Origin: Candidatus Taylorbacteria bacterium RIFCSPLOWO2_01_FULL_48_100
GTDB taxonomy: Bacteria; Patescibacteriota; Minisyncoccia; Phycocordibacterales; UBA10002
Reading direction: 5' to 3'
Assembly (NCBI GenBank): GCA_001821135.1
Contig: MHSA01000011.1
Span: 3,042 to 67,041, forward strand
DNA: 64,000 bases
Numbering within the stretch: the stretch's first letter is position 1; the number at the start of each line of letters is the position of its first letter. The translations under genes were made by a program, and so were the position numbers. Below the pieces are notes generated by a model. It saw nothing but the letters and a program-made list of their open reading frames with translations, made no database searches and had not been told where the DNA came from. Below are positions 1-64,000 of this stretch, in pieces.

Positions 1-581
1 ATTTCTTGCGGCGCGTAAAATTCAAGACGAAACACGCCGCCCCCAAAGCGCGAGCGAAGAGGCGAGGAAAGGAGCGCGATGCGCGTCGTTGCGGCGAGGA
101 GCGTAAATGGCGGAAGCTCCAGTTGAATTGTGCGCGCCGACGGCCCCTTGCCGATAATGATGTGCAGTTCTCCCGACTCCATTGCCGGATACAACACTTC
201 CTCAATGGAGCGGTTGAGGCGGTGTATTTCGTCAATAAACAAAATATCGCCCGCAGAAAGGTTCGTGAGTATGGAAGCGAGGTCGCCAACTTTCTCAATC
301 GCAGGTCCGGAAGTGGATTTCATCTGCGCGCCCATCTCTTTTGCAATTAGGTGGGCGAGTGTCGTCTTGCCGAGCCCCGGCGGTCCGTAAAAAAGAATAT
401 GCTCGGGCGGGTGACTCCGTTCGCGCGCCGCGCCGAGGAGGATTTTTAGATTTTCCGTAACTTGTTTTTGCCCAGTGTACTCATCAAACGATGCGGGGCG
501 GAGTGCCGCGTCAAGAAAGGCGTCCCGCCGCGCGCCGACATCGGCTTCCGTCTTAATCTTTTCTTTCGCAAGTTTTTGCAT
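1..581 (-). CDS. ruvB: Holliday junction helicase RuvB, truncated by the window start (N-terminal ~193 aa present)
   Basis: Minus-strand translation from the ATG at 581-579 gives [10 protein letters not shown]...GQKQV...[22 protein letters not shown]...LFIDEIHRL, which has the RuvB Walker A, Walker B and sensor motifs. The ORF runs off the window edge, so it is absent from the ORF track. Confidence 0.85.
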
Positions 582-685
582 TTAATGGACTTGTCCCGTT
601 AGAAGCAGGGAATTGTTGCAATTACCGAGGCTTCTAATGGGATTGACAATAAAATTAAACTATGCTAACCTAATTTTGGTAGAAG

Positions 686-781
686 CGTCGCAAAACACAT
701 TTTCAAAATGTCTGGAGCGAGTGGTCGCATTGCAGCGACCCGAGCGTTACCGAGGACTTTTGTAAAATGTGTTTTGCGACG
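686..781. repeat. Nested inverted-repeat element. 23-bp arms (CGTCGCAAAACACATTTTCAAAA / TTTTGTAAAATGTGTTTTGCGACG) flank a central palindrome GGTCGCATTGCAGCGACC.
   Basis: Inverted repeats read directly in the intergenic region between the pilB stop and the ruvB start. Confidence 0.6.
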
Positions 782-1035
782 CGCTGTTATTTTCAAGCGC
801 GCGAATCTCTAAGCAATAGACCTTCGGGTTTTTGACGCCCCATCGGGGATGTTCCGGTTTGATGCTTCACGGCCCCTGACGGGAACACACCCAAGAGCTG
901 CGTTTTGCTTTTCGTGTTTATATGAAAAGTATTGCTTAGAGATTCGCGTTCTGGAAACCTTTTTTCTTTTGTTACTGTACCCGCTTTCTCGGTGCGCGCA
1001 ATTGCTTGACGCGCCTTTTTTGTTTCCTAATGCAT

Positions 1036-2709
1036 TTATTCATTAAACCCGACCACGCGCTCCACTTCTTCAAGTGAAGTGATTCCCAACAACGCTTTCA
1101 GAACACCATCTTGCGGCATTGTGAGAAGTCCTTGCGGTTTTCCTGTCGCTCGGATTTCGCGCTCGCTCGGATTTTCGCGGATTATTTTCTCTATCGCAGA
1201 ATCCATCACAATTCCCTCAAACACGCCGATTCTGCCTTTGTAGCCCGTTTGCGAACACTTGTCGCACCCGACCGCCTTCCACGCGCGCGCCGTCTGCGGC
1301 ACGGATTCTTCTTTGGGAAGCCCTGCAAGCACCTGTTCAACCAACTTCTTTTCATACGCAGACAACGCGGTTTCTTTTTTGCATATAGAACAGAGCTTTC
1401 GGACGAGGCGCTGAGCGAGCGCGAGCGTAATCGCAGAGCTCATCACTTTAGAATCCGCGCCGAGGTCTATGAGGCGTGGGAAGGTGCCAGCGGCGTTGTT
1501 GGTGTGCAATGTTGAGAATACCATATGGCCAGTAAGCGAAGCGTTCAAGGCGACCCCGGCGGTCTCGCCATCGCGGATTTCACCGACCATAATCACATCA
1601 GGGTCTTGACGGAGCGCGGAACGCAAACCCTCCAAGAAAGTATACTTTTCCTCCGCGTTCACTTGCGTTTGCACGATGCCTTGCAGGTGGTATTCAATCG
1701 GGTCTTCAATTGTAATGACCTTCACGCCCGGCGTATAAATCTTCCGCAAAAAGGCGTAGAGCGTTGTCGTCTTACCACTTCCCGTCGGACCCGTTGTGAG
1801 AATCATACCGTTCGGCTTTTTAATTTCTTTTTCCACAAGTGCGTGTAACTTCGGATGCATACCTAGGTCTTCCATCGGCACCGCAATTGTCGCCGGATTC
1901 AAAACGCGTAGCACGACCGACTCGCCATACGAACCAGGAATTACCGAAGTTCGTATTTCTATTTCCGTTCCCCCTACTTTTACGCTAAATCTGCCGTCTT
2001 GCGCTTCGTCGCGCACATTGAGCTTAAGCCCCGATACGAGTTTTACGCGCGAGAGTATAAATTGGAATGAGTCCGTTGGTATGGCGATAAGGTCGTTCAG
2101 TATTCCATCTAAGCGCACGCGCACGCGCACCGAGGCGCTTTCCGGTTCAAAATGAATATCTGACGCGTCGGTTGCGAGCGCGCCGGCGAGTAATGTTTCA
2201 ACCATGCGCGAAACGCGTGAAGATTGTTTTGATGCCAGTTCTGAGCGCAAAACATTAGCAATATCCGCAACCGTCTTTAAGTTTTTCGCCTGCGCCGACA
2301 CCTCGTCGCTCTGAATGGTGATTGAACCCGCGCTTTCTTCATGTGCAAACGATAATTCTTTGTATCGCGCCCACGCTTTTTCAAGTCCCTTCCGTTCCGT
2401 CATAAAAAGCGTTGCTTCGTAGCCCGAACCCGCGAGCTTTTTCAGCGCGGCTTTCGCTTCTTTCTTTTCTGGAGAAAATGCGGCGATGCTCACTTTCTTG
2501 CCGTTCAACGCAAAGCCGGCAATATGCGCCGCGCGCGCTTCGGCTTCGGGGACAAGTCGGAGCGCGTCCAATTCAATCGGGGTGGGGATTAGGTCTATAT
2601 ATGGAATACCAGCTTTTTCCGCCTGTGTTTGCACAAGCGCACGCTCCTCGCGTTCGTGGAGTTCGGTCAGTTGCTCTTTTTGCTTTTCTTCGTCAAATGT
2701 AATGGGCAT
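1036..2709 (-). CDS. pilB: Type IV pilus assembly / type II secretion ATPase (GspE/PilB family)
   Basis: 557 aa. Has an N-terminal GSPII_E_N-like region, Walker A GPTGSGKTTT, and the conserved C-terminal tetracysteine motif (CxxC...CxxC) of the GspE family. Confidence 0.85.
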   Translation of the reverse strand: MPITFDEEKQKEQLTELHEREERALVQTQAEKAGIPYIDLIPTPIELDALRLVPEAEARAAHIAGFALNGKKVSIAAFSPEKKEAKAALKKLAGSGYEATLFMTERKGLEKAWARYKELSFAHEESAGSITIQSDEVSAQAKNLKTVADIANVLRSELASKQSSRVSRMVETLLAGALATDASDIHFEPESASVRVRVRLDGILNDLIAIPTDSFQFILSRVKLVSGLKLNVRDEAQDGRFSVKVGGTEIEIRTSVIPGSYGESVVLRVLNPATIAVPMEDLGMHPKLHALVEKEIKKPNGMILTTGPTGSGKTTTLYAFLRKIYTPGVKVITIEDPIEYHLQGIVQTQVNAEEKYTFLEGLRSALRQDPDVIMVGEIRDGETAGVALNASLTGHMVFSTLHTNNAAGTFPRLIDLGADSKVMSSAITLALAQRLVRKLCSICKKETALSAYEKKLVEQVLAGLPKEESVPQTARAWKAVGCDKCSQTGYKGRIGVFEGIVMDSAIEKIIRENPSEREIRATGKPQGLLTMPQDGVLKALLGITSLEEVERVVGFNE

Positions 2710-2726
2710 AAGAATGCCTTTATTAT

Positions 2727-2775
2727 ACCAATATACGAATGAATACCAATATACGAATGGCTACGAATGGGCTTG
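2727..2775. repeat. Tandem TACGAAT-containing element, copy 1 (ATACCAATATACGAATG x2, then GCTACGAATGG), immediately upstream of a -35 box
   Basis: Direct repeats visible in the sequence. Related copies are at 23534-23578 and 29143-29188. Confidence 0.6.
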
Positions 2776-2801
2776 ACAAGAAATACAGGAGATGCTATAC
2801 T
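2773..2801 (+). promoter_or_regulatory. Sigma70-like promoter: TTGACA, 17-nt spacer, TATACT
   Basis: Consensus -35 and -10 hexamers with a 17-nt spacer, upstream of the 2876 CDS. The same TGCTATACT -10 context recurs at 11521 and 16815. Confidence 0.6.
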
Positions 2802-2875
2802 ATATAGCAGAATCAGCACGATTCAAGATTCAATAAAAAACAAAAAACAATCAAAAAAAGAAAGTTGAGGAAAAA

Positions 2876-3661
2876 ATGAAAAAAGGACACGCAATCACTC
2901 TTGGTATCGTCGCAGGTGTAATTATTTTAATACTCACTGCGATAGTTGGATATCTTTCAGGGAAAAACACACATCGTCCGCAGGCGATTTCAGTTACTAA
3001 CACTCCACCGCCCACCATTGTGGTGCAGACGAACGCGCCAAGTCAGGTTGACATGCTTGCCGCCGAGGTGGAGGCACTGAAGGCCGCCAATGAAGAAAGG
3101 GAGGCGAGGGTGCAGAGATTGCTCGCACTCAACGAAGAAGTTCGTCGGGAGCGGGAGACCAATGTCATCACAATACCCGTCACGGTGAATGTAACCAACA
3201 CACCATCTTCGGTGACTATTAACGGCACTTTTAATGTTGGTGGTTCATCAGAGGCAAAGAAGGCGGCGACTTCGTTGATGGAGCGAAGGCGTGCACCGAA
3301 AACGCGGACCCCGATGTACACCATCACAAACTCCACCTCGTCTGTGACGGTTTCTGGAACCACTACGGTTTCGGAGACACACACCTCGGTGCAGAACTTT
3401 CTGCCACCTGGACGGCGAAGTTTGCTCGGTGTGATTCTTTGGGGTCGGGCAAACCCCATTCCGACCACGGTGCCGAGCGGGCAAAGTGTCCAACAAGGAC
3501 AACCGCCGACGCCTATCGTGGTTGTCCAGCAACCATATGGATATGGGTATCCGTCTGGGTATGGCGGTGGGTATGGATACGGATATCCATACAGCCGAGT
3601 GCCCGCATATTCGGGTTCGTGTGAACGCAAACTCTTCGGAGTTCGCTTTCATACGAGGTAG
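2876..3661 (+). CDS. Hypothetical membrane-anchored protein with a Pro/Thr-rich region and a C-terminal Gly/Tyr/Pro low-complexity tail
   Basis: 261-aa ORF downstream of a strong promoter. It has an N-terminal TM helix, a coiled-coil-like AEVEALKAANEEREARVQRLLALNEE segment and a GYGYP repeat tail. No recognisable domain. Confidence 0.5.
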   Translation: MKKGHAITLGIVAGVIILILTAIVGYLSGKNTHRPQAISVTNTPPPTIVVQTNAPSQVDMLAAEVEALKAANEEREARVQRLLALNEEVRRERETNVITIPVTVNVTNTPSSVTINGTFNVGGSSEAKKAATSLMERRRAPKTRTPMYTITNSTSSVTVSGTTTVSETHTSVQNFLPPGRRSLLGVILWGRANPIPTTVPSGQSVQQGQPPTPIVVVQQPYGYGYPSGYGGGYGYGYPYSRVPAYSGSCERKLFGVRFHTR

Positions 3662-3679
3662 CGAGAAAAAATCTCGCTG

Positions 3680-3716
3680 AGGCGCGCAAACGAAGTTTGC
3701 GCGCCTTTTTCTTTTT
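3680..3716 (+). terminator. Rho-independent terminator (GGCGCGCAAAC...GTTTGCGCGCC plus T-run)
   Basis: Perfect GC-rich hairpin followed by a TTTTTCTTTTT run. Confidence 0.7.
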
Positions 3717-3749
3717 GCGCATACTGTAAAATCACAGGTTGTTGTTTTT

Positions 3750-4217
3750 ATGAAAGAAATCCTTTCTCACAGCATCGCAGACACCGCGAAGTTTGCGCAA
3801 GAGTTTCTTGCTGGGCTGTTTCCATGTGCAGATTCGTCGACAGTTGTTGGGTTATACGGAGATCTCGGTTCGGGCAAGACCGCGTTTGTTCAGCAGATTG
3901 CGAAAGCACTCGGCGCGCGCGGCTCTGTCCAAAGCCCGACTTTTGTCATTATGAAAAAATATGCGCTAAAAAATCCCCCCTCACTCCCCCCTTTATTAAA
4001 GGGGGGATATAGAGGGGATTTACAACTTGTCCATATAGACGCCTACCGTTTAGACAGCGCCACGGATTTAAAAAAACTCGGCTGGGATGCGCTCTCAAGC
4101 GACCATAGTAATCTCATTTTCATAGAATGGGCAGACCGAGTCGCCGACATTTTACCGCTTGACCATATTAAACTCCGCTTTGAGTTTGTAGATGATACAA
4201 CTCGCAAGATATCGTAA
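3750..4217 (+). CDS. tsaE: tRNA threonylcarbamoyladenosine biosynthesis ATPase TsaE (YjeE), carrying a ~17-aa in-frame palindromic-repeat insertion
   Basis: P-loop GDLGSGKT, SPTF motif and HIDAYRL motif are present. The insertion KNPPSLPPLLKGGYRGD is encoded by the palindromic element at 3968-4021. Confidence 0.75.
   Translation: MKEILSHSIADTAKFAQEFLAGLFPCADSSTVVGLYGDLGSGKTAFVQQIAKALGARGSVQSPTFVIMKKYALKNPPSLPPLLKGGYRGDLQLVHIDAYRLDSATDLKKLGWDALSSDHSNLIFIEWADRVADILPLDHIKLRFEFVDDTTRKIS
3968..4021. repeat. G/C-rich palindromic repeat element, copy A (AAATCCCCCCTCACTCCCCCCTTTATTAAAGGGGGGATATAGAGGGGATTT), in-frame inside tsaE
   Basis: Nested inverted repeats. Shares the AAATCCCCTCC...GGAGGGGATTT module with copies at 35846, 55199 and 55722. 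Confidence 0.6.
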
Positions 4218-4285
4218 AACTTAGCGTAATCTTCCACCCGCCAACCCACCTTATTTTTATGTGCGTATAACTTATATAAAAACAC

Positions 4286-4325
4286 CACATCAATATAGTA
4301 CGCGACCGCGTACTATATTGATGTG
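4286..4325. repeat. Perfect 19-bp-arm palindrome CACATCAATATAGTACGCG-AC-CGCGTACTATATTGATGTG. Probably a terminator for the minus-strand gene 4386-4958, and related to the palindrome at 5006-5043.
   Basis: Read directly from the sequence. On the minus strand it is followed by GTGTTTTTA. Confidence 0.6.
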
Positions 4326-4385
4326 GGTAAATTGTTAGACAATCAATAATGAAATAACTAGAAGATTTACGAGAGAAGTTAGAAG

Positions 4386-4958
4386 TTACGGAGGATATAC
4401 TTCAAAATAATCACGAAGCACGCGGTCGTTTTCTATTGCTTCTGCAATCACATACAACAAATCTTTTCCTATTTTGAAATCCGCTTTGAGGAGCGCAATG
4501 AAATCCTCGCAGTCGTGTGGATACACCCACACACTATCTTGTAGCCACTTAAAACCGATTGCTTGGAGCGTGTTCCGTACTTTGTCCCGCAACTCTTTTT
4601 GTTTTTCTGGAATATCAAAAATAAGCACGCGCCATTTGCCGTCCCATTTTTCAGGTTGAGGAAGTTTATACTCGCATTTTTTCCACTCGCACAATTTCTC
4701 TTTTCCTTTCAGCGTTAATTCAAGAAATTTTTTATTCCGGCGGAGCAGTCCATTTTTTACGAGTCGTTCTCGCGCCGCAAGAACCGAGCGGTACTTTTTC
4801 TTTTGTTCGGCACTGTCCATCATTTTATACATTTTATACACACTCCCCGCGAGCATCTGTGTAGTCATTTCAACTAACGATTCTGCCGCGGCAAGCATCG
4901 TACGCTGTAGCCGTGTATTTCGTACTCGCTCCATTACTTTTTTCTCAAGCATTCCCAT
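4386..4958 (-). CDS. PaaX-like transcriptional regulator (N-terminal winged helix plus C-terminal Cas2/VapD-fold domain)
   Basis: 190 aa. The segment VLIFDIPEKQKELRDKVRNTLQAIGFKWLQDSVWVY follows the hydrophobic-FD[IV]-basic...Q.SV[FW] pattern of Cas2/PaaX C-terminal domains. Confidence 0.45.
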   Translation of the reverse strand: MGMLEKKVMERVRNTRLQRTMLAAAESLVEMTTQMLAGSVYKMYKMMDSAEQKKKYRSVLAARERLVKNGLLRRNKKFLELTLKGKEKLCEWKKCEYKLPQPEKWDGKWRVLIFDIPEKQKELRDKVRNTLQAIGFKWLQDSVWVYPHDCEDFIALLKADFKIGKDLLYVIAEAIENDRVLRDYFEVYPP

Positions 4959-5005
4959 ATTATTTGTTTTTCTTTTTGATAGATGTAGTGCAAGTTACAA
5001 GGGGT

Positions 5006-5043
5006 GTGTTTTTAAGTATATCAATATAGTGCGCGGTCGCAAG
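5006..5043. promoter_or_regulatory. Degenerate copy of the 4286-4325 palindrome (ATCAATATAGTGCGCGGTCGCAAGTTATATTGAT), about 50 bp upstream of the PaaX-like gene start. Candidate operator.
   Basis: It shares the ATCAATATA outer arms and the GCGCG-CGC centre with the downstream palindrome. Confidence 0.4.
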
Positions 5044-5270
5044 TTATATTGATATTGACTGATAGAATGAGGTTGTGGTAGGATTTTGGGCAGAGAGACA
5101 CAGAAGTTCCTCTTAGATTTCTGCGCCTCGCAGAGCGGGGGCGGGAAGCGTACGGCGTGTTGCCTGAAAGGGCGGCGCAACGGAGCGCTGAAAGGCGAAT
5201 GAACTTTGAAAACACAAGTTCCGTTTGCCCTGAAAGGGGCGAAAGAACAAAAACCTGAAAGGGTTATAGT

Positions 5271-6083
5271 ATGGACTACTGGAAAAGAGATGAACAAAAC
5301 GATGTTACGCTCCTGTTATTCAAACCAGGCGAGCAGGCATCAGAAGATTGTCATAGAGCTTTTGCGATTCTCAGGGAGGTTGAACTCACTGAAACAGAAA
5401 AGGTTCTCTCAATACTGGGAAAGAAAAATAAGCGACCACATCATGGCGGAGATTTGTACCAGTCCCCCAACTTGGGAGATGCTCCCTTGGAGACGGTGCG
5501 CCGAATCATTGCGGCAACACTCATTGTGTGCCGTGTCGAATGGTTCACTTTTGTGAATAGTATTGTTGAAATCACAAATCACAATAGTAGCAGGTCTCCT
5601 CATTTTCGTTACGGCGCGGTTCTCGGTCTTCTTGATGGGTTTTTGTATCCAGATCTGTTTTTGGGAGACGAAGATGATGAAGAAAAAACCTTGCCGTTTT
5701 ACGAGGACATTGGCCCGTGTTGCATATACACAGCAATACTGCTTTGTATATTGAAACTCACTTGGTGGTGTCCAGACGAAAACGAGGAAGACGGCCATCA
5801 ACTCTCAAAACAGCAATCTGGAGAGCTGTCTAACCTAATTAGCAAGTGTCTAGACGAACCTAAGTTAGGTGTCGTTGGAACTCACCCACGGATGCTTGCA
5901 ATATCGCGGTTCCTCACCGAAGTGGCAGTCCGTTACGATGAGGAAGACAGCGAGGGAGGTTCGTTTCGTTCTGAATGGATAGAGGCAATTGCAAATGGAT
6001 TTCTTTATAAAATGTTCGGTAAACTATCCTTCCAGAATCAAGTGGAGTTGGTGAACGAGGCCATTGTGGACTTAAACGGTTGA
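5271..6083 (+). CDS. Hypothetical protein
   Basis: 270-aa ORF with no recognisable domain. It is preceded by four CTGAAAGG repeats and followed by a terminator hairpin. Confidence 0.45.
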   Translation: MDYWKRDEQNDVTLLLFKPGEQASEDCHRAFAILREVELTETEKVLSILGKKNKRPHHGGDLYQSPNLGDAPLETVRRIIAATLIVCRVEWFTFVNSIVEITNHNSSRSPHFRYGAVLGLLDGFLYPDLFLGDEDDEEKTLPFYEDIGPCCIYTAILLCILKLTWWCPDENEEDGHQLSKQQSGELSNLISKCLDEPKLGVVGTHPRMLAISRFLTEVAVRYDEEDSEGGSFRSEWIEAIANGFLYKMFGKLSFQNQVELVNEAIVDLNG

Positions 6084-6092
6084 ATTTGCACA

Positions 6093-6124
6093 GTCGGGTG
6101 ATTTTTGTCACCCGGCTTTTTTTA
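6093..6124 (+). terminator. Rho-independent terminator (CGGGTGA-TTTTTG-TCACCCG plus T7)
   Basis: Hairpin plus T-run. It lies inside the 5' extension of the tracked polA ORF, which argues that the polA start is downstream. Confidence 0.65.
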
Positions 6125-6142
6125 TGGCGGAGCGATGTTAGA

Positions 6143-8656
6143 ATGATCTCAACGATGGCTGAAAAACAGAACAAGCGGCTGGTGCTTATAGATGCGCACG
6201 CGATACTGCATCGCGCATATCATGCGTTGCCGGAGTTTAGTAATAGCAAAGGCGAACCGACGGGCGGGCTCTATGGGCTTGCGGCGATGCTTATTAAAAT
6301 TATTGCGGATTTAAAACCCGACTATCTTGCTGCAGCGTACGATTTGCCGAAGCCGACTTTTCGGCATACTGCGTACAAAGAGTACAAAGAAGGGCGGGCG
6401 AAGGCAGACGATGCGCTCATTTCACAAATGAAACGCTCGCGCGAGATTTTTGAAGCGTTTGGAATCCCGATTTACGACAAAGAAGGGTTTGAAGCGGATG
6501 ATATTCTCGGTACGATTGTAGAAAAGTTACAAGTTACACGCTACAAGTTACAAGTTGATATAGTTATCGCGTCTGGCGATATGGACACCCTACAATTAGT
6601 TGATGGAAAAAAAGTGCAAGTGTACACACTCAAAAAAGGGATTAATGACACGGTTTTGTATGACGAAGAAAAAGTAAGAGAACGCTATGGATTTGGTCCA
6701 AAACTTTTACCGGATTTTAAGGGGTTGAAAGGCGACCCGTCGGATAATATAAAAGGAATAAAAGGGATTGGCGATAAAACTGCGACCGAACTCATACAAA
6801 AATTCGGCTCGGTTGAGGAAATCTATAAGAAGTTGAAGAAAGATAGGGGTATATTTGAGAAAGAAGGAATAAGTGCGCGAATGATTGGACTATTGGATGC
6901 GGGAAAAGAAGATGCTGAGTTTTCTAAAATACTCGGAACTATTCGGCGCGATGCGCCGATTGAATTCGCACTTCCTGAAAAGCCGTGGCGTGAGTGTGCG
7001 AATGTGGGTAATGCAGAAAAGTTATTTCAAGAGTTGGAGTTTCGCAACCTTGGGCAGAGGTTGCGGGCGGCGATATCAAAAGTTTCTTCATCTCGCCCTT
7101 TTCAAGGGGGAGTACCCGAGCGAAGCGAGGGGGAGGGGGTGGTTTCTGCAGAAATTAAATCACCCCTCCGCCCAGCACTTTCTTCAGAAAGTGCTGGGCA
7201 CCTCCCCTTAATCAAGGGCAGGATGAAAGAAAAAGAATTTTCCGACCTCTCCATCGCCCTTTGGCTCATCAATTCCAACCTAACAAACCCGACCGCGGAC
7301 GATGTGTGTAATTTTGCAGGAACGAAAGATGTGAGCGTGGCGCGCGCGAAAATTCTTGCGGAACTGAAAACGCGCGGCCTCGCGCGCGTATTTGAAGAGA
7401 TTGAAAAACCACTCATTCCTGTTGTTGAAAAAATGAACGCCCGCGGCGTGAAAATGGATACAAAGTATCTTGCCGTGCTTTCTACAGAGTACCACCGCGA
7501 GCTTGCTGCGCTGAAAAAAGAAATCTGGAGTATGGCTGGAACCGAATTTAATGTAAATTCACCAAAACAGCTTGGCGAACTTTTGTTTGTAAAAATGGGG
7601 CTTAAGGCGGCGCGACAGAAGAAGACGGCAGGAGGCGCGCTTTCAACACGCGAAAGCGAGCTTGAAAAGATGCGCGATTTGCACCCAATTATTGCGAAGA
7701 TTCTTGAGTACCGCGAGTTTCAGAAACTACTCTCAACCTATATTGACGCGCTTCCAGAATCGGTAGATACGCACGGTCGCTTGCACGCGTCGTTTTTGCA
7801 GGCGGGAACGACGACGGGGCGAATGTCGTCGCAAAATCCGAACTTGCAAAATATCCCCATTCAGACCGCGCGCGGCAGGCGGATTCGGAACGCATTCGTC
7901 GCGGATAATGGCTGTGCGCTCCTCGCGTTTGATTACTCGCAAGTAGAACTTCGCGTTGCGGCAATTCTTTCTGGAGACCAGAAACTTATTGAAATCTTCA
8001 AGAAAGGGGAAGATGTACATACTGCGGTGGCGGCGGAAGTTTTTGGTGTCGCGCCAGAAAAAGTGACTAAAGAAATGCGCCGACAGGCGAAAGTAATTAA
8101 CTTCGGAATTTTGTACGGTATGGGAGTGAATGCGTTGCGCGCTACACTCGGAGATGTAGAAACTCCAGTATCGCGCGCGGACGCGCAGAAATACTTGGAC
8201 GAATATTTCGCGCGCTTTCCAGTGCTCGCCGCGTATTTGGAAGAAACAAAAGCCGTCGCGCGCGAGCGCAGCTACACAGAGACCTTATTCGGGCGGCGCA
8301 GATATTTTGAGGCGCTCAATTCGCCGATTTCGTACATCCGCGCGGCAGCAGAGCGGCAAGTGATTAACGCGCCGATACAAGGCACTGCCGCAGATATCGT
8401 GAAAATTGCGATGGCTCGGGTGGCTGAATTTTTGCGAGACGAGAAATTAGACGAAAAAGCACGCTTGATTTTACAAGTGCATGATGAATTGGTATATGAA
8501 GTGAAAAAAGAGTCGGTTTCCGAGCTCGCGCCAAAAATACAAAAGATAATGGAGGGCGTGTTGTCTCCAGGGCAGTCGCGGGGTGTGCCGATTCTGGTAG
8601 AAGTGAGCGTCGGCGACAATTGGGGGGAGATGCGGAAGTTAGTGGAAAGTAGTTAG
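6143..8656 (+). CDS. polA: DNA polymerase I (5'-3' exonuclease domain plus family-A polymerase domain; no obvious 3'-5' proofreading domain)
   Basis: N-terminal LVLIDAHAILHRAYHA (5' nuclease). C-terminal family-A motifs DYSQVELR, the O-helix RRQAKVINFGILYG, and QVHDELV. Start placed at ATG 6143 (alternative 6155), after the upstream terminator. Confidence 0.9.
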   Translation: MISTMAEKQNKRLVLIDAHAILHRAYHALPEFSNSKGEPTGGLYGLAAMLIKIIADLKPDYLAAAYDLPKPTFRHTAYKEYKEGRAKADDALISQMKRSREIFEAFGIPIYDKEGFEADDILGTIVEKLQVTRYKLQVDIVIASGDMDTLQLVDGKKVQVYTLKKGINDTVLYDEEKVRERYGFGPKLLPDFKGLKGDPSDNIKGIKGIGDKTATELIQKFGSVEEIYKKLKKDRGIFEKEGISARMIGLLDAGKEDAEFSKILGTIRRDAPIEFALPEKPWRECANVGNAEKLFQELEFRNLGQRLRAAISKVSSSRPFQGGVPERSEGEGVVSAEIKSPLRPALSSESAGHLPLIKGRMKEKEFSDLSIALWLINSNLTNPTADDVCNFAGTKDVSVARAKILAELKTRGLARVFEEIEKPLIPVVEKMNARGVKMDTKYLAVLSTEYHRELAALKKEIWSMAGTEFNVNSPKQLGELLFVKMGLKAARQKKTAGGALSTRESELEKMRDLHPIIAKILEYREFQKLLSTYIDALPESVDTHGRLHASFLQAGTTTGRMSSQNPNLQNIPIQTARGRRIRNAFVADNGCALLAFDYSQVELRVAAILSGDQKLIEIFKKGEDVHTAVAAEVFGVAPEKVTKEMRRQAKVINFGILYGMGVNALRATLGDVETPVSRADAQKYLDEYFARFPVLAAYLEETKAVARERSYTETLFGRRRYFEALNSPISYIRAAAERQVINAPIQGTAADIVKIAMARVAEFLRDEKLDEKARLILQVHDELVYEVKKESVSELAPKIQKIMEGVLSPGQSRGVPILVEVSVGDNWGEMRKLVESS
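7095..7224. repeat. G/C-rich modular palindromic repeat element, copy B, inserted in-frame in the polA inter-domain linker (encodes ~43 aa: RPFQGGVPERSEGEGVVSAEIKSPLRPALSSESAGHLPLIKGR)
   Basis: Module GGGGGAGTACCCGAGCGAAGCGAGGGGGAGGGGGTG is identical to copy D at 39550-39642. Module CAGCACTTTCTTCAGAAAGTGCTGGGCACCTCCCC is shared with copy E. The ending CCTTAATCAAGGGCAGGAT is shared with copies C and D. Confidence 0.75.
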
Positions 8657-8696
8657 TAGTAAGTGATAAATGGGTTGAGAAACGATTAATCGGAGA

Positions 8697-9128
8697 TTGT
8701 CTGACCATGCTACAATGTCGGGCATGAAAAAGAATTATCGCGCGTGGCATAAGAAAAAGTCGGAAGTAAACGAGATAGTAACTCGGCCGTTTTTTCACGA
8801 GCGTGAGATTTGGTTTTGCTATATCGGCACTAATGTTGGTTTTGAGCAGGACGGTTCCGGCAATGATTTTTTGCGACCGGTAGTGGTGTTGAGGAAATTT
8901 AACAACGAAATCTTTTGGGCGATTCCGTTGACAAAAGCGCATAAGAAGAGAAAGAAAAAAGCAGAACAGTATTATTACGCTTTCTCTTTTATACAAGGAA
9001 TCACTAGCATCGCGCTTTTGTCTCAAATTCGTTTGATTGATGCTCGGCGTTTGAGTCGCAATATTGGCGTTATAGCAGATAAAGATTTTAAGGAACTAAA
9101 GAAAAAACTCAAAGCACTTTTGCCTTGA
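8697..9128 (+). CDS. PemK/MazF-family type II toxin (mRNA interferase-like). No adjacent antitoxin recognised.
   Basis: IWFCYIGTNVGFEQDGSGNDFLRPVVVL...AIPLTK...SIALLSQIRLIDARRL matches the PemK/MazF fold pattern. The true start may be the internal M at 8715 or 8724. Confidence 0.5.
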   Translation: MSDHATMSGMKKNYRAWHKKKSEVNEIVTRPFFHEREIWFCYIGTNVGFEQDGSGNDFLRPVVVLRKFNNEIFWAIPLTKAHKKRKKKAEQYYYAFSFIQGITSIALLSQIRLIDARRLSRNIGVIADKDFKELKKKLKALLP

Positions 9129-9227
9129 GTTTTTTCTTTTTCCTCCGCCTTGCGGCGGAGTCGGGCCGAAGCCATTTGTGGTATAAAGGTAGCAAAACGA
9201 GGTTATTAAGTCAAGCAAGTTATCAAC

Positions 9228-9884
9228 ATGTTCTATTTTTTTTACGGTACAGATGGTGTTAAGGCGCGCGAGCGGGCAAGCGCGCTTGTGGAGAGTTTGC
9301 GGAAGAGGAAGCCGCAGGCGGAAGTATTTCGCATTGAAGCGGAAAATTGGAACCCGCTCCAGTTTGATGAACTGATAGTAGGGCAGGGGTTGTTTAATAA
9401 AACATATATCGTCCATATTGTTTCTTTGTTTGAGAATGAAGAAGCGAAGGAGATTTTCTTGCAAAGGATTTCAGATGTCGCGGCCTCGCCGAATATCTTT
9501 GTCGCAGTTGAAGGCGAAATAAATAAAGAGGAATTGCGCGCTATTGCAAAGCACGCGGAAAAAGTTCAGGAATATAAGAAAGACAAATCAGGAAAAAAGA
9601 AGTTTGAGGTGTTTTCGCTCGCGGATGCGCTCGGCGCGCGCGATAAAAAGAGTTTATGGGTCGGATATCAAAAAGCGGTGATTGAAGGCATCGCGCCGGA
9701 AAACATTAACGGCATTTTGTCATGGAAAGCGCGGAGTATGCTTTCAGCGCGGTACCCCAACCGTTATTGGAGTACGGACGAATTAAAAAATCTTTCCGCG
9801 CAATTTGTCGCGCTGTATCACGATTCCCACCGCGGCAGGCATGAGTTTTCGATTGCGCTTGAACGGCTGATTTTGAGGATTTAA
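9228..9884 (+). CDS. holA: Putative DNA polymerase III delta (HolA-like) subunit, short form
   Basis: N-terminus MFYFFYGTDGVKARERAS resembles the HolA N-terminal motif. Weak overall, length 218 aa. Confidence 0.35.
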   Translation: MFYFFYGTDGVKARERASALVESLRKRKPQAEVFRIEAENWNPLQFDELIVGQGLFNKTYIVHIVSLFENEEAKEIFLQRISDVAASPNIFVAVEGEINKEELRAIAKHAEKVQEYKKDKSGKKKFEVFSLADALGARDKKSLWVGYQKAVIEGIAPENINGILSWKARSMLSARYPNRYWSTDELKNLSAQFVALYHDSHRGRHEFSIALERLILRI

Positions 9885-9917
9885 TTTTTTTCTCGGGCGT
9901 GTTATAACTTACTCGTA

Positions 9918-9990
9918 CCGCCCATAGCTCAATTGGTAGAGCAATTCCCTTTTAAGGAAGAGGTTCCTGGTTCGATTCCAGGTGGGCGGA
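9918..9990 (+). tRNA. tRNA-Lys (anticodon TTT)
   Basis: Manual cloverleaf. Acceptor CCGCCCA/TGGGCGG; D-arm GCTC-AATTGGTA-GAGC; anticodon loop CTTTTAA; T-arm CCTGG-TTCGATT-CCAGG. No encoded CCA. Confidence 0.75.
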
Positions 9991-9994
9991 TTAT

Positions 9995-10399
9995 TTACAG
10001 AGGCAAGTCAAACGCAAAGAGGCCGGCGCCTAAGACAAGGAGCGAAAGCGCGATAATAAAAAGAAGCGCTAGAAAACCGCGAGAACTCTCAATGCCATGC
10101 GGCACTTTTTTCTTGAGTATGAGCGCACAGAGTAAAATTAGCGCGACAACGAGCGCGGCGATTTGCGTGTACAAACCAACGATAAGCAAAAGCCCTGCGA
10201 TAAGCTCAATCGCCCCAAAGCCGAACGCGAAATACTCGCCTGGCTTCCAGCCGAGTGACTCAAAAAACGCTGTTTTATCCGCGCGTCCGCGCCCCAATTT
10301 ATGTAAGCCAAAATTAACAAATACCAATCCGAGCGCAACGCGCAAGAGGAATGGGGCGAGGAGCCAGAACGCAAGCAGGTCTGGGAATACGCTTAACAT
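9995..10399 (-). CDS. DoxX-family membrane protein
   Basis: 134 aa with four TM helices and a DoxX-like pattern (GLVFVNFGLHKL...AGLLLIVGL). Confidence 0.6.
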   Translation of the reverse strand: MLSVFPDLLAFWLLAPFLLRVALGLVFVNFGLHKLGRGRADKTAFFESLGWKPGEYFAFGFGAIELIAGLLLIVGLYTQIAALVVALILLCALILKKKVPHGIESSRGFLALLFIIALSLLVLGAGLFAFDLPL

Positions 10400-10434
10400 A
10401 GTGTAAGTATAGCATATACTGATATACTTACAGT

Positions 10435-11349
10435 ATGGCAGAGTTCAAAAAACCATCAAATGGTATGGAAGAAATTAAGTGGTTCATTGGATTCCTGATT
10501 TTCTTTGTCGTTGCGTGGTTTATTGGCGGCGGTATTTTGCGCGAAGTGACAAGCCCTTTCATAGAACCGCCAGTTCCGGTAACGGGAACTGCGGCAGGCA
10601 ATAAAACGGCTCCGTCAAAAACTGTTCCTCAAACTGGTTCATTTTCGGGCGACTTAAAAGCAATTGAACAAAAGAGCGGCGCGTCTTCCCTAAAAGGTTT
10701 GCTTGAATTGTCGGTCAATAATTACGGCTCCGCCGTATCGGCAAACGAAGAGTATGTGATGCTTCAGCTCTCCGACTCCGCGCCATCGCGCGTATTGCTT
10801 ACCGGAATGATTATAAAAAGTGAGGCATCTGGACGAAGCGCGACCATCGGGAAAGGCGCGTACTTACCACAACAAGGGACCATCAACGCAGAAGAACTCG
10901 TGTATCTTGAGCCGGGCGGAATTGCGTATGTCGTTACAGGCCGAGCACCCGTCGGCTATTCTCTGCGCGTGAACAAATGCACGGGCTACTTTGAGCAATT
11001 CCAAAACTTCGTGCCGCAACTCCCGATTGAATGTCCTCTTCCTAAAACAGAACCGCTCCCACCGCCGCCCAACAGCCCTTCGGATGCGTGCCTGCAATAC
11101 ATAGACAATATGCGTAGGTGCCGGATTGAGCCGAATTCGCCTGTTGAACTCGGCGAAGAGTGCCGCCGCTTTATCCGCGACTCATTCACCTATCCGCGGT
11201 GCGTTTCGGCGCACAAGAGCGATGCCGATTTTTACAAAAACGAGTGGCATCTCTACCTCTCGCGCGACCTTCCGCTCTGGAAGAGCACTCGCGAAGTGAT
11301 TACGCTTTTGGACGCAACCGGCAAGGTGGTGGATACGGTTACATACTGA
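10435..11349 (+). CDS. Hypothetical membrane-anchored secreted protein with a Cys-rich C-terminal region
   Basis: 304-aa ORF with an N-terminal TM helix. No known domain. Confidence 0.45.
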   Translation: MAEFKKPSNGMEEIKWFIGFLIFFVVAWFIGGGILREVTSPFIEPPVPVTGTAAGNKTAPSKTVPQTGSFSGDLKAIEQKSGASSLKGLLELSVNNYGSAVSANEEYVMLQLSDSAPSRVLLTGMIIKSEASGRSATIGKGAYLPQQGTINAEELVYLEPGGIAYVVTGRAPVGYSLRVNKCTGYFEQFQNFVPQLPIECPLPKTEPLPPPPNSPSDACLQYIDNMRRCRIEPNSPVELGEECRRFIRDSFTYPRCVSAHKSDADFYKNEWHLYLSRDLPLWKSTREVITLLDATGKVVDTVTY

Positions 11350-11356
11350 TCTATTT

Positions 11357-11380
11357 AATTGTGTCAAAAATGACACAATT
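11357..11380. terminator. Palindromic hairpin AATTGTGTCA-AAAA-TGACACAATT after the 10435-11349 gene
   Basis: Perfect 10-bp inverted repeat just past the stop codon. Confidence 0.45.
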
Positions 11381-11390
11381 CCGACCCTAA

Positions 11391-11448
11391 AACCACCCCT
11401 CCGCCTCGCGGACTCGGCACCTCCCCTTATGTTAAGGGCAGGATGGAA
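11391..11448. repeat. G/C-rich palindromic repeat element, copy C (intergenic)
   Basis: CACCCCTCCGCC and CCTTATGTTAAGGGCAGGATGG modules are shared with copies B and D. Confidence 0.6.
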
Positions 11449-11497
11449 GAGAATATGGCTCAAGACAAGGGTTTTCTGACAATCGCGCCAATAACTA

Positions 11498-11526
11498 TTG
11501 ACTTCTAGAATGGGGTATGCTATACT
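11498..11526 (+). promoter_or_regulatory. Sigma70-like promoter: TTGACT, 17-nt spacer, TATACT
   Basis: Consensus hexamers with 17-nt spacing upstream of the 11650 CDS. Confidence 0.55.
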
Positions 11527-11649
11527 GTATGTAGCGAACTTTGACATACGGATGTGTGTTAGGTGTAGCGGACAGTTTAACTCGTCTTCTGTTTTCAACA
11601 ACAAAAAGACGAGCGGTAACGCGCGACCGCAACAGCGCAACTCCATTGC

Positions 11650-12282
11650 ATGAAAACAAAAAATGTCATCTTCACGGTCGGTCTTCCGAAGCCTGGGACA
11701 GAGATCGAGACGGACTCACTCTGCAACTCCTACCTTACCACCCCAGACGGAAAGTCGGTGGGCGGTTCGGAAACCATTTTTTCCATGCCGGAGTGGAAGG
11801 TGGGTGATGAATTCGTCCTCGATATCCCGAGCGGGACAATCCGCGGGAAGGTGGAGACGGTGCGGGCCTACGGCGCCGCCGAAAGTGCCGAAGCACGGAG
11901 CGTCGCCTCTGTGTTCGGTGGTCCTCAACCCTCGGAAGAGGGTGTCCAACTCTTCGTCTACGGAGAGTGGAGCGGGAAAGAGGGTGGATTGCTCGGGGGG
12001 CTTTTCGGTTATGGGCGGTTCGGGGCAAATCTCGAGCAGGCGGTGGTCGTGGAAAGTTCTCTGGTGCCAAAGGGGAAACAGGTGTCCTACGGGGGATATT
12101 CCTGGGCAAAGTCCGCCCGCCACTTTCTCGGTATCGGAGATACCGAAGCCGCCAAGTTGTTGGCGGTGGTGGTGGAGCGAGAGGAGCGGACATCATCAGG
12201 GGTTGAGAACACCACCAATCAGGTGTTCTTGACTTTCGCCGTAGCGGAAGTCCACCTGAATCCGGTTTTGGCAATCGCCTAG
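11650..12282 (+). CDS. Hypothetical protein (Gly-rich) in a locally GC-rich segment
   Basis: 210-aa ORF downstream of a consensus promoter. The overlapping antisense ORFs in this segment are judged to be artefacts of the local GC richness. Confidence 0.4.
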   Translation: MKTKNVIFTVGLPKPGTEIETDSLCNSYLTTPDGKSVGGSETIFSMPEWKVGDEFVLDIPSGTIRGKVETVRAYGAAESAEARSVASVFGGPQPSEEGVQLFVYGEWSGKEGGLLGGLFGYGRFGANLEQAVVVESSLVPKGKQVSYGGYSWAKSARHFLGIGDTEAAKLLAVVVEREERTSSGVENTTNQVFLTFAVAEVHLNPVLAIA

Positions 12283-12334
12283 TGGCGGTCGCCTCGCCGA
12301 AAGGCAATGGAGACAGACGCCCTCGTGTGAGGGA

Positions 12335-12460
12335 GGGTCGGCGGGACGAAGCGTCCGCGCTTCGTCCCGCAATCATCCGTTGTTTTTTCAGTTCTTTGGT
12401 TCGGGAATTCGCGAAAGCGAATTCCCAAAAACCTCGCGCAGTCGCGAGGTTTTTTGTTTG
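12335..12460. terminator. Cluster of three consecutive hairpins (GGGACGAAGCG-TCCGC-GCTTCGTCCC; GGGAATTCGCG-AAA-GCGAATTCCC; AACCTCGCG-CAGT-CGCGAGGTTTTTT), between convergent genes
   Basis: Three perfect stem-loops, the last followed by a T-run. Likely a bidirectional terminator. A structured sRNA cannot be excluded. Confidence 0.55.
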
Positions 12461-12513
12461 CGGATTTTGTCATTAAGCTACGATCGTATCTTAATGGCAA
12501 TGAAGAATATTTT

Positions 12514-12963
12514 TTATCGGTACAGCACAATTCCCGCCGCGACCGCGACATTGAGGGATTCTTTTGTTCCACGCATAGGGATTTCGGCGACACAGTTGCA
12601 TTGCGCGAGGATTTTTTCCGGAATCCCCGTTACTTCGTTGCCGAACACGAATGCGATATTTTTTCGGCGCGGGATTTTTTTGTAATTGATGGCATGCGGA
12701 TGTTGTTCAACGGCAACCAGAAACACTTTTTCTTTTTTCAAGCGGGCGAGAAGTTTCTGAACTTTTTTAGCGCACTCCCACACCACTACTTTTTCCGCCC
12801 CCAGCGCGGTCTTGGCGATTTCTTTGTTTGTTCTCCCGAAGCGGTCAACTGGCGCAGGCGTGTAGCCCGCTAGAAATATTTTTGCAACTCCCGCCGCGTC
12901 AGCCGTTCTAAAAATTGAGCCGACATTGTGGTTGCTACGGATATTATGAAGTATGATGTACAT
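12514..12963 (-). CDS. SpoU/TrmH-family RNA 2'-O-methyltransferase
   Basis: MYIILHNIRSNHNVGSIFRTADAAG...FVFGNEVTGI...NVAVAAGIVLY are SpoU motifs. The start is taken at the internal M, which gives the canonical N-terminus. Confidence 0.7.
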   Translation of the reverse strand: MYIILHNIRSNHNVGSIFRTADAAGVAKIFLAGYTPAPVDRFGRTNKEIAKTALGAEKVVVWECAKKVQKLLARLKKEKVFLVAVEQHPHAINYKKIPRRKNIAFVFGNEVTGIPEKILAQCNCVAEIPMRGTKESLNVAVAAGIVLYR

Positions 12964-13893
12964 GTGAAAATTATTCTCTTTGTTCTTACCGCGGTACTTT
13001 TCATTTTTGCCGGCGCATGGGCGTCTGATAATTTCCAATATATGTCATTTGACGATATGCGCCGCGCGGTTGCAGGCGTATTTTTTACCGACAGTATCAC
13101 AGAAGGCGAGTTAAAAGAAGCATATGCAAAAGCCGCTCGCGGGGAGGGGAAGGTGAAGATTCTCATTGTGCCCGGGCATGATGATGACAGTTGGGGTACG
13201 GAATACAACGGCATTCGCGAGGCGGATTTGACGATGCGAGTTGGGGAGGCACTCGCTGCGCAATTTGCGAAGAATTCTGCCTATGAAGCGACGCTTTTAC
13301 GCGGCAGAGATGGATATCTGTCGGCGTTTGAGACATATTTCGCTGAGCATAGAGAAGTTGTGCGCGCCGAAGTGGTGGCGAAAAAGAAAATTATGAAGGA
13401 CTTGCTTGCCGCCGGCTCGGTAGAGCGTGTGGAAGGCGTGGGGCACAACAAAGCGGCGCTGGATGTTGCTCTGCGCCTTTATGCGATTAATAAATGGGCG
13501 AATGAAAACGCTTTTCATCTTGTCCTCCACCTTCACTTCAACGATTTCGGTGGGCGCACGGCGAGGAATATGAATCAGTATGGAGGATTTGCGCTCTATG
13601 TTCCCGATGGGCAGTATTCAAACGCGAGAGCAAGTTATGCGGTCGCCGAGTCGCTCTTTTCGGAGTTATCATCTCTCTTTACGAAAAGCAATTTACCAAA
13701 AGAAGATGCGGGCATCGTACCCGACCAGAGTTTGATTGCGATAGGCGCGTACAATACGCTGGATGCGGTATCCGTTCTTATTGAATACGCATACATTTAC
13801 GAAGCGCCACTCCGTACACCATCGGGTCGGAAAGAAGCAATTCAGCGTTTTGCCGATGCGACTTATCGCGGAGTGGAACGATTTTTCCGGTAG
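12946..13893 (+). CDS. N-acetylmuramoyl-L-alanine amidase (Amidase_3 family) with an N-terminal membrane anchor
   Basis: ILIVPGHDDDSWGTEYNGIREADLTMRVG matches the Amidase_3 zinc-site region. Confidence 0.55.
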   Translation: MKYDVHVKIILFVLTAVLFIFAGAWASDNFQYMSFDDMRRAVAGVFFTDSITEGELKEAYAKAARGEGKVKILIVPGHDDDSWGTEYNGIREADLTMRVGEALAAQFAKNSAYEATLLRGRDGYLSAFETYFAEHREVVRAEVVAKKKIMKDLLAAGSVERVEGVGHNKAALDVALRLYAINKWANENAFHLVLHLHFNDFGGRTARNMNQYGGFALYVPDGQYSNARASYAVAESLFSELSSLFTKSNLPKEDAGIVPDQSLIAIGAYNTLDAVSVLIEYAYIYEAPLRTPSGRKEAIQRFADATYRGVERFFR

Positions 13894-14457
13894 TTACTTA
13901 CCAAGTAATTTCAGCGCCGCTTTGATGCGCGCGTTCGTGCCGACAATTCCTCCGTCAACTTTTTTTAGCGCTTCACGCGCTTCTTCATGTGAATAGCCGA
14001 GGGCTTTGAGAGCTTCTAGCGCATCCACTTCTTCTTTAAGTGTAGTGCCTTCTTCGCTTGCGCCTAACTTCTCGCGCAACTCCAAAATTATTTTGTCAGC
14101 GGTCTTCTTGCCGATACCCGATATTTTCGTAAGGTACGCAGTTTCGCCGGAGGTGATGGAGCGGCGGAGGGTTTCTGGTGTGGCGACATTGAGGATATTC
14201 AGTGCGGTTTTCGGCCCAATGCCGGAAATCTTTATCAGTAATTCAAAAAGCCGCAAATCATTTTCGTCCAAAAAGCCGAACAGTTCTTGCGCGTCTTCGC
14301 GCACGGTGTGGTGTGTGCGAAGCTTCGTCTTTGCGCCAACAGCGAGATTATTGAGCGTATCGTCGGTTGCCCACACATTGTATCCGATGCCTCCGGCGTC
14401 AATGATCGCGCTCCGCACTCTTTTTTCCGCGACGGTTCCGGAAATGAAAGAAATCAT
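13894..14457 (-). CDS. ruvA: Holliday junction DNA helicase RuvA
   Basis: N-terminal OB domain MISFISGTV...GIGYNV, two HhH motifs (ISGIGPKTA, ISGIGKKTA), and a C-terminal domain. Confidence 0.85.
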   Translation of the reverse strand: MISFISGTVAEKRVRSAIIDAGGIGYNVWATDDTLNNLAVGAKTKLRTHHTVREDAQELFGFLDENDLRLFELLIKISGIGPKTALNILNVATPETLRRSITSGETAYLTKISGIGKKTADKIILELREKLGASEEGTTLKEEVDALEALKALGYSHEEAREALKKVDGGIVGTNARIKAALKLLGK

Positions 14458-14517
14458 AGGTTTAGTATATAGAAAAGTTGCGCTTTTGTGTAATTTTTGT
14501 TATGTTGCTTTAACACT

Positions 14518-14781
14518 ATGGCTATAACGAATTCAGCAAAGAAGGCGCATCGGGTCTCACTTCGCAGGCGTGTTTTCAACTTGCGCCGCAAGCATGCAGT
14601 TAGCGAGGCGGTAAAAAATATAAAAAAGCTTGTCGCTGAAAAGAAAATTGCGGAGGCGGCGAAGCTCCTTCCGCTTGCGTACAAGGCGTACGATAAGGCG
14701 GCAAAAGAGCACACCATCCACAAAGGCGCGGCTGATAGAAAGAAATCACGGCTTGCGCGACTTGTCTGCAGTGTCTCTTAA
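14518..14781 (+). CDS. rpsT: 30S ribosomal protein S20
   Basis: MAITNSAKKAHRVSLRRRVFNLRRK... matches the S20 N-terminus. Confidence 0.8.
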   Translation: MAITNSAKKAHRVSLRRRVFNLRRKHAVSEAVKNIKKLVAEKKIAEAAKLLPLAYKAYDKAAKEHTIHKGAADRKKSRLARLVCSVS

Positions 14782-14783
14782 AT

Positions 14784-14810
14784 GTCTCGCAGAAGCGAGG
14801 CGTTTTTGTT
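14784..14810 (+). terminator. Terminator hairpin CTCGC-AGAA-GCGAG plus T-run after rpsT
   Basis: Stem-loop followed by GCGTTTTTGTT. Confidence 0.5.
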
Positions 14811-14823
14811 ATAGTTCGGAGAA

Positions 14824-14895
14824 CCTCTCGTCGTTCAATGGAAAGGATACCGGCCTGCGAAGCTGGAAATACAGGTTCGATTCCTGTCGAGAGGA
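14824..14895 (+). tRNA. tRNA-Arg (anticodon reads GCG, which is unusual for bacteria; the D-stem has wobble pairs)
   Basis: Manual fold. Acceptor CCTCTCG/CGAGAGG; anticodon stem CCGGC/GCTGG with loop CTGCGAA; T-arm ACAGG-TTCGATT-CCTGT. Confidence 0.5.
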
Positions 14896-14897
14896 TC

Positions 14898-15353
14898 CTA
14901 GAAGCCGAGATACTCCATTATTTTCTGCGGGAGCGGTTCATGGAGTTCTTCTTCTTGTAAACGCTCGGCAAGCGCGGCGCGAATAATATTCGGATGTATT
15001 TCTTCAATCGGAATTGAGACGAGCAGAGATAGTTTCTTTTTTTGTTTAAGAATTAGGCGAGGAAATCCGTCGCGTGCTTCAACCCAAAAGGAAGTAAGTA
15101 TGTCGTACGGATAATGCGAATCGCCAAAAACAATTTCTGTATCAGTAATGAACACGCGAACCGCGCGTGGCGCGCGGTTCGCAAAAAAGAAGAAACTGAG
15201 CGCCGCGAGCGCGATAACGATTGCAAACAAGATATTACCTAGAAGCGCGGATGCGGCAATGAGCGCAAGCGCAATAATACCGCTCGCCAGAAACCACTCC
15301 GCGGTCTTTTCCGTATGCCTATATTCCGGAGTTGTCCATGAGATGTGGGGCAT
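14898..15353 (-). CDS. Hypothetical small membrane protein (two TM helices)
   Basis: 151-aa ORF; hydrophobic helices at residues 20-70. Confidence 0.45.
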   Translation of the reverse strand: MPHISWTTPEYRHTEKTAEWFLASGIIALALIAASALLGNILFAIVIALAALSFFFFANRAPRAVRVFITDTEIVFGDSHYPYDILTSFWVEARDGFPRLILKQKKKLSLLVSIPIEEIHPNIIRAALAERLQEEELHEPLPQKIMEYLGF

Positions 15354-15367
15354 GATATGAAAAGTTT

Positions 15368-15793
15368 TTAACTTTTTGTCTTTGGTGAAGGCGACAACTC
15401 AAAGACATCGTGGTCTTTTTCAAATTTTACGCGGAAATACTCAAAGAAGTCCTCCTGTCCGAGGAGTATATCGACCGATGGACTGTCAATAAAAGCAACC
15501 AAAGCCGCTACCGGTTTATCAAAGTGTTTGACTTTGAGCGTTATTGACGAAAGGTAGCAAGGTATGCGCGCGCCGCTGATGCCGATAAATTCTTTTTTCC
15601 TTTCTGTATCCAACACAGCATCCAACGCTTTGGCGTACTCAAGATTTATGAGAGTCGTGTCAGCACCCGAATCTAAAAGACCAAGTGCTTTGATATTTTT
15701 ATTTTTACCGATTAACTCGAGTTCAACAAGCGGCCGTTTGAGCAAACGACCTTTCGCATTCGTTCCGAACACGGAAGTATATTCAAATTTCAT
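15368..15793 (-). CDS. Clan AA (retropepsin-like) aspartic protease, module 1
   Basis: Catalytic LLDSGAD (D-S-G-A) motif and a later I-G-x-D-type flap/dimerisation region, at retropepsin length (141 aa). Paralogous to 25373-25921. Confidence 0.7.
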   Translation of the reverse strand: MKFEYTSVFGTNAKGRLLKRPLVELELIGKNKNIKALGLLDSGADTTLINLEYAKALDAVLDTERKKEFIGISGARIPCYLSSITLKVKHFDKPVAALVAFIDSPSVDILLGQEDFFEYFRVKFEKDHDVFELSPSPKTKS

Positions 15794-15993
15794 GCACGAC
15801 AGCCAGGAGCGTACCCGACATCTGAAGGCAACACTCGCATAATGATTGATTCTTTCTCACCGACCTTTTGCTGTAATGACCGCAATGTGTCGTCTACAGC
15901 AACTACTTTTTTATAATCAGAAGAAACCGCCACCCACTTATTTTCGTGGGTTTTATTGAGGACTTTGAGGTTTGGAGCTTTTACTGTTTCCAT
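15790..15993 (-). CDS. DUF5678-like small protein, partner of the retropepsin-like protease (module 1)
   Basis: 67 aa; NKWVAVSSDYKKVVAVDD...IIMRVLPSDVGY. Overlaps the protease start by 4 nt (ATGA). Homologous to 25121-25369. Confidence 0.6.
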   Translation of the reverse strand: METVKAPNLKVLNKTHENKWVAVSSDYKKVVAVDDTLRSLQQKVGEKESIIMRVLPSDVGYAPGCRA

Positions 15994-16227
15994 AATAACT
16001 TTAGTATATCTAATCCATTATTCGTTTGCAATTAAAGATTTTCAGTCAGAAATTCAATGTCTTAAACTGCTCATCGTTTGCGCCAGTCAAAATAATCTTC
16101 TTATTAGGAAATGTCTCAAGTAAATCGTACATTTCTTTAAAAATTCCCTCGCCTTTAATAATAAATACTTGTACCGCATCAACAAGAATTGTTTTCATGG
16201 TTTTTTCATTTTTAATTTCAATAAAAA

Positions 16228-16314
16228 CGGAGGGGGTGAGATTCGAACTCACGAACGGTGTAAACCGTTAGAAGTTTTCAAGACTTCCGCACTAGACCTC
16301 TATGCGACCCCTCC
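16228..16314 (-). tRNA. tRNA-Ser (anticodon TGA), class II with a long variable arm
   Basis: The reverse complement folds as GGAGGGG...GAAGT-CTTGAAA-ACTTC...long variable arm...GTGAG-TTCGAAT-CTCAC-CCCCTCC-G. Confidence 0.75.
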
Positions 16315-16345
16315 CTCGCTACGATACTATCAAAATGAGCCGATA

Positions 16346-16741
16346 ATGTATAATGGCGCAATGCGCTTTATAGGCATTGATTACGGAACAAAGCGGGTGG
16401 GGGTGGCGGTGTCGGACGAGGAGGGGAAAATTGCGTTTCCGCATGTGGTCTTGGCGAATGACGAGAATCTGGTAACCGCGCTCGCGGCGCTGTGCCGCGA
16501 GCGCGGCGTGTCGGAAATTGTTGTCGGCGACTCGCGCGATTTTGCAGGCGAGCCGAATAAAATAACTGCGCACGTTAAAAAGTTTACAAAAGAAATTGTA
16601 GATGCAACGGGGCTTCCGGTACACAGCGAACCCGAGTTTTGGTCTTCGGCGCAAGCCGAGCGGTGGCAAGGCAAGACCGAAAAATTAGACGCTTCCGCCG
16701 CCGCTATTATTTTGCAAAGTTTTTTGGATAGAAATTGTTAA
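16346..16741 (+). CDS. ruvX: Holliday junction resolvase-like protein RuvX/YqgF
   Basis: MRFIGIDYGTKRVGVAVSD...IVVGDSRDF is the YqgF signature. The 5' extension of the tracked ORF overlaps the tRNA-Ser, so the start is set at the internal ATG 16346 (alternative 16361). Confidence 0.8.
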   Translation: MYNGAMRFIGIDYGTKRVGVAVSDEEGKIAFPHVVLANDENLVTALAALCRERGVSEIVVGDSRDFAGEPNKITAHVKKFTKEIVDATGLPVHSEPEFWSSAQAERWQGKTEKLDASAAAIILQSFLDRNC

Positions 16742-16790
16742 CCAAAACATACTTCTACAAAGCCGTATTCTCGCTGTTCCTCCACGGCAC

Positions 16791-16820
16791 TTGACAAAAA
16801 AGCATCAGTTATGCTATACT
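16791..16820 (+). promoter_or_regulatory. Sigma70-like promoter: TTGACA, 18-nt spacer, TATACT, upstream of the DGR target gene
   Basis: Consensus hexamers, with the same TGCTATACT -10 context as the promoters at 2796 and 11521. Confidence 0.55.
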
Positions 16821-16888
16821 GTTAGGTAGTTCAATGTACCTTGTAAGGTTACGGAGGACTGTTAAATCAACAACTCAAAAAAGAAAGG

Positions 16889-17674
16889 ATGGCTATGAAT
16901 AAAGTAGTCGTCGGTCAATCGGTTACGGCTGGCCAAATGAAGGACTTCTGGCGTCAGGTTGACGATGGAAGTATTGGTGGAGATTATTTTCAAGATTTTC
17001 TCGCACACAAACTGGAAAGGAAAGATGGGAACACGGTATCAGAAGTGACAACACCAAAAATCGTCATCCCAAACCTCCTCTCCACCCCTCCCACCCTCGC
17101 CGACTGGCTCAAAGCCCGAGAGGAACTGCACAAGTTCCTTACAGGTGAGCAGGTGATTCTGCGCGATATCTTCGCCCTCACGGACGAAGAACTCGCCAGC
17201 ACCACGCTGATGCCCGCCTTTCGTCCTGCAGGTGCCACCAACCGTAATGCGATTTATTGGAAAATCAAAATTGGGGAGAACAAACCCTATGAAGAAATAG
17301 ATGTAATGAAGTACACAAACAGTCAAGGTCCAAAACAACCCGAGCTGTACATCATCAACCGCTCCGTTACACCAGATGACGACACGGTCGGCGACAAAGC
17401 CAAGAGTCCCAACCAACTCATCGCTCACAACAAGCTATGGCTCGGACTCTTCTGCTGGTGCGATGCAGATACTCTGCATCATGTCATTACCGGAGAGACC
17501 CTTGACCAAAAAACTTGGACATGGTTCCCAAACGACCGTCTCCGCTACGCCAAGGTTGCGCTCGGCTACTGGAACCCGCTCAACCGCCGGGTCTACCTCT
17601 ACTGGCGCTATGCCGTCTATTGCAATCCGAACAACGGCGCTCGCTCAGCAAAAAAAGTTCCCATTAAATCTTGA
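16889..17674 (+). CDS. DGR target (variable) protein; the C-terminal ~35 aa are encoded by the VR
   Basis: 261 aa. The C-terminus ...RYAKVALGYWNPLNRRVYLYWRYAVYCNPNNGARS aligns with the TR-encoded NGKVANGNWNPNNRQVYLNWNYADNCNPNNGARS. Confidence 0.8.
   Translation: MAMNKVVVGQSVTAGQMKDFWRQVDDGSIGGDYFQDFLAHKLERKDGNTVSEVTTPKIVIPNLLSTPPTLADWLKAREELHKFLTGEQVILRDIFALTDEELASTTLMPAFRPAGATNRNAIYWKIKIGENKPYEEIDVMKYTNSQGPKQPELYIINRSVTPDDDTVGDKAKSPNQLIAHNKLWLGLFCWCDADTLHHVITGETLDQKTWTWFPNDRLRYAKVALGYWNPLNRRVYLYWRYAVYCNPNNGARSAKKVPIKS
17542..17648 (+). repeat. DGR variable repeat (VR)
   Basis: About 84% identical to the TR at 17938-18044. It differs from the TR only where the TR has A (apart from one edge position). 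It ends in the shared GC-rich CGGCGCTCGCTCAG (IMH-like). Confidence 0.85.
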
Positions 17675-17937
17675 ACCTTTCCCCCTTAAATCTTACTCGC
17701 TTCTTCGGTGGGTAGGTCATCGCCACTGTGGATACCCATGGTGGCGATTTTGTTACACTAACAACGGCTGTGAAATTGGTCCAGCACTTACCGTAAGTGC
17801 TGGATAACAATTTGCCAAAAAAGAAATTGCTTGCTGCATTTTTATACAATGCTCGCTCTACCCCGAGATAACACAGAAAACTGTGTAAACGATTTTCGGT
17901 GATACGGATGAAGACGCGGCACAATGAGGCACCGTCT

Positions 17938-18044
17938 CCACAACGGCAAGGTTGCGAACGGCAACTGGAACCCGAACAACCGCCAGGTCTACCTCAACTG
18001 GAACTATGCCGACAATTGCAATCCGAACAACGGCGCTCGCTCAG
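17938..18044 (+). repeat. DGR template repeat (TR)
   Basis: Non-coding copy of the VR with many AAC codons. All informative mismatches are TR-A to VR-N. Confidence 0.85.
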
Positions 18045-18066
18045 AAATTTCTCGTACCAAGGAGCC

Positions 18067-18386
18067 GTTACGGCTCCTTGGTCGTTTCGTAAGTTATCCA
18101 ACCGTTTAACATCTTTGCGATTTCAACGAGTTGCGATGACAAGCGGAGATATATTTTTTCCGTGAAAATACCAAGTTCATATTCTGTTCGAATGAGGTGA
18201 ATTACTCGGTGAACTTGAATGCGCGCCCCCTTTAAGAATAGGAATCTTTTCTTTTCTTGAAGTCAAAGATGCCGCAATCGTTGTGGCGAGTAATTCTAGA
18301 GTATATTTCTCAACCGTCGCATGAATTCCTAATTTGTCTCCCTTCGGCAATTTCTTCCCAATCTCGTAAATCTCTTTATGCAACAA
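18067..18386 (-). pseudogene. avd: DGR accessory variability determinant (avd, four-helix bundle), interrupted by a frameshift at a C5/G5 homopolymer near 18226-18230
   Basis: The N-terminal 69-aa ORF (EIYEIGKKLPKGDKLGIHATVEKYTLELLATTIAAS) matches the Avd/23S-IVS family. The +1 frame continues as ...YELGIFTEKIYLRLSSQLVEIAKMLNGWI, which resembles the Avd C-terminal helix. Confidence 0.55.
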
Positions 18387-18393
18387 TCGAATC

Positions 18394-19281
18394 TTGAGAA
18401 TAACTGATGGTGTCTTGTCGGGGGGGCGTCATAGTAGTGATTTTTATGATGTAATCTCGCTCGAACATCTACTCTGTGCATGGCGGAAGTTCTCCAAGGG
18501 AAAGCGAACCGACAGTGAAGTTGCAAAGTTTGAATTATGTTTGGAAGAAAATCTTTTCTCTCTCCACGAACGATTGGCGCAAGGAGTATGGACAAACGAC
18601 CCCTACCGACGCCAACCAGTTGCTGACCTCAAACCTCGCGTCATTCATATTCCGAGCGTTCGCGACCGAGTTCTTTTTCAAGCCGTATATCAAGCATTGT
18701 ATCAGATATTTGATAAGACATTTATCCACGACTCGTACGCTTCCGGGAAATGCAAAGGAACGCATACAGGCGTGAACCGATTTGAGACATTTGCACAAAA
18801 AGTATCTGCAAATCATACCAAACCCGCTTTTGTCTTGAAATGCGATATCAAAAAGTTTTTTGCAAATATCTACCTGAATGAACTAGACCAATTCGTAAAA
18901 CACAAACTTAAGGTGCGGTACTATATTCGTTACTGCGATGATTTCGTGATTTTAGACAATTCACACAAACAACTTCTGTCGCACATTTCTGCACTCCGCG
19001 CATTTCTCAATGAAAAACTCTTGCTAGAACTGCATCCGAGCAAGGTAACCATACGAAAATTGCATCAGGGAACCGATTTTCTTGGTTATGTCTCTCTCCC
19101 ACACTATCGCGTATTGCGGACAAAGACAAAACAGAGGATGCTCGCGCGAGTGAGTGAGAAGAATGTTGCGTCATATCTCGGAATGTTATCTCATTGCTGT
19201 TCCCACAATTTAACGAAAAAAATTTTGGCGGGTTATACTAAGGCGGTACAACATCATGCAATTCATACAATCTATTATTGA
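18394..19281 (+). CDS. DGR reverse transcriptase
   Basis: RT motifs present: PRVIHIPSVRDRVLFQAV (motif 1/2), LKCDIKKFF, the YCDDFVIL (YxDD) motif, and LELHPSKVTIRKLHQGTDFLGY. The tracked ORF starts at a TTG. Confidence 0.8.
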   Translation: MRITDGVLSGGRHSSDFYDVISLEHLLCAWRKFSKGKRTDSEVAKFELCLEENLFSLHERLAQGVWTNDPYRRQPVADLKPRVIHIPSVRDRVLFQAVYQALYQIFDKTFIHDSYASGKCKGTHTGVNRFETFAQKVSANHTKPAFVLKCDIKKFFANIYLNELDQFVKHKLKVRYYIRYCDDFVILDNSHKQLLSHISALRAFLNEKLLLELHPSKVTIRKLHQGTDFLGYVSLPHYRVLRTKTKQRMLARVSEKNVASYLGMLSHCCSHNLTKKILAGYTKAVQHHAIHTIYY

Positions 19282-19894
19282 TTTTCTAAATCCTACTTTT
19301 CTCATTACCGCGGTCGGTATTTTCGGGGTTTTTGCGATTGTGTTTGCCGAGTCGGGACTCTTTTTCGGTTTTTTCTTGCCGGGGGATTCGCTCCTTTTTA
19401 CTGCGGGGCTTCTCGCGTCGCTCGGGCACTTCAATATAGTGTGGCTATGGCTTGGCTGTATGGCGTGCGCAATTTTAGGCGATAGCGTTGGATATGCGTT
19501 TGGAAAGAAGATTGGACAGAAAATCTTCACGCGCGAGGATTCGCTCTTTTTTCACAAAAAACATATAGAGCGTACGCAGAAGTTTTATGCACGCTACGGC
19601 AAGAAGACCGTCGTGCTTGCGCGCTTCGTGCCGATTGTCCGCACTTTCGCGCCAATTCTAGCGGGGGTAGGGAAGATGGAGTATCGTACTTTTCTTGCGT
19701 ACAATATTATCGGAGGTATGTTATGGGCGACTCTTCTAATTTTTCTCGGTTTTTTTCTCGGTATGTTCATTCCAGACCCCGACCGTTACTTGATGCCGCT
19801 AATATTCGTTATTATTTTCATCTCCTTCCTTCCGATTTTTCGCGAATGGTGGAAAAGTAGAAAAAAGAGAGGTGATATACTGGAAGTATGGTGA
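19256..19894 (+). CDS. DedA-family (SNARE-associated) membrane protein
   Basis: FFLPGDSLLFTAGLLA and ARFVPIVRTFAPILAGVGKM are DedA motifs. Confidence 0.75.
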   Translation: MQFIQSIIDFLNPTFLITAVGIFGVFAIVFAESGLFFGFFLPGDSLLFTAGLLASLGHFNIVWLWLGCMACAILGDSVGYAFGKKIGQKIFTREDSLFFHKKHIERTQKFYARYGKKTVVLARFVPIVRTFAPILAGVGKMEYRTFLAYNIIGGMLWATLLIFLGFFLGMFIPDPDRYLMPLIFVIIFISFLPIFREWWKSRKKRGDILEVW

Positions 19895-20868
19895 ATGCGC
19901 TCATGAAGTTGTTTACTCCTCCGCGATTTCTTGCGATGCCCGCGCCGGGCATTGAAATTTCGGACGCATTTGTGCGCGCGCTTTCTTTTTCTGGGGCACC
20001 TGGAAATCTGCGCGTTGCGTGGTGGGAAGAAACAGCACTCCCTACTGGCGCGGTAGTCGGCGGAGTCATAAGCGATAAAAAAGCGGTTATTGAGATATTG
20101 AAAAAGATGCGGAGCGCACACCGCTTTAGTTTTGCGCATATCGCACTTCCAGAACAGCAGGTGTATTTATTTGAGATGTCCGCGCCAGTAGTTTCTAATG
20201 AGGAAACACACGCCGCGATTGAACTTCGTCTTGAAGAACATGTGCCGGTGCGCTCTACAGAAGCAGTGTTTGATTTTGATATGCAACGCGCCAATGCGGG
20301 TGCGCCAGGAGTAGAACGATTATTCCGCGTCGCAGTCGCTTCGCGAAGGACTTCTGAGATGTATGCGAGCGTATGCGAGGAAGCGGGTATTGCGCCGCTT
20401 TCGTTTGACAGCGAGGCGAACGCTGTCGCGCGCGCCGTGGTTGGAATACATGACCCTCGCGCGATTTTAGTCGCGCACCTCTCTGAAGATGATACTGGTT
20501 TGTATATTGTGAGTGACGGGGCGGTTCGTTTCGCGTCTACTGTGCCTCTCTCAGCAGAAAAGCTGGCATCTGACCCTGCGGCGCAAGAGGCGCTCGCGAG
20601 CGAAGCGGCGCGCGTATGCTCATTTTGGGAAGCGCATCGCGATAAAAAGAGCCGCGCGATTGAGAGTGTAGTTGCGTGCGGGCGCGGCGCGGCATTTCCG
20701 CGCATCCTTTCTGCGCTTTCGTCCACGCTTCATATTACGGCGGAGCCCGCGCTTGTGTGGGGCAATGCATTTTCTTTGGAGCGCACGGTACCTTCTTTGC
20801 CGCGCGACGAGTCGCTCCGTTTCTCTGTTCCTGCGGGTCTTGCGCTCCGCTCATTCATTTATGTTTAA
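19888..20868 (+). CDS. pilM: Type IV pilus assembly protein PilM-like (actin-fold ATPase)
   Basis: 326 aa. The call rests mainly on context, directly upstream of the PilN-like and PilO-like genes. Confidence 0.5.
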   Translation: MVNALMKLFTPPRFLAMPAPGIEISDAFVRALSFSGAPGNLRVAWWEETALPTGAVVGGVISDKKAVIEILKKMRSAHRFSFAHIALPEQQVYLFEMSAPVVSNEETHAAIELRLEEHVPVRSTEAVFDFDMQRANAGAPGVERLFRVAVASRRTSEMYASVCEEAGIAPLSFDSEANAVARAVVGIHDPRAILVAHLSEDDTGLYIVSDGAVRFASTVPLSAEKLASDPAAQEALASEAARVCSFWEAHRDKKSRAIESVVACGRGAAFPRILSALSSTLHITAEPALVWGNAFSLERTVPSLPRDESLRFSVPAGLALRSFIYV

Positions 20869-21406
20869 CTTACTTACCGAACATGCGAAAAGAGGTGCGA
20901 TGCGCGAATATCGCGCGCGACTTATAACAGTTCTATGTGTTTTTGTTGGCGCAGAGTTATTGCTTGCTGCGAGCGGCGGCGTATTTTCTTTTGTCGCATT
21001 GCGCGAAGAAGGGAAGCGTCTCGCGAGCGAGTTGGAAGTGCTCCACAGCACGCGCGCTTTGACTGAAGAAACTGTGATGATTGAAGAAGTGAAAAAAACA
21101 AAAGCTCGTCTTGGTTTTCTAGTGTCGCCGCATCCAATTCAGGTAGCAGAAGCGGTGTCTGCGTTTGCGTCATTACGCACCGCCGGGATTCATCTTGTTG
21201 CAATCAATGTGATACTGAACGCAGAAATAGAGTGGACGATTTCTGTAAGCGGGGTTGCGGCAACGCGAGATGCGCTTGCCGAGTTTGAGAGTGCCGTGAA
21301 GGCGGACCGCCGATTTGCGGATTCCGATTTTCCACTCGGAAGTCTCGCAAAAGAGAAAGATATAGCTTTTAATATTTCCGCGATGTATCTCGGAGATTCT
21401 ATATAA
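20861..21406 (+). CDS. pilN: Type IV pilus assembly protein PilN-like
   Basis: N-terminal MFNLLTE resembles the conserved PilN INLLP motif; a single TM helix follows, then a periplasmic domain. The 5' extension of the tracked ORF (from 20672) is rejected. Confidence 0.5.
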   Translation: MFNLLTEHAKRGAMREYRARLITVLCVFVGAELLLAASGGVFSFVALREEGKRLASELEVLHSTRALTEETVMIEEVKKTKARLGFLVSPHPIQVAEAVSAFASLRTAGIHLVAINVILNAEIEWTISVSGVAATRDALAEFESAVKADRRFADSDFPLGSLAKEKDIAFNISAMYLGDSI

Positions 21407-21408
21407 CT

Positions 21409-21951
21409 ATGACGCCCTTTCGTTCAACGAAGTTCCTTTTGTGGGTTAGCGCAGGACTTGCGCTCGCGGCAGTAACACTGTATGCCGCGCTTTGGTTTGT
21501 GTTTACACTGGAACAGTCGCGAGTGTCTGCCGCTGCTGGCGCGCTTGCGGATGCGGCACAAGCGCGCATTTCCGACACTGCGCTCCGCGCGCTTTTGTCT
21601 GAAACCGAGGAAAAGCGCGCGCAGGCGAACGAATTGTTTGTTGGGAGGGGCGATACTGTCGCATTTCTGAAAGATCTTGAAGTGGTTGGCGCGGATGCGG
21701 GAGTTAAGACGAAAGTTGTCAGTGTTGCAAAAGCCGAAAGCGTTGAAGACGCTGATACACTTGCGGAGGCGGGTCTTGAAACGCTTGCAATCGCAGTTGA
21801 GGCAAGCGGCAGCTTTTCTGGTACGCACCGCTTCCTTGTGTTATTGGAACGAATGCCGCGCACAATTTCCATTCGGCGCGCGTCGTTTGCTATGGACGAT
21901 AACGGTATTTGGAACGGCGTATTTGAGATTCAAGTTCTCAAGATTAAATAG
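21409..21951 (+). CDS. pilO: Type IV pilus assembly protein PilO-like
   Basis: N-terminal TM helix, a coiled-coil region and a C-terminal domain; sits after pilM and pilN in the same orientation. Confidence 0.45.
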   Translation: MTPFRSTKFLLWVSAGLALAAVTLYAALWFVFTLEQSRVSAAAGALADAAQARISDTALRALLSETEEKRAQANELFVGRGDTVAFLKDLEVVGADAGVKTKVVSVAKAESVEDADTLAEAGLETLAIAVEASGSFSGTHRFLVLLERMPRTISIRRASFAMDDNGIWNGVFEIQVLKIK

Positions 21952-21970
21952 ATTATTCTTGTAAAATATT

Positions 21971-22228
21971 ATGAAGTCCTTTTTTCAAAAATGCCGCGAC
22001 TGGATGCTCATCTTGGCGGGAGCGGTGCTGTTTGCGCTTGTCCTCGCATTACTCAATTGGTTTCTGTTTATAAGAAATATAAAACCGGAACCGGTTCAGA
22101 GTACGGCGCGCGCCGTGTCGTTTTCGCGAGAGAAGTTGGACGAAGTACTTGGCGCGTTTGAACAGCGGGAAGCGCAATACGACAGCGCGCGCCGAACGCT
22201 TCCTTCAATTGCCGACCCGTGGAAATAG
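21971..22228 (+). CDS. Hypothetical small membrane protein (possible pilus-assembly accessory)
   Basis: 85-aa ORF with one TM helix, immediately after the pilO-like gene. Confidence 0.35.
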   Translation: MKSFFQKCRDWMLILAGAVLFALVLALLNWFLFIRNIKPEPVQSTARAVSFSREKLDEVLGAFEQREAQYDSARRTLPSIADPWK

Positions 22229-22245
22229 GGGTATTGTTTTTATAC

Positions 22246-22317
22246 CCCCTTGTAGTTCAATGGATAGAACAACGCTCTTCTAAGGCGTTGATGTAGGTTC
22301 GATTCCTACCAAGGGGA
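22246..22317 (+). tRNA. tRNA-Arg (anticodon TCT)
   Basis: Acceptor CCCCTTG/CAAGGGG; D-arm GTTC-AATGGATA-GAAC; anticodon stem ACGCT/GGCGT with loop CTTCTAA; T-arm GTAGG-TTCGATT-CCTAC. Confidence 0.75.
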
Positions 22318-22426
22318 TTAAAATGTATCTGTGCATATCTCGCGCTTGCGGTGAAATTGGCGTGTTATAATAAATGGCGCAAAGGTCTTTGTATTTATTA
22401 TGCAGTTTTTTTAGTATTTAATTTTT

Positions 22427-22645
22427 ATGAAAGGAATTCATGTTATTTCTTGGATTTTGCTCGTGGTCGGCGGTCTAAACTGGGGACTCCTAGCGCTTAC
22501 CGGTTGGGAAGTTGGGTCGCTCTTCGGCGGTATGGATGCGGGAATTTCTAAGACAATCTATGTCTTGGTAGGCCTCGCGGCACTCTATGAGCTCTTCACG
22601 CACAAGAAGGGGTGCAAGGTATGCGCGGGCAGTTCGTCAATGTAA
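22427..22645 (+). CDS. DUF378-family small membrane protein
   Basis: ISWILLVVGGLNWGLLAL and YVLVGLAALYELF; two TM helices typical of DUF378. Confidence 0.6.
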   Translation: MKGIHVISWILLVVGGLNWGLLALTGWEVGSLFGGMDAGISKTIYVLVGLAALYELFTHKKGCKVCAGSSSM

Positions 22646-22663
22646 TGGTGAAATGTGCGGCAG

Positions 22664-22703
22664 AAAAACAGATCATCTCCCGTCGGGAGATGATCTGTTT
22701 TTT
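22664..22703. terminator. Bidirectional rho-independent terminator (AACAGATCATCTCCCG-TCGGGAGATGATCTGTT flanked by A-run and T-run)
   Basis: Perfect 15-bp stem with poly-A/T on both sides, between the DUF378 gene (+) and tRNA-Val (-). Confidence 0.8.
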
Positions 22704-22705
22704 GA

Positions 22706-22778
22706 TGGACGGTGCAGGGCTCGAACCCGCGACCCCCTCAGTGTAAATGAGGTGCTCTACCAACTGAGCTAACCGTCC
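22706..22778 (-). tRNA. tRNA-Val (anticodon TAC)
   Basis: The reverse complement folds as GGACGGT-TA-GCTC-AGTTGGTA-GAGC...CCTCA-TTTACAC-TGAGG...GCGGG-TTCGAGC-CCTGC-ACCGTCC-A. Confidence 0.8.
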
Positions 22779-22855
22779 GTATCTGTAAGGATACGCAACG
22801 CGGAGCATTTTGCAAAGGTTGTACAAAGGCGTATAACCCTATAAGATACACTCTT

Positions 22856-23533
22856 ATGTCCTCACCCCAATGCATAGGCATCATTATGGACGGCAATCGG
22901 CGCTTCGCGCGCGAGCGCGGGCTCTCGCTCCTTGAAGGGCACAATGCTGGTTCGGAGAAGTTGAAAGAGGTGATGCGCTGGGCGCGCGAGGCGGGCATCA
23001 AACATGTCATTGTGTACGCATTTTCCACAGAAAATTGGAATCGCTCAAAAAGCGAAGTTCTTTACCTCCTCCGTTTGTTCAAAAGAATTTTGACTCGCGA
23101 ACTTACGGCGATTAAGCGCGATGGTTTTCGCGTGCGCTGTGTCGGGCTCCTCTCGCGCTTCTCGCGCGAATTGCAAAAAATTATGCAGAATGCGGAAGCG
23201 GAAACCGCCAATCTTCCAGGACCAACGCTCGCGCTAGCGCTCTCGTATGGCGGCAGAGCCGAGATTCTTGACGCCGCAAATCGCGCGCTCAAAAACGGAG
23301 AGAAGAATTTGGACGAAAAGACATTTCGCAAATACTTGTGGACGCAAGACCTTCCGGACCCCGACTTAATTATACGAACTTCAGGGGAGAAGCGGCTTTC
23401 TGGGTTTCTGCCGTGGCAGGGCGTGTATAGTGAGCTATTCTTTACAAAAACCTACTGGCCCGCGCTCTCGCGCAATGAATTTTTCGGCATTCTGAAAGAG
23501 TTTGGCGACCGCGAGCGTAGAATGGGTAGATAA
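22856..23533 (+). CDS. uppS: Undecaprenyl diphosphate synthase (isoprenyl transferase)
   Basis: GIIMDGNRRFARERG...GH.AG...VYAFSTENWNR... is the UPPS signature. Confidence 0.85.
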   Translation: MSSPQCIGIIMDGNRRFARERGLSLLEGHNAGSEKLKEVMRWAREAGIKHVIVYAFSTENWNRSKSEVLYLLRLFKRILTRELTAIKRDGFRVRCVGLLSRFSRELQKIMQNAEAETANLPGPTLALALSYGGRAEILDAANRALKNGEKNLDEKTFRKYLWTQDLPDPDLIIRTSGEKRLSGFLPWQGVYSELFFTKTYWPALSRNEFFGILKEFGDRERRMGR

Positions 23534-23578
23534 ACATACGAATATACGAACAATACGAATCTACGAATGGCTACGAAT
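23534..23578. repeat. Tandem TACGAAT element, copy 2 (CATACGAATATACGAACAATACGAATCTACGAATGGCTACGAAT); its 3' end forms the rluA-like start codon (ATGGCTACGAAT = MATN)
   Basis: Near-identical to the inverted copy at 29143-29188; related to 2727-2775. Confidence 0.6.
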
Positions 23579-24271
23579 AAAATCCAAATTCTTTATGAAG
23601 ATAATGATGTGTTGGTTATCAACAAACCAGCTGGCTTAATTGTGCATGCAGACGGACGCACGAACGAACCAACGCTCGTTGATTGGGTTTTGGGAAAATA
23701 TCCGGAAATTAAGATGGTCGGCGATGCGGCTAGACCTGGAATTGTGCATCGTCTAGACCGCGACACTTCAGGTGCGCTAGTTATTGCGAAAAATCAAAAG
23801 GCGTACGATTTTTTGAGAGAGCAATTTCAATCGCGGAAAGTAGAAAAAATCTATCATGCGTTTGTATATGGGCGCGTGAAAAATGACGAGGGGGTTATTG
23901 ACCGCCCTATTGCGCGGAGCAAGCGCGGAGGCGCGCTTTGGAGCGCGACGCGCGGGAAAAAAGGTAAAGAGCGCGATGCTGTAACGGAATACAAGGTCTT
24001 GAAGAGAGGAGATGGCTATTCGCTGATTGAATTGCGGCCGCTGACAGGTAGGACACACCAACTTCGCGTGCACCTGAAAGCGATTAATTATCCGGTGGTG
24101 TGCGATAAGTTGTATGCGCCTAAAAAAGAATGTTTGCTGGGCTTTAACCGTCTCGCGCTCCACGCGCGCTCGCTCACGCTCGCGCTAATATCTGGAAAAA
24201 AGATAAAAATAGAAGCGCCGTACCCGAATGACTTTGAGGAAGCGTTAAAAATTGCAAATCTTGAATCTTGA
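23567..24271 (+). CDS. RluA-family pseudouridine synthase
   Basis: VLVINKPAGLIVH and the catalytic HRLDRDTSGALVIAKN motif. Confidence 0.8.
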   Translation: MATNKIQILYEDNDVLVINKPAGLIVHADGRTNEPTLVDWVLGKYPEIKMVGDAARPGIVHRLDRDTSGALVIAKNQKAYDFLREQFQSRKVEKIYHAFVYGRVKNDEGVIDRPIARSKRGGALWSATRGKKGKERDAVTEYKVLKRGDGYSLIELRPLTGRTHQLRVHLKAINYPVVCDKLYAPKKECLLGFNRLALHARSLTLALISGKKIKIEAPYPNDFEEALKIANLES

Positions 24272-24298
24272 AGTAAGTCATGCTAGATTGATTCTGTT

Positions 24299-24739
24299 AT
24301 GCCGATTACTATTTCATCCGTAAATATGGAGGAGCGCAGAAAGCTTGACTTGCGCGCGGGCGACACTGTGCGCGTTACGCAGAAAATTACCGAGCGCGTT
24401 ATGGAAAAGGACAAAGTGAAGGAAAAGAAACGCTTGCAGGCGTTTGAGGGGCTCGTGCTCGCGCGCAAGCACGGGCGCGAGGCAGGCAGCTCGTTTACAG
24501 TGCGGCGCATTATCGGCGGTATTGGCGTGGAGCGAATTTTCCCTTTGTATGCGCCAACTATTGAAAAAATTGAAGTATTGAAGCGCGCGAAAGTGCGCCG
24601 CGCGAAGCTCTACCACATTCGCCGTAAAGCGGCGAAGGAAATCCGCAAGGCGATGCGCCACGAGCGGATGGAACAAAAAGAAATAAAAACAGAAACGACG
24701 CCCGTTGCCTCTGTTGCAGAAACGCCCCACACAGCATAG
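24299..24739 (+). CDS. rplS: 50S ribosomal protein L19 with a C-terminal Lys/Glu-rich extension
   Basis: AGDTVRV...[15 protein letters not shown]...[27 protein letters not shown]...[10 protein letters not shown] is the L19 signature. Confidence 0.8.
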
Positions 24740-24752
24740 GATAATTGAAGTC

Positions 24753-24833
24753 GCGCGGGTGTTGTAATGGTAGCCAAGCACGCTTGAGGTGCGTGTGCCG
24801 AAAGGCGTGGAGGTTCAAATCCTCTCCCGCGCA
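24753..24833 (+). tRNA. tRNA-Leu (anticodon GAG), class II
   Basis: Acceptor GCGCGGG/CCCGCGC; anticodon stem CACGC/GCGTG with loop TTGAGGT; long variable arm TGCCGAAAGGCGTG; T-arm GGAGG-TTCAAAT-CCTCT. Confidence 0.7.
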
Positions 24834-25120
24834 TTTAGATCTTAAAAAAATACTTATTAACATGACTTTTTGGGCAAAGATTTCTTGGGCTTCCGTATTT
24901 ATTTTTGGAACTACATGGTTTGTTGAAGGAGTATGCGACAATCCACCGCCAAGTTTGTGGCTCCAAGGAATACTGGCATTTCCTTGTTGGGATATTATAT
25001 GGTTTTGGGGGTACATGGCCGGAATAGCATTTTTGTATGGTGCTGTGACGGGTGAATAATGGGAAACTATAAAATTATAAAATATTGTAAAATTACCCAA
25101 GATATATTAATATATAGAAT

Positions 25121-25369
25121 ATGAAAGATAATTATCTTCAAATACAACTTGACTATTTTAAAGCACATCAAAATGAACTCGTAAAAAAATACGATGGAAA
25201 GTTTCTTGTCATCAAAGATCAAGAAGTTCATGGCGTTTATGATACAGAAATGGAGGCATACACAGATGCTAAGAAGAAATTTGAGATGGGTACTTTTTTA
25301 ATTCAACTATGCCTCCCTGGTCAAGAAAGTTATACCCAGACATTTCATTCTCGGGTTGCATTTTCTTAA
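25121..25369 (+). CDS. DUF5678-like small protein, partner of the retropepsin-like protease (module 2)
   Basis: 82 aa; GKFLVIKDQEVHGVYDTE...FLIQLCLPGQESY aligns with the module-1 protein (NKWVAVSSDYKKVVAVDD...IIMRVLPSDVGY). Confidence 0.6.
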   Translation: MKDNYLQIQLDYFKAHQNELVKKYDGKFLVIKDQEVHGVYDTEMEAYTDAKKKFEMGTFLIQLCLPGQESYTQTFHSRVAFS

Positions 25370-25372
25370 CCG

Positions 25373-25921
25373 ATGAAACATCACGCATTCACCACTAGAT
25401 ATAGCGGACGAGCACGGATGTTGTTTAATGAAGTTGGTGTGTGTTTACCAATTATTCCAACTGAAACACAAACGCCAAAAGTTGATTTCAGGAAGTATGT
25501 TGCGATATGGGATACAGGAGCAACACATTCTGCTATAACAAAAAAAGTTGCAGACGATTTGGGCTTGAAAGCAACAGGCATTGTAGAAGTCAGATATGGC
25601 GATGGAAAGTCTTCAACTAATACTTATCTCGTGAATATTTCATTGCCAAACAAAGTGATGGTTCCCCATGTGCGAGTAACAGAAGTAAAGCTTATTCCTG
25701 ACGACAACATTTCAGATGATAAACAACTTCAACTTTTAATCGGAATGGACATAATCGGTCTTGGCGATTTTGCTGTTACCAATGTCAACGGAAAAACGGT
25801 TTTTTCGTTTCGCATCCCATCAGTTGAGGAAATAGATTTTATACCTAGTGCTCAAGAAAATAATGTAATGGACAGTGGAAATAGACATGCACGGCGCGTT
25901 ATTCAAGCGAGAAAGAAATAG
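25373..25921 (+). CDS. Clan AA (retropepsin-like) aspartic protease, module 2
   Basis: Catalytic IWDTGAT motif and a later LLIGMDIIG region; 182 aa. It lies in an AT-rich islet immediately 3' of tRNA-Leu. Confidence 0.7.
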   Translation: MKHHAFTTRYSGRARMLFNEVGVCLPIIPTETQTPKVDFRKYVAIWDTGATHSAITKKVADDLGLKATGIVEVRYGDGKSSTNTYLVNISLPNKVMVPHVRVTEVKLIPDDNISDDKQLQLLIGMDIIGLGDFAVTNVNGKTVFSFRIPSVEEIDFIPSAQENNVMDSGNRHARRVIQARKK

Positions 25922-25976
25922 TGCTATACTACCCTCGCGTCGAGAACTATTATAAACCTCTTAATTTTTTCATTTT

Positions 25977-26234
25977 ATGGCGGAAAAAAAGGAAAAAGAA
26001 ATAGGAAAGGTGATTCATTGGTACGGCAAAATCAATGTCGCCGTGGTTAAGCTCGCGGGTGCATTAAAAGTGGGTGATGCAATAAAAGTGCGGCATGGCG
26101 AGAGCGAGTTTAAGGATGCGGTGTCGTCTATGCAACTGGACCATAAGCCGGTTGAAGCGGGGAAGAAAGGGCAGGAAATCGCCATCCAACTCTCGCAAGA
26201 AGCAAAAGACGGCTCGCTCGTGTATAAAGCGTAA
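25977..26234 (+). CDS. Hypothetical small protein (possible EF-Tu domain-2-like beta-barrel)
   Basis: 85-aa ORF; VGDAIKVRHGESEFKDAVSSMQLDHKPVEAGKKGQEIAI weakly resembles translation-factor beta-barrel domains. Confidence 0.35.
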   Translation: MAEKKEKEIGKVIHWYGKINVAVVKLAGALKVGDAIKVRHGESEFKDAVSSMQLDHKPVEAGKKGQEIAIQLSQEAKDGSLVYKA

Positions 26235-26236
26235 GT

Positions 26237-26821
26237 ATGTGGTACACACGCAAGGGCGACAAAGGAGATACGAAAACGCTACGCGAGAAAACGGGCGCGC
26301 GCATTTCTAAATCCTCGTGCGCCACTGAAGCACTCGGCGCGGTGGACGAACTCAATTCTTTTTTGGGGTTGCTCAAAGTGCAGTCGCTTAACCTTCCATT
26401 TGAGGTGCGCGGCGTTTCGCTTCCCGCGCTCTTTCATGCGATGCAGGAAAACCTTTTTATCGTTCAAGCAGAACTGGCGGGTGCTGACAAACGGGTCGCT
26501 CCGGAAAAGGTGAAAGAAATTGAAGACATCATACACTCAATTGAAAAGAAACTTCCGCCCGTGAAGTCGTTTTTTATAGGCGGTGGCGCTCCGCGCGGAA
26601 AGTTTTCTGCCGGCAGAGAGCTTGCCGCCCATATTGATGTCGCGCGCGCGATTGCGCGCCGCGCAGAGCGGCGCGTTATTGCAGGAGTTGAAAAGAAGGA
26701 ATTAAAAATATCAGCAGGGACGCTCGCGTATCTCAACCGTCTCTCTTCTCTTTTGTACGCGCTTGTGCGGTTTTTAAACCATAATGCTGGAGTGCCCGAA
26801 GCGGCGCCGAGTTACAAGTAG
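26237..26821 (+). CDS. ATP:cob(I)alamin adenosyltransferase, PduO/MMAB type
   Basis: MWYTRKGDKGDTKTL...ISKSSCATEALGAVDELNSFLG matches the PduO-type ATR N-terminus. Confidence 0.65.
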   Translation: MWYTRKGDKGDTKTLREKTGARISKSSCATEALGAVDELNSFLGLLKVQSLNLPFEVRGVSLPALFHAMQENLFIVQAELAGADKRVAPEKVKEIEDIIHSIEKKLPPVKSFFIGGGAPRGKFSAGRELAAHIDVARAIARRAERRVIAGVEKKELKISAGTLAYLNRLSSLLYALVRFLNHNAGVPEAAPSYK

Positions 26822-26848
26822 TTTATTTTGTGTTATTTTGATGCTTAT

Positions 26849-26922
26849 GGTGCCTATAGTGTAGCGGCTCTGCACGAGGGTTTGTGGAACCCTAAGTTCC
26901 GGATCGACACCGGATAGGCACC
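26849..26922 (+). tRNA. tRNA-His (anticodon GTG) with a 5' G-1 and a genomically encoded CCA (26923-26925)
   Basis: G-1 then GTGCCTA/TAGGCAC acceptor; anticodon stem AGGGT/ACCCT with loop TTGTGGA; T-arm TCCGG-ATCGACA-CCGGA; then CCCA. Confidence 0.65.
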
Positions 26923-26936
26923 CCAAATTATTGCGC

Positions 26937-26964
26937 TTGTTGTTGCGTGTCGGAGTGGTACAAT
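26937..26964 (+). promoter_or_regulatory. Sigma70-like promoter: TTGTTG, 16-nt spacer, TACAAT
   Basis: Hexamers upstream of a ~200-nt unit that ends at the 27146-27172 terminator. Confidence 0.4.
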
Positions 26965-26992
26965 TGATGCGGAATTGAACATGGAGGTTTAA

Positions 26993-27184
26993 ATGAAAAA
27001 GAAAAGACTGCATTGCAGAAGAAATGGCCGTTTCGTCAAAATTACCGAGGCGATGATTCATCGCGCTTTCCACGCACTCGCACTCGCAGAATGCAGAAAG
27101 TGGGAGCGCGAAGTTGGCACTAATACGCACATTCGCGGTTTGGTCGGGGGCAGATTTTTCTGCCCCCTTTTTGCGCTTTCTTAG
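26993..27184 (+). other. Candidate small transcript (63-aa basic ORF, or an sRNA/leader) with its own promoter and an intrinsic terminator embedded in its 3' end, immediately upstream of folD
   Basis: ORF MKKKRLHCRRNGRFVKITEAMIHRAFHALALAECRKW... has no family match. The terminator hairpin GGGGGCAGATTTTTCTGCCCCC-TTTTT lies inside the ORF's 3' end. Confidence 0.3.
27146..27172 (+). terminator. Rho-independent terminator
   Basis: GGGGGCAGA-TTTTT-CTGCCCCC followed by TTTTT. Confidence 0.75.
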
Positions 27185-27190
27185 CAAACG

Positions 27191-28105
27191 ATGCAGAATA
27201 AAGAAATGAAAGCACAGACGCTCATATTGGACGGACGCACTGCGCGCGATGAAATACGCGCGCGGCTTAAAAAAGAATTCAACGCGCTTACACAGCCGCG
27301 CGCGCTCGCCATTGTGCAAGTAGGCGACGACCACGCGTCATCTGCGTACATTCGGCAAAAAATCTTGTTTGGAAAAAGTGTCGGTGTAGAGGTGATTCAT
27401 GAAAAATTGCCCTCGGACTCGCGCGAGCAAGCGGTTGCGGATTGCATTTTCGCGCTGTCTGCGAATCCGTCTGTTGCAGGAATTATCGTGCAGTTGCCTT
27501 TGCCAGCGCATTTGGAGCGCGAGCGCATTTTGGATTTAGTTCCTCACGAAAAAGATGTTGACGGACTTTCTTCCGCGAGCCGCACTCGGCTCGCGGCTGT
27601 GGATGCATCAGGTTTTGTACCTGCGACAGCGCGCGGAGTCGGCGAACTTCTTTCGCGTTACGGTATCTCGGTTGTAGGAAAGAAAGTTGCCGTGTTCGGG
27701 CGCTCGCTTATTGCGGGCAGGCCGATTGCGCAACTACTATCTGCAAAGGGCGCGCGCGTTACTGTTCTACACAGCAAAACCCCTAAAGCAGAAGCGCAAA
27801 GGATTTCGCGCGCGAGCGATATTGTCATTGTCGCAATCGGAAAACCGTGTTTTATAGGAAGCGAATATTTCAGGAGCGACAAAACACAAGTTGTTGTTGA
27901 TGTAGGAATCAATCGCACTGCAACAGGCGTAGCGCTTTTTGAAGAAGTTCCACGAGTAAATCTGATTGGAGATGTTGATTTTGATATTGTGAAAAATATG
28001 GTCGTGGCCATCTCGCCCGTCCCTGGTGGGGTCGGTCCCATGACCGTCGCATGCTTGTTTGAGAATCTCCGCGATGCTGTGTATAATCAAAGCAATGTTA
28101 AATAA
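27191..28105 (+). CDS. folD: Bifunctional 5,10-methylene-THF dehydrogenase/cyclohydrolase
   Basis: ILDGRTARDEIRARLKKE..., the conserved YIRQK lysine motif, the GKK.AV.GRSLIAGRP Rossmann loop, and PVPGGVGPMTVA. Confidence 0.9.
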   Translation: MQNKEMKAQTLILDGRTARDEIRARLKKEFNALTQPRALAIVQVGDDHASSAYIRQKILFGKSVGVEVIHEKLPSDSREQAVADCIFALSANPSVAGIIVQLPLPAHLERERILDLVPHEKDVDGLSSASRTRLAAVDASGFVPATARGVGELLSRYGISVVGKKVAVFGRSLIAGRPIAQLLSAKGARVTVLHSKTPKAEAQRISRASDIVIVAIGKPCFIGSEYFRSDKTQVVVDVGINRTATGVALFEEVPRVNLIGDVDFDIVKNMVVAISPVPGGVGPMTVACLFENLRDAVYNQSNVK

Positions 28106-28883
28106 CATCAAAATACAAAAGGCGGTTTTTGCGGTTTTAATAATTTTGGCGGTATTGTTACTCGGCAAGGTGTTTGCGGAGTTTGGCTCGCTCCGCTATA
28201 TCGGCACGAATCCACAGGCGCAAAGCATCATTTCCGTTTCGGGGAAGGGTGAGGTTGTCGCCGTGCCAGACATAGCAACTTTTTCATTTTCCGTAGAAAA
28301 GGAGTCGCTTTTGGTCGCGGACGCGCAAGCGGATGTCGCGAAGCGCACTAACGACATTATCGCGTTTCTGAAGAAAAATAAAGTTGAGGAAAAAGACATC
28401 AAAACCGCCGGCTACAACATTTACCCGCGTTACGAATACCAGACGATAGGTGATAGCGTGTCGGTGCTTTACCAAGGCGGCGGCAAGCGGTACCTCGCGG
28501 CGTATGTGGTGAGCCAAAGCATTTCAGTAAAGGTGCGTACGGTTGGTGATGCGGGAAAATTGCTGTCGGGCATCGGCGAACTGGGAGCGGAAAATGTGTC
28601 GGGTCTTTCATTTGATTTTGACAAGCGCGACGAGATGATTAAAGAGGCGCGCGGCAAAGCAATTGCGGAGGCGCGCGCAGAAGCGGAAAATCTCGCTAAG
28701 GCGCTCGGCGTGCGGCTCGTGCGCATCGTGTCGTACAACGACAATGGCAGATACCCGATTTACTACGCGAAAGCAGAAGCCGCATCGTACAGCATTGGAG
28801 GCGGTGGGCGCGTTACGCCCGAGATTCCCGTTGGAGAAGATAAAATAATTTCTCAAGTAAATATCACATACGAAATCAAGTAG
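28095..28883 (+). CDS. SIMPL-domain (DUF541) periplasmic protein
   Basis: Signal anchor followed by SIMPL-like repeats (ISVSGKGEVVAVPDIATFSFSVE...). Start taken at the internal M 28095. Confidence 0.55.
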   Translation: MLNNIKIQKAVFAVLIILAVLLLGKVFAEFGSLRYIGTNPQAQSIISVSGKGEVVAVPDIATFSFSVEKESLLVADAQADVAKRTNDIIAFLKKNKVEEKDIKTAGYNIYPRYEYQTIGDSVSVLYQGGGKRYLAAYVVSQSISVKVRTVGDAGKLLSGIGELGAENVSGLSFDFDKRDEMIKEARGKAIAEARAEAENLAKALGVRLVRIVSYNDNGRYPIYYAKAEAASYSIGGGGRVTPEIPVGEDKIISQVNITYEIK

Positions 28884-28957
28884 AGTTTGACAGCCGTTTT
28901 GTTTGGCGTATGATATAAAAAACGGCCGAAAGGCCTTTTTTATTAGGAAACGCGTTT

Positions 28958-29137
28958 ATGTCTAGAATTACCGAATATCTCAAGGAAACGCGCGGGGAAC
29001 TGCGCCATGTGAACTGGCCGACGCGCAAGCAAGCGTCAGTGTTTACCGCGCTCGTAGTTGCCGTGTCGCTTATTACCGCGGCGTATCTCGGTGTGTTTGA
29101 TTATCTTTTTTCCCTAATTCTTCGGCAAATTTTTTAA
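28958..29137 (+). CDS. secE: Preprotein translocase subunit SecE (59 aa)
   Basis: MSRITEYLKETRGELRHVNWPTRKQASVFTALVVAVSLITAAYLGVFDYLFSLILRQIF. This is the SecE pattern, directly upstream of nusG. It is below the ORF-track length cutoff. Confidence 0.8.
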   Translation: MSRITEYLKETRGELRHVNWPTRKQASVFTALVVAVSLITAAYLGVFDYLFSLILRQIF

Positions 29138-29142
29138 TCCAT

Positions 29143-29188
29143 TTTCGTAGCCATTCGTAGATTCGTATTGTTCGTATATTCGTATATG
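29143..29188. repeat. Tandem TACGAAT element, copy 3, in inverted orientation (reverse complement CATATACGAATATACGAACAATACGAATCTACGAATGGCTACGAAA), directly before the nusG start
   Basis: About 95% identical to copy 2 on the opposite strand. Confidence 0.6.
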
Positions 29189-29728
29189 TCTAAACAGCAA
29201 ACAGCAGAGCGGAATTGGTACGCGATTCATACCTACGCAGGGTATGAAAACGCCGTTGCGCGCAACTTAAAACAGCGCATTGAGTCCCTCGGTATGGAAG
29301 GTAAGATTTTTAATGTAGTTGTGCCGGTAGAAAAGAAGATAAAAATAAAAGGCGGCAAGCGCGCGGAGGAGGAAGAAAAGATTTACCCTGGGTATGTGCT
29401 GGTGGATATGATTGTAACCGACGACTCGTGGTATGTGGTGCGCAACACGCCGCGCGTGACGGGCTTCGTCGGTTCGGGCGTTTTTCCAGTTCCGCTTGAT
29501 AAAAAAGAGGTGGAAGGTCTGTTTACGCGGATGAGCGCGGAACAGGTGGAACACAACATTGACTTATCTGCGGATGATGCGGTAATCATTACCGACGGAC
29601 CGTTTAAGGAGCTTGAAGGGAAGGTTGCCGAAGTGGATAAGAGCCGCGGCAAGGTGAAGGTACTCGTGTCTATGTTTGGAAGAGAGACCCCGGTAGAATT
29701 GGACTTTTTACAAGTGAAGAAAATATAA
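29186..29728 (+). CDS. nusG: Transcription termination/antitermination factor NusG
   Basis: WYAIHTYAGYENAV (NGN domain) ... C-terminal KOW motif FKELEGKVAEVDKSRGKVKVLVSMFGRETPVELDFLQV. Confidence 0.9.
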   Translation: MSKQQTAERNWYAIHTYAGYENAVARNLKQRIESLGMEGKIFNVVVPVEKKIKIKGGKRAEEEEKIYPGYVLVDMIVTDDSWYVVRNTPRVTGFVGSGVFPVPLDKKEVEGLFTRMSAEQVEHNIDLSADDAVIITDGPFKELEGKVAEVDKSRGKVKVLVSMFGRETPVELDFLQVKKI

Positions 29729-29732
29729 TTTT

Positions 29733-30155
29733 ATGGCAAAGAAATTACTGCGAAAGTTGAAGTTGATTGTTCCAGGTGCGGCGGCAACGCCCGCGCCGCC
29801 TTTGGGTCCCGCTTTGGGGCAGGCGAAGGTAAACATCGGTGAGTTCGTGACTCGCTTCAATGCGGCGACGCAAAAGATGAAGGGCGAGACGCTTCCTGTG
29901 GAAGTGCATATTTTTGACGACAAGTCGTTTGACCTAAAAATAAAAGCGCCGACTGTTTCCAGTATGCTTCTCAAGGCAATCGGCAAAGAGAAAGGTGCGG
30001 GCAAGCCGCCGGTAGAAAAAGCGGGAACAATTACTAAGGCGAAATTGCGCGAAATTGCAGAAAAGAAAATGCAGGACTTGAATACAACCACAATTGAAGC
30101 CGCCGAAAAAATAGTCGCCGGTAGCGCGCTGTCTATGGGGATAGAAATTAAATAG
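29733..30155 (+). CDS. rplK: 50S ribosomal protein L11
   Basis: KLIVPGAAATPAPPLGPALGQAKVNIGEFV...FDLKIKAPTVSSMLLKA is the L11 signature. Confidence 0.9.
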   Translation: MAKKLLRKLKLIVPGAAATPAPPLGPALGQAKVNIGEFVTRFNAATQKMKGETLPVEVHIFDDKSFDLKIKAPTVSSMLLKAIGKEKGAGKPPVEKAGTITKAKLREIAEKKMQDLNTTTIEAAEKIVAGSALSMGIEIK

Positions 30156-30708
30156 CGCGTTCCAAATCAACCCACACATATCTTAATCCAGTTTTCGTGT
30201 CAGTTCTTTCTTCGCGGAATACTTCGTGCGTGAAGTCCTTGTTCCAGTCGTGGAAGAAAACATCACCCTCCGCATCGCTTTCAACGAGCGTGAGGTAGAG
30301 TTTGTCGGTGAGCGGGAGCGCTTGTTTATAAATCTCTCCGCCACCGATGATGAAGATTTCCTTTTTGTTTTCCTCCTGCCCTTTTCCAAAGGGGAGGTGT
30401 CTCCCATAGGGAGACGGAGGGGTGTCTTCTGTTTTCTGCGCAATTTGTATCGCTTCTTCAAGCGACCCCGCAACCACCACTCCTTCCTTCTTAAAATACG
30501 GATTGCGCGTTATAACGATATTTGTGCGGTTTGGAAGTGCTTTGCCGATAGAGTCAAATGTCTTTCTGCCCATAATAACCGTATGTCCAGTCGTGAGCAC
30601 CTTAAACCGCTTAAGGTCGTCCGAAATGCGCCAAAGGAGCGCGCCCGCCTTTCCAATCGCGCGATTGTTCCTCCCCACCGCGGCAATGATGCTGATGCAC
30701 GCTTCCAT
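30148..30708 (-). CDS. folA: Dihydrofolate reductase carrying a ~24-aa in-frame palindromic-repeat insertion
   Basis: ISIIAAVGRNNRAIGKAGALLW...DLKRFKVLTTGHTVIMGRKTF ... IGGGEIY are DHFR motifs. The insertion EDTPPSPYGRHLPFGKGQEENKKE is encoded by the palindromic element at 30379-30426. Confidence 0.85.
   Translation of the reverse strand: MEACISIIAAVGRNNRAIGKAGALLWRISDDLKRFKVLTTGHTVIMGRKTFDSIGKALPNRTNIVITRNPYFKKEGVVVAGSLEEAIQIAQKTEDTPPSPYGRHLPFGKGQEENKKEIFIIGGGEIYKQALPLTDKLYLTLVESDAEGDVFFHDWNKDFTHEVFREERTDTKTGLRYVWVDLERAI
30379..30426. repeat. G/C-rich palindromic repeat element, copy H (CCCTTTTCCAAAGGGG ... GTCTCCCATAGGGAGAC), in-frame inside folA
   Basis: Two inverted-repeat modules in the style of the CCCTTATCATAAGGGGG modules of copies B, C and D. 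Confidence 0.55.
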
Positions 30709-30709
30709 T

Positions 30710-31342
30710 TTATTTTACCGCATGCTCTGCTTTAAGTTTTCTTATATCACCCTTAAAGATAAGCCGTGACTCCAGTGCTCTTTCTTTTTTAATGCCTTCT
30801 ATAATGTCGCGCTTGTGGTATTTGCTCTTTCGAGGGGCGACTGGTTCGGTGAGTTCTTCAAAAACAATTTGGCATAGCCGTTCTCCCGGGTAAAGGCGGA
30901 CAATTTGCGAACTGGTGTTGTTGCGGATGGGGAGCGTCAATTGTCCTTCATATCCAGAATCAATAATCCCAGTGAGGTCAAGCGAGAGCCCTTTGCGGTT
31001 GGTAGACGAACGAGGATACAAAATCGCCATAATATCGTTCGGCACTTTTATTGATTCAAGGGTTGAGACAAGCACATATTCGTTTGGCAATAGGTCAAAA
31101 TACTGGCCTTGTTCAAGTTCTATAATCTCAAAATAGTCGGCGTTCACTTTGTCAAAATTGAGTATGTCTAGCGATTCGCGACCGCGCGCCGTGATGTGCC
31201 AGATTTTGGGAATTAGAAAGGTGAAGCCGAGCCGCAAGTCCACTGCGTGGTCTTGCAGTTGGAACGAATCCAGATTCGGCGAGAAGCCGATTTCTTTTTT
31301 TGCAACCCGCTCAAGAATTCCTTTTTTGGTCAGTATAGCCAT
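30710..31342 (-). CDS. dcd: dCTP deaminase (Dcd/dUTPase superfamily)
   Basis: MAILTKKGILERV...DLRLG...DSGYEGQLTLPIRN... gives Dcd-like length and motifs. Confidence 0.7.
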   Translation of the reverse strand: MAILTKKGILERVAKKEIGFSPNLDSFQLQDHAVDLRLGFTFLIPKIWHITARGRESLDILNFDKVNADYFEIIELEQGQYFDLLPNEYVLVSTLESIKVPNDIMAILYPRSSTNRKGLSLDLTGIIDSGYEGQLTLPIRNNTSSQIVRLYPGERLCQIVFEELTEPVAPRKSKYHKRDIIEGIKKERALESRLIFKGDIRKLKAEHAVK

Positions 31343-31354
31343 AAGTATTGTATG

Positions 31355-32191
31355 TTATAGCACAATTTTGATTCCCTTAATGTGTTCAAGCGGTTCATAT
31401 TGACTTTGCAGATTTCCAACAATTTCTTTTACAAGCTTTTTATCTTTCTTTTCAGCGCGCTCAAATGTTTTTGGCGGAAGATTCAAAATGACTTTTTTAT
31501 GCTCGTTACTCCTTCGTAAGATTTCTTCAGCTGCAAAGTAATGCGTGTCATAAATATGTGCGTTAGAGATTGAATGGCTGTATATTCCGGGTTTTACGCA
31601 GAGTCGCTCGGCAAGAATACATTGCAGAAGCGCAAAACCCGCGACATCGGAAGGAGTACCAAGTATTACATCATTTGAACGAATGATATTATGCAGATTA
31701 AGCCGCCCCCCGATTATATTAACCGTAAAGGTATATGGGCACGGCACATTTTTTTTCACCGCTCCGCCAAGTCCGTCGCCACTTGGGTCCCATGCAATAA
31801 CAACTCCATGCCGCGAACTCGGGTCCTTTTCCAAAAGTTTTACCAAAAGCCCGAGTTGGTCGCGGCCAAAATGTTTTCGCCATCGGTAGCCGTAGGCGAC
31901 TGTAACTACATCGCCGGGATTGGTGAAGTCATCCCAGATTTTGGTGAACTCGCGTAGAAAATCTTCGGGTTTGCGCCCGCCGGAGATAAACCATAGTTGT
32001 TCCGCGACAAACATCTGAATTGGAATCTTTCTGAGCGTCAGAAGCGGGAAGCCGTCTTTTTCAATATCCACGGAGAAATGCATGCCAGGAATTGCTCGCG
32101 TTTCGTGCCCAGTGCGCTTGTTCACATCGGCAATACCCTCGGTCATAATACGCCGAACCAACCCCTGATAAATCTCATCAAATTTTGTCAT
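31355..32191 (-). CDS. thyA: Thymidylate synthase ThyA (divergent: PCP instead of PCH, RSND instead of RSCD, and a C-terminal extension)
   Basis: NKRTGHETRAIPGMHFSV...FPLLTLRKIPIQMFVAEQLWFISG ... VPCPYTFTVNIIGGRLNLHNIIRSNDVILGTPSDVAGFALL are ThyA/dCMP-hydroxymethylase family motifs. It sits with folA, dcd, tmk and glyA. Confidence 0.75.
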   Translation of the reverse strand: MTKFDEIYQGLVRRIMTEGIADVNKRTGHETRAIPGMHFSVDIEKDGFPLLTLRKIPIQMFVAEQLWFISGGRKPEDFLREFTKIWDDFTNPGDVVTVAYGYRWRKHFGRDQLGLLVKLLEKDPSSRHGVVIAWDPSGDGLGGAVKKNVPCPYTFTVNIIGGRLNLHNIIRSNDVILGTPSDVAGFALLQCILAERLCVKPGIYSHSISNAHIYDTHYFAAEEILRRSNEHKKVILNLPPKTFERAEKKDKKLVKEIVGNLQSQYEPLEHIKGIKIVL

Positions 32192-32207
32192 AGCAGTTTT
32201 ATACTAT

Positions 32208-32675
32208 ATGCTGTTTCGTATGGTCATTCAATACCCATACTTACCTAGTGGAAGGGAAATAAAATATGTCTCAGAAGATAATGTGTTTATGCGCGCGGCG
32301 CGCGAATATATACACACACACAAAAAAGATATCGTTCACCCAACAGGAAGTGTGATTGTAAAAGACGAGCTTATTATTGGACGAGGCGCGAACGGAAGCG
32401 ATTATCACGAACGACACGGCTGTGAGCGGAAACGAAAGAATATCCCGACGGGCGAACGGTATGATTTATGCGAGGGATGTCATCCGAAAAATCACAGTGA
32501 ACCAAAGGCGATTGCGGACGCTATTTCTCATGGCGAAGATACGCACGGTGCGGATTTATATTTATACGGCCATTGGTGGTGCTGTAAGCCGTGTTGGGAC
32601 GCAATGATTGACGCAGGTATTCGCGATGTGTATCTTATGGAAGGAAGCGAACGGATATTCAACAGTAAAAGGTGA
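32208..32675 (+). CDS. dCMP (cytidine/deoxycytidylate) deaminase, zinc-dependent
   Basis: HSEPKAIADAI (HxE) and CKPCWDAM (PCxxC) zinc-binding motifs. The start is uncertain (32208 or 32220). Confidence 0.7.
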   Translation: MLFRMVIQYPYLPSGREIKYVSEDNVFMRAAREYIHTHKKDIVHPTGSVIVKDELIIGRGANGSDYHERHGCERKRKNIPTGERYDLCEGCHPKNHSEPKAIADAISHGEDTHGADLYLYGHWWCCKPCWDAMIDAGIRDVYLMEGSERIFNSKR

Positions 32676-33307
32676 TTATGAAAAATAAAAAAGGAAAGTT
32701 CTTTGTACTTGAAGGCGGCGAGGGTTCGGGGAAAAGTAGCCAGCTTAAGAAATTAAGCGAGTATTTTGGCGAGCGTGTTTTGATAACACGCGAACCCGGC
32801 GGCTCTCCTTATGCCGAAGAAATTCGTTCACTTATCCTCAATTCAGAAAACGCGAAACAAGCTGACGCGAAAACCCATTTTGCTCTGTTCTGGGCAGCAC
32901 GGGCAGACCATTTGAAAAACACCATTCTTCCGGCTTTAGCGCGAAGACAAAATGTTCTTGTGGACCGATTTGATTCGTCTACTTATGCGTATCAAGTTTT
33001 TGCGCAAGAAGCATCTGAACTAAAAGATTTTTTCTGGAAGATGCGGCAGTTTTATCTAGGTAAAAATATCCCAAGTAGATATTTTTTTCTTGATGTAGAA
33101 CCAAGTATCGGCTTGGCGCGCAAACAAAAACAAAAAAGAGAAGTATTAAATCATTTTGACGAACGCGATGTGCAATTTCATACACGAATGCGCAAAGGAT
33201 TTCTTGATTTTTTTAAACAAGTCCCATACTCCACGATTGACGCCAATCAACCATTTGATACCGTAACCATGACGCTTGTAACCGAACTGAAAAAATATAT
33301 TATATAA
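32672..33307 (+). CDS. tmk: Thymidylate kinase
   Basis: FFVLEGGEGSGKSSQ P-loop, ITREPGGS, and DRFDSSTYAYQ (DRY-like) motif. Confidence 0.9.
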   Translation: MIMKNKKGKFFVLEGGEGSGKSSQLKKLSEYFGERVLITREPGGSPYAEEIRSLILNSENAKQADAKTHFALFWAARADHLKNTILPALARRQNVLVDRFDSSTYAYQVFAQEASELKDFFWKMRQFYLGKNIPSRYFFLDVEPSIGLARKQKQKREVLNHFDERDVQFHTRMRKGFLDFFKQVPYSTIDANQPFDTVTMTLVTELKKYII

Positions 33308-33310
33308 ACA

Positions 33311-34498
33311 ATGAAAGACCTACAAATCAAAAAATTGATGGATGCCGAGAAAAAGCGGCAGAAAAGCGTGATTAACCTAATTGCCTCGGAAAATTATGTT
33401 TCCAAAGATGTGCTTGAGGCACTTGGAAGCGAGCTCACCAATAAATACGGCGAAGGGTATCCTGGTAAACGCTACTATCGCGGGTGCGCGGTTGTTGACG
33501 AGGTAGAGCGCGCAGCGCGGAAGCGCGCGCTTGATTTGTTTGGGCTTACCGAAAAAGAATGGGGAGTTAATGTGCAACCATTATCGGGTTCGCCCGCCAA
33601 CTTCGCAGTGTATGCTGCACTTGTTCCAATTGGTGGAAAGGTGATGGGTATGTCGCTTGACCACGGCGGACACCTCACTCACGGCCAGCCCGTTTCTATG
33701 ACTGGAAAGGTGTGGAAGCAAGTGCCGTACGGATTGGATAAGGAAACCGAAAGATTGGATTACGAACACATTAAAAAGATTGCGACAGAAAACAAGCCCG
33801 CTCTTATCGTTGCGGGTTTTACTGCATACGCGCACATCATTGATTTTAAGAAGTTTCGCGAAATCGCGGATTTATGCAACGCGATTTTAATGGTAGATAT
33901 GTCGCATTTTGCTGGGCTAGTTGCAGGTGGAGAGTATCCATCGCCGTTTGCATATGCGGACATTGTAACGACGACAACTCACAAAACTCTACGAGGACCG
34001 CGCTCGGCGCTCATTTTCTCAAAAGAAGACGAACGAAAGTTGCCTAGAAAAATTGATAAAGCAATTCTACCAGGATTGCAGGGCGGTCCGCACTTCAACC
34101 AAATTGCGGCGGTGGCGGTGGCGCTCAAAGAGGCGAGTACGCCTTCGTTTAAGAAATACGCGGCGCAAGTGGTAAAGAACGCGCGCGCGCTCGCGGATGA
34201 ATTGCAAAAGCTCGGACACAGGATTGTAGAAGGCGGAACGGAAACGCACCTCTTGCGCATTGACACTTGGCTCGGCGGCCGCGGAATCGGGGGGCGGGAA
34301 GCCGCCGACAAACTTGAGGCGGCGGGGATTATCGTGAGTGAAAGCACTCTTCCATTTGATACGCGCGGTCCGGTAGACCCATCGGGCATACGGCTCGGCA
34401 GTGCGGCAGAGACCACGCGTGGCAAAAAAGAGAAGGACTTTATAGCAATCGCGCGGAAAGTTGATAGAATACTCCGTAATGGTAACAGAGAGCATTAA
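33311..34498 (+). CDS. glyA: Serine hydroxymethyltransferase
   Basis: LIASENYVSKDVLEALGSELTNKYGEGYPGKRYY ... VTTTTHKTLRGPR (PLP lysine region). Confidence 0.95.
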   Translation: MKDLQIKKLMDAEKKRQKSVINLIASENYVSKDVLEALGSELTNKYGEGYPGKRYYRGCAVVDEVERAARKRALDLFGLTEKEWGVNVQPLSGSPANFAVYAALVPIGGKVMGMSLDHGGHLTHGQPVSMTGKVWKQVPYGLDKETERLDYEHIKKIATENKPALIVAGFTAYAHIIDFKKFREIADLCNAILMVDMSHFAGLVAGGEYPSPFAYADIVTTTTHKTLRGPRSALIFSKEDERKLPRKIDKAILPGLQGGPHFNQIAAVAVALKEASTPSFKKYAAQVVKNARALADELQKLGHRIVEGGTETHLLRIDTWLGGRGIGGREAADKLEAAGIIVSESTLPFDTRGPVDPSGIRLGSAAETTRGKKEKDFIAIARKVDRILRNGNREH

Positions 34499-36152
34499 AC
34501 AGGCGGTTGCGGAAGCACTCACAAAACTTGGGATTAAAAATCCCGATGTGTCGTTGGAACACCCAGAGGAATTGTCGCACGGCGATTATTCCACGAATGT
34601 TGCGCTTCGGTATGCGAAAGAACTTAAAAAAAGCCCGCAGACAATCGCAGAAGATATAATACGATATATCGTACTACAGAAGATTCCAGCACTTGCGCGC
34701 GCGGAAGCGGCGGCAGGTTTTGTGAACTTTTTTCTCGCCGGAGAATTCTTTGCGGAACGAATACAAGAGATTTTGGAAAAGAAAGATGGTTTTGGAAAGC
34801 AGGATGTTGGAAAGGGAAGGAAAGTGGTTGTAGAATTTTCGTCTCCGAACATTGCAAAGCCGTTTACGATTGGGCATTTGCGCTCAACAATTATCGGAGA
34901 CGCAGTTGCGAAAACGCTCTCTTTTCTAGGATATTCTGTTATCCGCGACAATCACCTCGGTGATTGGGGTACGCAATTCGGAAAAATGATTGTTGCGATT
35001 AAGAAGTGGGGAGATATTCAGAAAATTGCAGAAAACGCGGCTCCTGTTAGAGCGTTGGTGGATTTGTATGTCTGTTTTCACGCTGAAGCAAAAACGAACA
35101 TCGCGCTTGAAGATGAGGCGCGTGAGTGGTTTGTGAAATTGGAGAAAGGAGATGAAGAAGCGCGCGGTTTGTGGAAGCAGTGCGTAGCGTGGTCAATGAA
35201 GGAGTTTGAGTCGCTGTACAAACGGCTTGGCGTTTCTTTTGATACGATGCATGGAGAGAGTTTTTTTGAAGATAAAATGCGCGCTGTGGTGGAGGATCTT
35301 GAACGGAAAAATCTCTTAAAAGAAAGCGAAGGCGCGCGGCTTGTATTTTTTCCTAGCGATTCCTTGCCGCCGCTTATGATAATAAAAAAAGACGGCGGGA
35401 CATTGTACGCGACTCGCGACCTGGCGACTGATGCATGGAGGAAAAGAGAGTATGGCGACGGGGTAATTATCGTCAATGAGACGGGCGGAGAGCAATCGCT
35501 GTATTTCAAGCAGGTTTTTATGCTGGAAGAAATGCTCGGCTGGTTTGCGCGCGGCGAGCGGGTGCACATCGGGCACGGGCTCACGCGTGGGAAAGAAGGG
35601 AAGATGAGCACGCGGGAGGGCAACACGATTTGGCTTGAAGATGTGCTTGACGAGGCAGTGAAGCGCGCGGAAGCAATAAATAAAGAGACGGCAGAAATAG
35701 TTGGAATCGGCGCGCTTAAGTTTAACGACTTGAAGCGGGAGGCGAAACAAGACACCATTTTTGATTGGAATGATGTGCTGAATATGAAAGGCGACTCTGG
35801 ACCGTACTTGCAGTATTCTTATGCGCGGGCAATGTCGGTAATCAGAAAATCCCCTCCTCAGTTGAGGAGGGGTGCCGAGTTCGCGAGGCGGGGTGGTGGT
35901 GTTACTACATTAGAACGCCTCCTTTACCGATTTCCTGAAGTCGTACTGCGCGCGGGCAAGGACTACGCGCCGCATTTTATTGCGACTTATCTTATTGAAT
36001 TAGCGGGCGCGTTTAACAATTGGTATGCGAAGGAGCGCATTCTTAATGCTGGGGAGGAAACGGAATACCGCCTCGCGCTCACCGCCGCATTCGCGCAGGT
36101 TATGAAAAATGGACTTTGGCTACTTGGCATCGCCGCGCCGGAGAAGATGTAA
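34479..36152 (+). CDS. argS: Arginine--tRNA ligase carrying a ~19-aa in-frame palindromic-repeat insertion near residue 455
   Basis: SSPNIAKPFTIGHLRSTIIGDA (HIGH-like), GDWGTQFGKMI, and a C-terminal DALR domain. The insertion SPPQLRRGAEFARRGGGVT is encoded by repeat copy G. Confidence 0.9.
   Translation: MVTESIKQAVAEALTKLGIKNPDVSLEHPEELSHGDYSTNVALRYAKELKKSPQTIAEDIIRYIVLQKIPALARAEAAAGFVNFFLAGEFFAERIQEILEKKDGFGKQDVGKGRKVVVEFSSPNIAKPFTIGHLRSTIIGDAVAKTLSFLGYSVIRDNHLGDWGTQFGKMIVAIKKWGDIQKIAENAAPVRALVDLYVCFHAEAKTNIALEDEAREWFVKLEKGDEEARGLWKQCVAWSMKEFESLYKRLGVSFDTMHGESFFEDKMRAVVEDLERKNLLKESEGARLVFFPSDSLPPLMIIKKDGGTLYATRDLATDAWRKREYGDGVIIVNETGGEQSLYFKQVFMLEEMLGWFARGERVHIGHGLTRGKEGKMSTREGNTIWLEDVLDEAVKRAEAINKETAEIVGIGALKFNDLKREAKQDTIFDWNDVLNMKGDSGPYLQYSYARAMSVIRKSPPQLRRGAEFARRGGGVTTLERLLYRFPEVVLRAGKDYAPHFIATYLIELAGAFNNWYAKERILNAGEETEYRLALTAAFAQVMKNGLWLLGIAAPEKM
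35846..35903. repeat. G/C-rich palindromic repeat element, copy G (AAATCCCCTCCTCAGTTGAGGAGGGGTGCCGAGTTCGCGAGGCGGGGTGGTGGTGTT), in-frame inside argS
   Basis: Shares the AAATCCCCTCCTCA(A/G)(C/T)TGAGGAGG module with copies E and F. Confidence 0.65.
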
Positions 36153-36159
36153 AATATAT

Positions 36160-39100
36160 ATGAACACAGACAATCAACAACAAAAAAAGACGATTGCCGA
36201 GAAAGAGAAAGAAATCTTGAAGTTTTGGAAAGAAAACAGGGTTTTTGAAAAAACATTGGAGAAAAAAGCTCCAAAAGGCGATTTCGTTTTTTACGACGGG
36301 CCGCCGTTTGCGACGGGGCTCCCGCACCACGGCTCGCTCCTCTCGTCTGTCATTAAAGATGTAGTACCGCGCTACAAGACAATGCGCGGGTTCCGCGTCG
36401 AGAGGCGGTGGGGGTGGGACTGCCACGGGCTTCCGATTGAGAGCTTGGTAGAAAAACGGCTTGGACTTAAAACGAAAAAAGACATTGAAAAAATCGGCGT
36501 TGCGGCGTTCAACGAAGCGGCGCGCGAGAGCGTGCTTGAATTTGAGAAAGAGTGGGAGAAATATATTGAACGGGTTGGGCGGTTTGTTGATTTCAAGAAC
36601 TCCTACAAGACGATGGACAACTCTTATATGGAGAGCGTGTGGGGCGCGCTGAAAAAGCTTCACGAAAAGAAATTGCTATACGAAGGAAAGAAAGTGCTTA
36701 TGTATTGCCCGCACTGTGAGACCCCGCTCGCAAAAGCGGAAATCGCGATGGATAATACCTATAAGAAAATTACTGAGGAGGCAGTTACTGTGAAGTTTAA
36801 GGTCAAAAATGAACCAAATACACATCTTTTGGCGTGGACGACGACGCCGTGGACATTGCCGGGGAATGTCGCTCTTGCTGTCGGTAAAAAGATTGTCTAT
36901 GTAAAAGCAAAAGTTGGTAGCGAGATTTTTATTATTGCAAAAGACCGTTTGGAAATATTGGATGGAAAACAATATGAAATTATTGAAGAGGTTGTCGGTA
37001 AAGATTTGGTGGGCTTGGAATACGAACCAGTTTACGGAGTACCTAAAATACTTAAACAATTTAAAATAAATGCAATTGAGCCGCATCGTATTCTTGAGGC
37101 AGGGTTTGTAAATACCAATGAGGGTACAGGAATTGTACACATTGCGCCAGCATACGGAGAAGAAGATTATCAGTTAGCGGGTCGCAATGATTTACCAATA
37201 GTGCAACTACTTGATGCTGGCGCGAAGTACAACGATAGCGCGCCTGAATTTTTGCGCTGTAAGTATGTAAAGAGCGCGGAAAAAGAAATAAAAGAGGATT
37301 TGGAAAAGCGCGCGTTTTTGTTTGCGCGCGCGATGAATACGCACGAGTACCCGCACTGTTACCGATGCGGCACCCCACTGATTTACAATGCGGTCCCGTC
37401 ATGGTTTATCGCTATACAAGATGCGAAAAAGAAGATGCTTTCGGAGAACGAAAAGATACAATGGGTGCCTGAGCACCTGAAGCATGGGCGCTTCAAGAAC
37501 ATCGTTGAAGGCGCGCCCGATTGGAACATTTCGCGAAGCCGCTTTTGGGCAACGCCATTGCCGATTTGGAAAGAAAAAGGTGGCGAGCGCGTAATGGTTG
37601 TTGGCTCGCTTGAAGAACTAAAAAAGCGCGTGAAAAAGTCGGGCAATCAATATTTTGTAATGCGGCATGGCGAGGCGGTAGATAATGCTGAACATAAAGA
37701 AGACATTTATGGCGACCCGCAGAATCATCTAACTGATAAAGGAAAGAAAGGTGCTGTGCATACAGCCGCTAATCTTAAAAAGGAGCGTATTGACCTCATT
37801 ATCACCTCGCCATTTGTGCGCACGCGCGAAACCGCTCTGCTTATCCAAAAAGAGCTCGGATTGTCGGACGATACGGTGGTAGTTGATGAACGCTTACACG
37901 AGCGCAACGAGCCGACCTTAGTAGAAGTGCGTCGGCGCGTGGGCGAATTCTTGTTTGAAATAGAGCGCCGCGAGCAAAACAAAAACATACTTATTGTCGG
38001 ACACGGCAGTCCGCTTTGGGTTTTGTCCCAAGTTGCGGAAGGCAAACCGTCGGACGATTTTCAAGACAGAGTGATGTTGGAACTTGCCAAAGCGCGCGCG
38101 CTTCCGTTTATTCCGTTTCCACATAACAAGGACTATGAGATTGATTTACACCGTCCGTGGATTGATGCACTGACGCTTGTTGATGAAGGTGGGAGAGAAT
38201 ACGAGCGCATTCCGGAAGTGGTTGATTGTTGGGTGGAATCGGCAGCGATGCCGTTTGCGTCCGGCACTGCGAAATACCCTGCGGACTTTATTGCAGAGTA
38301 TATTGCGCAAACGCGCACTTGGTTTTACTACCTCCACGCGCTCGGCATTTTGCTTGTGGGCAAGCGAGCGTTTAACGCAGTCGTGTCTACAGGAACGCTT
38401 CTCGCAGAAGATGGCGCAAAGATTTCTAAATCAAAAGGCAACTACACCGACCCGTTTCTTCTTATGGACAAGTATGGCGCAGATGCGTACCGCTTTTACC
38501 TTATGGGAAGCGTGGTGATGCAAGGCGAGGACCTTTCTTTTCGCGATAGCGATGTGCGCGAAGCGCACAATCGCGTTGTCGGAATACTCCGCAACTGCCT
38601 CGCTTTTTTTGAGTTGTATAAAAATAAATATGACGGAAATACGAAGGCGGAAGAAAGCGCGCACATTTTGGATAAATGGATTCGCGCGCACCTTAGGCGG
38701 AGTACGGCAGTAATTACGGATGCGATGGAGGCGTACGACACGCCTTCCGCATGCCGCGAGATTCGTGCGTTCACAGAAGATTATTCTACATGGTACATTC
38801 GCCGCTCGCGCGAACGGGTGAAGTCCGCCTCTTCTGCGGACGAGGCAGGTAGCGCTGACGCGCAACACTGCCTCGCAACCCAACGCGAAGTTCTTCTCGC
38901 GCTCTCAAAACTCATTGCGCCGATAATGCCGTTCTTGGCGGAGGAGATATATAAATCGGTTGACGGAGAAAAAGAGAGCGTGCATCTAGACGGATGGCCG
39001 GAAGTCGGAAGTCGAAAGTCGGAAGAAAAATTGTTTGAAGAAATGGAAAAAGTGAGGAAGATTGTGTCGCTCGCGCTGGAAGCGCGTGCGAAGGCGAATA

Positions 39101-39522
39101 TCAAAATACGGCAACCACTCGCTTTGCTCAAAATCCGAAATCCGAAATCCGAAATCCGAAATAAACCAGAATTACTTAATTTAATAAACGAAGAAATAAA
39201 TGTTAAGAAAATAATTTTTGATGAAGAAGTTGCAGGAGAAGTGGAATTAGATACAGCGATAACGCCAGAACTAAAAGAAGAAGGCGAGTTTCGCGGGCTT
39301 TTGCGCGCGGTACAGAATTTGCGCAAGAAAAAAGGTCTCACCATTTCCGATGTTGCAACGCTTCTTGTGGACACGAGCGCGGATGGCAAAAGGTTTGTTG
39401 AAAAGTTTTCAAGTGAACTCAAAAAATCCGCATTACTCAAAGATATTGAGTTTGTTTCGGTTGCGTATGGGGAAGCGGTTGCTGTTGGCGAACATACAGC
39501 CAAACTTGACATTCGGAAGTGA
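36160..39522 (+). CDS. ileS: Isoleucine--tRNA ligase with a ~165-aa histidine-phosphatase (PGM/SixA-like) domain inserted inside the catalytic core
   Basis: HIGH (PHHG), WNISRSRFWATPLPIW, DCWVESAAMPF and KMSKS (KISKSKG) are all present in order. Between PIW and DLHRPW lies YFVMRHGEAVDN ... ITSPFVRTRETALLI ... ILIVGHGSPLWVL, the RHG / SP.RA.ET / GHG motifs of the histidine phosphatase superfamily. Confidence 0.9.
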   Translation: MNTDNQQQKKTIAEKEKEILKFWKENRVFEKTLEKKAPKGDFVFYDGPPFATGLPHHGSLLSSVIKDVVPRYKTMRGFRVERRWGWDCHGLPIESLVEKRLGLKTKKDIEKIGVAAFNEAARESVLEFEKEWEKYIERVGRFVDFKNSYKTMDNSYMESVWGALKKLHEKKLLYEGKKVLMYCPHCETPLAKAEIAMDNTYKKITEEAVTVKFKVKNEPNTHLLAWTTTPWTLPGNVALAVGKKIVYVKAKVGSEIFIIAKDRLEILDGKQYEIIEEVVGKDLVGLEYEPVYGVPKILKQFKINAIEPHRILEAGFVNTNEGTGIVHIAPAYGEEDYQLAGRNDLPIVQLLDAGAKYNDSAPEFLRCKYVKSAEKEIKEDLEKRAFLFARAMNTHEYPHCYRCGTPLIYNAVPSWFIAIQDAKKKMLSENEKIQWVPEHLKHGRFKNIVEGAPDWNISRSRFWATPLPIWKEKGGERVMVVGSLEELKKRVKKSGNQYFVMRHGEAVDNAEHKEDIYGDPQNHLTDKGKKGAVHTAANLKKERIDLIITSPFVRTRETALLIQKELGLSDDTVVVDERLHERNEPTLVEVRRRVGEFLFEIERREQNKNILIVGHGSPLWVLSQVAEGKPSDDFQDRVMLELAKARALPFIPFPHNKDYEIDLHRPWIDALTLVDEGGREYERIPEVVDCWVESAAMPFASGTAKYPADFIAEYIAQTRTWFYYLHALGILLVGKRAFNAVVSTGTLLAEDGAKISKSKGNYTDPFLLMDKYGADAYRFYLMGSVVMQGEDLSFRDSDVREAHNRVVGILRNCLAFFELYKNKYDGNTKAEESAHILDKWIRAHLRRSTAVITDAMEAYDTPSACREIRAFTEDYSTWYIRRSRERVKSASSADEAGSADAQHCLATQREVLLALSKLIAPIMPFLAEEIYKSVDGEKESVHLDGWPEVGSRKSEEKLFEEMEKVRKIVSLALEARAKANIKIRQPLALLKIRNPKSEIRNKPELLNLINEEINVKKIIFDEEVAGEVELDTAITPELKEEGEFRGLLRAVQNLRKKKGLTISDVATLLVDTSADGKRFVEKFSSELKKSALLKDIEFVSVAYGEAVAVGEHTAKLDIRK

Positions 39523-39549
39523 TTCGTGATTTTTTGTATTCTTTCCTCT

Positions 39550-39642
39550 CGCCCTTATCATAAGGGGGAGTACCCGAGCGAAGCGAGGGGGAGGGGGTGT
39601 CAGAAAAAAAACACCCCTCCCTTTCCCTCCCCTTAGGTAAAG
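39550..39642. repeat. G/C-rich modular palindromic repeat element, copy D (intergenic, between ileS and recO)
   Basis: CCCTTATCATAAGGGGGAGTACCCGAGCGAAGCGAGGGGGAGGGGGTG ... ACACCCCTCCC ... CCCCTTAGGTAAAGGGCAGGGTAT. The GGGGGAGTACCCGAGCGAAGCGAGGGGGAGGGGGTG module is identical to copy B. Confidence 0.75.
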
Positions 39643-39661
39643 GGCAGGGTATAAAGAAAAT

Positions 39662-40252
39662 ATGTATCACCTCTATCACACCCCCGCGTTGGTTCTCGGA
39701 AGCTCGCCGACTGGCGAAGGAAGCCGCACTGTGGAACTTTTTACGCGGGAACTCGGATTAGTTTCAGCGCGCGCGCAAGGCGTGCGCCTTGCGCGTTCTA
39801 AACTCCGCTATCACTTGACCGATTTTTCCTACACCGATGCGTGGCTTGTGCGCGGGCGCGAAGTGTGGCGGCTTGCAAACGCCGTGTCGCGCGCGAATTT
39901 CTTCTCGGAACTTGTGGGGGATTCCGCCGCGCGCGCGGTTCTCGCGCGCGCGGCGCTGCTTCTGCGGCGACTCCTTCCGCCCGAAGAAAAGCATGAAAAG
40001 CTTTTTGACGCCGTTGTGTCGTGCGCTGCGTTTTTTCAGAGCCGCACCTGTTCGGCGGGTGAATTTCGCGATATTGAGATTTTGCTCGCGCTTCGCATTT
40101 TGTTCCACTTGGGTTACTTAGGTGAGCCGAAAGAATTTTTGGAAGTCGCGGCTGGCGAGAGTTTCGGTGCGTTTGAGATTTCGTCAATTGCGCCGCTTCG
40201 GCGTCAGTTGGTTTCAATAATAAATTCGTCTCTGCGAATAACTGGTTTGTGA
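39662..40252 (+). CDS. recO: DNA repair protein RecO
   Basis: Has the N-terminal OB-fold pattern ALVLGSSPTGEGSRTVELFTRELGLVSARAQGVR.ARSKL typical of RecO. Confidence 0.7.
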   Translation: MYHLYHTPALVLGSSPTGEGSRTVELFTRELGLVSARAQGVRLARSKLRYHLTDFSYTDAWLVRGREVWRLANAVSRANFFSELVGDSAARAVLARAALLLRRLLPPEEKHEKLFDAVVSCAAFFQSRTCSAGEFRDIEILLALRILFHLGYLGEPKEFLEVAAGESFGAFEISSIAPLRRQLVSIINSSLRITGL

Positions 40253-40264
40253 TATACTTTTCGT

Positions 40265-42187
40265 ATGGACGGATTGGAAAAAATACGCAAAGGTCTTTAC
40301 GCGCGCGAGCAGGAGCCGAACGAAAATGAAAATACTCAGCACTCGCCTCTATTTCATTCCGAAAAAATAGAATCAAAATCCTCGTGGGAACGCGAGCCGC
40401 TTTCTCCCGAGACGCCGACAGTTGAGCTGCGCAACGCTATGTCTCTAGCAAAAAAACTTTTTATCGGGTCCGCTATTTTTTTTGCGTGCGCAGTCGCGTT
40501 CGCCGGGTTCGTGATGTTTCGCGGCGGCAATGTGGTGAGTTCGGAAAAGGTGTTCGTGCAATTTGCTGGTCCGCTTTCAGTTGCCGGTGGCGAGCCGTTT
40601 AATTTTGAGGTGTCGGTACGGAACGACAACAGTTCGCAGATTGAGGCAGCCGATTTGTTGTTGGAATTTCCTGAAGGTACGCGCCGCGCTAACAACCCGC
40701 TCGCAGAGATGCGCCGCTTCCGCGAAGCACTCGGCGAGATTGCGCCGGGCGAGAGCTTGTCTAAAAAACATGAAGCAATTCTATTTGGCGAAGAAGGCGA
40801 ACATCTGGTTATTTCTGCAACTCTTGAATATCGCGTGCGCGGTTCCAACGCGCTTCTCAAAAAGACATCGCGGTACGAAGTGGCGCTCGGCACCGCGCCG
40901 CTTTCCATTTCAATTACCGGTATGCGCGAGACAGCGAACAAAAGCGAGTTTTCGCTGGAGCTTGAAGTGAAATCAAACAGTACGACCGCGCTTCGCGACA
41001 TTATTGTTGAAGCGGACTATCCGTTCGGGTTCGCATTTAAAAACTCGTCACCACGCCCAACATCGGGCGAGCGCGCGTGGGCACTAGGTGATCTGTCCGC
41101 GGGAGGAACGCGCCGCATTACGCTCTCCGGAATCGTGTCTGGTGCGGAGGGCGACGAACGGGTTTTTAGATTTCGCGCAGGTCCAGCACAAAGCGGTAGC
41201 GGTTCCAATATTGGTACAGCGCTAGTATCAGCATCTCATGCAGTTCTTCTTCGCAGGCCGTTTTTAGCCATCTCGCTTATTGTTAATGGGGAAGAAGGAA
41301 CTGAATTTATTACCGAAAAAGGAAAAACGGTGCGCGTAGGTGTCGCGTGGGAAAACAATTTACCAACGCGCGCGACTGACGCGCAAATTACCGTGCGACT
41401 AGACGGCGCACTTTACGACCCGGCTTCGGTTGTTCCAGATGGCGGCAGCTATTACCGCGCGCAGGACGGAACGATTGTGTGGGACAGGAGCGCAGACGGC
41501 TCGCTCGCCACAATGGAGCCGGGCGCTCGCGGGCAGAAGCAATTCTCCGTAAATGTGCGCGGTCCTGGTACTGGCGTGTATGCGCTAAAAAATCCGTCGT
41601 TTGGAATAAGCGCGTCAATTTCCGCGCGTGGCCCCGCGGGCGCAAGCGAGGCGGGTGGCGCGATTGAAACGAAAACGCGCGCGGAAGTAAAACTTCTCGC
41701 AGACCTTTCGCTCTCTGCGCGGCTCGCGCGTTGGAGCGGGACGTTCACCAACCGCGGACCGATTCCACCGAAAGTCGGCGAAGAAACAACATACACAGTT
41801 GTGTGGTCGCTTTCTAATGCCTTTAACGAGCTTTCGGATGCGCGTGTTTCCGCAACGCTTCCGTCTTATGTAAGGTTTGTCGGCGCGGTGTCGCCGGCGG
41901 GTGAGCGCGTCAGCTACGATGCAATAAGCGGCGTAGTTATGTGGGAAGCGGGGGAAGTTAAAGCGGGAGTCGGTATCGGCGGTATCCCACGCGAAGTTGC
42001 GTTCCAAGTCGCGCTCGTTCCGGCGAGCAGTCAAGCCGGCTCCATACCGACTCTTGTCGGCGAGGCGTCAGCAGAAGGCAACGACCGCTTTACAGGCCGC
42101 TCGGTCTCCAGCGCAACCCGCCCCGCACTCTCCACCGCCTTTTCCGATGCATCATTCGTAAGTGGGCAGGATGTGGTAGGAAAATGA
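40265..42187 (+). CDS. Hypothetical large membrane-anchored, surface-exposed protein
   Basis: 640 aa with an N-terminal TM helix (residues 65-85), then a Ser/Gly/Ala-rich extracellular region resembling DUF11-like repeats. Confidence 0.5.
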   Translation: MDGLEKIRKGLYAREQEPNENENTQHSPLFHSEKIESKSSWEREPLSPETPTVELRNAMSLAKKLFIGSAIFFACAVAFAGFVMFRGGNVVSSEKVFVQFAGPLSVAGGEPFNFEVSVRNDNSSQIEAADLLLEFPEGTRRANNPLAEMRRFREALGEIAPGESLSKKHEAILFGEEGEHLVISATLEYRVRGSNALLKKTSRYEVALGTAPLSISITGMRETANKSEFSLELEVKSNSTTALRDIIVEADYPFGFAFKNSSPRPTSGERAWALGDLSAGGTRRITLSGIVSGAEGDERVFRFRAGPAQSGSGSNIGTALVSASHAVLLRRPFLAISLIVNGEEGTEFITEKGKTVRVGVAWENNLPTRATDAQITVRLDGALYDPASVVPDGGSYYRAQDGTIVWDRSADGSLATMEPGARGQKQFSVNVRGPGTGVYALKNPSFGISASISARGPAGASEAGGAIETKTRAEVKLLADLSLSARLARWSGTFTNRGPIPPKVGEETTYTVVWSLSNAFNELSDARVSATLPSYVRFVGAVSPAGERVSYDAISGVVMWEAGEVKAGVGIGGIPREVAFQVALVPASSQAGSIPTLVGEASAEGNDRFTGRSVSSATRPALSTAFSDASFVSGQDVVGK

Positions 42188-42207
42188 TTTTATGGTAAAG
42201 TGTTGTT

Positions 42208-43599
42208 ATGAAAAATGAAGACAATCTATTAGATAAAATCGTATCGCTCTGCAAACGACGCGGGTTTATTTATCCTGGTTCGTCTATTTACGGTGGATTT
42301 GCCGGGACTTACGACCTTGGACCTTACGGTGTAATGCTTCGTCGCAATCTTGTTGATGAGTGGAAACGAGCGATAGAAGAAGAGGATTCTATCGCTTTTA
42401 TTGAATCCAGTATATTTACTTCGCGTAAGGTATGGGAGGCAAGCGGGCATGTGAGCGGCTTTTCTGATCCGCTTGTGGTGTGCAATTCCTGTCATACGAA
42501 ACAACGGGCTGACCATTTACTTGAATCTATAGGTGCCTTTGCTGACGAGAAGATGACAGAAAAAAAGATTAATGAAGTCTTTGATGCGCACCGAAAAGAA
42601 CTCACTTGTACAATATGTGGTAAAAAGGATTTTGGAAAAGTCAGGGCCAAAAATCTCCTAGCAACATCTACACTCGGTGTTTTTGAAGAAGATGACCAAG
42701 AAGTGTATCTGCGCGCGGAGACGGCACAAGGGATTTATATAAATTTTAAGAATGTTTTTGATGTTGGTTCTTATGAGATACCATTTGGTATCGCGCAAAT
42801 CGGTAAGGTTTTCCGCAATGAAATTAGTCCGCGGCAGTTTCTTTTTCGGATGCGTGAATTTGAGCAGATGGAAATGCAATATTTCGTCAGACCGAAAGAC
42901 GCTCCTGCGGCGTATGCGCGCTGGAAACAAAAACGCTTTGAGTATTATCCAACGCTTGGCATTAAAAAAGAAAAGTTGCGTCTTAAACAGCATGACAATC
43001 TGGTATTTTATGCTAAGGATGCATGGGATATTCAGTACGAATTTCCTTTCGGGTGGAATGAACTTGAAGGACTCCATTACCGAGGCGATTATGACCTTTC
43101 TCAACATCAGAAATTTTCTGGCGCAGATGCCGGTGTATATGACGAAGAAACAAAAGAGCGTTACATTCCACATGTTGTGGAGACATCAGTTGGCGTAGAA
43201 AGGACTATGCTTATGGTTCTATGTGATGCGTATAGTGAGGATGAAATGAATGGAGAAAAAAGAGTAGTACTTCGCTTCCATCCCCGAATAGCCCCAATTA
43301 AGACCGCTGTTTTCCCTTTATTGAGGAACAAACCACAATTAGTAGAAAAAGCGCAGGAAGTTTACCGGATGTTAAGACAAAATCCAGCTTTTGGCGGAGC
43401 AGTGAGATTTGACGACAACGGCAATATCGGCAAACGCTATCGGAGACAAGACGAAATCGGCACCCCGTTTTGCGTTACGGTGGATTTTGATTCTCTGGAA
43501 AAAGACGATGTTACTGTACGTGACCGCGATACGGGGAAGCAGGAACGTATAGATGTAAAAAGCCTTACCCTGCATATCAAGGAAGAATTGACAAAGTAG
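42208..43599 (+). CDS. glyQS: Glycine--tRNA ligase (alpha2 dimeric type)
   Basis: IVSLCKRRGFIYPGSSIYGGFAGTYDLGPYGVMLRRNL ... class II motifs, including the FRNEISPRQF-containing motif 2 region. Confidence 0.9.
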   Translation: MKNEDNLLDKIVSLCKRRGFIYPGSSIYGGFAGTYDLGPYGVMLRRNLVDEWKRAIEEEDSIAFIESSIFTSRKVWEASGHVSGFSDPLVVCNSCHTKQRADHLLESIGAFADEKMTEKKINEVFDAHRKELTCTICGKKDFGKVRAKNLLATSTLGVFEEDDQEVYLRAETAQGIYINFKNVFDVGSYEIPFGIAQIGKVFRNEISPRQFLFRMREFEQMEMQYFVRPKDAPAAYARWKQKRFEYYPTLGIKKEKLRLKQHDNLVFYAKDAWDIQYEFPFGWNELEGLHYRGDYDLSQHQKFSGADAGVYDEETKERYIPHVVETSVGVERTMLMVLCDAYSEDEMNGEKRVVLRFHPRIAPIKTAVFPLLRNKPQLVEKAQEVYRMLRQNPAFGGAVRFDDNGNIGKRYRRQDEIGTPFCVTVDFDSLEKDDVTVRDRDTGKQERIDVKSLTLHIKEELTK

Positions 43600-43624
43600 C
43601 CACTATGGCTATAATGGCTACTAT

Positions 43625-43909
43625 ATGATTACGACAACCTTCTCAGCGAAAGAGGCAAAGAATAATTTTGGGCGGCTTTTGGACGAAGCCCGCCGGTTTC
43701 CTGTGTTTGTTAAAAAGAACGGTCGTCAGGTTGCGGTGGTAATGTCTTCTGAAGAATATGAGTTTTTGGAGGCACTTTCGGACGCTTATTGGGGAAAGCG
43801 CGCACAGCAAGCCGCTAAAGGAGGGTTTATTGGGGTTAATGCGTCTATGAAATATCTGATGTCTATTCTTAAGAGAAATGCCAATAAAACTATCAAAACA
43901 CGCGATTAA
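43625..43909 (+). CDS. Phd/YefM-family type II antitoxin
   Basis: 94 aa; the SAKEAKNNFGRLLDEARRFPVFVKKNGRQVAVVMSSEEYEFL pattern of Phd/YefM. Confidence 0.7.
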   Translation: MITTTFSAKEAKNNFGRLLDEARRFPVFVKKNGRQVAVVMSSEEYEFLEALSDAYWGKRAQQAAKGGFIGVNASMKYLMSILKRNANKTIKTRD

Positions 43910-44147
43910 ATTTCTAAAACACCTGCCTCCCAAGCAGGAATATCAGTTAGTGAGGAGAATTACAGAACTGGCTCAAAATCCGATTGCACCCGATGTGAGA
44001 AAGATGTCCGGTTTCGATTGCCTGCGTGTTGATAGTGGAGAATACCGAATTGTCTATTCTATGCGGGACGACAGCATTTTTGTGTGGTTGGTCGGCAAGC
44101 GAAACGACGATGAGGTGTACAGAAAACTAAAACGCATGTTAAAGTAG
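43878..44147 (+). CDS. RelE/ParE-family type II toxin (YoeB/RelE-like mRNA interferase)
   Basis: 89 aa; EYRIVYSMRDDSIFVWLVGKRNDDEVYRKL matches the RelE C-terminal core. It overlaps the antitoxin's 3' end. Confidence 0.65.
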   Translation: MPIKLSKHAIKFLKHLPPKQEYQLVRRITELAQNPIAPDVRKMSGFDCLRVDSGEYRIVYSMRDDSIFVWLVGKRNDDEVYRKLKRMLK

Positions 44148-45424
44148 TGTTCACGATGAAATTTTCTAAAACAATTCTTCCGAACAGGTTGCGGCTCATT
44201 ATCGTGCCAATGAAGGATAGCCAAACGGTTACCGTTATGGCGCTGGTGGAAGCGGGGAGCAAGTACGAAACTAAAAACATAAACGGCATCTCGCACTTTT
44301 TGGAACATATGTGCTTCAAGGGGACGGCAAAGCGGCCGCGCGCCATAGACATCTCACGCGAACTGGACGCCATAGGCGCGCAGTATAACGCTTTCACTTC
44401 GCAGGAGTTTACAGGATATTTTGCGAAATCCGCTAAACAACATTTCGGGAAGATTCTTTCCGTAGTGTCGGATATATATCTCAACCCCACATTTCCCGAG
44501 GCAGAAATTGAAAAAGAAAAAGGCGTGATTGTTGAAGAAATAAATATGTACAGAGACCTGCCGCAAAGGCATGTGCAGGATTTGTTTTTGGAACTCTTGT
44601 ATGGAGCTCAGCCCGCTGGGTGGAACATTGCAGGAACGCCCGATACGGTGCGCTCAATGACGCGCACTGACTTCGTAACATACCGCGCTCAGCATTATGT
44701 ATCAAGCGCAACCTCTATGATTATTGCGGGCGCGGTTTCCGAACCGGAAGCGGAAGAAGCTGTTCTGCACGCGTTTGAAGGAATGTCCGCAGAAAAAAAG
44801 CATACGAAAATCGCTGTTGTTGAAAAACAAAATGCACCCGCTGTGCGTGTTGAAACACGCAAAACTGACCAAACGCACTTCGTTTTAGGTGTACGCACAT
44901 TTAACGCTTACGACAAGAAACTGCCAGCACTCAAAGTGCTTGCGGGTGTGCTCGGCGTGGGAATGAGCTCGCGTTTGTTTCAGAAAATGCGCGAGGAACT
45001 CGGTATTTGCTACTATGTGAAGACAGATATGGACGCGCTGACCGACCACGGACTGCTCACGGTATCTGTTGGCGTTGCGCCGAGCCGCGCAGAAGAGGCG
45101 GTGCGCGCGATTCTCGCCGAGTTCGCGCGCCTTGCGCGCGAACCGCTCGCGGACGCAGAATTGAACAAAGTGAAAGATTGTCTTATTGGAAATATGTATT
45201 TGTCGCTGGAATCAACAGACGAACTCGCTGAGTTTTACGGTATGCAAGAGATTTTACGGAAGGACTTAAAACAGCCGGACGAGCTCGCGGCAGAAGTTAC
45301 AAAGGTAACGAGTGGGGAAGTTCAAGCGACCGCGCGCGAGATATTTACGCTGGAAAGGCTCAACCTTGCCGTTGTCGGGCAAGCACCCGCCGAATCGCGC
45401 TTGCGGGAGATTTTGACCTTGTAA
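44147..45424 (+). CDS. M16-family (pitrilysin/insulinase-like) zinc peptidase
   Basis: Inverted zinc-binding motif HFLEHMCFKGT (HxxEH), and the NAFTS..T.Y pattern. Confidence 0.8.
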   Translation: MFTMKFSKTILPNRLRLIIVPMKDSQTVTVMALVEAGSKYETKNINGISHFLEHMCFKGTAKRPRAIDISRELDAIGAQYNAFTSQEFTGYFAKSAKQHFGKILSVVSDIYLNPTFPEAEIEKEKGVIVEEINMYRDLPQRHVQDLFLELLYGAQPAGWNIAGTPDTVRSMTRTDFVTYRAQHYVSSATSMIIAGAVSEPEAEEAVLHAFEGMSAEKKHTKIAVVEKQNAPAVRVETRKTDQTHFVLGVRTFNAYDKKLPALKVLAGVLGVGMSSRLFQKMREELGICYYVKTDMDALTDHGLLTVSVGVAPSRAEEAVRAILAEFARLAREPLADAELNKVKDCLIGNMYLSLESTDELAEFYGMQEILRKDLKQPDELAAEVTKVTSGEVQATAREIFTLERLNLAVVGQAPAESRLREILTL

Positions 45425-45547
45425 TGTAGTGTGGTACACTTTTATTATATGCAATCCCGTTAGAAATCCAAGCGTTATATTTGGTGTATATGTAAGAAAT
45501 TGATAAAATGATATACTATATAGCAACTTATCAAATAACAAACAGAA

Positions 45548-46672
45548 ATGCTTTTAGCGTTTCCTATTTCTAACGGGATGCAACCAAACACTCCTACTCA
45601 ATTTTCGGTTTCCGCAGGCACTGTTGCCAAAGCGATTTTGGTGGGTCTCTTGGCGTGGGGGCTTTTTCACCTTCGCGATGTTTTACTTGTTGTGCTGACC
45701 GCCGTCGTGCTCGCGTCCGCCATTGAGCCATTCGCGCGCGCTCTCGGAAAATGGCACATCGCGCGCTTACCTTCGGTTATTTTAATCTACCTCGTGTTCG
45801 CGCTCGTTGCCGTTTCTATTTTCTATTTCTTCATACCAACACTCGTATCAGATGTAGTGGGTCTATTCAGCAATGTACCGATGCTTATTGACACAGTGTC
45901 AGGATGGAGCCCATTTGGCGCATTAAGCGCCGGTGCTGTTCTTGGTGTGGAAGGCGACAGCGTTGCTTCTACAGGAAGTTTCGCATTCGGCGATATGCTT
46001 CAAGCGTTTCGCATTGTTGCCGAGAATGTGTCTGAAGGATTTCTCCCAACATTGTCAGTATTTTTCGGTGGCGCGGTGTCGTTTGTTCTTATTATCGTGC
46101 TCTCATTTTATCTTGCGGTGCAGGACGATGGCATTGCGAAATTTCTACGCATCGTAACGCCCATTAAACACGAAACATATGTCATTGGGCTTTGGCGGCG
46201 CGCGCAAGAAAAAATAGGGCTTTGGATGCAAGGCCAACTTTTGCTGGCGGCGCTTGTCGGTCTCCTTGTGTACCTCGGGCTTACCGTGCTCGGCGTTGAA
46301 AACGCGCTTGCGCTGGCGTTCCTTGCGGCGCTTATGGAAACCATTCCGCTCTTCGGTCCGATTATCGCCGCAATTCCAGCCGTATTTGCGGCGTATCTTT
46401 CGGGCGGCTTTTCAACAGGGCTTATGGTGGTAGGCCTCTACATCATTATTCAACAATTTGAGAATCATCTCTTTTATCCTCTTGTTGTGAAAAAGATTAT
46501 CGGCGTGCCGCCCATCCTTGTTATTCTCTCGCTCATTATCGGCGCAAAGCTCGCAGGATTTCTCGGATTGCTTCTCTCTGTGCCGGTCGCGACGACGGTT
46601 ATGGAGTACTTGAACGACCTCCAGCGTAGCAAGATTACTCCGCCTTCCTCCCCCGTTTCTGCAAATGTATAA
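45548..46672 (+). CDS. AI-2E-family (UPF0118/PerM-like) transporter
   Basis: 374 aa, about 8 TM helices, with the conserved C-terminal LSVPVATTVMEY-type segment. Confidence 0.65.
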   Translation: MLLAFPISNGMQPNTPTQFSVSAGTVAKAILVGLLAWGLFHLRDVLLVVLTAVVLASAIEPFARALGKWHIARLPSVILIYLVFALVAVSIFYFFIPTLVSDVVGLFSNVPMLIDTVSGWSPFGALSAGAVLGVEGDSVASTGSFAFGDMLQAFRIVAENVSEGFLPTLSVFFGGAVSFVLIIVLSFYLAVQDDGIAKFLRIVTPIKHETYVIGLWRRAQEKIGLWMQGQLLLAALVGLLVYLGLTVLGVENALALAFLAALMETIPLFGPIIAAIPAVFAAYLSGGFSTGLMVVGLYIIIQQFENHLFYPLVVKKIIGVPPILVILSLIIGAKLAGFLGLLLSVPVATTVMEYLNDLQRSKITPPSSPVSANV

Positions 46673-48092
46673 GCGCTCCTACATTACGACGCCGATTTTT
46701 TACCCCAATGCGCGGCCTCATCTTGGGCACGCCTATACCGCGACGATTGCGGATATTCTCGCGCGCTATCGTAGGGCAGTGGGAGACGAAGTGTATTTCC
46801 TAACAGGCGTTGATGAGAATACCGAAAAAGTCGCGCGCGCGGCGCGCGCGGCGGGGCAGGAGACGGGAGCATACCTCAATACTGTCGTGTCTTCGTTTAA
46901 GGACTTGTTTTCGGAGAAGAAACTCAATATCTCGTACGATCAATTTATCCGGACTTCCGATGAAAAAGTTCATTGGCCTGGAGCACAGGCGCTCTGGCGC
47001 AAACTTGTGGAAGCGGGGGATATTTATCCGTCCTCGTATGAAGGTTTGTACTGCGTCGGACACGAGGCGTTTGTGACGGAAAAGAATTTAGTGGGTGGGA
47101 AATGCCCCGACCACAACGAAGCGCCGCAACATCTCAAAGAAACGAATTATTTTTTTCGCCTCTCAAAATACACCAAAGAGATAAAAAAGAGAATTGAATG
47201 CGCCGAACTTCAGATAATTCCCGAGGAGCGAAAAAATGAAATCATCGCTTTACTTGAGCGTGGGCTTGAAGATGTGAGTTTCTCTCGTCCTTCCGACAAG
47301 GTGTCGGTTGGGATTCCAGTGCCGGACGACTCAACGCAAAAAATGTATGTGTGGTGCGACGCGCTCACGAATTATATAAGTGCTTTAGGGTATGGACGCG
47401 ATGATGAATTGTTCCGTAAGTTTTGGCCAGCGGATTTGCACATTATCGGCAAAGATATTTTGCGTTTTCATGCTGGTATTTGGCCAGGAATGCTTCTCTC
47501 GGCAGGCCTGCCTCTCCCGAAAAAGATTTTGGTTCATGGTTTTATAACAAGCGGCGGGAAGAAAATGTCCAAGACCCTAGGCAATGTGATAGACCCCGAC
47601 ACACTCATTGAGGAATACGGTGGGGAGGCGGTGCGGTATTTCCTCGCGCGACATATTTCTCCGTTTGAAGATGGCGATATCACACTTACAAGATTCAAAG
47701 AGACCTACAACGCAGACCTTGCGAACGGGTTGGGGAATTTGGTTGCGCGAATATTGCAAATGTCGAGCCAATGTTTTGAACATCCTGTAGATTTGTCGGA
47801 AAAAAGAAAACCATTTTCTGTAAGTCAGTATATAGAGAAATTCGAACTTAATAATGCTCTTATTGCAATATGGAGCGATATGTCGGTACTCAATGATTTT
47901 ATTCAAGAAAACAAGCCATTTGATGTTATAAAAACCGATAAGAAAAAAGCTCAATTGCAGATCTCGTATTTGGTAAAAGAGCTATTTAGAATCGCAGAGA
48001 TCCTTGAACTTTTTATGCCCGAGACAAGCAAGAAAATAAAAGAAGCAATTCAGCAAAACAAAAAACCGGAGAATCTATTTCCGCGAAAATGA
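46665..48092 (+). CDS. metG: Methionine--tRNA ligase (short form lacking the C-terminal tRNA-binding appendix)
   Basis: ITTPIFYPNARPHLGHAYTATIADILARY (HLGH) and KMSKTLGN. Confidence 0.9.
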   Translation: MYKRSYITTPIFYPNARPHLGHAYTATIADILARYRRAVGDEVYFLTGVDENTEKVARAARAAGQETGAYLNTVVSSFKDLFSEKKLNISYDQFIRTSDEKVHWPGAQALWRKLVEAGDIYPSSYEGLYCVGHEAFVTEKNLVGGKCPDHNEAPQHLKETNYFFRLSKYTKEIKKRIECAELQIIPEERKNEIIALLERGLEDVSFSRPSDKVSVGIPVPDDSTQKMYVWCDALTNYISALGYGRDDELFRKFWPADLHIIGKDILRFHAGIWPGMLLSAGLPLPKKILVHGFITSGGKKMSKTLGNVIDPDTLIEEYGGEAVRYFLARHISPFEDGDITLTRFKETYNADLANGLGNLVARILQMSSQCFEHPVDLSEKRKPFSVSQYIEKFELNNALIAIWSDMSVLNDFIQENKPFDVIKTDKKKAQLQISYLVKELFRIAEILELFMPETSKKIKEAIQQNKKPENLFPRK

Positions 48093-48925
48093 ATTATCGC
48101 TACATAGACATCCACACGCACACGAACTTCGCGGCGTTTGAAGGCGACCGCGCGGAGGCGATACGGCGCGCACAGGAGGCGGGCGTTGCGCTAATAAATG
48201 TCGGGACGCAGAAAGATACTTCGCAGAAAGCGGTTGAGATTGCGGAAAAATACGAAAACGGAGTGTACGCGACAGTAGGGCTTCACCCGATCCATACGGC
48301 AAAATCCTTTCATAATGAAGAAGAAATTGGCGAAGGCGGAAAAGAATTCACATCACACGAAGAACAGTTTGATTATGAATATTACAAAAAACTTGCAATA
48401 CACACGAGAGTGGTGGCGATCGGGGAGTGCGGGCTTGATTTTTATAGACAAGACGCGGGTGCCGCGAATGTAAGAAAACAAGAAGAAGTGTTTAGAAAAC
48501 AGATTGAGTTAGCGATAGAAATAAAAAAACCGCTTATGTTACACATTCGGAAGGCATACAAAGAAGCATACGATATTCTAAAATCGTACACAGGCATTGC
48601 TGGCAATCTGCATTTCTTCTCTGGAACTCCCGAAGAAGCAAGACCGTTTTTGGATAAAGGATTTTCTTTTTCATTTACTGGTGTGATTACATTCGCGCGC
48701 AGTTACGACAGCGTCATATGCTACATTCCGCTCAATCGCATTATGTCGGAAACAGACGCGCCGTTTGTCGCGCCCGCGCCGTACCGAGGGAAACGGAATG
48801 AGCCGGCGTATGTTATAGAAGTGGTAAAGAAAATAGCAGAAATTCGCAATGAGGACCATGAGACGGTTCGCGCGCAACTCCTAAAAAACGCCGAGCAGTT
48901 TTTCGGTATTTCGCTTGCCCGATAG
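48089..48925 (+). CDS. tatD: TatD-family metal-dependent hydrolase/DNase
   Basis: YIDIHTHTN, GECGLD and SETDAPF motifs. Confidence 0.85.
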   Translation: MNYRYIDIHTHTNFAAFEGDRAEAIRRAQEAGVALINVGTQKDTSQKAVEIAEKYENGVYATVGLHPIHTAKSFHNEEEIGEGGKEFTSHEEQFDYEYYKKLAIHTRVVAIGECGLDFYRQDAGAANVRKQEEVFRKQIELAIEIKKPLMLHIRKAYKEAYDILKSYTGIAGNLHFFSGTPEEARPFLDKGFSFSFTGVITFARSYDSVICYIPLNRIMSETDAPFVAPAPYRGKRNEPAYVIEVVKKIAEIRNEDHETVRAQLLKNAEQFFGISLAR

Positions 48926-48950
48926 GGCGTGCCGTGCTATTCTTTTTTGC

Positions 48951-49454
48951 ATGTCCGAAAATAAAATAATTGACCCAGAGATCGTTCGGCTTTATGAGAT
49001 TTCATACCTCGTGAGTCCTGCGCTTGCTGAAGACAAAGCGCCTGCGGCGCTACTTCCGCTTAAAGACCTGCTCGCGGGGAAGAATGTTGTTGTGTCTGCA
49101 GAGGAATCTCCGAAGTTTCGACGGTTGGCGTACCCGATACGGGTCGCGGCTCACGGGGAGAAAAAGCAGGTTTTTGATTCAGCGTCATTCGGTTGGATTC
49201 GTTTTGAATCGGATGCCGATACGATTTTTGAGGCGAATAAACTCCTTGCATCTTCCGCGGATATTATTCGTTTTCTTATAGTGAAGGCGGAAAAAGCGGT
49301 ACCTGTAAAGCCATTTCAGAGCTACCGCACGCGACCTGAACGGGAAGTTCCTATTTCGGTTTCTGAAAAAGGCACGATTGGCGAAGAGGACAAGAAGCCG
49401 CATGTGTCGCAAGAAGAATTAGACCGCAAGATTGATGAATTAGTCGGCGCATAA
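48951..49454 (+). CDS. rpsF: 30S ribosomal protein S6 with a C-terminal extension
   Basis: YEISYLVSP ... RRLAYPI are S6 motifs. It sits in the conserved rpsF-ssb-rpsR arrangement. Start taken at the internal M 48951. Confidence 0.7.
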   Translation: MSENKIIDPEIVRLYEISYLVSPALAEDKAPAALLPLKDLLAGKNVVVSAEESPKFRRLAYPIRVAAHGEKKQVFDSASFGWIRFESDADTIFEANKLLASSADIIRFLIVKAEKAVPVKPFQSYRTRPEREVPISVSEKGTIGEEDKKPHVSQEELDRKIDELVGA

Positions 49455-49466
49455 TATCATAATGGT

Positions 49467-49931
49467 ATGTACTTAAACAAAGCATTAATTTACGGCAATT
49501 TAACTCGCGATCCGGAGCTTAAGGCGCTTCCGAACGGCGGGAAGGTTGCAGAGTTCGGAGTGGCGACAAATCGCGTTTTTAAAGACCGCGACGGCAACAA
49601 TCAAGAGGAAGTAGAGTTCCACAATGTCGTTTGTTTCGGCAAGCAAGCAGAAGTCGTCGGGCAATATTTAAAAAAAGGGCGCGGCGTCTTTATTGAAGGC
49701 AGAATCCGCACGCGCAACTGGGAGGCAAAGGACGGAAGCGGTAAGCGCTACCGAACCGAGATTGTCGTAGACCGCTTTCAATTTGGTCCGCGACCACCTG
49801 GAGAGGGAAGTGGTGGCGCGTGGCAGGGGAGGAAAAAGACAACTTCTCCCGAATCGCAAGAGCCGAAGGACTCCGGTGAGGCGATACAGTACCCCGAAGA
49901 AGACATTAAGCCAGAAGATATTCCATTTTAA
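49467..49931 (+). CDS. ssb: Single-stranded DNA-binding protein
   Basis: [19 protein letters not shown]...[14 protein letters not shown]...GRIRTRNWE is the OB-fold pattern; the acidic C-terminal tip is [11 protein letters not shown]. Confidence 0.9.
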
Positions 49932-49936
49932 TTATT

Positions 49937-50131
49937 ATGAATCCAAACTCATCCCACACCCATAAGTCGTTTGATTACAAAAATACCGAACTTCTTAAGA
50001 AGTTCCTCAATCCGCACGGCAGGATTCTTTCGTGCAAGCGAACAGGGCTTACAGCAAAAGCCCAGCGCAGTTTAGCACTTGCCGTCAAGCGCGCGCGCTT
50101 TATGGCGCTCCTACCTTTTGTGGCTCGTTAG
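49937..50131 (+). CDS. rpsR: 30S ribosomal protein S18
   Basis: [50 protein letters not shown]. Confidence 0.9.
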
Positions 50132-50688
50132 ACCCTTTCTACATACTCTCCAGTATCGGTATTGATGCGTAGCACATCTCCTTCGTTTATAAAAAGGGGA
50201 GCGTTGATAGTCGCGCCGTTTTCCAATGTTACTGTCTTTGAGCCACCTTTCGCGGTGTCGCCTTTGACAGCAGGCGGTGCCTCGGTGACTTTCAGCTCAA
50301 CTTTAATCGGTAGCTTAACGCCGATGGTCTGCTCGTTAAACACAAGAAGTTCAATAAGCGAGTTTTGCTTTAGGAACTTACTTGCGCTTCCTATCATTTC
50401 TTCCGCAATCTTAAAGCGGTTTGACGGAACGGTTGGGTCACAAAACCACCAATCACCGCGGTTGGTGTAAAGATATTTCGCTTCTTTTTTTTGCAGGTCG
50501 GCTTCAACAACCTTGTCCGCTTGATGAAAAGTTGTCTCGGCGATTTTGCCTGTAATGAGGTTCTTCAACTTCGTCTGGTTCACGGGCTTGCGCTGTTGCA
50601 TACGGAAAATATGCGCGTCCAATACCTCATACGGCGCGCCGTCCATCACAATAAACTTCTTCGGCAAAATTTCGTTGTAATTCAGCAT
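50128..50688 (-). CDS. efp: Elongation factor P
   Basis: From the internal start [48 protein letters not shown]. This is the KOW-like domain I, which carries the conserved Lys loop. Confidence 0.8.
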
Positions 50689-50731
50689 ACAAGAAAAACA
50701 GTGTAGCAGAACAGATGAAAAAGTCCAGATA

Positions 50732-51583
50732 TCATACACGAACAAACCGGTAATCATATGTACGAGATGTACCTTTTTGACTCTTTTCGATCATTTTTAG
50801 ACCCGCGTTTTCAATCAAGTCTACAATCTGAATACACCCCTCGTCTTTCTCGTCTATTTCTACCTGAATTGTCTTTAAGTACGGACTTTTAATAACATCA
50901 TGTGCACCCCTTATGACTTGCAATTCGTGCCCGTCCACATCAATTTTCATTATTGTTGGATATGGAAGATTTGCTAGCCGCACTAAGTCATCCAAAGAAT
51001 ACGCTTGTACAAGATGTGAAAAACAGCAGTTTAAGGTCGGATTCATATTAACTCCTGGATGTACAGCAGATCCAGCTCTTAAAGTTCCATACGAAAAGTA
51101 AGTAAGACGGGTTGCATCTGATAGTGGAAACGGTATTGGAAATATTGTTTTCATCTTGTTTAAAAAAATATTTTCACATAAGACCGCAAAAGTACACTGA
51201 CCCGGTTCAAAAGAATAAATAGGAATGGCGATTTCGGATAACATTAAAGCGATAAACGAATACGCCCCGATGTTTGCACCTATGTCATAAAAAACTGAAT
51301 TGGCCGAGATATTTTTCTCTAGCCACCGTATCGTTGCAGGCTCTTTTTTATACGCTCGTAAATATTTATACGCAATAGTTGACGATACATTCATTTTTAT
51401 TACCCTGTTTTTATAATGAAGATTGCCTATGGGGGGGGTATGAGTCGTTATATACGATTGAGTATAAAGAGGTAACACACTCCATAATCTACCAACGAAT
51501 GCAGATAGGATATTTTTAATACCACCATATATTTTCCACAACGCCACCTGTATTTTTTTGATTTTCTTCATTTTCATACACAC
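50732..51583 (-). CDS. FkbM-family SAM-dependent methyltransferase, in a locally AT-rich segment
   Basis: SVFYDIGANIGAYS motif I. The region is visibly AT-rich relative to its flanks. The start could be the internal M at 51394. Confidence 0.6.
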   Translation of the reverse strand: MCMKMKKIKKIQVALWKIYGGIKNILSAFVGRLWSVLPLYTQSYITTHTPPIGNLHYKNRVIKMNVSSTIAYKYLRAYKKEPATIRWLEKNISANSVFYDIGANIGAYSFIALMLSEIAIPIYSFEPGQCTFAVLCENIFLNKMKTIFPIPFPLSDATRLTYFSYGTLRAGSAVHPGVNMNPTLNCCFSHLVQAYSLDDLVRLANLPYPTIMKIDVDGHELQVIRGAHDVIKSPYLKTIQVEIDEKDEGCIQIVDLIENAGLKMIEKSQKGTSRTYDYRFVRV

Positions 51584-51620
51584 AATATAAAGATTATAAA
51601 GAGTTCATGGTGTGTCCTTA

Positions 51621-52661
51621 TTACACCACCCCTTCTTTTAGTTTCTCGCGGATTTGTTTGAGGATTTCGGCTTTGAGTTTTGGATTTTCAAGAAGAAAGG
51701 TGCGGGTTGCGTCGTAGCCCCTGCCGAGTTTCGTCTCGCCGTAGGCGTACGAGCCCGCGCCGGCTTTTTGGACAATCCCGTACTTTTCGCCAAGCGCGAT
51801 TATTTCTCCTTCTTCTGAAATACCCTCGTTGTAGAGCAAGTCAAACTCTGTCTGCTTAAATGGAGCGGCGACTTTGTTTTTCACTATTTTCGCTCTTATT
51901 CTTCCGCCGACAATTTCCTCACCTTTTTTAATTTGCGCAATGCGGCGCACATCAATTCGGACGGAGGTGTAAAACTTGAGCGCCTTGCCGCCAGGCGTTG
52001 TCTCTGGGTTGCCCCACATCACGCCTATCTGCATTCGTATTTGGTTGATGAAAATGACAATGGTCTTTGAGCGCGCGACAATCGCCGTGAGCTTGCGGAG
52101 TGCCTGCGACATCAGCCGCGCCTGCTTGCCGACATGCTGTTGCCCCATATCGCCCTCAATTTCGTCTTTGGGGGTGAGCGCGGCGACCGAATCCACGACA
52201 ATCACATCAATCTTTCCGCTTCGCACGAGCGATTCCACGATTTCCAACGCCTGCTCGCCCGTGTCCGGCTGAGAAATGAGGAGCTCGTCTATGTTCACGC
52301 CGATTTTCTTTGAGTACTCCGGGTCCATTGCTTGCTCTGCGTCAATGTACGCGCAAATGCCGCCCAGCTTTTGCGCTTCGCGCACCACATGGAGGGAGAT
52401 GGTGGTCTTACCTGACGATTCAGGTCCGAAGATTTCAATAATGCGACCGCGCGGGAGCCCGCCGATACCTAGTGCGGCATCCAGCCCTATAGAGCCCGTT
52501 GGTACGGCGTTTACATCCACGCGCGGCTTCTCGCCGAGCTTCATAATCGCGTCATCCCCGAATTTCGTCTTAATCGCCGCGATGGCATCTTCAATTTTCT
52601 TATCCGCGCCGGCAATCGTCTTCGGCTCTTTCACTACTTTTTTCTTTGATCCAAATGCCAT
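51621..52661 (-). CDS. recA: Recombinase RecA
   Basis: [34 protein letters not shown], and both L1 and L2 loops. Confidence 0.95.
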
Positions 52662-52681
52662 AAGTTCTTGTAAATAGATTA

Positions 52682-53026
52682 TTAAATATTATCTGCTGTG
52701 CGATACGCATCAAGATATTTTTCGTTCGTTCTTCCGAAGCGGTCGCTCGCCGCGACTGTAATACTATTATATCCCGGTAAGAGTAGTGCCGTCTCTTGCC
52801 AGAGCCCGTTTTCATCGGTGAAAATCTGTTTGCCATTCAGCGATAAAAACGCAATCCGTTTCGCCTCGCCCCCGATATGTACAAGTGCTCCGTCCTGCGC
52901 GGTGCTTTCAATATAGAGGGAAGGGCCGCGTAAATATTCACGCGCCTGATATGTGCCGTACGACGCAAGTCCGGCAAGAGTGATAACCGCAAGCGCGAAC
53001 GCAAGCCGTGTGCGGAGATTTCTCAT
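52682..53026 (-). CDS. Hypothetical signal-anchored small protein
   Basis: 114-aa ORF between recA and ftsK on the same strand, with an N-terminal TM helix. Confidence 0.4.
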
Positions 53027-55164
53027 ACCGTTTCGGCCGGTTCTGTTGGCGCGATCGGCACTTCGGATTCCACCGCGCCACGTACCATTCGCGGCTTCGC
53101 GCCGTCTGCGGGCCCGATGACGCCGCGCTCCTCAAGAATATCCATTAAGCGCGCGGCGCGGGCGTATCCAACGCGTAATTTCCTTTGCAAGTATGAAGTA
53201 GATGCTTTACCAGCTCGTTCCACTTCTTCTTTTGCCGCTGCGTACAGGTCGTCATCAACATCTCTGTCGTCCGTAAACGCACTCTCCAATTGGTGTGGCG
53301 CGGAGATGTCTTGCACTGGTAGCTCCGCGCCGCCGCCGTCCGGATAGCGCTTTGTCAGAAAGCCCGCCACTTTTTTGACCTCATGTTCTGAAATGTATGA
53401 CGATTGAATACGCTCAGGTTTTGAGCGTTCTCCTGAAAGGAATAGCATATCGCCGCTTCCGAGCAGTTTTTCCGCGCCTCCTGTGTCTAAAATGGTTCGC
53501 GAGTCAATTTGCGAAACGACCTGCAGGGCAATACGGGAAGGAATGTTTGCTTTTATGAGACCTGTGATTACATTGACCGACGGACGCTGAGTGGATAGCA
53601 CGAGATGTATACCGACCGCGCGGCTCATTTGCGCGAGGCGCACCACGGCGGCTTCCAGCTCGCGCGGGTACGAAGACATAATGTCTGCAAGTTCATCAAT
53701 CACAACAACGAGGAAGGGAAGCGGGTCCTGCTTTTCGGGCGCGGGTAGAAATATGTTTTTATGATACGAATCAATGTCGCGGACCGATTCTTGTTCCAAA
53801 ATGTCGTAGCGTCTATCCATTTCTTTCGCGGTCCAGCGCAGGGCTTGTATAGCTTTCTTTGCATCCGTAATAACTGGAGTTAGGAGATGGGGTATGCCGT
53901 TGTAAAGCGTTAATTCAACGCGCTTCGGGTCAATAAAAATAAAGCGGAGTTGTTCGGGAGAATTGCGATAGAGTAGCGACGCGATAAGAGTATGTATGGC
54001 GACGGATTTTCCCGAGCCAGTCGCTCCGGCGATAAGAAGGTGAGGCATTTTTGCAAGGTTGGCGAAGTGGAGTTTACCTGCGACGCTTTTCCCAAGCGCG
54101 AAGAAAAGTTGTTTTTCCGCACTCGCAAACTCTTCGCTCCCAAGAAGGTTTCCGAGCCGCACGGTCGCGCGCGCGGTGTTCGGAATCTCAATGCCGACGA
54201 GCGAGCGGCCCGGAATCGGCGCTTCAATGCGAATGGAGTGTGCGGCAAGCGCGAGCGCAAGGTCGTTTTGCCGCGCGACTATTCCAGTCAACTTTACTCC
54301 CTCGGCTGGTTTTAGTGCGTAACGAGTTACCGATGGTCCAATAGACACCTCATCCATTTCAACATCAATGCCAAAGTTGCGGAGCGTACGCTTAATAATA
54401 TTGGAATTTGCTTTGATGTCTCCAACATCTGGTTTGCCGTGATCACGCTCAAGCATTGAAAGCGGCGGTGGCTCGTACGCTCCGAAGCGCACACGCATTT
54501 TTTTCTTAGGTTCCCATGCGGCTTCTTCCGCTTCTGCAACAAGATTAGGTGTTTGCTCGCTAGTCGTCTCATTTTCGGTTTCAGGATTTTCTTTTTCAGT
54601 TTCATTTATATTATCTTCTTCTACAACATCAGTATCTTCTTCACCGTGTATTTTTATTGGAGGACGCGCGAAGCGCGCGATAAAATTCCATACGCGCGTA
54701 AGCGGGGAGAGCGAAATGCGCACATTAAAGGCGAGCGAGAGCGTTACGAGCGCGATTGCGCCAAGAAGCACAATACTCGCGTAGCGGTCAAACAAAGATA
54801 CGAACGCGTCTGCGATTCCAGCTCCGGCGAGCCCGCCGCGCGACGGGAGTACGAGCTCGGTGAGCCCAAGTGTTGCCGCGATAAAAAGCAGTACGCCCAC
54901 TGTTTTAACAAAAGAAATCTTTTTACTGTCTTCGCTTGAGCGGAATATCGTGATTGCGCCATATAGAAGCGCGAGCGGGAATAGGAAATACGCCCTTCCT
55001 AAAAACGCCTCAAAAGTGCCGAGCAGGAGAGTGCCTACAAATCCCGCTTTTCCGATTCCCGCGAGCACTGCAAAAAGAGCGAGTGCAAAAAGAATTATCG
55101 CGCCAACCCTGCGACCTATTGCCGGTTTAATCCACGGATCAGTTTCTTTTTTTCGTTTAGCCAT
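53023..55164 (-). CDS. ftsK: DNA translocase FtsK/SpoIIIE
   Basis: N-terminal TM helices, a linker, the motor domain with PHLLIAGATGSGKSV Walker A, and a C-terminal gamma (wHTH) domain. Confidence 0.9.
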   Translation of the reverse strand: MAKRKKETDPWIKPAIGRRVGAIILFALALFAVLAGIGKAGFVGTLLLGTFEAFLGRAYFLFPLALLYGAITIFRSSEDSKKISFVKTVGVLLFIAATLGLTELVLPSRGGLAGAGIADAFVSLFDRYASIVLLGAIALVTLSLAFNVRISLSPLTRVWNFIARFARPPIKIHGEEDTDVVEEDNINETEKENPETENETTSEQTPNLVAEAEEAAWEPKKKMRVRFGAYEPPPLSMLERDHGKPDVGDIKANSNIIKRTLRNFGIDVEMDEVSIGPSVTRYALKPAEGVKLTGIVARQNDLALALAAHSIRIEAPIPGRSLVGIEIPNTARATVRLGNLLGSEEFASAEKQLFFALGKSVAGKLHFANLAKMPHLLIAGATGSGKSVAIHTLIASLLYRNSPEQLRFIFIDPKRVELTLYNGIPHLLTPVITDAKKAIQALRWTAKEMDRRYDILEQESVRDIDSYHKNIFLPAPEKQDPLPFLVVVIDELADIMSSYPRELEAAVVRLAQMSRAVGIHLVLSTQRPSVNVITGLIKANIPSRIALQVVSQIDSRTILDTGGAEKLLGSGDMLFLSGERSKPERIQSSYISEHEVKKVAGFLTKRYPDGGGAELPVQDISAPHQLESAFTDDRDVDDDLYAAAKEEVERAGKASTSYLQRKLRVGYARAARLMDILEERGVIGPADGAKPRMVRGAVESEVPIAPTEPAETV

Positions 55165-55198
55165 GATGTAAATAATAGTAGCATATTTAATTTGTTTC

Positions 55199-55346
55199 CA
55201 AATCTCCCACTCAGTTGAGGGGGAGTACTTGAGTCCGTCTAATGCGGACGAATAGGAAGGGTGGGTTCGGGAAAAACACCACCACCTCCCCCAGCACTTT
55301 CTAAAGAAAGTGCTGGGTACTCCTCCTCAATTAATGAGGAGATTTA
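55199..55346. repeat. G/C-rich modular palindromic repeat element, copy E (largest, ~148 bp)
   Basis: AAATCTCCCACTCAGTTGAGGGGGAG ... CAGCACTTTCTAAAGAAAGTGCTGGGTACTCCTCCTCAATTAATGAGGAGATTT. Shares modules with copies B, F and G. Confidence 0.7.
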
Positions 55347-55409
55347 AATATAACACAAAAGAAAAACCGCCGTTCGCAAAAGATGTATGGCGGTTTCTGT
55401 AACATCAGT

Positions 55410-55652
55410 TTATTTGTAGCATTTTTTTTCGTTTGATTTACAAACCTCCTCGTAACTTATCCAGAACACTAAAACAAAGAGTATTGCCGCAAACGCAGGT
55501 AGTGTCCACAGTGTTCCCTCAAAAGAGAGGAATAAAAGACAACCCAATAAAAGCAGCAAAAACATTTTCGGTTTCCTTATCACCGCAATTGCTATGCTAA
55601 AGGCATCTTTTATGTTTTTTCGATTATTCTTCATAGCGTCCACTTTCTTCAT
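55410..55652 (-). CDS. Hypothetical small membrane protein flanked by repeat copies E and F
   Basis: 80-aa ORF with one or two TM helices. Confidence 0.35.
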   Translation of the reverse strand: MKKVDAMKNNRKNIKDAFSIAIAVIRKPKMFLLLLLGCLLFLSFEGTLWTLPAFAAILFVLVFWISYEEVCKSNEKKCYK

Positions 55653-55721
55653 TACACAAAACTGTCCAGTAAAGAATATACACTACACCGTTTATCGCGT
55701 CAACATTTTGTATATGTTCCA

Positions 55722-55751
55722 AAATCCCCTCCTCAACTGAGGAGGAGATTA
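55722..55751. repeat. Palindromic repeat element, copy F (AAATCCCCTCCTCAACTGAGGAGGAGATT)
   Basis: Minimal module also present in copies E and G. Confidence 0.6.
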
Positions 55752-55813
55752 AAGAGAAGCACCTTGCCTTGCTCACCCTTCTGTTTCCCATCGCAAAAAA
55801 CGCTTGAAAGAAC

Positions 55814-56650
55814 AAATGTCTTTTATGTATAATACAAATGTCCTTTATAAATGTCCGTTAGATTTTATAAACGACATTCATATATGTATAAAAAGAGCAT
55901 AAAGGACATTAGAAGAAATACAAATGTCCTTTATAAAAAGACAGAATATCCCGATATGTCCTTTATAGGCGGAGAGTACTTGATTTTCCTTGTTAAAAAG
56001 GTAGAAAACTTTGTTCGCGCTATATACCTAATAACAAATTTTCTATCGGACAGTGAGCCGTTAAAATGGAGATTACGGACAATCTCAACTGAATTAATTG
56101 ATAAGTTAATGTCCTTTATAAAAAGTGAAGTAAATCAAGTGAATATTCGTTTGTACCGCGCGGACTTTTTAGGGTGTCTCTCCGGTATTGTATCTCTGTT
56201 GAATGTAGGAGAAGAGGGCGGCGTTATTTCTGAAGCGAATGTTGCGCTTCTAAAGAGGGAAATACAAAGCTTTTTCCCCATTTTTAATGAGAGAATCTTT
56301 GTGATGCGCAAGGACGATATTGAAAATCTTCCGCTTGCAAAAAATAAAGAGGCGTCTTTTCGGCACAAACCTGCGCGCGGAAGACCCCGTCTTATGCGGA
56401 GGTTGTCCGTTAGAAACACTGAAGATGTTTTAATAAGTCCTATACAGGATTCTGATAACATACAAAATGTCTTTTATAAACATAAAGGACAAGACAATGT
56501 AAGCGTTCGTAAAAGAAATAAAAGAACAAGAAACATAGAAGACATAAGGTCAAAACTGCGCATCACTCGCCAGAAATCAATTATGGATATTCTAAAGGAC
56601 AAAAAGAAGTTAACAATTCGTGAGTTAATGTCCTTTATAAAGGACTGCGG
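55814..56650. repeat. Iteron-like array: at least 8 copies of ATGTCCTTTATAAA (and its inverse ATAAAGGACAT) in the promoter region and within the coding sequence of the 55851-56774 gene
   Basis: Copies at approximately 55819, 55838, 55898 (inverted), 55924, 55957, 56109, 56468 with adjacent inverted copy 56481, 56593 (inverted, partial: TAAAGGACAAAAAG) and the perfect palindrome GTCCTTTATAAAGGAC at 56631. Confidence 0.7.
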
Positions 56651-56774
56651 TGAGAAAACACTTCAGCGGGATTTATACGAATTGTCCGATAAGGGCGTGT
56701 TAAAAAAAGAGGGAGAAAAAAGGTGGAGTGCTTATTCTTTTGTTCAGCCGCTTCTATTATTTGATGGAAAATGA
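55851..56774 (+). CDS. Hypothetical DNA-binding protein with a C-terminal winged helix-turn-helix; the coding sequence itself contains the iteron motif (MSFIK peptide repeats)
   Basis: The C-terminal SIMDILKDKKKLTIRELMSFIKDCGEKTLQRDLYELSDKGVLKKEG is a DeoR/MarR-like wHTH. AT-rich gene. Confidence 0.5.
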   Translation: MSVRFYKRHSYMYKKSIKDIRRNTNVLYKKTEYPDMSFIGGEYLIFLVKKVENFVRAIYLITNFLSDSEPLKWRLRTISTELIDKLMSFIKSEVNQVNIRLYRADFLGCLSGIVSLLNVGEEGGVISEANVALLKREIQSFFPIFNERIFVMRKDDIENLPLAKNKEASFRHKPARGRPRLMRRLSVRNTEDVLISPIQDSDNIQNVFYKHKGQDNVSVRKRNKRTRNIEDIRSKLRITRQKSIMDILKDKKKLTIRELMSFIKDCGEKTLQRDLYELSDKGVLKKEGEKRWSAYSFVQPLLLFDGK

Positions 56775-57275
56775 GTTAAATAATTGACCATTTTTTGTGT
56801 ATATGCGATACTTATCGATGTGGATTCACGCGGGTTTCTACAAGAAACCTTTAGTTATCCACACATATATTTTGCGCATAAAAACTATGCGTCTTATAAT
56901 GTTTTATCAGCCCTTTGACAATTTAATAGTACACAGGTAAGATAGACAAAGTTGCATTGCGCCATATACCATTAAAACGACATTGCGCACATGCTTGTTA
57001 CGAAAGTAGTAATTATTCACCTTACCAACAATCCCTTTTTGTTTCTGTTGGCGATGACAGAAACCAAAGAAAAAGGGCGTTGGACCCGCATCATTTTTTT
57101 TATAAAAAAGTGATACTGGGTGCCAAACCGCTTTGAGCGTGTGCGCGTCGAACGCGCGCGCTCCGCAGTTGCGGTTTATAGAAAAAATCGTAGTTTGTTT
57201 TTCGGCATTATTGTTTTTTTATTAATAAATACCGAAAAGCAAATTATCCCTTAGTATTAATTTTTAGCTTTATTT

Positions 57276-60200
57276 ATGGATACCATTATTACATCCAAGA
57301 CAAAATGGCTTGCAGTAGGACTTGTGGGTGTGGGAGTGGCGGCGGTTCTCTTTGCGGGTGCGTTCGCTCAAACAGCGAGCGCGCAAAGCTTGACGCTCAA
57401 AGACCTGGTGGAACTTTTCATCAGCTTGGGCATCATTGCTCCTGACAAAGCGGCACAGGCGCGCACAGCGGTCTCATCACCTTCTACTACCGTAAGCACG
57501 ACATTTACCAAAAACCTCACTGTCGGTTCTACCGGTAGTGATGTGAAGGCGCTTCAGCAATTCCTTAACGGTAAGGGATACACTGTGGCTTCTTCGGGTC
57601 CGGGTTCAGCTGGGAACGAATCAATGTATTTCGGTCCGGCAACTCGGGCGGCTCTCGCAAAATATCAGGCGGCACAGGGTATTTCCCCGGCAGTCGGATA
57701 TTTCGGTCCTGCCACTCGTGCCAGTGTTAATTCAATGACGGGCGGCACGCCAATAACTACGCCAGGCACGACACCAGGGACATCTCCGGTTGTCACGGTT
57801 CCTGCGGGAACGGGGCTTGTTGTATCTTCAACGGAACAGCCGGCGGCAGGTCTTGCGCCTGAAAACGCAGCGCGCGTTCCGTTTACCAAATTCACCCTCA
57901 CCGCTGGCTCAAGCGATGTTGTGGTGAGCAACTTGACGATTGAGCACTCAACTTTGGCGGGAGATGCGATATTCTCCGGCGTTATTCTCCTTGATGAGAA
58001 CGGCACGCAAGTTGGTGTTTCCAAAACCTTCAATTCCAATCACCAAGCAACGCTCGGCGAAGCATTCACGGTGAAAGCGGGCACTTCCAAAATGATGACG
58101 ATTGCCGGCAACATGGCGGCAAACAACGATGCGCGCGCCGGCGAAATCTCAAGCATTAAACTGCTTGCGGTGAACACCTCGGCGACAGTATCGGGCTCGC
58201 TACCGATTTCAGGCGCATCGCATACGGTCAACTCAACGCTTGCGCTTGGTTCTGTAACGAACGAGCGCGGTCCGCTTGACCCGAATGCGGCAGTTAACAA
58301 GAATGTCGGCGTAACAGGGTACACTTTCTCGTCTATCCGAGTTACTGCCGGTTCGCAGGAAGACATCCGCATTCATTCCATTCGTTGGAATCAGGCGTCT
58401 TCCGTTGGCGCATCCGACCTTGCAAATGTGAAGACAATTGTTGACGGTACTGAATACGCAGCCACGATTTCTTCAGACGGCAAGTATTACACATCAACAT
58501 TCGGAACCGGCATTGTTGTTGCAAAAGGTCTCAACAAGGAGCTTTCCGTGAAAGCAGATATTGTCGGTGGCTCTGGACGCACTATTGCGTTCAATGTTGA
58601 AAAAACAACCGACATCTACATTACCGGCGAACGGTATAAGTACGGCATTACGCCCGCCACATCAGGCACGGGCTTTACGGCAGGCGTAATCTGGTACCCG
58701 GGAAAAACGGTAACGGTTGATACAGGTTCTCTGACGGTTGAAAATGCCACTTCGGTTTCAGCAACCAACATTGCTGTTACACTTGCAAACCAAGCACTAG
58801 GCGGCTTTACGGTTGACATAAAAGGTGAGCCGATTACAGTTGCATCCAGCGCTTTCACCTTTACGACGACCGGCACCGCAACTGCGGGCGGAGATGCACA
58901 AATCACCAATGTAACGCTTGTTGACGAAAACGGCACCGTCGTTGCTGGTCCTTCAGATGTAGGACACACAGGAACTCTAACCTTAGCTGACACTATTCTT
59001 TATAGTGTTGGTAAGAAGGCCTACACACTTAAAGGTAAGGTTGGCTCGGGCTTCGGTTCAAATGGAACGGTTGCCGTAACATTTGTACCTTCAACAGCTT
59101 GGACGACCGTAACAGGACAAGTAACGGGTAAGACGATTTCAACATCGTCAATGACCACATCATCCGTTGCGCTCAGCACAATGACCGTGAAGACCGCATC
59201 GCTTGCGATCAGCGTTTCTTCACAGCCGGCGGCGCAGACGATTGTTGCGGGTGCACAGCAGTTCACCTTTGCGAACATTCAATTGTCCGCAATTGATTCA
59301 GGCGAAGATGTGTCTATGAACGCTCTTCCGCTTGACTATGAATTGGTGTCCGGTACTACCAATGTAACGAGTTGCAACCTGTACAACGGTTCAGTTCAAC
59401 TCACTTCGGGTACGAACACGGTTGACCCGTCAGGCGACGACAATTCCAAGAGCTTTACCTTTGATTCCCAGATAACAGTTCCGAAGGGAACAGTGTTAAC
59501 GCTTGCGGTAAAGTGCAACATCCCGTCTTCAATTACCTCGGGCTCATTCTCGTTCGGCTACAACGACGCTTCGTCTCCGACGGCGACTGGAAAGGTTTCC
59601 GGTTCATCGGTAACGGTAACGGAGAACACTTCAGCTGGACAGACGATTACCATAACGAGCAGCGGTTCGCTCACAGTTGAGCTTTCCGGCCAAAGCCCGT
59701 CATACACGCTCGCGTCAGCAGGAACGACCGACTATGTCGCAAGCATCTTGCGCGTTCGGGCGACCAACGAAGCGGTGCGCATTGACGACCTTGCGCTCTC
59801 GCTCGCGGCAGCAGATGTGAACGCCGCTTCCAGCTCCCTTTCTGATTTGGCGGGCGGTAAAGTAACTCTCTGGGACGGCGTAGACAAAGTCGGCGAGGCA
59901 ACCTTCGTAACAAGCGCGTACTTCAATACAGCTTCTACGACAGTTTCTACCTGCGCTGGCTGCAAAGAGTTCATTGTTCCGAAAGATGAGTACAAGGACA
60001 TCACGGTAAAAGTTGACCTCTCGGCGCAAGGAACCAGCCAAGCAGGCACTCCAGGCGCGTTCGTTAGAGTTGATTACGAGAATGCGCGCGGCACCTTCGG
60101 CGGTATAAAGGGCACCGGTTCGCAGAGCGGCACGAAAGTTACAGGAACGAGTGCTGATACTGCGGCTTCGGGCTTCCGCGTTGTGAAATCGGTACCGACG

Positions 60201-60911
60201 GTGAAGTTTATCTCGCTCCCGACAGGCACTTCGCTTACGGGTGCATCAGACAAACCTCTGTATCGCTTCAGCGTTACAGCATCTCCGAAGGGTCCTGTCG
60301 GCGTGAGCCAATTGACCTTCCGGTTCTCAACTTCATCAGCCACAACGATTATTGACCTTCTGGACAACATCAATGTGAAGGTCTACACCGATTCCGCCTA
60401 TTCAGTGCTAGCAAGCGGCATTCAGACCGACGGCACGATGCAGGCGAACGACCAACCACTTGACAGTGTATGGGCAAGCTCAGATACGGAATTCAAAATC
60501 GGCGCGGCAACTGCGGCAAACGCATCCACGACGATTGAAATTCCATCAGGCGGCTCAAGGTACTTTGAGGTTATCGGAGATGTATCGCTCTCTGGCGCGG
60601 GTACGACCTACTCGGTTACGACCCAACTCCAAGGCGATGCCAGGTTCTACTCAAACATTCTGCCTTATGCAATCGCAACTTCAGCGCCAGCAGGAGGTAG
60701 TGGAGTAACTTCTAATTCCTTCCTTGCGACCTCAACCTTCTTCACGGAGCCGACCTTCCCAGCAACTGACTCCAATAACTTCATCTGGAGTCCGTTCTCA
60801 ACAACAACGATTACGAGCTGGAATGCGAACGACTACTTGAACGGCTACGGCGTATCAGGACTCCCGGCGAGCAACCTTACTCCGCAGACCATAAGCGACA
60901 AAGCGCTCTAA
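57276..60911 (+). CDS. Giant cell-surface protein (1211 aa): signal anchor, a peptidoglycan-binding (PG_binding_1-like) domain, then a long Thr/Ser/Gly/Ala/Val-rich repetitive beta region
   Basis: TFTKNLTVGSTGSDVKALQQFLNGKGY...YFGPATRAALAKYQAAQGI matches PG-binding domain repeats. The remainder is low-complexity beta-rich and S-layer-like. Confidence 0.75.
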   Translation: MDTIITSKTKWLAVGLVGVGVAAVLFAGAFAQTASAQSLTLKDLVELFISLGIIAPDKAAQARTAVSSPSTTVSTTFTKNLTVGSTGSDVKALQQFLNGKGYTVASSGPGSAGNESMYFGPATRAALAKYQAAQGISPAVGYFGPATRASVNSMTGGTPITTPGTTPGTSPVVTVPAGTGLVVSSTEQPAAGLAPENAARVPFTKFTLTAGSSDVVVSNLTIEHSTLAGDAIFSGVILLDENGTQVGVSKTFNSNHQATLGEAFTVKAGTSKMMTIAGNMAANNDARAGEISSIKLLAVNTSATVSGSLPISGASHTVNSTLALGSVTNERGPLDPNAAVNKNVGVTGYTFSSIRVTAGSQEDIRIHSIRWNQASSVGASDLANVKTIVDGTEYAATISSDGKYYTSTFGTGIVVAKGLNKELSVKADIVGGSGRTIAFNVEKTTDIYITGERYKYGITPATSGTGFTAGVIWYPGKTVTVDTGSLTVENATSVSATNIAVTLANQALGGFTVDIKGEPITVASSAFTFTTTGTATAGGDAQITNVTLVDENGTVVAGPSDVGHTGTLTLADTILYSVGKKAYTLKGKVGSGFGSNGTVAVTFVPSTAWTTVTGQVTGKTISTSSMTTSSVALSTMTVKTASLAISVSSQPAAQTIVAGAQQFTFANIQLSAIDSGEDVSMNALPLDYELVSGTTNVTSCNLYNGSVQLTSGTNTVDPSGDDNSKSFTFDSQITVPKGTVLTLAVKCNIPSSITSGSFSFGYNDASSPTATGKVSGSSVTVTENTSAGQTITITSSGSLTVELSGQSPSYTLASAGTTDYVASILRVRATNEAVRIDDLALSLAAADVNAASSSLSDLAGGKVTLWDGVDKVGEATFVTSAYFNTASTTVSTCAGCKEFIVPKDEYKDITVKVDLSAQGTSQAGTPGAFVRVDYENARGTFGGIKGTGSQSGTKVTGTSADTAASGFRVVKSVPTVKFISLPTGTSLTGASDKPLYRFSVTASPKGPVGVSQLTFRFSTSSATTIIDLLDNINVKVYTDSAYSVLASGIQTDGTMQANDQPLDSVWASSDTEFKIGAATAANASTTIEIPSGGSRYFEVIGDVSLSGAGTTYSVTTQLQGDARFYSNILPYAIATSAPAGGSGVTSNSFLATSTFFTEPTFPATDSNNFIWSPFSTTTITSWNANDYLNGYGVSGLPASNLTPQTISDKAL

Positions 60912-60932
60912 ACGAAATAGGCCAACTTGTGT

Positions 60933-61000
60933 CCAGCCCCTTTCTCAAGGGGCTGGAGGCCACCCCCACACTTGATGCTATCAAGTGTGGGGGTTTTCGT
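60933..61000 (+). terminator. Tandem terminator hairpins after the surface-protein gene
   Basis: CCAGCCCCTTTCTCAAGGGGCTGG and CCCCCACACTTGATGCTATCAAGTGTGGGGG, followed by TTTT. Confidence 0.75.
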
Positions 61001-61049
61001 TTTGGTGAAATTGTTTTTTTCTAGAAAAACAGATATACTGATACACATT

Positions 61050-61862
61050 ATGTATTGGAAAATAATGAGTATAGTCGCTATATTAGGTATCTCGGCTCTT
61101 GTGCAGTATGTGCTGTTGCAAAAAGAAACCGACGAACCTGCTGGAACTTCTAGCACTACGCCATTTGCGTCTTCTACTATCCCAGATGTACACATTACAG
61201 ATTCATCTGGTGGCGGATATATCGTTACACCTGAGCCGCTTCCGAATGACTCCGCTCGCCCGAAGGCGCCGGATGTTAATGCGCTTATTGCCGATATTGT
61301 TCCAAAAAACGATTATGAAAAACTTGTGTTTTCTAATCTTACAAAAGCGCGCGACGCGCTCCGCGACGACCCTAAGAGTTACAATGATTGGCTCACGGTC
61401 GGCACATCGCTCAAGCAGTTGGAAGAATACAAAGGCGCGAGCGATGCCTGGTTCTATGTCGCCGCGCTGTGGCCTGACCAGCCGGTGCCGCACGGCAATC
61501 TCGGCTCTCTTTACCATTTGTATCTGAAAGATTTTCCAAAATCGGAGGCCGAATACAATAAAGCGATTGCATTGGACCCGACGCAGAGCGCGTGGCACCG
61601 AGGACTTTATGAGTTGTATGTCTATTCTTACAAAACAAAAACAAATCTATGGGAAGAAGCACTCAAAGCGGGTATTTCACAAAGCGGCTCTATTGACCTG
61701 CGCGTAGTACTTGCCGAACGATATGAAAAAGCGGGGCGTTTTACGGATGCGGTTGCTCTGTATGATGACGCGCTTGCCGTTGCAGAGGCGTACCCCAATA
61801 CAGAAGCGATTATTAACCAGATTATCGGGCTTCGCGCCGCCGCGCGTGCGAACATAAAATAG
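61050..61862 (+). CDS. Membrane-anchored TPR-repeat protein
   Basis: N-terminal TM helix (IVAILGISALVQYVLL), then TPR-like helical repeats. Start set downstream of the terminator, since the 5' extension of the tracked ORF overlaps it. Confidence 0.55.
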   Translation: MYWKIMSIVAILGISALVQYVLLQKETDEPAGTSSTTPFASSTIPDVHITDSSGGGYIVTPEPLPNDSARPKAPDVNALIADIVPKNDYEKLVFSNLTKARDALRDDPKSYNDWLTVGTSLKQLEEYKGASDAWFYVAALWPDQPVPHGNLGSLYHLYLKDFPKSEAEYNKAIALDPTQSAWHRGLYELYVYSYKTKTNLWEEALKAGISQSGSIDLRVVLAERYEKAGRFTDAVALYDDALAVAEAYPNTEAIINQIIGLRAAARANIK

Positions 61863-61863
61863 T

Positions 61864-63951
61864 ATGGCTATTTCTTTTGAAAAAGTCCTTCGCTTCACCT
61901 CGCTCGGCGCGCTGTTTGCGGCTCTTCTCGTTCCGCTTTATGTTTCGGGAGAACTCTTCTTCCCGTTTATCAGCGGAAAGAATTTTGCATTTCGGATTCT
62001 TATTGAGATTGCATTTGCAGCGTGGCTTGTATTGGCGTTTCGTAATCCATCATACCGCCCCAGGAAATCATGGCTTATGTGGAGTATTTTGTTTTTTGTC
62101 GCGGCACTTGGCGTTTCTGTTATTCTTGCGGAAGACCCATATAAAAGCTTCTGGTCAAACTTTGAACGGATGGAAGGATTTATCGGCATAGCGCATTTTG
62201 CGCTTGCGTTTCTGGTAGCAGGAAGCGTCTTTCGCGCCGCCGATTGGCGGAGGTTTGTCCTCGGGTCGCTTGGCGTCAATGTTTTTATTCTCGGTTACGC
62301 ATTGCTTCAATTCTCGGGTATTCTTTCTATTAACCAGGGCGGGGTGCGCGTAGACGCAACTCTCGGTAATGCTATTTATCTAGGTGTCTATGCTCTTTTT
62401 CATATATTTTTCTCCATTCTTGCCGCGTATAATGCACGCAAAGAAGGCAGAAGCGTATGGCTGATTGGCTGTTTCGCGGCACTTGCGTTCGGTAATGTTG
62501 TACTTGTATTTCTTTCCGCGACTCGCAGTATCGTTCTTGGGCTTTTCGCGGCGTTTGTCGTTTCTTCCCTTTTTCTTGTATTTTCGCGCGCCGCGCCGCG
62601 GCGCACGCGGATGGTTGGAGCAGTCGGTCTCGTTCTCGCAGCGCTCGCTGTTGGCGGGTTTTTTGCGGCGCGCGAAATAACCGTACTCCGCAATCACCCT
62701 ATGTTCGGTCGCATTCTTTCAATCTCTTTCGTAAATGATGATGCCGCTGCGCGGTTCACGATATGGAACATTGCCCTAAAAGGATTCGCGGAACGGCCGC
62801 TTTTTGGCTGGGGGCAGGAGGGTTTCAGTTTCCCATTCAGCAAACACTATGACCCGAGCTTGTATGGCAGGGAACAATGGTTTGACCGCGCGCATAACAC
62901 TTATTTGGATTGGCTGGTGGCGGCGGGCATATTCGGGTTTCTTGCATATCTTGCTCTTTGGATTTCCGCAGGCCGCGCCGTTTTTCGCAGAGATAGATTT
63001 TCTCCTGCGGAGCGCGCGCTCTTCGCCGGTTTTGGCGCGGCGTACGCAGTCAACAGCATATTTGTGTTTGACAACGGTGTGAGTTATTTCTTGTTGTGTA
63101 TGCTTCTTGCCTACATACATTTTCGCGAAACAGAAGGGGCGGCTCCTCTCTTTTCAACAACCGCTATTCTTCAGAATGGCGCGCTGGCGCGCGCATTCGC
63201 GCCGACCGTTTTGATAATACTTTCGGTGTCGCTCTATTGGTTTAATGCGCGGCCTGCGTATGCAGGAGCCATGCTTCTTAATGCGCTTCATCCTCATCCC
63301 GACGGACCTCTGGAAAATCTAGCAATTTTCCGCAGGGCGCTCGCGCTCAACTCGTTTGCAACTGCGGAAATACGGGAACAACTTGCGCAAGTAACGACTG
63401 CGGTCGCCCAAATTGCCGATGTTCCGGTCGCCGTCAAGCAGGAATTTTTAGCTCTCGCCGCAAGCGAGTTGGACAAAGAAATCAAAAAACGCCCCGCTGA
63501 CGCTCGTTACTATACTTTTATGGGAGCGTTGCTTGACGCTTTCCACTTATATGAACAAGGATTTCCCTATTGGAAAGAGGGTCTCGCGCGCTCGCCTAAA
63601 AAGCAAATGCTTCTCTTTCAGATAGGCACTAATCGGTTTAATGCTGGGAAACTTGAAGATGCCGCGGCATATTTCAGAGATGCATATCTGTTGAATCCCA
63701 ACAATCACGAAGCAGTTATTGTGTATGCATCCGTCCTTATATATGCCGGCGATAAAGAAACCGAACAAAAAGTATTAGCGACGCCGTCGTATGCGCAAAA
63801 TTCTTCCGATGATGTGCGGCTCGTTACTGCGTACGAAACCGTTGGCCGTATCAGTGATGCGATTACGCTGATTATGAGGCGTCTTGAGCGTGAACCGAAC
63901 AATAAAACATTTCAGCAAAAATTAGAGCAATTGGAAAAACTTAAGCGATGA
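61864..63951 (+). CDS. O-antigen ligase/Wzy_C-family polytopic membrane protein fused to C-terminal TPR repeats (candidate O-oligosaccharyltransferase, e.g. for pilin or surface-protein glycosylation)
   Basis: About 12 TM helices with the Wzy_C loop motif RAHNTYLDWLVAAGIFG. C-terminal TPR region (NAGKLEDAAAYFRDAYLLNPNNHEA...). Confidence 0.65.
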   Translation: MAISFEKVLRFTSLGALFAALLVPLYVSGELFFPFISGKNFAFRILIEIAFAAWLVLAFRNPSYRPRKSWLMWSILFFVAALGVSVILAEDPYKSFWSNFERMEGFIGIAHFALAFLVAGSVFRAADWRRFVLGSLGVNVFILGYALLQFSGILSINQGGVRVDATLGNAIYLGVYALFHIFFSILAAYNARKEGRSVWLIGCFAALAFGNVVLVFLSATRSIVLGLFAAFVVSSLFLVFSRAAPRRTRMVGAVGLVLAALAVGGFFAAREITVLRNHPMFGRILSISFVNDDAAARFTIWNIALKGFAERPLFGWGQEGFSFPFSKHYDPSLYGREQWFDRAHNTYLDWLVAAGIFGFLAYLALWISAGRAVFRRDRFSPAERALFAGFGAAYAVNSIFVFDNGVSYFLLCMLLAYIHFRETEGAAPLFSTTAILQNGALARAFAPTVLIILSVSLYWFNARPAYAGAMLLNALHPHPDGPLENLAIFRRALALNSFATAEIREQLAQVTTAVAQIADVPVAVKQEFLALAASELDKEIKKRPADARYYTFMGALLDAFHLYEQGFPYWKEGLARSPKKQMLLFQIGTNRFNAGKLEDAAAYFRDAYLLNPNNHEAVIVYASVLIYAGDKETEQKVLATPSYAQNSSDDVRLVTAYETVGRISDAITLIMRRLEREPNNKTFQQKLEQLEKLKR

Positions 63952-64000
63952 ATACTCACCTCTTATCTCGCGCAGGTGCCGGCGCACTTTTTCTAGTTCC

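Follow-up and report, generated by a model that had tools for sequence, protein, structure and literature searches.

A full-length member of the repeat family that forms DUF559-gene ends lies in frame in the arginyl-tRNA synthetase gene of Candidatus Taylorbacteria

The window considered here is a 64-kb stretch of DNA from Candidatus Taylorbacteria, a tiny groundwater bacterium, and it carries the essential gene argS, which encodes arginyl-tRNA synthetase (ArgRS). Pfam analysis divides the product into Arg_tRNA_synt_N, tRNA-synt_1d (aa. 101–436) and DALR_1 (aa. 450–563) domains. The true start of the gene is probably the ATG at 34479; cluster members and relatives begin with MVTESIK. The encoded protein is 100% identical to P0001, the ArgRS of Candidatus Taylorbacteria RIFCSPHIGHO2_02_FULL_47_18. 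Within argS, and in frame with it, lies a 56-nt repeat module whose parts are listed in Table 1 together with the related copies in the window.

Table 1. The argS gene, the parts of its repeat module and the other family copies in the 64-kb window.
Feature	Position	Strand	Evidence or remarks
argS (arginyl-tRNA synthetase), host gene	34461–36152	+	ORF list and Pfam
Complete repeat module: hairpin, loop-2 hairpin and third strand	35847–35902	+	Residues 463–481; translation K-SPPQLRRGAEFARRGGGV
C-rich arm CCCCTCCTCA of hairpin H1	35851–35860	+	Sequence; RNA and DNA folds
Loop GT of hairpin H1	35861–35862	+	Sequence
G-rich (purine) arm TGAGGAGGGG of hairpin H1	35863–35872	+	Sequence; RNA and DNA folds
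Loop 2 TGCCGAGTTCGCGAGGC, small variable hairpin, 17 nt	35873–35889	+	Sequence comparison
G-rich third strand GGGGTGGTGGTG	35890–35901	+	Triad test
Copy in frame in tsaE, two overlapping modules, nested palindrome, coding KNPPSLPPLLKGGYRGDL	3968–4024		R1, 20.4 and 16.1 bits
Inverted module pair in frame in polA, between the 5'-3' exonuclease and polymerase domains	7088–7226		R1, Pfam, sequence
Intergenic copy	11387–11446	-	R1, 20.0 bits
Weaker copy in DHFR gene (gene on minus strand)	30371–30428	+	R1, 11.2 bits, E 0.34
Intergenic cluster of hairpin modules filling the ileS-recO spacer	39544–39660	+	Sequence; R1, 8.7 bits, weak
Composite intergenic element (copy E), modules at both ends	55200–55345		R1 and sequence
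Intergenic copy F	55677–55751	-	R1, 17.5 bits

The initial annotation described this part of argS as a palindromic repeat that had been inserted in frame and was followed by a GC-rich tail, and the sequence, the coordinates and the peptide SPPQLRRGAEFARRGGGV are all as it gave them. The palindrome corresponds to hairpin H1, a perfect 10-bp stem of the form CCCCTCCTCA-GT-TGAGGAGGGG with a predicted stability of -28.2 kcal/mol (z = -2.7). However, the unit is more than a palindrome and is composed of a C-rich/G-rich hairpin, a 17-nt loop that itself bears a hairpin, and a G-rich tail. The GC-rich tail is indeed present, and repeated at 11388–11427, but it is integral to the unit, being made of the second small hairpin and a G-rich strand that follows triplex rules. 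Loop 2 is the sole part of the argS module that differs from the corresponding module of an independent genome, L001 (TTCGCG here versus TCGACG), and in other phyla its position is occupied by equivalent hairpins with covarying stems. When the first 9 nt of the third strand are read antiparallel to the purine arm (35864–35872), either G.G or T.A is found at 9/9 positions. This pairing of GGGGTGGTG, which is the consensus tail among oriented family copies, with GAGGAGGGG follows the purine-motif triad rules (G.G, A.A, T.A). In single-stranded DNA, the G-rich strand could form a purine-motif triple helix on the purine arm of the hairpin.

A covariance model, R1, was made solely from 15 ends that flank DUF559 genes in unrelated metagenomes. 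It matched the argS module over its full length (positions 1–53 of 53) with a score of 50.5 bits and an E-value of 2.6e-12, the best match in the window; the same module in the L001 argS gene scored 54.9 bits. With a match along its entire length, the argS copy belongs to the repeat family that forms the ends of DUF559 genes. The earlier claim of a dispersed-family copy read in frame within argS was supported. The kinship that had been proposed with copies F and E was confirmed as well. The core AAATCCCCTCCTCAGTTGAGGAGGGG at 35847–35872 has its only other matches with three or fewer mismatches at 55722–55751 (2–3 mismatches) and was matched in 0/100 shuffles, while the ends of copy E (an element at 55199–55345) are repeats with 80% and 85% identity.

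In total, about 10 family copies were identified by R1 in the window. The tsaE copy has a triad score of 9/9, and the Pfam TsaE match contains about 21 residues beyond the profile. The polA pair is resolved by R1 into a plus-strand module (7088–7148, 19.2 bits) and a minus-strand module (7157–7226, 14.5 bits). The intergenic segment 11388–11427 is 85% complementary to 35865–35904 of argS over 40 nt, and both have the loop-2 hairpin and the tail in common. In the DHFR gene, a filled/empty alignment with the L003 ortholog, which lacks the segment, identified a true in-frame insertion of 21 aa. The ileS-recO spacer measures 139 nt in the window versus 5–8 nt in L001. At these last two sites, neither a target-site duplication nor an exact insertion boundary could be defined, as the flanks are too diverged. 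Copy E was matched at both ends (55276–55345, minus strand, 22.9 bits; 55200–55270, plus strand, 7.9 bits). The hairpin of copy F (55722–55751) and that of argS are almost identical, but copy F is without the triplex tail and has a triad score of only 6/9. A connection to the DGR of the window was also considered and no link was found.

The family extends well beyond this genome. In a genome collection, the hairpin motif was found at at least 120 loci, versus roughly 9 expected from a uniform-composition estimate, and the hosts are CPR, Bacteroidota, Acidobacteriota and archaeal MAGs. Downstream of 92/237 family hairpins there is a third strand with a perfect 9/9 score, compared to 9/237 when the upstream side is tested in mirror image as a control; tails and purine arms covary. 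Among related copies, a second loop of 3–5 nt is the commonest and hairpin loops of 14–24 nt are a regular variant; inverted pairs about 100–130 bp apart occur in other genomes. In-frame copies were found in CPR contigs within TruB, MiaB-like, tRNA_bind, GT4, B12-radical SAM and HD/CCA proteins. These use only the two stop-free frames, in both orientations, to read as SPPQLRRG or PSSxEEG. In argS, the frame retained is one of the two without stops, and translation of the module is predicted from this conservation of frame. A search of the window and eight loci against Rfam at gathering thresholds returned only tRNAs and no matching family. A scan of viral contigs for the hairpin gave 0 matches and so no evidence for a phage vector. 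Literature searches yielded nothing on the motif, on elements in CPR like those of Rickettsia, on DUF559, on EDxHD, or on ycjD in combination with BoxC.

An alignment of ArgRS orthologs, which the initial annotation had proposed as a check, revealed that the site of the module is occupied in every ortholog by a variable linker, about 19–21 aa in length. The spacing between the PYLQY and YRFPE motifs is 41 aa here, whereas the mode among ArgRS homologs is 40 with a range of 37–65. Thus, while a module of a dispersed repeat is present in argS, the term "inserted" does not hold in the sense of a net insertion: as aligned, the module took over the ancestral linker without lengthening the protein. 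The AlphaFold2 model of ArgRS (pLDDT = 88.9 overall) presents the linker as coil, with pLDDT = 56 for residues 471–480; the module thus lies where the anticodon-binding domain begins, in a surface linker that is disordered. The linker is a hypervariable, tolerant surface site of low model confidence. Near-exact replacement, length for length, is not what a simple insertion predicts.

Between the window and L001, argS is 81% identical, with synonymous change in 37% of conserved codons, and yet 18/20 module codons are free of synonymous changes. Of all identical runs in the gene, the longest (39 nt) spans the hairpin, and a further one of 21 nt covers the tail. From this comparison, the module DNA is more conserved than neighboring synonymous sites and, since the longest identical stretch falls in the module, constraint acts on the DNA. 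An ArgRS cluster at 90% identity contains three linker alleles, the third of which (P0126) has about 99% identity across residues 1–460, differs at the linker and looks recombinant around it. No contig was found for P0126, which is a read-level assembly and could be chimeric. With three different linkers in near-identical ArgRS alleles, the site is regarded as a turnover hot spot. Genomes L002 and L003 have other palindromes at this position; the one in L003 is a private hairpin with a 17-bp stem and no second copy in 19 kb. In L005 and the majority of orthologs, the linker is free of hairpins.

A DUF559 gene was adjacent at 9 of about 120 motif-selected loci, among the matches listed. In the reciprocal test, hairpins were found at 51/80 DUF559 loci, on both sides in 24; these loci were picked by protein similarity alone as the closest relatives of the module-flanked queries, which may inflate the resulting figure of 64%. 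Hairpin density is 2.34/kb next to the DUF559 gene versus 0.08/kb beyond 400 nt, a 29-fold local enrichment. The modules are also polarized, with 15 upstream copies running from H1 through the tail to the gene and 24 downstream copies mirrored. Across many phyla, the modules bound small DUF559 genes as mirror-image ends, and orphan copies are far commoner. The argS copy is classed as an orphan, since a tblastn search found no DUF559 gene in the window or in L001–L005 and R1 found no partner module within argS, where the copy is solo.

The DUF559 neighbors match Pfam DUF559 with E-values down to 5e-38 and, in profile comparisons, PDB 3hrl (2e-32) and the homing endonuclease I-Bth0305I (PDB 3r3p, 8e-4). 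They have invariant E, D, H and D residues. The genes are free-standing, about 117–125 codons in length, and lie outside introns and inteins. In these units the tail falls 5–10 nt before the ATG and may also serve as a ribosome-binding site. An explanation of the repeats by Shine-Dalgarno/anti-Shine-Dalgarno pairing (GGAGG/CCTCC) was rejected because it leaves the orphans in both orientations and the Bacteroidota copies unexplained. Other recurrent neighbors (NtrC-type regulators, sensor kinases, ABC ATPases and SDRs) were set aside as common families without a fixed position relative to the modules. PADLOC gave only marginal nuclease-domain matches and no defence system. In E. coli, the repeat is many-copy and ycjD is single-copy, and the copy that adjoins ycjD has the same layout as the modules described here. 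Of 5,426 complete E. coli genomes, all contain the repeat and only 62% contain ycjD; thus, the repeats persist without ycjD. Published motif counts in E. coli range from 29 in strain 55989 to 1 in strain IHE3034, to name two (PMC4666352).

Repeats known as BoxC, PIT or triplex motifs have been recognized since the 1990s. Like the present family, they are dispersed, multi-copy and often arranged as inverted pairs (BoxC/PIT/TM_ECO; Holder et al. 2015, PMC4666352, citing Maher's group), with highly conserved stems, variable loops and local genomic instability. A class II (G/C-rich) triplex motif has been published for E. coli, with which the family-wide third-strand rule agrees (PMC4666352). The argS copy shares with the class a C-rich/G-rich stem with a short loop and a downstream G-rich strand that mirrors the purine arm. 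It differs from TM_ECO in the second loop, which is 3 nt in the TM_ECO pattern (1–6 nt in the ITxF search; PMC4666352) and a 17-nt hairpin in argS that departs from the short loop. The TM_ECO consensus, CCCTCNCCC N3-6 GGGNGAGGG N3 GGGNGAGGG, is likewise not what is found in argS, where the three parts are CCCCTCCTCA, TGAGGAGGGG and GGGGTGGTG. The stem sequences differ and R1 does not detect the E. coli copy (3 bits), so the link to BoxC is one of architecture and triad rule, not of sequence homology. On these grounds, the argS module is placed in the same class as TM_ECO and outside the TM_ECO family itself. The repeat family as a whole spans many phyla within the BoxC/PIT/TM class and is not lineage-specific.

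There are further differences from the E. coli repeats. TM_ECO was reported to be always intergenic in K-12 (PMC4666352), whereas the argS, tsaE, polA and DHFR copies are read through by conserved genes. The hosts of the known repeats are Proteobacteria and Cyanobacteria, in contrast to those of the present family. The E. coli study reported genomic instability around the motifs, did not see triplex formation in vivo, and described no association with mobile elements or with a nuclease gene (PMC4666352). That study assigns no function, mode of spread or associated gene to BoxC/PIT/triplex repeats (PMC4666352).

The in-frame copies bear a resemblance to Rickettsia palindromic elements, which are also palindromic and, in a reduced genome, lie in frame in housekeeping genes unrelated to one another, at sites that the protein fold can accommodate (PMC10969869). 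Those elements are about 150 bp long, encode a conserved peptide and are specific to Rickettsia (PMC10969869), whereas the module is 56 nt, unrelated in sequence and hosted by CPR. It is also read in two frames and both orientations, its anatomy is of the triplex type and, in argS, it takes the place of a protein segment without extending it. The DUF559 neighbors, for their part, have a fold family and their E, D, H and D residues in common with the EDxHD enzyme I-Bth0305I and the Vsr mismatch endonuclease; unlike either, their genes are bracketed by triplex-type repeats.

Taken together, the argS segment is quite probably an orphan copy of a BoxC/PIT/"TM"-type repeat, with a passive peptide and a history of break-and-repair copying that a DUF559 nuclease possibly started. 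The linker peptide would be a passive passenger. The DNA element would have arrived, and would stay uniform, through break-and-repair copying from other copies. By analogy with REPIN/RAYT or with homing, this copying may be initiated by a DUF559 nuclease with the folded module as its substrate, which would in this way mobilize the modules. Structure-prone DNA would destabilize the argS site, which would explain the turnover of alleles. A DUF559 role is weakened by the lack of such a gene in the window and L001–L005 and by the persistence of the E. coli repeats without ycjD; the 17-nt second loop and the triplexes not seen in vivo in E. coli (PMC4666352) also count against this reading.

The alternative that survives best, and is nevertheless unlikely, is that of an ordinary REP/REPIN or MITE moved by a conventional transposase (RAYT/IS200-type tyrosine or DDE), with DUF559 incidental. 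REP/REPIN-RAYT systems also consist of short dispersed palindromes in tens of copies and inverted doublets, and they inversely flank a small nuclease-type gene (PMC3733652). The inverted pairs about 100–130 bp apart look like REPINs or MITEs, intragenic REPs are known (PMC3733652), and the persistence of the repeats where E. coli is without ycjD is in keeping with this alternative. However, REPs are defined as 20–40-bp palindromes with a GTAG or CGTC tag (PMC3733652), and neither tetranucleotide occurs in 35846–35903. The module is, in addition, a three-part structure with a mirror-repeat third strand. RAYT is an HUH tyrosine transposase, whereas the flanked gene here encodes a PD-(D/E)xK/Vsr-like DUF559 protein, a predicted nuclease. 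Among the neighbors of the 120 loci listed, no RAYT (Y1 transposase) gene or other transposase-like family recurred and DUF559 did, and the local enrichment and polarized geometry at DUF559 genes are hard to call incidental. The E. coli study also saw no mobile-element association (PMC4666352). With regard to MITEs, which combine terminal inverted repeats with target-site duplications, inverted pairs occur in other genomes, and the flanks of the DHFR and ileS-recO sites are too diverged for such duplications to be defined.

It is quite unlikely that the segment is a functional RNA hairpin of the argS mRNA, acting in translational pausing, stability or regulation, with its structure kept while its sequence turns over. 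The stable predicted hairpin, the palindromes at the argS site in L001, L002 and L003, and nucleotide conservation in excess of the synonymous expectation would all suit such a role. Against it, the module is found in either orientation, within genes of no relation to argS as well as in intergenic positions, both in the window and in other phyla; L005 and most orthologs do without a hairpin; and no Rfam family matches. The conserved third-strand rule is a feature of DNA, since RNA is reported not to form triplexes of the purine motif (PMC4666352).

Very improbable is a palindrome that a relaxed linker acquired locally through slippage or template switching, or a Gly/Arg/Pro-rich peptide under selection, with only a superficial likeness to the family. 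The linker is hypervariable and tolerant, and the private L003 hairpin indicates that palindromes can arise there locally. In opposition to this are the full-length, three-part match to a model from unrelated metagenomes, the loop 2 and tail held in common with the 11388–11427 copy, and the near absence of synonymous change in module codons relative to L001. Identical modules in other genes, in a different frame or orientation, argue that no single peptide was selected.

A repeat collapsed into argS through misassembly or misbinning of a metagenome-assembled genome has next to no likelihood: although repeats can mis-join metagenomic contigs and P0126 appears recombinant near the linker, the allele with the module recurs in several independent assemblies (four NCBI protein accessions, and in addition a member present on 17 contigs of up to 180 kb), the identical linker is found in JGI/ENA contigs and read-derived sets, and an orthologous copy occurs in L001 with the reading frame intact.

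The preferred reading, an orphan triplex-type copy with a passive peptide, may be extended tentatively, at somewhat less than even likelihood. By analogy with RAYT/REPIN, DUF559/YcjD nucleases and BoxC/PIT-type repeats might constitute an unrecognized nuclease-plus-repeat system that crosses domains, built on a Vsr/EDxHD-type nuclease that would act on hairpin or triplex DNA to generate breaks whose repair spreads the modules to new sites and maintains their uniformity. Compact CPR genomes would then keep the modules chiefly at positions where translation yields a disordered linker, and their survival would repeatedly rewrite the loops of essential enzymes such as ArgRS.

From this study, the BoxC/PIT/triplex class extends beyond Proteobacteria and Cyanobacteria to CPR, Bacteroidota, Acidobacteriota and archaeal MAGs. 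The repeats lead to mis-annotation and make false "insertions" appear when CPR proteins are aligned. In CPR they appear, like Rickettsia palindromic elements, to be routinely translated within essential genes. They mark hot spots at which protein loops are replaced at the strain level. The mirror-image ends of DUF559 genes give a 30-year-old orphan repeat a candidate enzyme. With this link, the question of the repeats becomes testable, either in E. coli, with YcjD and roughly 19 BoxC copies, or in cultivable Hymenobacter.

The ArgRS (arginyl-tRNA synthetase) encoded in the window is 100% identical to that of Candidatus Taylorbacteria bacterium RIFCSPHIGHO2_02_FULL_47_18, a groundwater genome of the CPR/Patescibacteria. 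The argS repeat described in the initial annotation was confirmed in the sequence; the argS ORF has N-terminal, catalytic and DALR anticodon-binding domains in Pfam. Positions 35846–35903 encode the peptide SPPQLRRGAEFARRGGGVT with the reading frame maintained, and hold a repeat unit, here termed the module, that is composed of a hairpin with C-rich and G-rich arms, a second hairpin and a G-rich tail. The reported near-identity to the intergenic copy F was confirmed, as the 26-nt palindromic core has only one other match at up to three mismatches (55722–55751) and zero matches in shuffled windows. Kinship with copy E also stands, with related repeats at both ends of 55199–55345, and the GC-rich tail is likewise repeated (35865–35904 and 11388–11427, 85% complementary).

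The claim that the repeat was inserted in argS had to be revised, since the ortholog alignment shows a replaced linker and no net insertion. All 23 aligned ArgRS orthologs have a non-conserved linker of approximately 19–21 residues between YARAxSVxRK and LERLLYRFPE. PYLQY and YRFPE lie 41 residues apart in the window and most often 40 in the orthologs (range 37–65); therefore, the module took the place of the linker almost residue for residue. In an AlphaFold2 model of ArgRS (overall pLDDT = 88.9, pTM = 0.90), the repeat-coded residues 464–483 are mostly coil and are flanked by helices at 447–463 and 483–488, with residues 471–480 forming the lowest-confidence block of the protein body (pLDDT = 56). 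The repeat-coded segment is a tolerant surface loop.

At the nucleotide level, argS is 81% identical to the argS of a relative's syntenic locus, L001, and 37% of the amino-acid-conserved codons carry synonymous changes. The longest identical run in the gene, 39 nt at 35842–35880, spans the hairpin, a second run of 21 nt spans the tail, and 18 of the module's 20 codons are unchanged. The module thus encodes hypervariable protein yet is the best-conserved DNA of the gene, so that the nucleic acid is the target of constraint or of recent homogenization.

Short-loop hairpins are in approximately threefold excess in the window (62 compared to 13–27 in shuffled sequence), and repeat copies lie in frame in argS, tsaE, polA and the DHFR gene. 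A clean filled/empty site is seen for DHFR, where the ortholog from a second relative, L003, lacks 21 residues. The ileS–recO spacer is 139 nt crowded with modules in the window compared to 5–8 nt in L001. From these two sites, the family was active after the lineages split; the argS copy is older than that split. In polA, within 7199–7232, the second module terminates in AAGGGCAGG, and an in-frame ATG comes next (GRMKEKE); genuine start codons at 11455 and 39662 are preceded by this hairpin end as well. From the sequence, polA could conceivably have an internal start that yields only the polymerase. A small minus-strand ORF of ~75 codons, membrane-like by eye, lies between copies E and F (55346–55720).

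An exact-pattern scan for CCCCTCCTCANNTGAGGAGG in one genome per species identified at least 120 loci, with ~9 expected by chance from a uniform-composition estimate. Among the matches listed, the bacterial hosts include Hymenobacter/Solirubrum, Terriglobia and other Acidobacteriota, many CPR lineages, some Proteobacteria, Chloroflexia and Neomarinimicrobiota, and the archaeal hosts are Bathyarchaeia and Micrarchaeota MAGs. While hairpin identity is imposed by the search pattern, the downstream layout is not, and it proceeds from the hairpin through 3–5 nt, or a small hairpin with covarying stems, to GGGGTGGTG. Copies often occur in inverted pairs ~100–130 bp apart. On low-GC CPR contigs, conserved genes read through many copies, among them genes for TruB (another Taylorbacterium), a MiaB-type radical-SAM enzyme, a tRNA-binding-domain protein, a GT4 glycosyltransferase, a B12-radical-SAM protein and an HD/CCA-type protein. 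Two reading frames of the module are in use, giving SPPQLRRG or PSSxEEG, and the third contains TGA. No Rfam family matches the repeat, and the viral contigs scanned contained zero copies.

All long ORFs of the scanned loci were clustered. Most of the recurrent clusters were common families and were set aside. One small protein adjoins or is bracketed by modules in Hymenobacter, Acidobacteriota and three CPR lineages. Like E. coli YcjD, it belongs to DUF559 (PF04480, E = 9e-30 to 5e-38), and in its alignment E, D, H and D are invariant. The profile matches 3hrl, a solved 'endonuclease-like protein' (2e-32), and 3r3p, the mobile-intron homing endonuclease I-Bth0305I (8e-4); published classifications group DUF559 with Vsr and EDxHD homing endonucleases. 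For a reciprocal test, 80 metagenomic DUF559 loci were chosen on protein similarity only. A CCYCYCC-loop-GGRGRGG hairpin was found within ~220 nt of the gene in 51 of the 80, and on both sides in 24, an association that may be inflated as the loci are kin of module-flanked queries. Hairpin density is 2.34/kb beside the gene and 0.08/kb more than 400 nt away on the same contigs.

The canonical unit reads hairpin, 3 nt or a variable hairpin, GGGGTGGT, 10–40 nt, DUF559 gene, 10–30 nt, ACCACCCC, (loop), hairpin. Module orientation is polarised: of the modules nearest to the gene, 15 upstream ones point towards it (median 46 nt) and 24 downstream ones are mirror images of these (median 23.5 nt); modules of opposite orientation are fewer and further away. 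The argS module is a member of this family. Against a covariance model of 15 DUF559-flanking ends, independent of both the window and the motif scan, the argS segment matches full-length with 50.5 bits (E ~3e-12), the L001 module scores 54.9 bits and the remaining window copies score 9–23 bits.

In E. coli K-12, the GC-rich repeat CCCCTCGCCCCTCTGGGGAGAGGGTTAGGGTGAGGGG lies 168 nt downstream of ycjD. The locus (NC_000913.3, 1351200–1351830) consists of ycjD, a ~45-nt duplicate of its 3' end and then BoxC; upstream, a palindrome with a 16-bp stem ends in AGGTGAT right before the start codon. The GC-rich repeat, a 45-mer, is the BoxC/PIT/TM_ECO element of Holder et al. 2015 (PMC4666352), who report it as always intergenic in K-12, as unassociated with any mobile element, as having no known function and as tied to local genomic instability. 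Each of 5,426 complete E. coli genomes carries the 45-mer, with a median of 19 sites.

The peptide encoded by the argS module would be a passenger. Break-induced copying from other copies may have installed the module and may keep it uniform, and the best candidate for the break-maker, with RAYT/REPIN systems and homing endonucleases as analogues, would be a DUF559 nuclease that targets the module in its folded form. Structure-induced replication problems alone, with no dedicated enzyme, could explain the instability, as proposed for E. coli. Against the DUF559 step, neither the 64-kb window nor the loci of the relatives contain a DUF559 gene, single-copy ycjD is present in only 3,378 (62%) of the 5,426 E. 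coli genomes although the 45-mer is universal among them, and kinship of the 80 tested loci with module-flanked queries may inflate the association.

Like BoxC/PIT/TM, the argS module follows a third-strand rule: GGGGTGGTG, antiparallel, forms G.G or T.A with GAGGAGGGG at 9/9 positions. A perfect downstream third strand was found for 92/237 hairpins of an independent set compared to 9/237 in a mirrored upstream control. Tail and arm covary, for example pairing AAGGAGGGG with GGGGTGGTT, AAGAGGGGG with GGGGGAGTT, and AAGGGGAGG with GGAGGGGTT or GGTGGGGTT. Purine-motif triplexes are reported not to occur in RNA (PMC4666352), so that conservation of the rule is indicative of structure at the DNA level. 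An mRNA function for the argS hairpin is opposed by this rule and by the mixed orientations of genic copies.

The linker alleles turn over at the strain level. In a codon-by-codon comparison of the relatives' syntenic argS loci, L001 (83% amino acid identity) has the module in common with the window, with change confined to the centre of the middle hairpin. The linker of L002 (81%) has three other hairpin modules and 12 additional residues, that of L003 (76%) has a private perfect hairpin with a 17-bp stem and no second copy within its 19-kb contig, and that of L005 (71%) is without a notable palindrome. Three alleles occur inside the 90% identity cluster of the window ArgRS: the module-bearing allele, the L002 type (+12 aa) and a third (P0126, +20 aa). 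An assembly artefact is excluded as the source of the module because its allele recurs across many independent assemblies. P0126 is ~99% identical to the window ArgRS over the first 460 residues and closer to the L002 lineage after the linker; the sequences suggest a recombination breakpoint exactly at the linker/repeat site, though P0126 is a read-level assembly and could be chimeric.

Other features of the window are included in the table. The differences between the 117-nt copies of the diversity-generating retroelement fall nearly all where the second copy has A, and bAvd and RVT_1 are also nearby in L001 and L002. The histidine-phosphatase domain within the IleRS synthetase core is also listed for L001–L003 and is thus a conserved domain insertion. 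The 5.5-kb segment within 42-nt inverted repeats could be invertible or mobile. The 21-nt repeats, which surround the beginning of an ORF with a weak DeoR-type HTH match and extend into it, look like putative operators or iterons.

Coordinates of genes, repeats and other features (window positions unless a locus is named)
Feature	Position	Strand	Remarks
argS ORF	34461–36152	+	Arginyl-tRNA synthetase; Pfam N-terminal, catalytic and DALR anticodon-binding domains
argS module	35847–35902		
L003 linker hairpin	L003 10669–10707		GGAGCCTGACTCCTACA-TCTTC-TGTAGGAGTCAGGCTCC; unrelated to the module
Diversity-generating retroelement	16889–19281		
117-nt copies	17535–17651; 17931–18047		87% identical; first at 3' end of ORF 16889–17674
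Reverse transcriptase gene	18394–19278		RVT_1
IleRS	36109–39522		His_Phos_1 from ~residue 516
190-aa ORF	4389–4958	-	Cas2-like/PaaX_M domain; within 4285–5053
43-nt inverted repeats around this ORF	4289–4331; 5011–5053		Left repeat itself palindromic, 20-bp stem
Perfect 42-nt inverted repeats	23536–23577; 29144–29185		ATACGAAT-like units; bound 5.5-kb segment
Related tandem copy	2724–2768		
21-nt AT-rich repeat	55809–56641		AATACAAATGTCCTTTATAAA and variants; five copies, some in inverted pairs

The repeats belong to an established class (BoxC/PIT/TM), the Rickettsia palindromic elements (PMC10969869) are a precedent for in-frame palindromic repeats, and intragenic REPs have been reported (PMC3733652). 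In the literature searched, a hairpin-loop variant of the triplex motif across distant phyla and archaeal MAGs appears to be new, as do its frequent translation in essential CPR genes, where it marks loop-replacement hot spots, and the use of the repeats as mirror-image ends of DUF559 nuclease genes. Through these findings, the origin of BoxC-type repeats becomes open to experimental test.

What the first reader, a model, noticed from the sequence alone, without database searches (positions are those of the whole stretch)
37640..38130. Isoleucyl-tRNA synthetase with an embedded histidine-phosphatase (PGM/SixA-like) domain
IleRS usually has a short (~30-90 aa) connector between the WNISRQR...PIW segment and the DLHRP/DVWF(E)SG segment. 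Here about 165 aa are inserted, and they carry all three hallmark motifs of the histidine phosphatase superfamily (RHGE...N; SPxxRxxETA; and a GHG catalytic His) in the correct order and spacing. The aaRS core motifs (HIGH, KMSKS) are intact around it. To my knowledge a phosphatase domain fused inside an aaRS catalytic core is not a described architecture. It could act on aminoacyl-adenylate, on tRNA 2',3'-cyclic or 3'-phosphate ends, or on a regulatory phosphohistidine.
Basis: partly seen in the sequence, partly recalled or inferred. Interest (0 to 1): 0.7.

Follow-up and report, generated by a model that had tools for sequence, protein, structure and literature searches.

The report
Phosphatase domain nested inside isoleucyl-tRNA synthetase
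The housekeeping isoleucyl-tRNA synthetase of this uncultured (Parcubacteria-type) bacterium really does carry an intact-looking histidine-phosphatase domain in a surface loop of its catalytic core; hundreds of related species share this arrangement, and others have a separate phosphatase gene directly in front of ileS, but what the phosphatase acts on is unknown.

Summary

New here: the closest stand-alone relatives (about 190 aa) are encoded directly upstream of an insert-less ileS in 43 of 51 informative loci, in the order argS-HP-ileS-recO. Nested and stand-alone forms interleave in a rough HP tree. HP domains occur at three or more different IleRS loops, in up to four tandem copies, and are swapped or lost among close relatives. 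One relative is fused to TsaC instead.

So the phosphatase looks active and is repeatedly tied to IleRS. Its substrate is unknown and no characterised equivalog threshold is met. I found no paper on it. HIGH reads HHGS, not a canonical HIGH.

The parts
36160..39522 (+). ileS gene: type-2 isoleucyl-tRNA synthetase with a nested phosphatase domain. The longest ORF starts at 36109 and overlaps argS; the likely true start is 36160.
36325..36336 (+). HIGH signature motif, here HHGS (fourth His replaced by Ser)
36838..37140 (+). Core of the CP1 editing domain, from the TTTPWT motif to the GTGIVH motif
   Evidence: Read directly from the sequence; invariant columns
37522..37548 (+). WNISRSRFW, the CP2-CP3 linker that lines the tRNA CCA pocket in yeast IleRS. 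CP3 begins here.
37633..38121 (+). Nested histidine-phosphatase domain (ORF residues 509-671). It is the short form, lacking the cap segment after the catalytic Glu.
37663..37671 (+). RHG motif: Arg519 and the nucleophilic His520
37807..37836 (+). SPFVRTRETA motif with the second phosphate-binding Arg571
37900..37902 (+). Glu598, the predicted proton donor (LxE motif)
37999..38007 (+). GHG motif with the second catalytic His632
38122..38241 (+). Second half of CP3 (PHN...DLHRPWID...) through DCWVES, where the chain re-enters the Rossmann fold. The Zn-knuckle cysteines of CP3 are absent here.
38419..38433 (+). KMSKS signature motif, here KISKS
34461..36152 (+). argS, the upstream neighbour. In related lineages a stand-alone phosphatase gene lies between argS and ileS.
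39662..40252 (+). recO, the downstream neighbour in the conserved order argS-(HP)-ileS-recO

Best explanation
This is the cell's housekeeping type-2 IleRS, and it has become a two-enzyme protein. A complete branch-1 histidine-phosphatase (HP) domain of the PhoE/PspA/CobC kind is nested in a loop of the CP3 subdomain. That loop lies just after the CP2-CP3 linker, which in yeast IleRS lines the tRNA CCA pocket.

Shown: the domain is real and is predicted with high confidence as a separate folded HP domain. Its catalytic set (Arg, His nucleophile, Arg, Glu, His) is nearly invariant across the clade. The same HP subfamily is tied to ileS in two ways. In some lineages it is a separate gene immediately upstream of an insert-less ileS (argS-HP-ileS-recO). 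In others it is a domain nested inside IleRS, at three or more different loops and in one to four copies.

Inferred: the nested form arose, probably more than once, by capture of the neighbouring gene. Selection favours keeping an active phosphatase physically or stoichiometrically coupled to IleRS.

Guess (low confidence): it removes a terminal phosphate from a small molecule linked to adenylate-forming chemistry, such as pyrophosphate or a nucleotide phosphomonoester. It is not a step of aminoacylation. One relative is fused to TsaC, another ATP-to-AMP-plus-PPi enzyme of the tRNA pathway, which is the only hint towards this substrate class.
For: Domain identity and fold:
- Pfam PF00300 E=1.4e-22.
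- The insert profile matches PhoE 1ebb at 4.9e-26 and PspA 4ij5 at 2.3e-25.
- AlphaFold pLDDT is 89 for the whole protein, about 95 over the insert, and 91.8 for the domain alone.

Catalytic conservation:
- R519, H520, R571, E598 and H632 are at 98-99% in a 121-sequence alignment in which one sequence lacks the insert. They are invariant in a diverse set of 20.
- Most tandem copies keep the motifs by a pattern search, which missed some.

Spread:
- 119 of the best 120 homologues carry PF00300.
- 390 clusters at 50% identity score E<=1e-30.
- 539 GTDB species match the junction pattern, and 80 of 80 fetched loci hold an intact ORF.

Link to ileS:
- Six of six informative stand-alone relatives lie next to an insert-less ileS.
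- Of 56 stand-alone genes in metagenome loci, 43 have ileS immediately downstream and 6 have it elsewhere in the locus; only 2 have none.
- Every fusion runs IleRS-N, then HP, then IleRS-C. No end-to-end fusion was seen, although a stop-codon loss would make one.
- 108 HP domains sit at CP3, 3 at a second loop and 4 at a third.
- A nested HP (L130) is 78% identical to a stand-alone HP (L140), while the two IleRS bodies are 44-53% identical.
- A TsaC-HP fusion exists.
Against: - No substrate is assigned. No NCBIfam equivalog cut-off is reached by the insert, by long-form inserts or by stand-alone relatives.
- A 75%-identical relative (P0014) lacks the insert and has no phosphatase gene in the 20 kb around ileS, so the domain is dispensable for aminoacylation in that lineage.
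- HP domains at three different loops, one of them in the anticodon-binding domain, argue against any mechanism that needs a fixed position near the synthetic site.
- Gene order is broadly conserved in these genomes (recO is also always adjacent), so adjacency alone is weak evidence of shared function.
- The insert diverges faster than the scaffold: 51% against 62% mean identity.
- The TsaC fusion is a single cluster representative.
- The window copy lacks the cap that shapes the substrate pocket in small-molecule HP enzymes.
- I could not read model coordinates, so the distance from the HP active site to the IleRS sites is unknown.
Confidence: 0.5

Rival explanations
1. Passenger phosphatase. 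The HP is an ordinary housekeeping phosphatase with no mechanistic link to IleRS. Its gene happened to lie next to ileS, local duplication and deletion events dropped copies into permissive surface loops, and the fusions persist because they are harmless or merely ensure co-expression.
For: - HP domains sit at three different loops, so no fixed geometry is needed.
- The domain is lost without local replacement in P0014.
- The insert evolves faster than the scaffold.
- Conserved synteny also includes the functionally unrelated recO and DUF11 genes.
- Its closest characterised relatives are small-molecule phosphatases.
Against: - In-frame nesting of a whole domain is rare. Seeing it at three or more sites, in several HP lineages and in tandem arrays suggests selection for fusion.
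- No ArgRS fusion was found, although argS is equally adjacent.
- No simple N-terminal fusion was found, although one mutation would make it.
- The architecture is kept in at least 539 species.
Confidence: 0.28
2. Macromolecule-directed phosphatase. The domain removes a blocking phosphate from tRNA(Ile), for example a 3'-phosphate, cyclic phosphate or pyrophosphate on the CCA end, or from phosphorylated IleRS itself. It would then be a repair or anti-toxin module working in cis.
For: - The main insertion site is in CP3, next to the CP2-CP3 linker that lines the CCA pocket in yeast IleRS.
- The window-type short form has lost the cap, leaving a SixA-like minimal domain, and SixA acts on a protein substrate (SixA biology from my own knowledge).
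- Presence/absence variation, copy-number change and cassette swapping resemble conflict-driven modules.
Against: - Sites 2 and 3 and the tandem arrays cannot all reach one tRNA phosphate.
- TsaC, the other fusion partner, does not bind tRNA ends (own knowledge).
- I know of no HP-superfamily enzyme that acts on RNA ends.
- A general tRNA repair enzyme would not be expected on IleRS alone.
Confidence: 0.12
3. Non-catalytic module. The HP fold serves as a phosphate or metabolite sensor, or as a structural spacer that tunes IleRS, and does not turn over substrate.
For: HP-fold pseudoenzymes and scaffolds are among the fold-search hits (TFIIIC tau55, flea acid phosphatase pseudoenzyme). CP3 is used for protein docking in human IARS1.
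Against: The full catalytic set, including the proton-donor Glu, is 98-99% conserved over hundreds of lineages and kept in most tandem copies. Binding alone rarely preserves the nucleophile and the acid together.
Confidence: 0.07
4. The insert is the organism's cofactor-dependent phosphoglycerate mutase, a glycolytic enzyme carried on IleRS.
For: Weak matches to dPGM models: dPGM_arch 47.8 bits for the window copy and up to about 100 bits for relatives.
Against: - All scores are far below the cut-off of 225 bits.
- The segment after the catalytic Glu, which in dPGM carries the distal substrate-binding residues, is deleted in the window copy.
- The second His is followed by G-x-P, not the dPGM G-N (dPGM residues from my own knowledge of E. 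coli GpmA).
Confidence: 0.02
5. Artefact or selfish element: an assembly chimera, or an intein-like in-frame mobile element.
For: Presence/absence among close relatives and several insertion sites.
Against: - The same architecture appears in hundreds of independent assemblies with intact ORFs.
- There is no GC break.
- There is no splicing nucleophile at either junction, and the 'PHN' at the C-junction belongs to the scaffold, since it is kept in insert-less P0014.
- No nuclease or integrase function is detectable.
Confidence: 0.01

Closest known systems
Broad-specificity and metabolite phosphatases of histidine-phosphatase branch 1: PhoE (G. stearothermophilus, 1EBB/1H2E), phosphoserine phosphatase PspA (4IJ5), alpha-ribazole phosphatase CobC, riboflavin-pathway phosphatase 9MMH
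   Different: About 22-27% identity. No curated family threshold is reached. The domain is nested in another enzyme, and the window copy lacks the cap segment.
SixA phosphohistidine phosphatase
   Different: The sequence match is weak: TIGR00249 scores 41.2 bits against a cut-off of 74.5, and the profile E-value is 9.5e-7 against 5e-26 for PhoE. The small size here comes from a secondary deletion within a PhoE-like lineage.
Type-2 (eukaryote-like, mupirocin-resistant type) IleRS, e.g. Priestia megaterium IleRS2 (8C8U/8C8V) and T. thermophilus IleRS (1ILE)
   Same: Best sequence and fold matches: E=4.4e-202 by sequence and Foldseek E=6e-79. It shares the type-2 C-terminal domains, the editing domain and KMSKS.
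   Different: It has 163 extra residues inside CP3, has lost the CP3 Zn-knuckle cysteines, and reads HxGS instead of HxGH and AQTRTWF instead of DQTRGWF.
NCBIfam NF040702 'isoleucine--tRNA ligase, N-acetyltransferase domain-containing' (ileS_w_GNAT)
   Same: A precedent for an IleRS that carries an extra catalytic domain. One relative found here (P0223) has HP plus GNAT in the same protein.
   Different: The window protein has no GNAT and scores 294.6 bits against a cut-off of 1999.
Bifunctional RNase H / acid phosphatase (Rv2228c type, NCBIfam NF005567)
   Same: An HP domain of the CobC/PhoE kind fused to a nucleic-acid enzyme. It is among the best NCBIfam matches for long-form inserts, at 80-105 bits.
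   Different: That protein is an end-to-end fusion with a different partner, and the threshold of 326 bits is not met.
CP1 editing domain of class Ia synthetases
   Same: Conceptually the same arrangement: a second catalytic domain nested in a connective peptide of the Rossmann fold.
   Different: The fold is unrelated and the chemistry is ester hydrolysis. CP1 is universal in IleRS/ValRS/LeuRS, whereas the HP module is lineage-restricted, variable in site and copy number, and dispensable.

Membership tests
Histidine phosphatase superfamily, branch 1 (Pfam PF00300) | Profile match above the curated threshold | tested here: met
   80.7 bits against a cut-off of 21.7, E=1.4e-22
Histidine phosphatase superfamily, branch 1 (Pfam PF00300) | RHG motif with the nucleophilic His, second Arg, acid (Glu) and second His, in order | tested here: met
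   R519-H520-G521, R571, E598, H632. They are 98-99% conserved in 121 aligned sequences and invariant in a diverse set of 20.
Histidine phosphatase superfamily, branch 1 (Pfam PF00300) | Alpha/beta HP fold | tested here: met
Histidine phosphatase superfamily, branch 1 (Pfam PF00300) | Phosphatase activity through a phosphohistidine intermediate | not testable with these tools
   Needs an enzyme assay of wild type against H520A
Cofactor-dependent phosphoglycerate mutase (dPGM) | Equivalog profile thresholds, distal substrate-binding residues after the catalytic Glu, and G-N after the second His | tested here: not met
   dPGM_arch scores 47.8 bits against 225, and TIGR01258 reaches 25-41 bits against its cut-off of 81.7 in long-form inserts and stand-alone relatives. 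The cap segment is deleted, and the motif is H-G-x-P.
SixA phosphohistidine phosphatase (TIGR00249) | Equivalog profile threshold | tested here: not met
   41.2 bits against a cut-off of 74.5
PspA phosphoserine phosphatase / CobC alpha-ribazole phosphatase / GpmB | Equivalog profile thresholds | tested here: not met
   For the window insert: PspA 40 against 350, CobC 39.1 against 162.9, GpmB 40.6 against 261. Long forms and stand-alone relatives also fall below every cut-off.
Isoleucyl-tRNA synthetase (TIGR00392) | Equivalog profile threshold | tested here: met
   802.6 bits against a cut-off of 621.4
Isoleucyl-tRNA synthetase (TIGR00392) | Class I signature motifs HIGH and KMSKS | tested here: inconclusive
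   KISKS is present and invariant. HIGH reads HHGS, and across HP-bearing relatives the counts are HxGS 133, HxGH 36 and HxGN 11. The effect on catalysis is untested.
Isoleucyl-tRNA synthetase (TIGR00392) | CP1 editing domain with Thr-rich and GTG(I/V)VH motifs | tested here: met
   WTTTPWT and GTGIVH are present and conserved. That these are the motifs of the editing site comes from my own knowledge.
Type-2 IleRS (IleRS2) | Closer to IleRS2 and eukaryotic enzymes than to IleRS1; type-2 C-terminal domains | tested here: met
   8c8u E=4.4e-202 against 1ffy E=2e-83; DUF5915 C-terminal domain; Foldseek top hits are IleRS2.
MupA/MupB acquired mupirocin-resistance IleRS | NCBIfam exception-model thresholds | tested here: not met
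   672.7 and 669.6 bits against a cut-off of 1900
ileS_w_GNAT (NF040702) | Profile threshold and a GNAT domain | tested here: not met
   294.6 bits against a cut-off of 1999; no GNAT match in Pfam
Intein or other self-splicing insert | Nucleophile (Cys/Ser/Thr) at both junctions and a terminal HN belonging to the insert | tested here: not met
   The junctions read ...KKRV|KKSGN... and ...PFP|HNKD.... The PHN is kept in insert-less P0014, so it belongs to the scaffold.

The most novel reading that the evidence does not exclude
The HP module is a third catalytic site of an aminoacyl-tRNA synthetase with a role in translation. It would clear a phosphorylated by-product or blocker of the IleRS reaction, such as pyrophosphate, a nucleotide phosphomonoester or a phosphorylated tRNA end. 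Patescibacteria would have selected this coupling repeatedly, first as an argS-HP-ileS operon partner and then by nesting the domain at several IleRS loops. That would make it a new class of accessory aaRS activity alongside editing.
Probability: 0.3. Interest if true: 0.85.

Novelty: new variant of a known kind. Interest (0 to 1): 0.6.

Why it matters
Synthetases are textbook examples of enzymes that gain function through inserted domains, the editing domain being the classic case. Here a second, unrelated catalytic domain is nested in the catalytic core of an essential synthetase across a large branch of the candidate phyla radiation.

The evolutionary trail is unusually clear: a neighbouring gene, a nested domain, tandem arrays, swapped cassettes and losses. 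If the phosphatase serves translation, it reveals a new accessory activity of a synthetase. It would also say something about how ultra-small, host-dependent bacteria manage nucleotides, pyrophosphate or damaged tRNA.

If it is only a passenger, it is still a rare natural series showing how whole domains get inserted into permissive loops of an essential enzyme. There is also a practical point: some stand-alone phosphatases are already mis-named 'isoleucyl-tRNA synthetase' in one source through annotation transfer from the fused proteins.

Tried and rejected
- Assembly chimera: rejected.
- Intein-like element: rejected from the junctions and the insert-less homologue.
- dPGM, SixA, PspA, CobC or GpmB identity: none reaches its curated cut-off.
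- Compensation in the insert-less relative P0014. Its locus has an HD-domain (YfbR-like) gene and a CofD gene between glyA and argS that the window lacks. This is a single case with no supporting link, so I did not pursue it.
- A link between the HxGS motif and the insert. P0014 has HxGS without an insert, and 36 HP-bearing enzymes keep HxGH, so it is a clade trait rather than a correlate.
- ArgRS-HP fusions: none among the best 149 representatives.
- End-to-end HP-IleRS fusions: none. The apparent 'N-terminal HP' proteins of 650-710 aa have IleRS sequence only downstream of the HP and look like gene-call fragments that start inside the insert.
- The insert-only word-based search found only four proteins, because of that tool's word filter. 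The full-length and profile searches were needed.
- Literature searches for IleRS plus histidine phosphatase, aaRS plus CPR, and Patescibacteria plus IleRS found nothing relevant. Two recent IleRS evolution and structure papers do not mention it.
- Foldseek against AFDB was unavailable.
- Model coordinates are not exposed, so I could not measure the position of the HP active site relative to the synthetic and editing sites.
- Names for stand-alone clusters: the cluster look-up returned none.
Full report
**1. What is in the window.**
The finding lies in one long ORF, 36109..39522 on the + strand, 1137 aa. The first ATG overlaps the end of argS. Homologue N-termini align to the second Met, at 36160, 8 nt after the argS stop, so that is the likely start.

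The protein is an isoleucyl-tRNA synthetase: NCBIfam TIGR00392 scores 802.6 bits against a cut-off of 621.4. It is of type 2. Its best solved relative by sequence is Priestia megaterium IleRS2 (8c8u, E=4.4e-202), against 2e-83 for the S. aureus type-1 enzyme. A Foldseek search of the full-length model gives the same ranking.

Pfam splits the catalytic-domain match in two around a His_Phos_1 match (PF00300, E=1.4e-22, 80.7 bits, cut-off 21.7). In the pairwise alignment to 8c8u, the query jumps from residue 491 to 655 (numbering from M18) while the PDB chain runs on from 478 to 480. The insert is therefore 163 aa, ORF residues 509-671, window 37633..38121.

GC content does not change across the insert. 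One correction: KMSKS is KISKS, but HIGH reads HHGS.

**2. Not an artefact, and a folded domain.**
- Among the 120 best full-length homologues (53-78% identity), 119 carry PF00300. They come from MAGs named Parcubacteria, Paceibacterota, Kaiser-, Adler- and Zambryskibacteria, and Minisyncoccia.
- A profile of the insert finds 390 clusters (at 50% identity) with E<=1e-30 in a 1.84-billion-protein library.
- A scan of one genome per GTDB species with the junction pattern K[KR]SGNxY[FLI][VLI]M finds 539 species that encode a relative. All 80 loci fetched hold one intact ORF, about 1,100 aa where the contig covers the whole gene, with the domain around residue 500. These include the Parcubacteria genome RAAC4_OD1_1.
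- AlphaFold2 models the whole protein with mean pLDDT 89.2 (pTM 0.82) and the insert at about 95. The isolated domain gives pLDDT 91.8.
- By sequence profile the order is the same: PhoE 4.9e-26, PspA 2.3e-25, SixA only 9.5e-7.

**3. Anatomy.**
The insertion point is in CP3. The motif WNISRSRFW (37522..37548) corresponds to the yeast 'linker CP2-3' (ARDWNVSRNRYWG), which forms part of the pocket for the tRNA 3' end. CP3 follows it and leads back into the second half of the Rossmann fold (PMC7955072 and PMC7191050). CP3 is a variable, exposed subdomain that human IARS1 uses to dock LARS1 (PMC13439101).

In T. thermophilus and in some relatives found here, CP3 is a Cys4 zinc knuckle. The window protein has lost those cysteines.

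The HP domain comes in two length classes. The long form, with a domain segment of about 203 aa in 80 of 120 homologues, has the usual ExxxGxxEG cap region. The short form, about 170 aa in 39 of 120 and the one in the window, has that cap deleted right after the catalytic Glu.

**4. Is the phosphatase likely to be active?**
In an alignment of the window protein with its 120 homologues, one of which lacks the insert, the conservation is: R519 98%, H520 99%, G521 95%, N526 93%, S567/P568 99%/98%, R571 99%, E598 99%, R610 96%, H632 98%. In a diverse subset of 20, RHG, R571, E598 and H632 are invariant.

This is the complete catalytic apparatus of the superfamily, so I infer an active enzyme. No assay exists. 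No characterised subfamily can be assigned: dPGM, SixA, PspA, CobC, GpmB and the RNase H/acid phosphatase models all score far below their curated cut-offs. That holds for the window insert, for long-form inserts and for stand-alone relatives. dPGM is further excluded because the segment that carries its distal substrate-binding residues is missing.

**5. The link to ileS goes beyond this fusion.**
Among the best 149 representatives of the insert profile, 109 have IleRS sequence on one or both sides. About 25 are genuine stand-alone proteins of about 190 aa.

I looked up where the stand-alone proteins are encoded. In six of six informative cases the gene lies next to an insert-less type-2 ileS. 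Five lie directly upstream on the same strand, separated by one to about 120 nt or overlapping. One is convergent. argS lies upstream in the four cases where that flank could be identified, and recO lies a gene or so downstream in the two loci long enough to show it. That is the window's own gene order with the phosphatase moved outside ileS.

A larger sample gives the same answer. Of 80 metagenome loci retrieved with a stand-alone profile, 24 are nested forms and 56 are stand-alone. Among the 56:
- 43 have ileS starting immediately downstream;
- 6 have ileS elsewhere in the fetched locus;
- 5 end at the contig edge;
- 2 show no ileS.

The stand-alone family is large, with at least 1,811 database proteins at E<=1e-20. 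Where named, sources call it 'histidine phosphatase family protein [Patescibacteria / Staskawiczbacteria]' or 'PhoE'. Two of the listed members are named 'isoleucyl-tRNA synthetase', evidently by transfer from fused proteins.

**6. The association is dynamic.**
- A rough neighbour-joining tree interleaves nested and stand-alone domains.
- The nested domain of L130 is 78% identical to the stand-alone protein of L140, although their IleRS bodies are only 44-53% identical. L100 and L104 show 65% against 48-52%.
- Within the window's own IleRS clade (scaffold 71-79% identical) there are four states. The window-type short domain is 74-80% identical. P0012 has a long domain only 42% identical. P0013 has an unrelated HP lineage (25%) that arrives with a Cys4 CP3. 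P0014 has no insert at all.
- On average the insert is 51% identical to the window's, against 62% for the scaffold.
- Every fusion runs IleRS-N, then HP, then IleRS-C. I found no end-to-end fusion, although losing the stop codon of the upstream gene would create one.
- Of the mapped nested domains, 108 sit at the CP3 site. Three sit in the loop after SGxMPxA, and four sit in a loop of the anticodon-binding domain. P0151 and P0251 use those two other sites and have an uninterrupted CP3.
- Some enzymes hold two to four HP copies, and most copies keep the catalytic motifs by a pattern search.
- One relative (P0223) adds a GNAT domain. NCBI already curates a family of GNAT-bearing IleRS.
- One representative (P0182) is a Sua5/YrdC (TsaC)-HP fusion away from ileS.
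- No ArgRS fusion was seen.

**7. Interpretation.**
Shown: a real, clade-wide, structurally autonomous histidine-phosphatase domain with an intact catalytic set is nested in CP3 of the housekeeping IleRS. The same subfamily is genetically tied to ileS either as the immediately upstream gene or as a nested domain.

Inferred: nesting arose by capture of the neighbour, for example by local duplication followed by deletions, with a functional ileS copy present throughout. It probably happened more than once, and modules are exchanged by recombination. The repeated fixation of in-frame nesting at several loops, always in IleRS and never in the equally adjacent ArgRS, suggests that selection favours coupling an active phosphatase to IleRS.

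The variety of sites, the tandem copies and the clean loss in P0014 argue against a mechanism that needs a precise position next to the synthetic site. They show that the domain is accessory to aminoacylation.

My working guess, with low confidence, is removal of a terminal phosphate from a small molecule tied to adenylate-forming chemistry, such as PPi or a nucleotide monoester. The only specific hint is the TsaC fusion, since TsaC also converts ATP to an acyl-AMP plus PPi. That the superfamily can hydrolyse phosphoanhydrides (E. coli AppA) is from my own knowledge.

The main rival is a passenger phosphatase with no mechanistic coupling. A tRNA-end or protein phosphatase, and a non-catalytic sensor, rank lower.

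**8. Novelty.**
I found no paper that describes the architecture. Two recent IleRS structure and evolution papers do not mention it. The sequences are public and automatically annotated, so this is an unstudied variant rather than an unseen one. I class it as a new variant of a known kind: a class Ia synthetase with an accessory domain.

**9. Limits.**
- No coordinates were available from the models, so inter-domain geometry is unknown.
- The tree is a quick distance tree.
- Whole-genome co-occurrence, for example with pyrophosphatase genes, could not be tested.
- The TsaC fusion is a single cluster representative.

Noticed in passing
window 36325..36336: The HIGH signature of this IleRS reads HHGS. 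Among HP-bearing relatives with a detectable motif the counts are HxGS 133, HxGH 36 and HxGN 11. The insert-less relative P0014 is also HxGS, so it is a clade trait. The DQTRGWF motif is likewise AQTRTWF. Non-canonical HIGH motifs in IleRS2 have been linked to mupirocin hyper-resistance (PMC10485003).
   Followed up: partly
proteins P0125, P0145, P0151, P0155, P0161, P0197, P0251: Some Patescibacteria IleRS carry two to four histidine-phosphatase domains, in tandem at CP3 or spread over two other loops. That gives proteins of up to about 1,470 aa, and most copies keep the catalytic motifs.
   Followed up: partly
protein P0223: An IleRS fragment with an HP domain followed by a GNAT acetyltransferase domain, plus an in-frame IS200-like Y1 transposase match inside the editing-domain region. 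NCBIfam has a curated 'ileS_w_GNAT' family. Patescibacterial IleRS seems to accept foreign domains often.
   Followed up: no
protein P0182, locus L174 977..2140: A Sua5/YrdC (TsaC, t6A pathway) domain fused to an HP domain of the same 'SGNxYF' subfamily. It is encoded away from ileS, between a P-type ATPase gene and an unannotated gene.
   Followed up: partly
proteins P0308 and P0337: Stand-alone phosphatases of 189-197 aa with only PF00300 are named 'isoleucyl-tRNA synthetase' by one source. This looks like annotation transfer from the fused proteins.
   Followed up: no
locus L001 3937..8848: In a syntenic contig from another metagenome, an IS605 OrfB-like gene and a cas1 gene lie between argS and ileS. 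ileS with its HP insert is broken into several gene calls there, probably by sequencing frameshifts.
   Followed up: no
window 30148..34498: A compact thymidylate-cycle cluster lies just upstream of argS-ileS: DHFR, dCTP deaminase, thymidylate synthase, dCMP deaminase, thymidylate kinase and SHMT.
   Followed up: no
locus L083 6634..8310: The close relative whose IleRS lacks the insert has two extra genes between glyA and argS: an HD-domain YfbR-like phosphohydrolase and a CofD-like protein. Both are absent from the 64-kb window. Whether either replaces the lost phosphatase is unknown.
   Followed up: partly
window 36109..36160: The longest ileS ORF starts 44 nt inside argS. Homologue alignments point to the ATG at 36160, so gene callers may over-extend the N-terminus by 17 residues.
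   Followed up: yes
window 38122..38241 compared with loci L130, L100, L154 and protein P0013: The CP3 zinc-knuckle cysteines (PIWxCxxC ... CxxC) are kept in some HP-bearing IleRS but replaced by KEKGG / VDEGG in the window's clade. P0013, otherwise 71% identical, has the Cys4 version together with a different HP lineage. That suggests CP3 and HP are exchanged as one cassette.
   Followed up: partly

What the first reader, a model, noticed from the sequence alone, without database searches (positions are those of the whole stretch)
39550..39642. Intergenic master copy of the modular palindromic repeat family (copy D), with other intergenic copies at 11391-11448, 55199-55346 and 55722-55751
At least eight elements in 64 kb are built from a small set of G/C-rich hairpin modules. 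These are AAATCCCCTCCTCA-N-TGAGGAGG; GGGGGAGTACCCGAGCGAAGCGAGGGGGAGGGGGTG; CAGCACTTTCT-N-AGAAAGTGCTGGG; and CCCTTAT-NN-TAAGGGCAGG. Different copies use different module combinations, like Correia, REP or RPE elements. The density (about one copy per 8 kb) and the module shuffling suggest an active or recently active non-autonomous element family specific to this lineage. Half the copies sit inside ORFs in-frame.
Basis: seen in the sequence. Interest (0 to 1): 0.65.

Follow-up and report, generated by a model that had tools for sequence, protein, structure and literature searches.

The report
Palindromic repeats linked to DUF559 nucleases
A real family of small G/C-rich hairpin repeats lies between genes and in-frame inside essential genes of a Candidatus Taylorbacteria genome; it appears to be the gene-less form of palindromes that flank a tiny DUF559 nuclease gene in many bacterial phyla, which points to a minimal mobile element that I could not find described.

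Summary
The window holds eight loci built from nine homologous "half-units" plus two hairpin-only fragments. Four loci sit in-frame in polA, argS, folA and tsaE. None is expected by chance, and all are identical in at least nine independent assemblies.

The family is not lineage-specific. Copy D shows no sign of being a master copy.

Clustering the ORFs around those hits found one recurrent neighbour, a ~115-aa DUF559 (Vsr-like PD-(D/E)XK) nuclease flanked on both sides by the modules. I then took 80 DUF559 loci chosen by protein alone. Pyrimidine-arm hairpins occur at ~0.8 per locus in the 100 nt on each side of the gene, against 11 in 223 kb farther away. Gene-plus-hairpin cassettes of 450-590 bp recur in unrelated contexts.

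A close relative lacks the polA and tsaE copies. Two contigs 99.9% identical differ by one 78-nt unit.

Best reading: copies A, D and F are gene-less derivatives of a DUF559 cassette, and the others are half-units or fragments of it. The arrangement resembles REPIN/RAYT or MITE/IS pairs, and the in-frame insertions resemble Rickettsia palindromic elements. That the nuclease mobilises the repeats is inferred, not shown. I found no publication linking DUF559 to repeats.

The parts
39545..39654 (.). Copy D, a full gene-less element between ileS (36109-39522) and a recO-like gene (39662-40252). Layout: left hairpin hp1 39548-39570; inner hairpin hp2 39573-39588; G-rich tract S2a 39589-39599; A-rich centre 39600-39611; C-rich tract S2b 39612-39621; right hairpin hp1 39625-39649.
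   Evidence: DNA fold z = -3.9. It aligns with the element directly upstream of the DUF559 gene in L204.
7089..7229 (.). Copy A, a full element in-frame inside polA (6080-8656), in the linker between the 5'-3' exonuclease and polymerase domains. It has the CAGCACTTTCT..AGAAAGTGCTG inner hairpin in its right half.
   Evidence: z = -6.1. It is absent from the 72%-identical polA orthologue in L056.
55199..55346 (.). Copy F, a full element between ftsK (53023-55164, minus strand) and a small minus-strand ORF (55410-55652). Its terminal hairpins are of the CTCCTCA..TGAGGAG type.
   Evidence: z = -7.7.
11390..11446 (-). Copy B, a single half-unit. It is intergenic and lies upstream of a promoter-like TTGACT-17-TATACT.
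   Evidence: The site is orthologous in L058 and L095. The minus-strand ORF that overlaps it looks non-coding.
30367..30426 (+). Copy C, a single half-unit in-frame inside folA (DHFR, 30148-30708, minus strand). It encodes TEDTPPSPYGRHLPFGKGQEE.
   Evidence: It is shared by the 83%-identical orthologue in L086. The site is empty in P0404 and P0412. The insert is predicted to be a low-confidence loop.
35846..35900 (+). Copy E, a single half-unit in-frame inside argS (34461-36152), within the DALR domain. It encodes KSPPQLRRGAEFARRGGGV.
3971..4021 (.). Copy H, a hairpin-only fragment in-frame inside tsaE (3750-4217). It encodes NPPSLPPLLKGGYRGDL.
   Evidence: (I23). A 33-nt insertion relative to the L056 orthologue.
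55722..55751 (.). Copy G, an isolated terminal hairpin AAATCCCCTCCTCAACTGAGGAGGAGATTT. It is intergenic.

Best explanation
The repeats are non-coding, gene-less derivatives of a small cassette found across bacteria. The cassette is a ~115-aa DUF559 (Vsr-like PD-(D/E)XK) nuclease gene bracketed by inverted arms.

Each arm, or half-unit, has three parts:
1. A pyrimidine-arm-first hairpin (hp1), such as CCTCCCCTT-loop-AAGGGGAGG.
2. A short linker plus a variable inner hairpin (hp2) whose stem covaries.
3. A G-rich tract (S2a, GGAGGGGTG). It is the mirror image of the hp1 purine arm and pairs with CACCCCTCC in the opposite arm.

Copies A, D and F are two arms around a short A/T-rich centre, where the gene sits in most cassettes. 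B, C and E are single arms. G and H are hairpin fragments.

Shown:
- the family and its architecture;
- its spread across many phyla;
- the tight, two-sided association of such hairpins with DUF559 genes;
- occurrence of the whole cassette in unrelated contexts;
- gain or loss of gene-less copies between relatives and between near-identical strains;
- survival of copies in-frame in permissive loops of essential proteins.

Inferred: the DUF559 nuclease recognises the hairpin, cruciform or triplex-prone arms and nicks or cuts there. Copies then spread by break repair or copying, either homing-like or REPIN/RAYT-like in trans. Selection keeps only insertions that are intergenic or in-frame in tolerant loops.
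For: Family and architecture:
- Module counts are far above chance.
- The nine half-units align end to end.

Pan-bacterial spread:
- The four bases just upstream, which were not part of the pattern, are CCTC in 80 of 109 distinct copies. This extends hp1 to 9 bp.
- hp2 covaries. In the 10-nt class, pair 1-9 is C-G in 8, G-C in 11, A-T in 1 and T-A in 1, with no mispairs. There are 87 distinct inner sequences.

DUF559 link:
- Unbiased ORF clustering over the repeat-selected loci found DUF559 next to the repeat in 6-7 loci from different phyla.
- In 80 loci selected by protein only, perfect 7-bp pyrimidine-arm hairpins occur at 0.80 per locus in the 100 nt upstream and 0.77 in the 100 nt downstream. 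Only 11 occur in 223 kb more than 500 nt away. Hairpins are present upstream in 59 of 77 loci and downstream in 49 of 70. Only 5 of 67 have neither.
- The same holds by eye for Neisseria, Bacteroidota and Ottowia. Kingella and E. coli ycjD show such hairpins only on the 3' side.

Cassette mobility:
- L184/L195 (92.5% identity over 453 nt) and L142/L146 (87% over 444 nt) share only the gene plus its hairpins, with sharp ends at the outer hairpins. For L170/L180 and L171/L181/L185 the similarity is likewise confined to ~500-590 nt around the gene.

This lineage:
- In relatives L083, L068 and L019, DUF559 is flanked by the same CPR-type arms (CCTGCCCTT..AAGGGGAGG).
- So is P0003, found in samples that also hold the window organism. 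A D-like full element lies directly upstream of P0003.

Gain and loss:
- L056 lacks A and H. L096 has its own copy in ftsK.
- L204 and L205 are 99.9% identical and differ by one 78-nt unit.
- The DHFR loop is empty in some orthologues and filled with different palindrome-derived peptides in others. The insert is modelled as a low-confidence loop.

Nuclease:
- The DUF559 profile hits PDB 3hrl at E = 1e-31. It also hits the mobile-intron homing endonuclease 3r3p at E = 1.5e-3.
- D52, E63 and H69 are among the invariant columns of the DUF559 alignment.

Literature:
- DUF559 is listed as enriched among predicted inversion targets (PMC9881135). That fits genes flanked by inverted repeats.
Against: - No biochemical or genetic evidence exists that DUF559 binds or cuts these arms. 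The link is positional only.
- The window has no DUF559 gene. The assignment of P0003 to the same genome rests on co-occurrence in samples, not on a shared contig.
- No target-site duplication or defined target was seen at the four sites where boundaries could be compared.
- All eight window copies are fixed in the population, so there is no sign of ongoing movement here.
- In most protein-selected loci the hairpins are confined to the gene's flanks. Proliferation of gene-less copies is therefore the exception.
- In the CPR relatives the gene lies between a right arm and a left arm, not in the centre of one element. Simple internal deletion of the gene does not describe every case.
- The 80 loci are the best matches to a CPR query and may over-represent one DUF559 subfamily.
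Confidence: 0.55

Rival explanations
1. The direction of dependence is reversed. DUF559 is a free-standing homing endonuclease gene that targets pre-existing palindromic repeats. It is copied into them by break repair, using the repeat arms as homology. The repeats themselves spread by some other process, either unknown or host-driven.
For: - DUF559 is related in sequence to the I-Bth0305I homing endonuclease domain.
- The gene sits between arms, in two different registers.
- Repeat arms would provide ready homology.
- The window genome segment has eight copies and no gene.
Against: - In protein-selected loci the hairpins are almost confined to the 200 nt next to the gene, with 11 in 223 kb elsewhere. 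Most DUF559 genes therefore do not sit in genomes full of empty targets.
- The cassettes carry their own hairpins into unrelated contexts.
Confidence: 0.2
2. The repeats are host-beneficial structural or regulatory elements, such as mRNA stabilisers, terminators, supercoiling or H-DNA sites, or ribosome-binding mimics. They are kept by selection, and DUF559 is only a frequent neighbour.
For: - Hairpin stems covary.
- Mirror-repeat, triplex-prone design.
- The G-rich tracts contain Shine-Dalgarno-like GGAGG.
- Some copies end a few bases before a start codon.
- REPs in other bacteria have such proposed roles (PMC3733652).
Against: - Four of the eight copies lie inside coding sequences of unrelated essential genes, in loops with no conserved function, and they are absent from orthologues.
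- There are no T-runs after the hairpins, and no Rfam match.
- The pattern of scattered, multi-copy genomes across phyla fits selfish spread better than a conserved host function.
Confidence: 0.12
3. It is an ordinary REP/REPIN or IS200/IS605-derived PATE family, mobilised by a Y1 (HUH) tyrosine transposase encoded elsewhere in the genome.
For: - Palindromic units occur singly and as inverted dimers, as in REP/REPIN (PMC3116915).
- Some clostridial copies are followed by GTAG plus a small palindrome.
Against: - No Y1 or other transposase family appears among the called genes of the window.
- None emerged as a recurrent neighbour in 114 repeat-selected loci.
- The CPR copies have no GTAG tag.
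- The recurrent neighbour is DUF559.
Confidence: 0.06
4. It is chance similarity of G/C-rich low-complexity sequence, or an assembly artefact.
For: The modules are purine- or pyrimidine-rich and short.
Against: - Shuffle controls give about 0 expected for the long modules.
- Contigs from nine assemblies covering the 20.6 kb around D are 99.8-100% identical, and two further contigs cover the remaining copies without a difference at any of them.
- Copies at orthologous sites are conserved in other species.
Confidence: 0.01

Closest known systems
REPIN/RAYT systems (REP-associated tyrosine transposases; Bertels & Rainey 2011, PMC3116915)
   Same: - Short palindromic units occur singly and as inverted dimers and are dispersed in the genome.
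- A small nuclease-type gene is itself flanked by the same repeats.
- In the Taylorbacteria relatives the gene keeps a conserved locus, groES-secG.
   Different: - The flanked gene is a PD-(D/E)XK Vsr-like DUF559 nuclease, not a Y1/HUH transposase.
- There is no GTAG tag in the CPR copies.
- The arms are composite (hp1 + hp2 + mirror G-tract).
- Some genomes carry several DUF559 paralogues.
- Copies are common inside genes.
Rickettsia palindromic elements (RPE). Own knowledge: Ogata et al. 2000, Science 290:347. Also mentioned in PMC1779305 and PMC10969869.
   Same: Palindromic repeats are inserted in-frame in essential protein-coding genes of a small, reduced genome. They add a peptide segment in a tolerated surface region.
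   Different: - The lineage is different and, as far as tested, so is the sequence.
- RPEs are A/T-rich and confined to Rickettsia. These repeats are G/C-rich and pan-bacterial.
- No protein partner is known for RPEs.
CGTC-tagged REPs (Di Nocera et al. 2013, PMC3733652; they include Neisseria dRS3 and RPE-4/RPE-6)
   Same: - Read on the C-rich strand, 41 of 107 copies have ...CCTC-CGTC-stem-loop and 45 of 107 a CCA tail. This matches the published description of a tag, a stem-loop and a tail.
- That paper reports copies within genes, and no associated transposase.
   Different: - Only the inner hairpin would correspond.
- The window copies mostly lack the CGTC tag and the A-T first stem pairs.
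- The published consensus figures could not be read, so identity is untested.
- Neisseria DUF559 is not flanked by dRS3.
MITEs and their parent insertion sequences (review PMC10969869)
   Same: - Non-coding elements have inverted ends and look like the parent cassette with its gene removed.
- They are far more numerous than the gene-bearing copy in this lineage.
   Different: - No target-site duplication was found.
- The putative parent is ~450-590 bp and encodes only a ~115-aa nuclease that is not a recognised transposase.
Homing endonuclease I-Bth0305I (PDB 3r3p) and Vsr
   Same: The DUF559 profile matches the I-Bth0305I catalytic domain at E = 1.5e-3. YcjD-like proteins group with Vsr (PMC1189080, PMC3424549).
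   Different: The DUF559 cassettes are free-standing, not intron- or intein-borne. No cleavage activity or target is known.

Membership tests
REP/REPIN-RAYT | An associated Y1 (HUH) tyrosine transposase gene flanked by the repeats | tested here: not met
   No such Pfam family appears among the called genes of the window. None is a recurrent neighbour in 114 loci. The flanked gene is DUF559.
REP/REPIN-RAYT | A palindromic unit with a conserved GTAG tag; inverted dimers (REPINs) | tested here: inconclusive
   Inverted dimers are present (A, D, F). The window copies have no GTAG tag. Some clostridial copies carry GTAG plus a palindrome.
MITE | Terminal inverted repeats and no coding capacity | tested here: met
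   The two arms of A, D and F are inverted copies of one half-unit. The elements are 110-148 nt long.
MITE | Target-site duplication | tested here: not met
   No duplication is visible at the tsaE filled/empty pair, at the L204/L205 indel, or at the ends of the L184/L195 and L142/L146 cassettes. The polA comparison is too divergent to tell.
MITE | A parent element encoding a recognised transposase with the same ends | tested here: inconclusive
   A gene-bearing cassette with the same arms exists. Its product is a nuclease not known to transpose.
Rickettsia palindromic elements | In-frame insertion of a palindromic repeat in protein-coding genes | tested here: met
   polA, argS, folA and tsaE. 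Orthologues lack the inserts.
Rickettsia palindromic elements | Sequence membership in RPE-1 to RPE-8 consensus families | not tested
   No RPE consensus sequences were available in the tools.
CGTC-tagged REPs (Di Nocera 2013) | CGTC tag, 8-9 bp stem starting with A-T pairs, 4-5 nt loop, CCA tail | tested here: inconclusive
   Across phyla, 41 of 107 copies have the tag and 45 of 107 the tail. In the window only copy C has the tag. The stem rule is mostly not met.
IS200/IS605 PATE | Sub-terminal hairpins recognised by TnpA (Y1), with a related IS in the genome | tested here: not met
   No TnpA or TnpB in the window or as a recurrent neighbour.
Intrinsic terminator | G+C-rich hairpin followed by a T-run, downstream of a gene | tested here: not met
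   The arms have no T-run. A genuine terminator at 22665-22700 looks different.
Any Rfam RNA family | Covariance-model match at the gathering score | tested here: not met
   Only tRNAs in the window. Only sub-threshold hairpin matches on D. Nothing on 15 DUF559 loci.
DUF559 (PF04480), the neighbouring gene and not the repeat | Pfam match above the gathering score; relationship to the Vsr-like fold | tested here: met
   E from 2e-34 to 5e-30 against a cut-off of 20.6 bits. PDB 3hrl at E = 1e-31 and 3r3p at E = 1.5e-3.

The most novel reading that the evidence does not exclude
DUF559 nucleases, with more than 23,000 clusters at 50% identity, would be the catalytic partners of a pan-bacterial superfamily of G/C-rich composite palindromes. 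Gene plus arms would form a minimal (~0.5 kb) mobile or homing cassette. Its gene-less derivatives would be the repeats seen here, and possibly the orphan CGTC-tagged REPs and some RPEs. This would be a second, mechanistically distinct REPIN/RAYT-like system built on a PD-(D/E)XK fold, with arms designed as hairpin plus mirror repeat (triplex or H-DNA prone).
Probability: 0.4. Interest if true: 0.9.

Novelty: new variant of a known kind. Interest (0 to 1): 0.75.

Why it matters
- DUF559 is one of the commonest uncharacterised small nuclease families. It has a solved structure but no known role. A consistent two-sided association with a defined DNA architecture gives it a testable function and substrate.
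- The association would supply a protein partner for palindromic repeat families that have none. The published CGTC-tagged REPs are explicitly "not associated to transposase genes".
- The in-frame copies show that CPR (Patescibacteria) genomes, which have almost no intergenic space, absorb selfish DNA into permissive loops of essential proteins such as PolA, ArgRS, DHFR, TsaE and FtsK. This explains part of the odd insertions seen in CPR proteins. It also explains the PP..P..KGG-type peptides at the ends of mis-called ORFs.
- Practically, these repeats will confuse gene calling, domain annotation, inversion predictors and MAG assembly.

Tried and rejected
- **Rfam.** Searches of the window, of copy D at a permissive threshold and of 15 DUF559 loci found nothing relevant.
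- **Literature by sequence string.** Only unrelated human or primer hits came back.
- **Literature by name.** I searched DUF559, PF04480, COG2852, YcjD and "Vsr-like + palindromic". No paper links the family to repeats. The only hint is its enrichment among predicted inversion targets.
- **Prediction that Neisseria DUF559 is flanked by dRS3 (CGTC-1) repeats.** Not confirmed. It is flanked by other pyrimidine-arm hairpins.
- **Copy B as a fifth genic copy.** Rejected, because the overlapping 154-aa ORF looks non-coding.
- **Extra candidates.** 22676-22690 is an ordinary terminator. 60935-60958 resembles hp1 only weakly.
- **Population polymorphism at the window copies.** None was found. The indels in L002 lie elsewhere.
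- **Target-site duplications.** None found.
- **Genic versus intergenic lengths modulo 3.** Eight copies are too few for a test.
- **One row of alignment A3.** The L083 row used wrong coordinates and should be ignored.

Full report
**1. What is in the window**

The sequence at 39545-39654 (copy D) lies between ileS and a recO-like gene. It reads: hairpin CTCgCCCTTAtcaTAAGGGgGAG, then TAC, then a small hairpin CCGAGCGAAGCGAGG, then GGGAGGGGGTG, an A-rich centre, CACCCCTCCC, and a second hairpin CCCTcCCCTTaggtaAAGGGcAGGG.

The quoted modules are far above chance:
- The 36-mer occurs twice with 0 expected.
- The CCCTTAT..TAAGGGCAGG module gives 8 hits against 0.07 expected.
- The other two modules give 5-6 hits against about 1 expected.

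Self-comparison and a profile search show that the window holds exactly nine homologous half-units. They align end to end: two each in A (7089-7229), D and F (55199-55346), and one each in B (11390-11446), C (30367-30426) and E (35846-35900). There are also two hairpin-only fragments, H (3971-4021) and G (55722-55751).

A half-unit consists of:
- a pyrimidine-arm-first hairpin (hp1);
- a short linker (TG or TAC);
- an optional inner hairpin (hp2) of variable sequence;
- a G-rich tract (S2a, GGAGGGGTG).

A full element is two half-units in inverted orientation around an A/T-rich centre.

A, C, E and H lie in-frame in polA, folA, argS and tsaE. B, D, F and G are intergenic. The ORF over B looks non-coding.

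The window is part of a 180-kb scaffold of a Rifle-aquifer Candidatus Taylorbacteria genome. For the 20.6 kb around D, contigs from nine assemblies match at 99.8-100%. Two further contigs cover the remaining copies. None shows a difference at any copy. Within this population the copies are fixed.

**2. The family is not lineage-specific**

I scanned one genome per species with the half-unit pattern CCCTT-N3-7-AAGGGGAGGTG-N3-33-GGAGGGGTG. It has 25 specified bases and three hits in the window.

The hits came from Bacteroidota (including the isolates Robertkochia and Emticicia), Cyanobacteria, Oscillospiraceae and other Clostridia, Kiritimatiellae, Victivallales, Puniceicoccales, Planctomycetia, Nitrospinota, Gammaproteobacteria, sphingomonads, Synergistaceae and several CPR lineages. 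Many genomes had many copies.

Features that were not part of the pattern are also conserved:
- The four bases before CCCTT are CCTC in 80 of 109 distinct copies and CCTG in 13, mostly CPR-labelled genomes. This extends hp1 to 9 bp.
- The free N3-33 segment is a hairpin with 87 distinct sequences and clean covariation. In the 10-nt class, pair 1-9 is C-G in 8, G-C in 11, A-T in 1 and T-A in 1, with no mispairs. The longer classes show many Watson-Crick types and recurrent tandem G·A pairs.

About one copy in nine lies inside a long ORF, in several phyla. Sequences outside the module are lineage-specific.

**3. The recurrent neighbour**

I clustered all ORFs of the 114 loci to look for a shared protein. 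The only family that sat next to the repeat in different phyla was a ~115-aa protein. It matches Pfam DUF559 at E of about 1e-30 to 1e-34. In those loci the gene has the repeat modules on one or both sides, in inverted orientation where both are present.

As an independent test I fetched 80 metagenomic loci chosen only by similarity to this protein.
- Perfect 7-bp pyrimidine-arm hairpins occur at 0.80 per locus in the 100 nt upstream of the gene and 0.77 in the 100 nt downstream.
- The rate falls to zero by 500 nt. Only 11 occur in 223 kb farther away.
- Hairpins are present upstream in 59 of 77 loci and downstream in 49 of 70. Only 5 of 67 have neither.
- The usual order is hp1, then a G-rich tract, then the gene, then a C-rich tract, then hp1. 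The nearest upstream hairpin is followed by a G-rich tract in 40 of 61 loci, and the nearest downstream hairpin is preceded by a C-rich tract in 32 of 55.

This is the architecture of copies D, A and F with a gene in the centre.

The same kind of flank is visible around DUF559 genes of Neisseria meningitidis (the family of PDB 3hrl, in the carA-carB repeat array), a Bacteroidota genome and Ottowia. Kingella kingae and E. coli K-12 ycjD show such hairpins only on the 3' side.

The family is large. It has 23,466 representatives at 50% identity with E ≤ 1e-3.

**4. Mobility**

*The cassette.* L184/L195 and L142/L146 share 444-453 nt containing the gene and its hairpins at 87-92.5% identity. Similarity stops sharply at the outer hairpins and the flanks are unrelated. 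For L170/L180 and L171/L181/L185 the BLAST similarity (87-90%) is likewise confined to about 500-590 nt around the gene.

*The gene-less copies.*
- The relative L056 has a PolA 72% identical in protein sequence. It lacks copy A in polA, and it lacks the 33-nt copy H in tsaE.
- L086 (DHFR 83% identical) shares copy C.
- The ftsK orthologue in L096 has its own in-frame copy, which the window lacks.
- Across Parcubacteria DHFRs, the loop between the SLEEAI helix and the EIFIIGGG strand is empty in some proteins. In others it is filled with different palindrome-derived peptides (PPS.., SPL.KG, PF.KG).
- The AlphaFold model has pLDDT below 50 for residues 99-112 only, which lie within the insert.

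*A recent event.* P0003 is a DUF559 protein 78% identical to that of the relative L083. It lies between groES and secG on contigs from samples that also contain the window organism. A D-like full element lies directly upstream and a half-unit downstream. Two such contigs, L204 and L205, are 99.9% identical and differ by one 78-nt repeat unit inserted next to GGCGGAGGGG.

No target-site duplication was seen at any of these junctions.

**5. How it probably works**

*Shown:* the architecture, its distribution, the positional link to DUF559, the portability of the cassette, and the gain and loss of copies.

*Inferred:* DUF559 is the enzyme that acts on the arms. The inference rests on three points.
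- The enzyme belongs to the Vsr-like PD-(D/E)XK fold (PMC3424549, PMC1189080).
- Its profile matches the solved DUF559 protein 3hrl at E = 1e-31. It also matches the catalytic domain of the mobile-intron homing endonuclease I-Bth0305I (3r3p) at E = 1.5e-3.
- Its Asp, Glu and His positions are invariant.

The most economical model has three steps. The nuclease recognises a structure or sequence in the arms. It nicks or cuts there. Repair or copying then spreads the arms with or without the gene. Purifying selection leaves only intergenic copies and in-frame copies in tolerant loops.

One further feature may matter for recognition. The G-rich tract after hp1 is the mirror image of the hp1 purine arm, often with A replaced by T. 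In the protein-selected loci the mirror match beats the direct match in 91 hairpins against 32, out of 197. This design would allow a purine-motif triplex or H-DNA. That is a structural hypothesis only.

**6. Rivals**

- DUF559 could instead be a homing gene that invades pre-existing repeats. Against this, most DUF559 genes sit in regions with no other copies, and cassettes carry their hairpins with them.
- A host regulatory role is hard to reconcile with copies inside coding sequences that orthologues lack.
- A Y1-transposase (REP/RAYT or IS200/IS605) system is not supported. No such gene is in the window or among recurrent neighbours.
- Chance and artefact are excluded by the controls.

**7. 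Relation to what is known**

Functionally the family behaves like three known kinds:
- REPINs with their RAYT (PMC3116915);
- MITEs with a parent IS (PMC10969869);
- for the in-frame copies, Rickettsia palindromic elements (own knowledge: Ogata et al. 2000).

It is not a member of the first two. The defining Y1 transposase, the GTAG tag and the target-site duplication are absent.

Part of the family fits the published description of CGTC-tagged REPs. Read on the C-rich strand, 41 of 107 copies have CCTC-CGTC-stem-loop and 45 of 107 a CCA tail. That superfamily includes Neisseria dRS3 and RPE-4/6, and its authors state that no transposase gene is associated with it (PMC3733652). I could not read its consensus figures, and the Neisseria DUF559 flanks are not dRS3. 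This remains a lead.

I found no paper that links DUF559 to repeats. The nearest is a table listing DUF559 among product names enriched in predicted inversion targets (PMC9881135), which is what flanking inverted repeats would produce. The library lacks most subscription-journal papers, so prior description cannot be excluded.

**8. Verdict**

The family is a non-autonomous, modular palindromic repeat family that inserts in-frame. It is not lineage-specific, D is not a master copy, and activity is not shown within the window.
- The family is a new variant of a known kind.
- The wider implication is a nuclease partner and a substrate for DUF559, and a class of minimal cassettes. It is worth experimental follow-up.

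Noticed in passing
window 16889-19281: A likely diversity-generating retroelement. A 117-nt repeat pair (17535-17651 at the 3' end of ORF 16889-17674, and 17931-18047) differs at 15 positions. Fourteen of them are adenines in the second copy. An ORF with a weak RVT_1 match follows at 18394-19281.
   Followed up: partly
window 36109-39522: The isoleucyl-tRNA synthetase carries a histidine-phosphatase (His_Phos_1) domain, best match at residues 516-600, inserted within its catalytic domain. The insertion is conserved in all strain variants.
   Followed up: no
window 690-796; L204 816-919: A ~107-nt intergenic segment with its own inverted repeats (685-712/755-782) is 93% identical to an intergenic segment between unrelated genes on the DUF559-bearing contig. 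This is a second, different repeat or conserved structured element.
   Followed up: no
window 23536-23577 and 29144-29185; also 2724-2768: A perfect 42-nt inverted repeat made of TACGAAT-like heptamers brackets a 5.6-kb segment. A related direct copy lies at 2724-2768. It could be an invertible segment or a repeated regulatory region.
   Followed up: no
window 55809-56480: Five copies of a 21-nt direct repeat (AATACAAATGTCCTTTATAAA) lie just upstream of and inside the 5' part of the HTH_DeoR-like ORF 55851-56774. The spacing is iteron- or operator-like.
   Followed up: no
alignment A2 (DHFR orthologues of Parcubacteria): The same DHFR loop also carries a second kind of palindrome-derived peptide (..SDLKS..RSDLK..). 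Other orthologues have further insertions at two more sites. This suggests several repeat families insert in-frame in these genomes.
   Followed up: partly
L212 (E. coli K-12, ycjD region) 4040-4420: Downstream of ycjD there is a partial duplicate of the gene's 3' end. It is followed by CCCCTCGCCCCTCTGGGGAGAGGGTTAGGGTGAGGGG, a palindrome of the same general kind as the DUF559 flanks elsewhere.
   Followed up: partly
L213 (Neisseria meningitidis) and L220 (Kingella kingae): In both genera the DUF559 gene sits in the carA-carB intergenic region. In Neisseria it is embedded in an array of ~270-nt repeat blocks containing the hairpins and DNA uptake sequences.
   Followed up: partly
L124-L203 and the window half-units: The G-rich tract following hp1 is the mirror image of the hp1 purine arm, often with A replaced by T. 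This is the design expected for an intramolecular purine-motif triplex or H-DNA.
   Followed up: partly
one search hit list: Many DUF559 proteins in public collections are 130-200 aa long, with the domain starting at residue 30-60. Some contain two or three tandem DUF559 domains. The extensions may be start codons mis-called through the upstream palindromes.
   Followed up: no
L005 1-1452 and L008 1-1606, compared with the window: Two contigs that carry the identical recO-like gene diverge completely from the window upstream, near window positions 33309 and 39312. These are strain-level rearrangements or chimeric assemblies.
   Followed up: no
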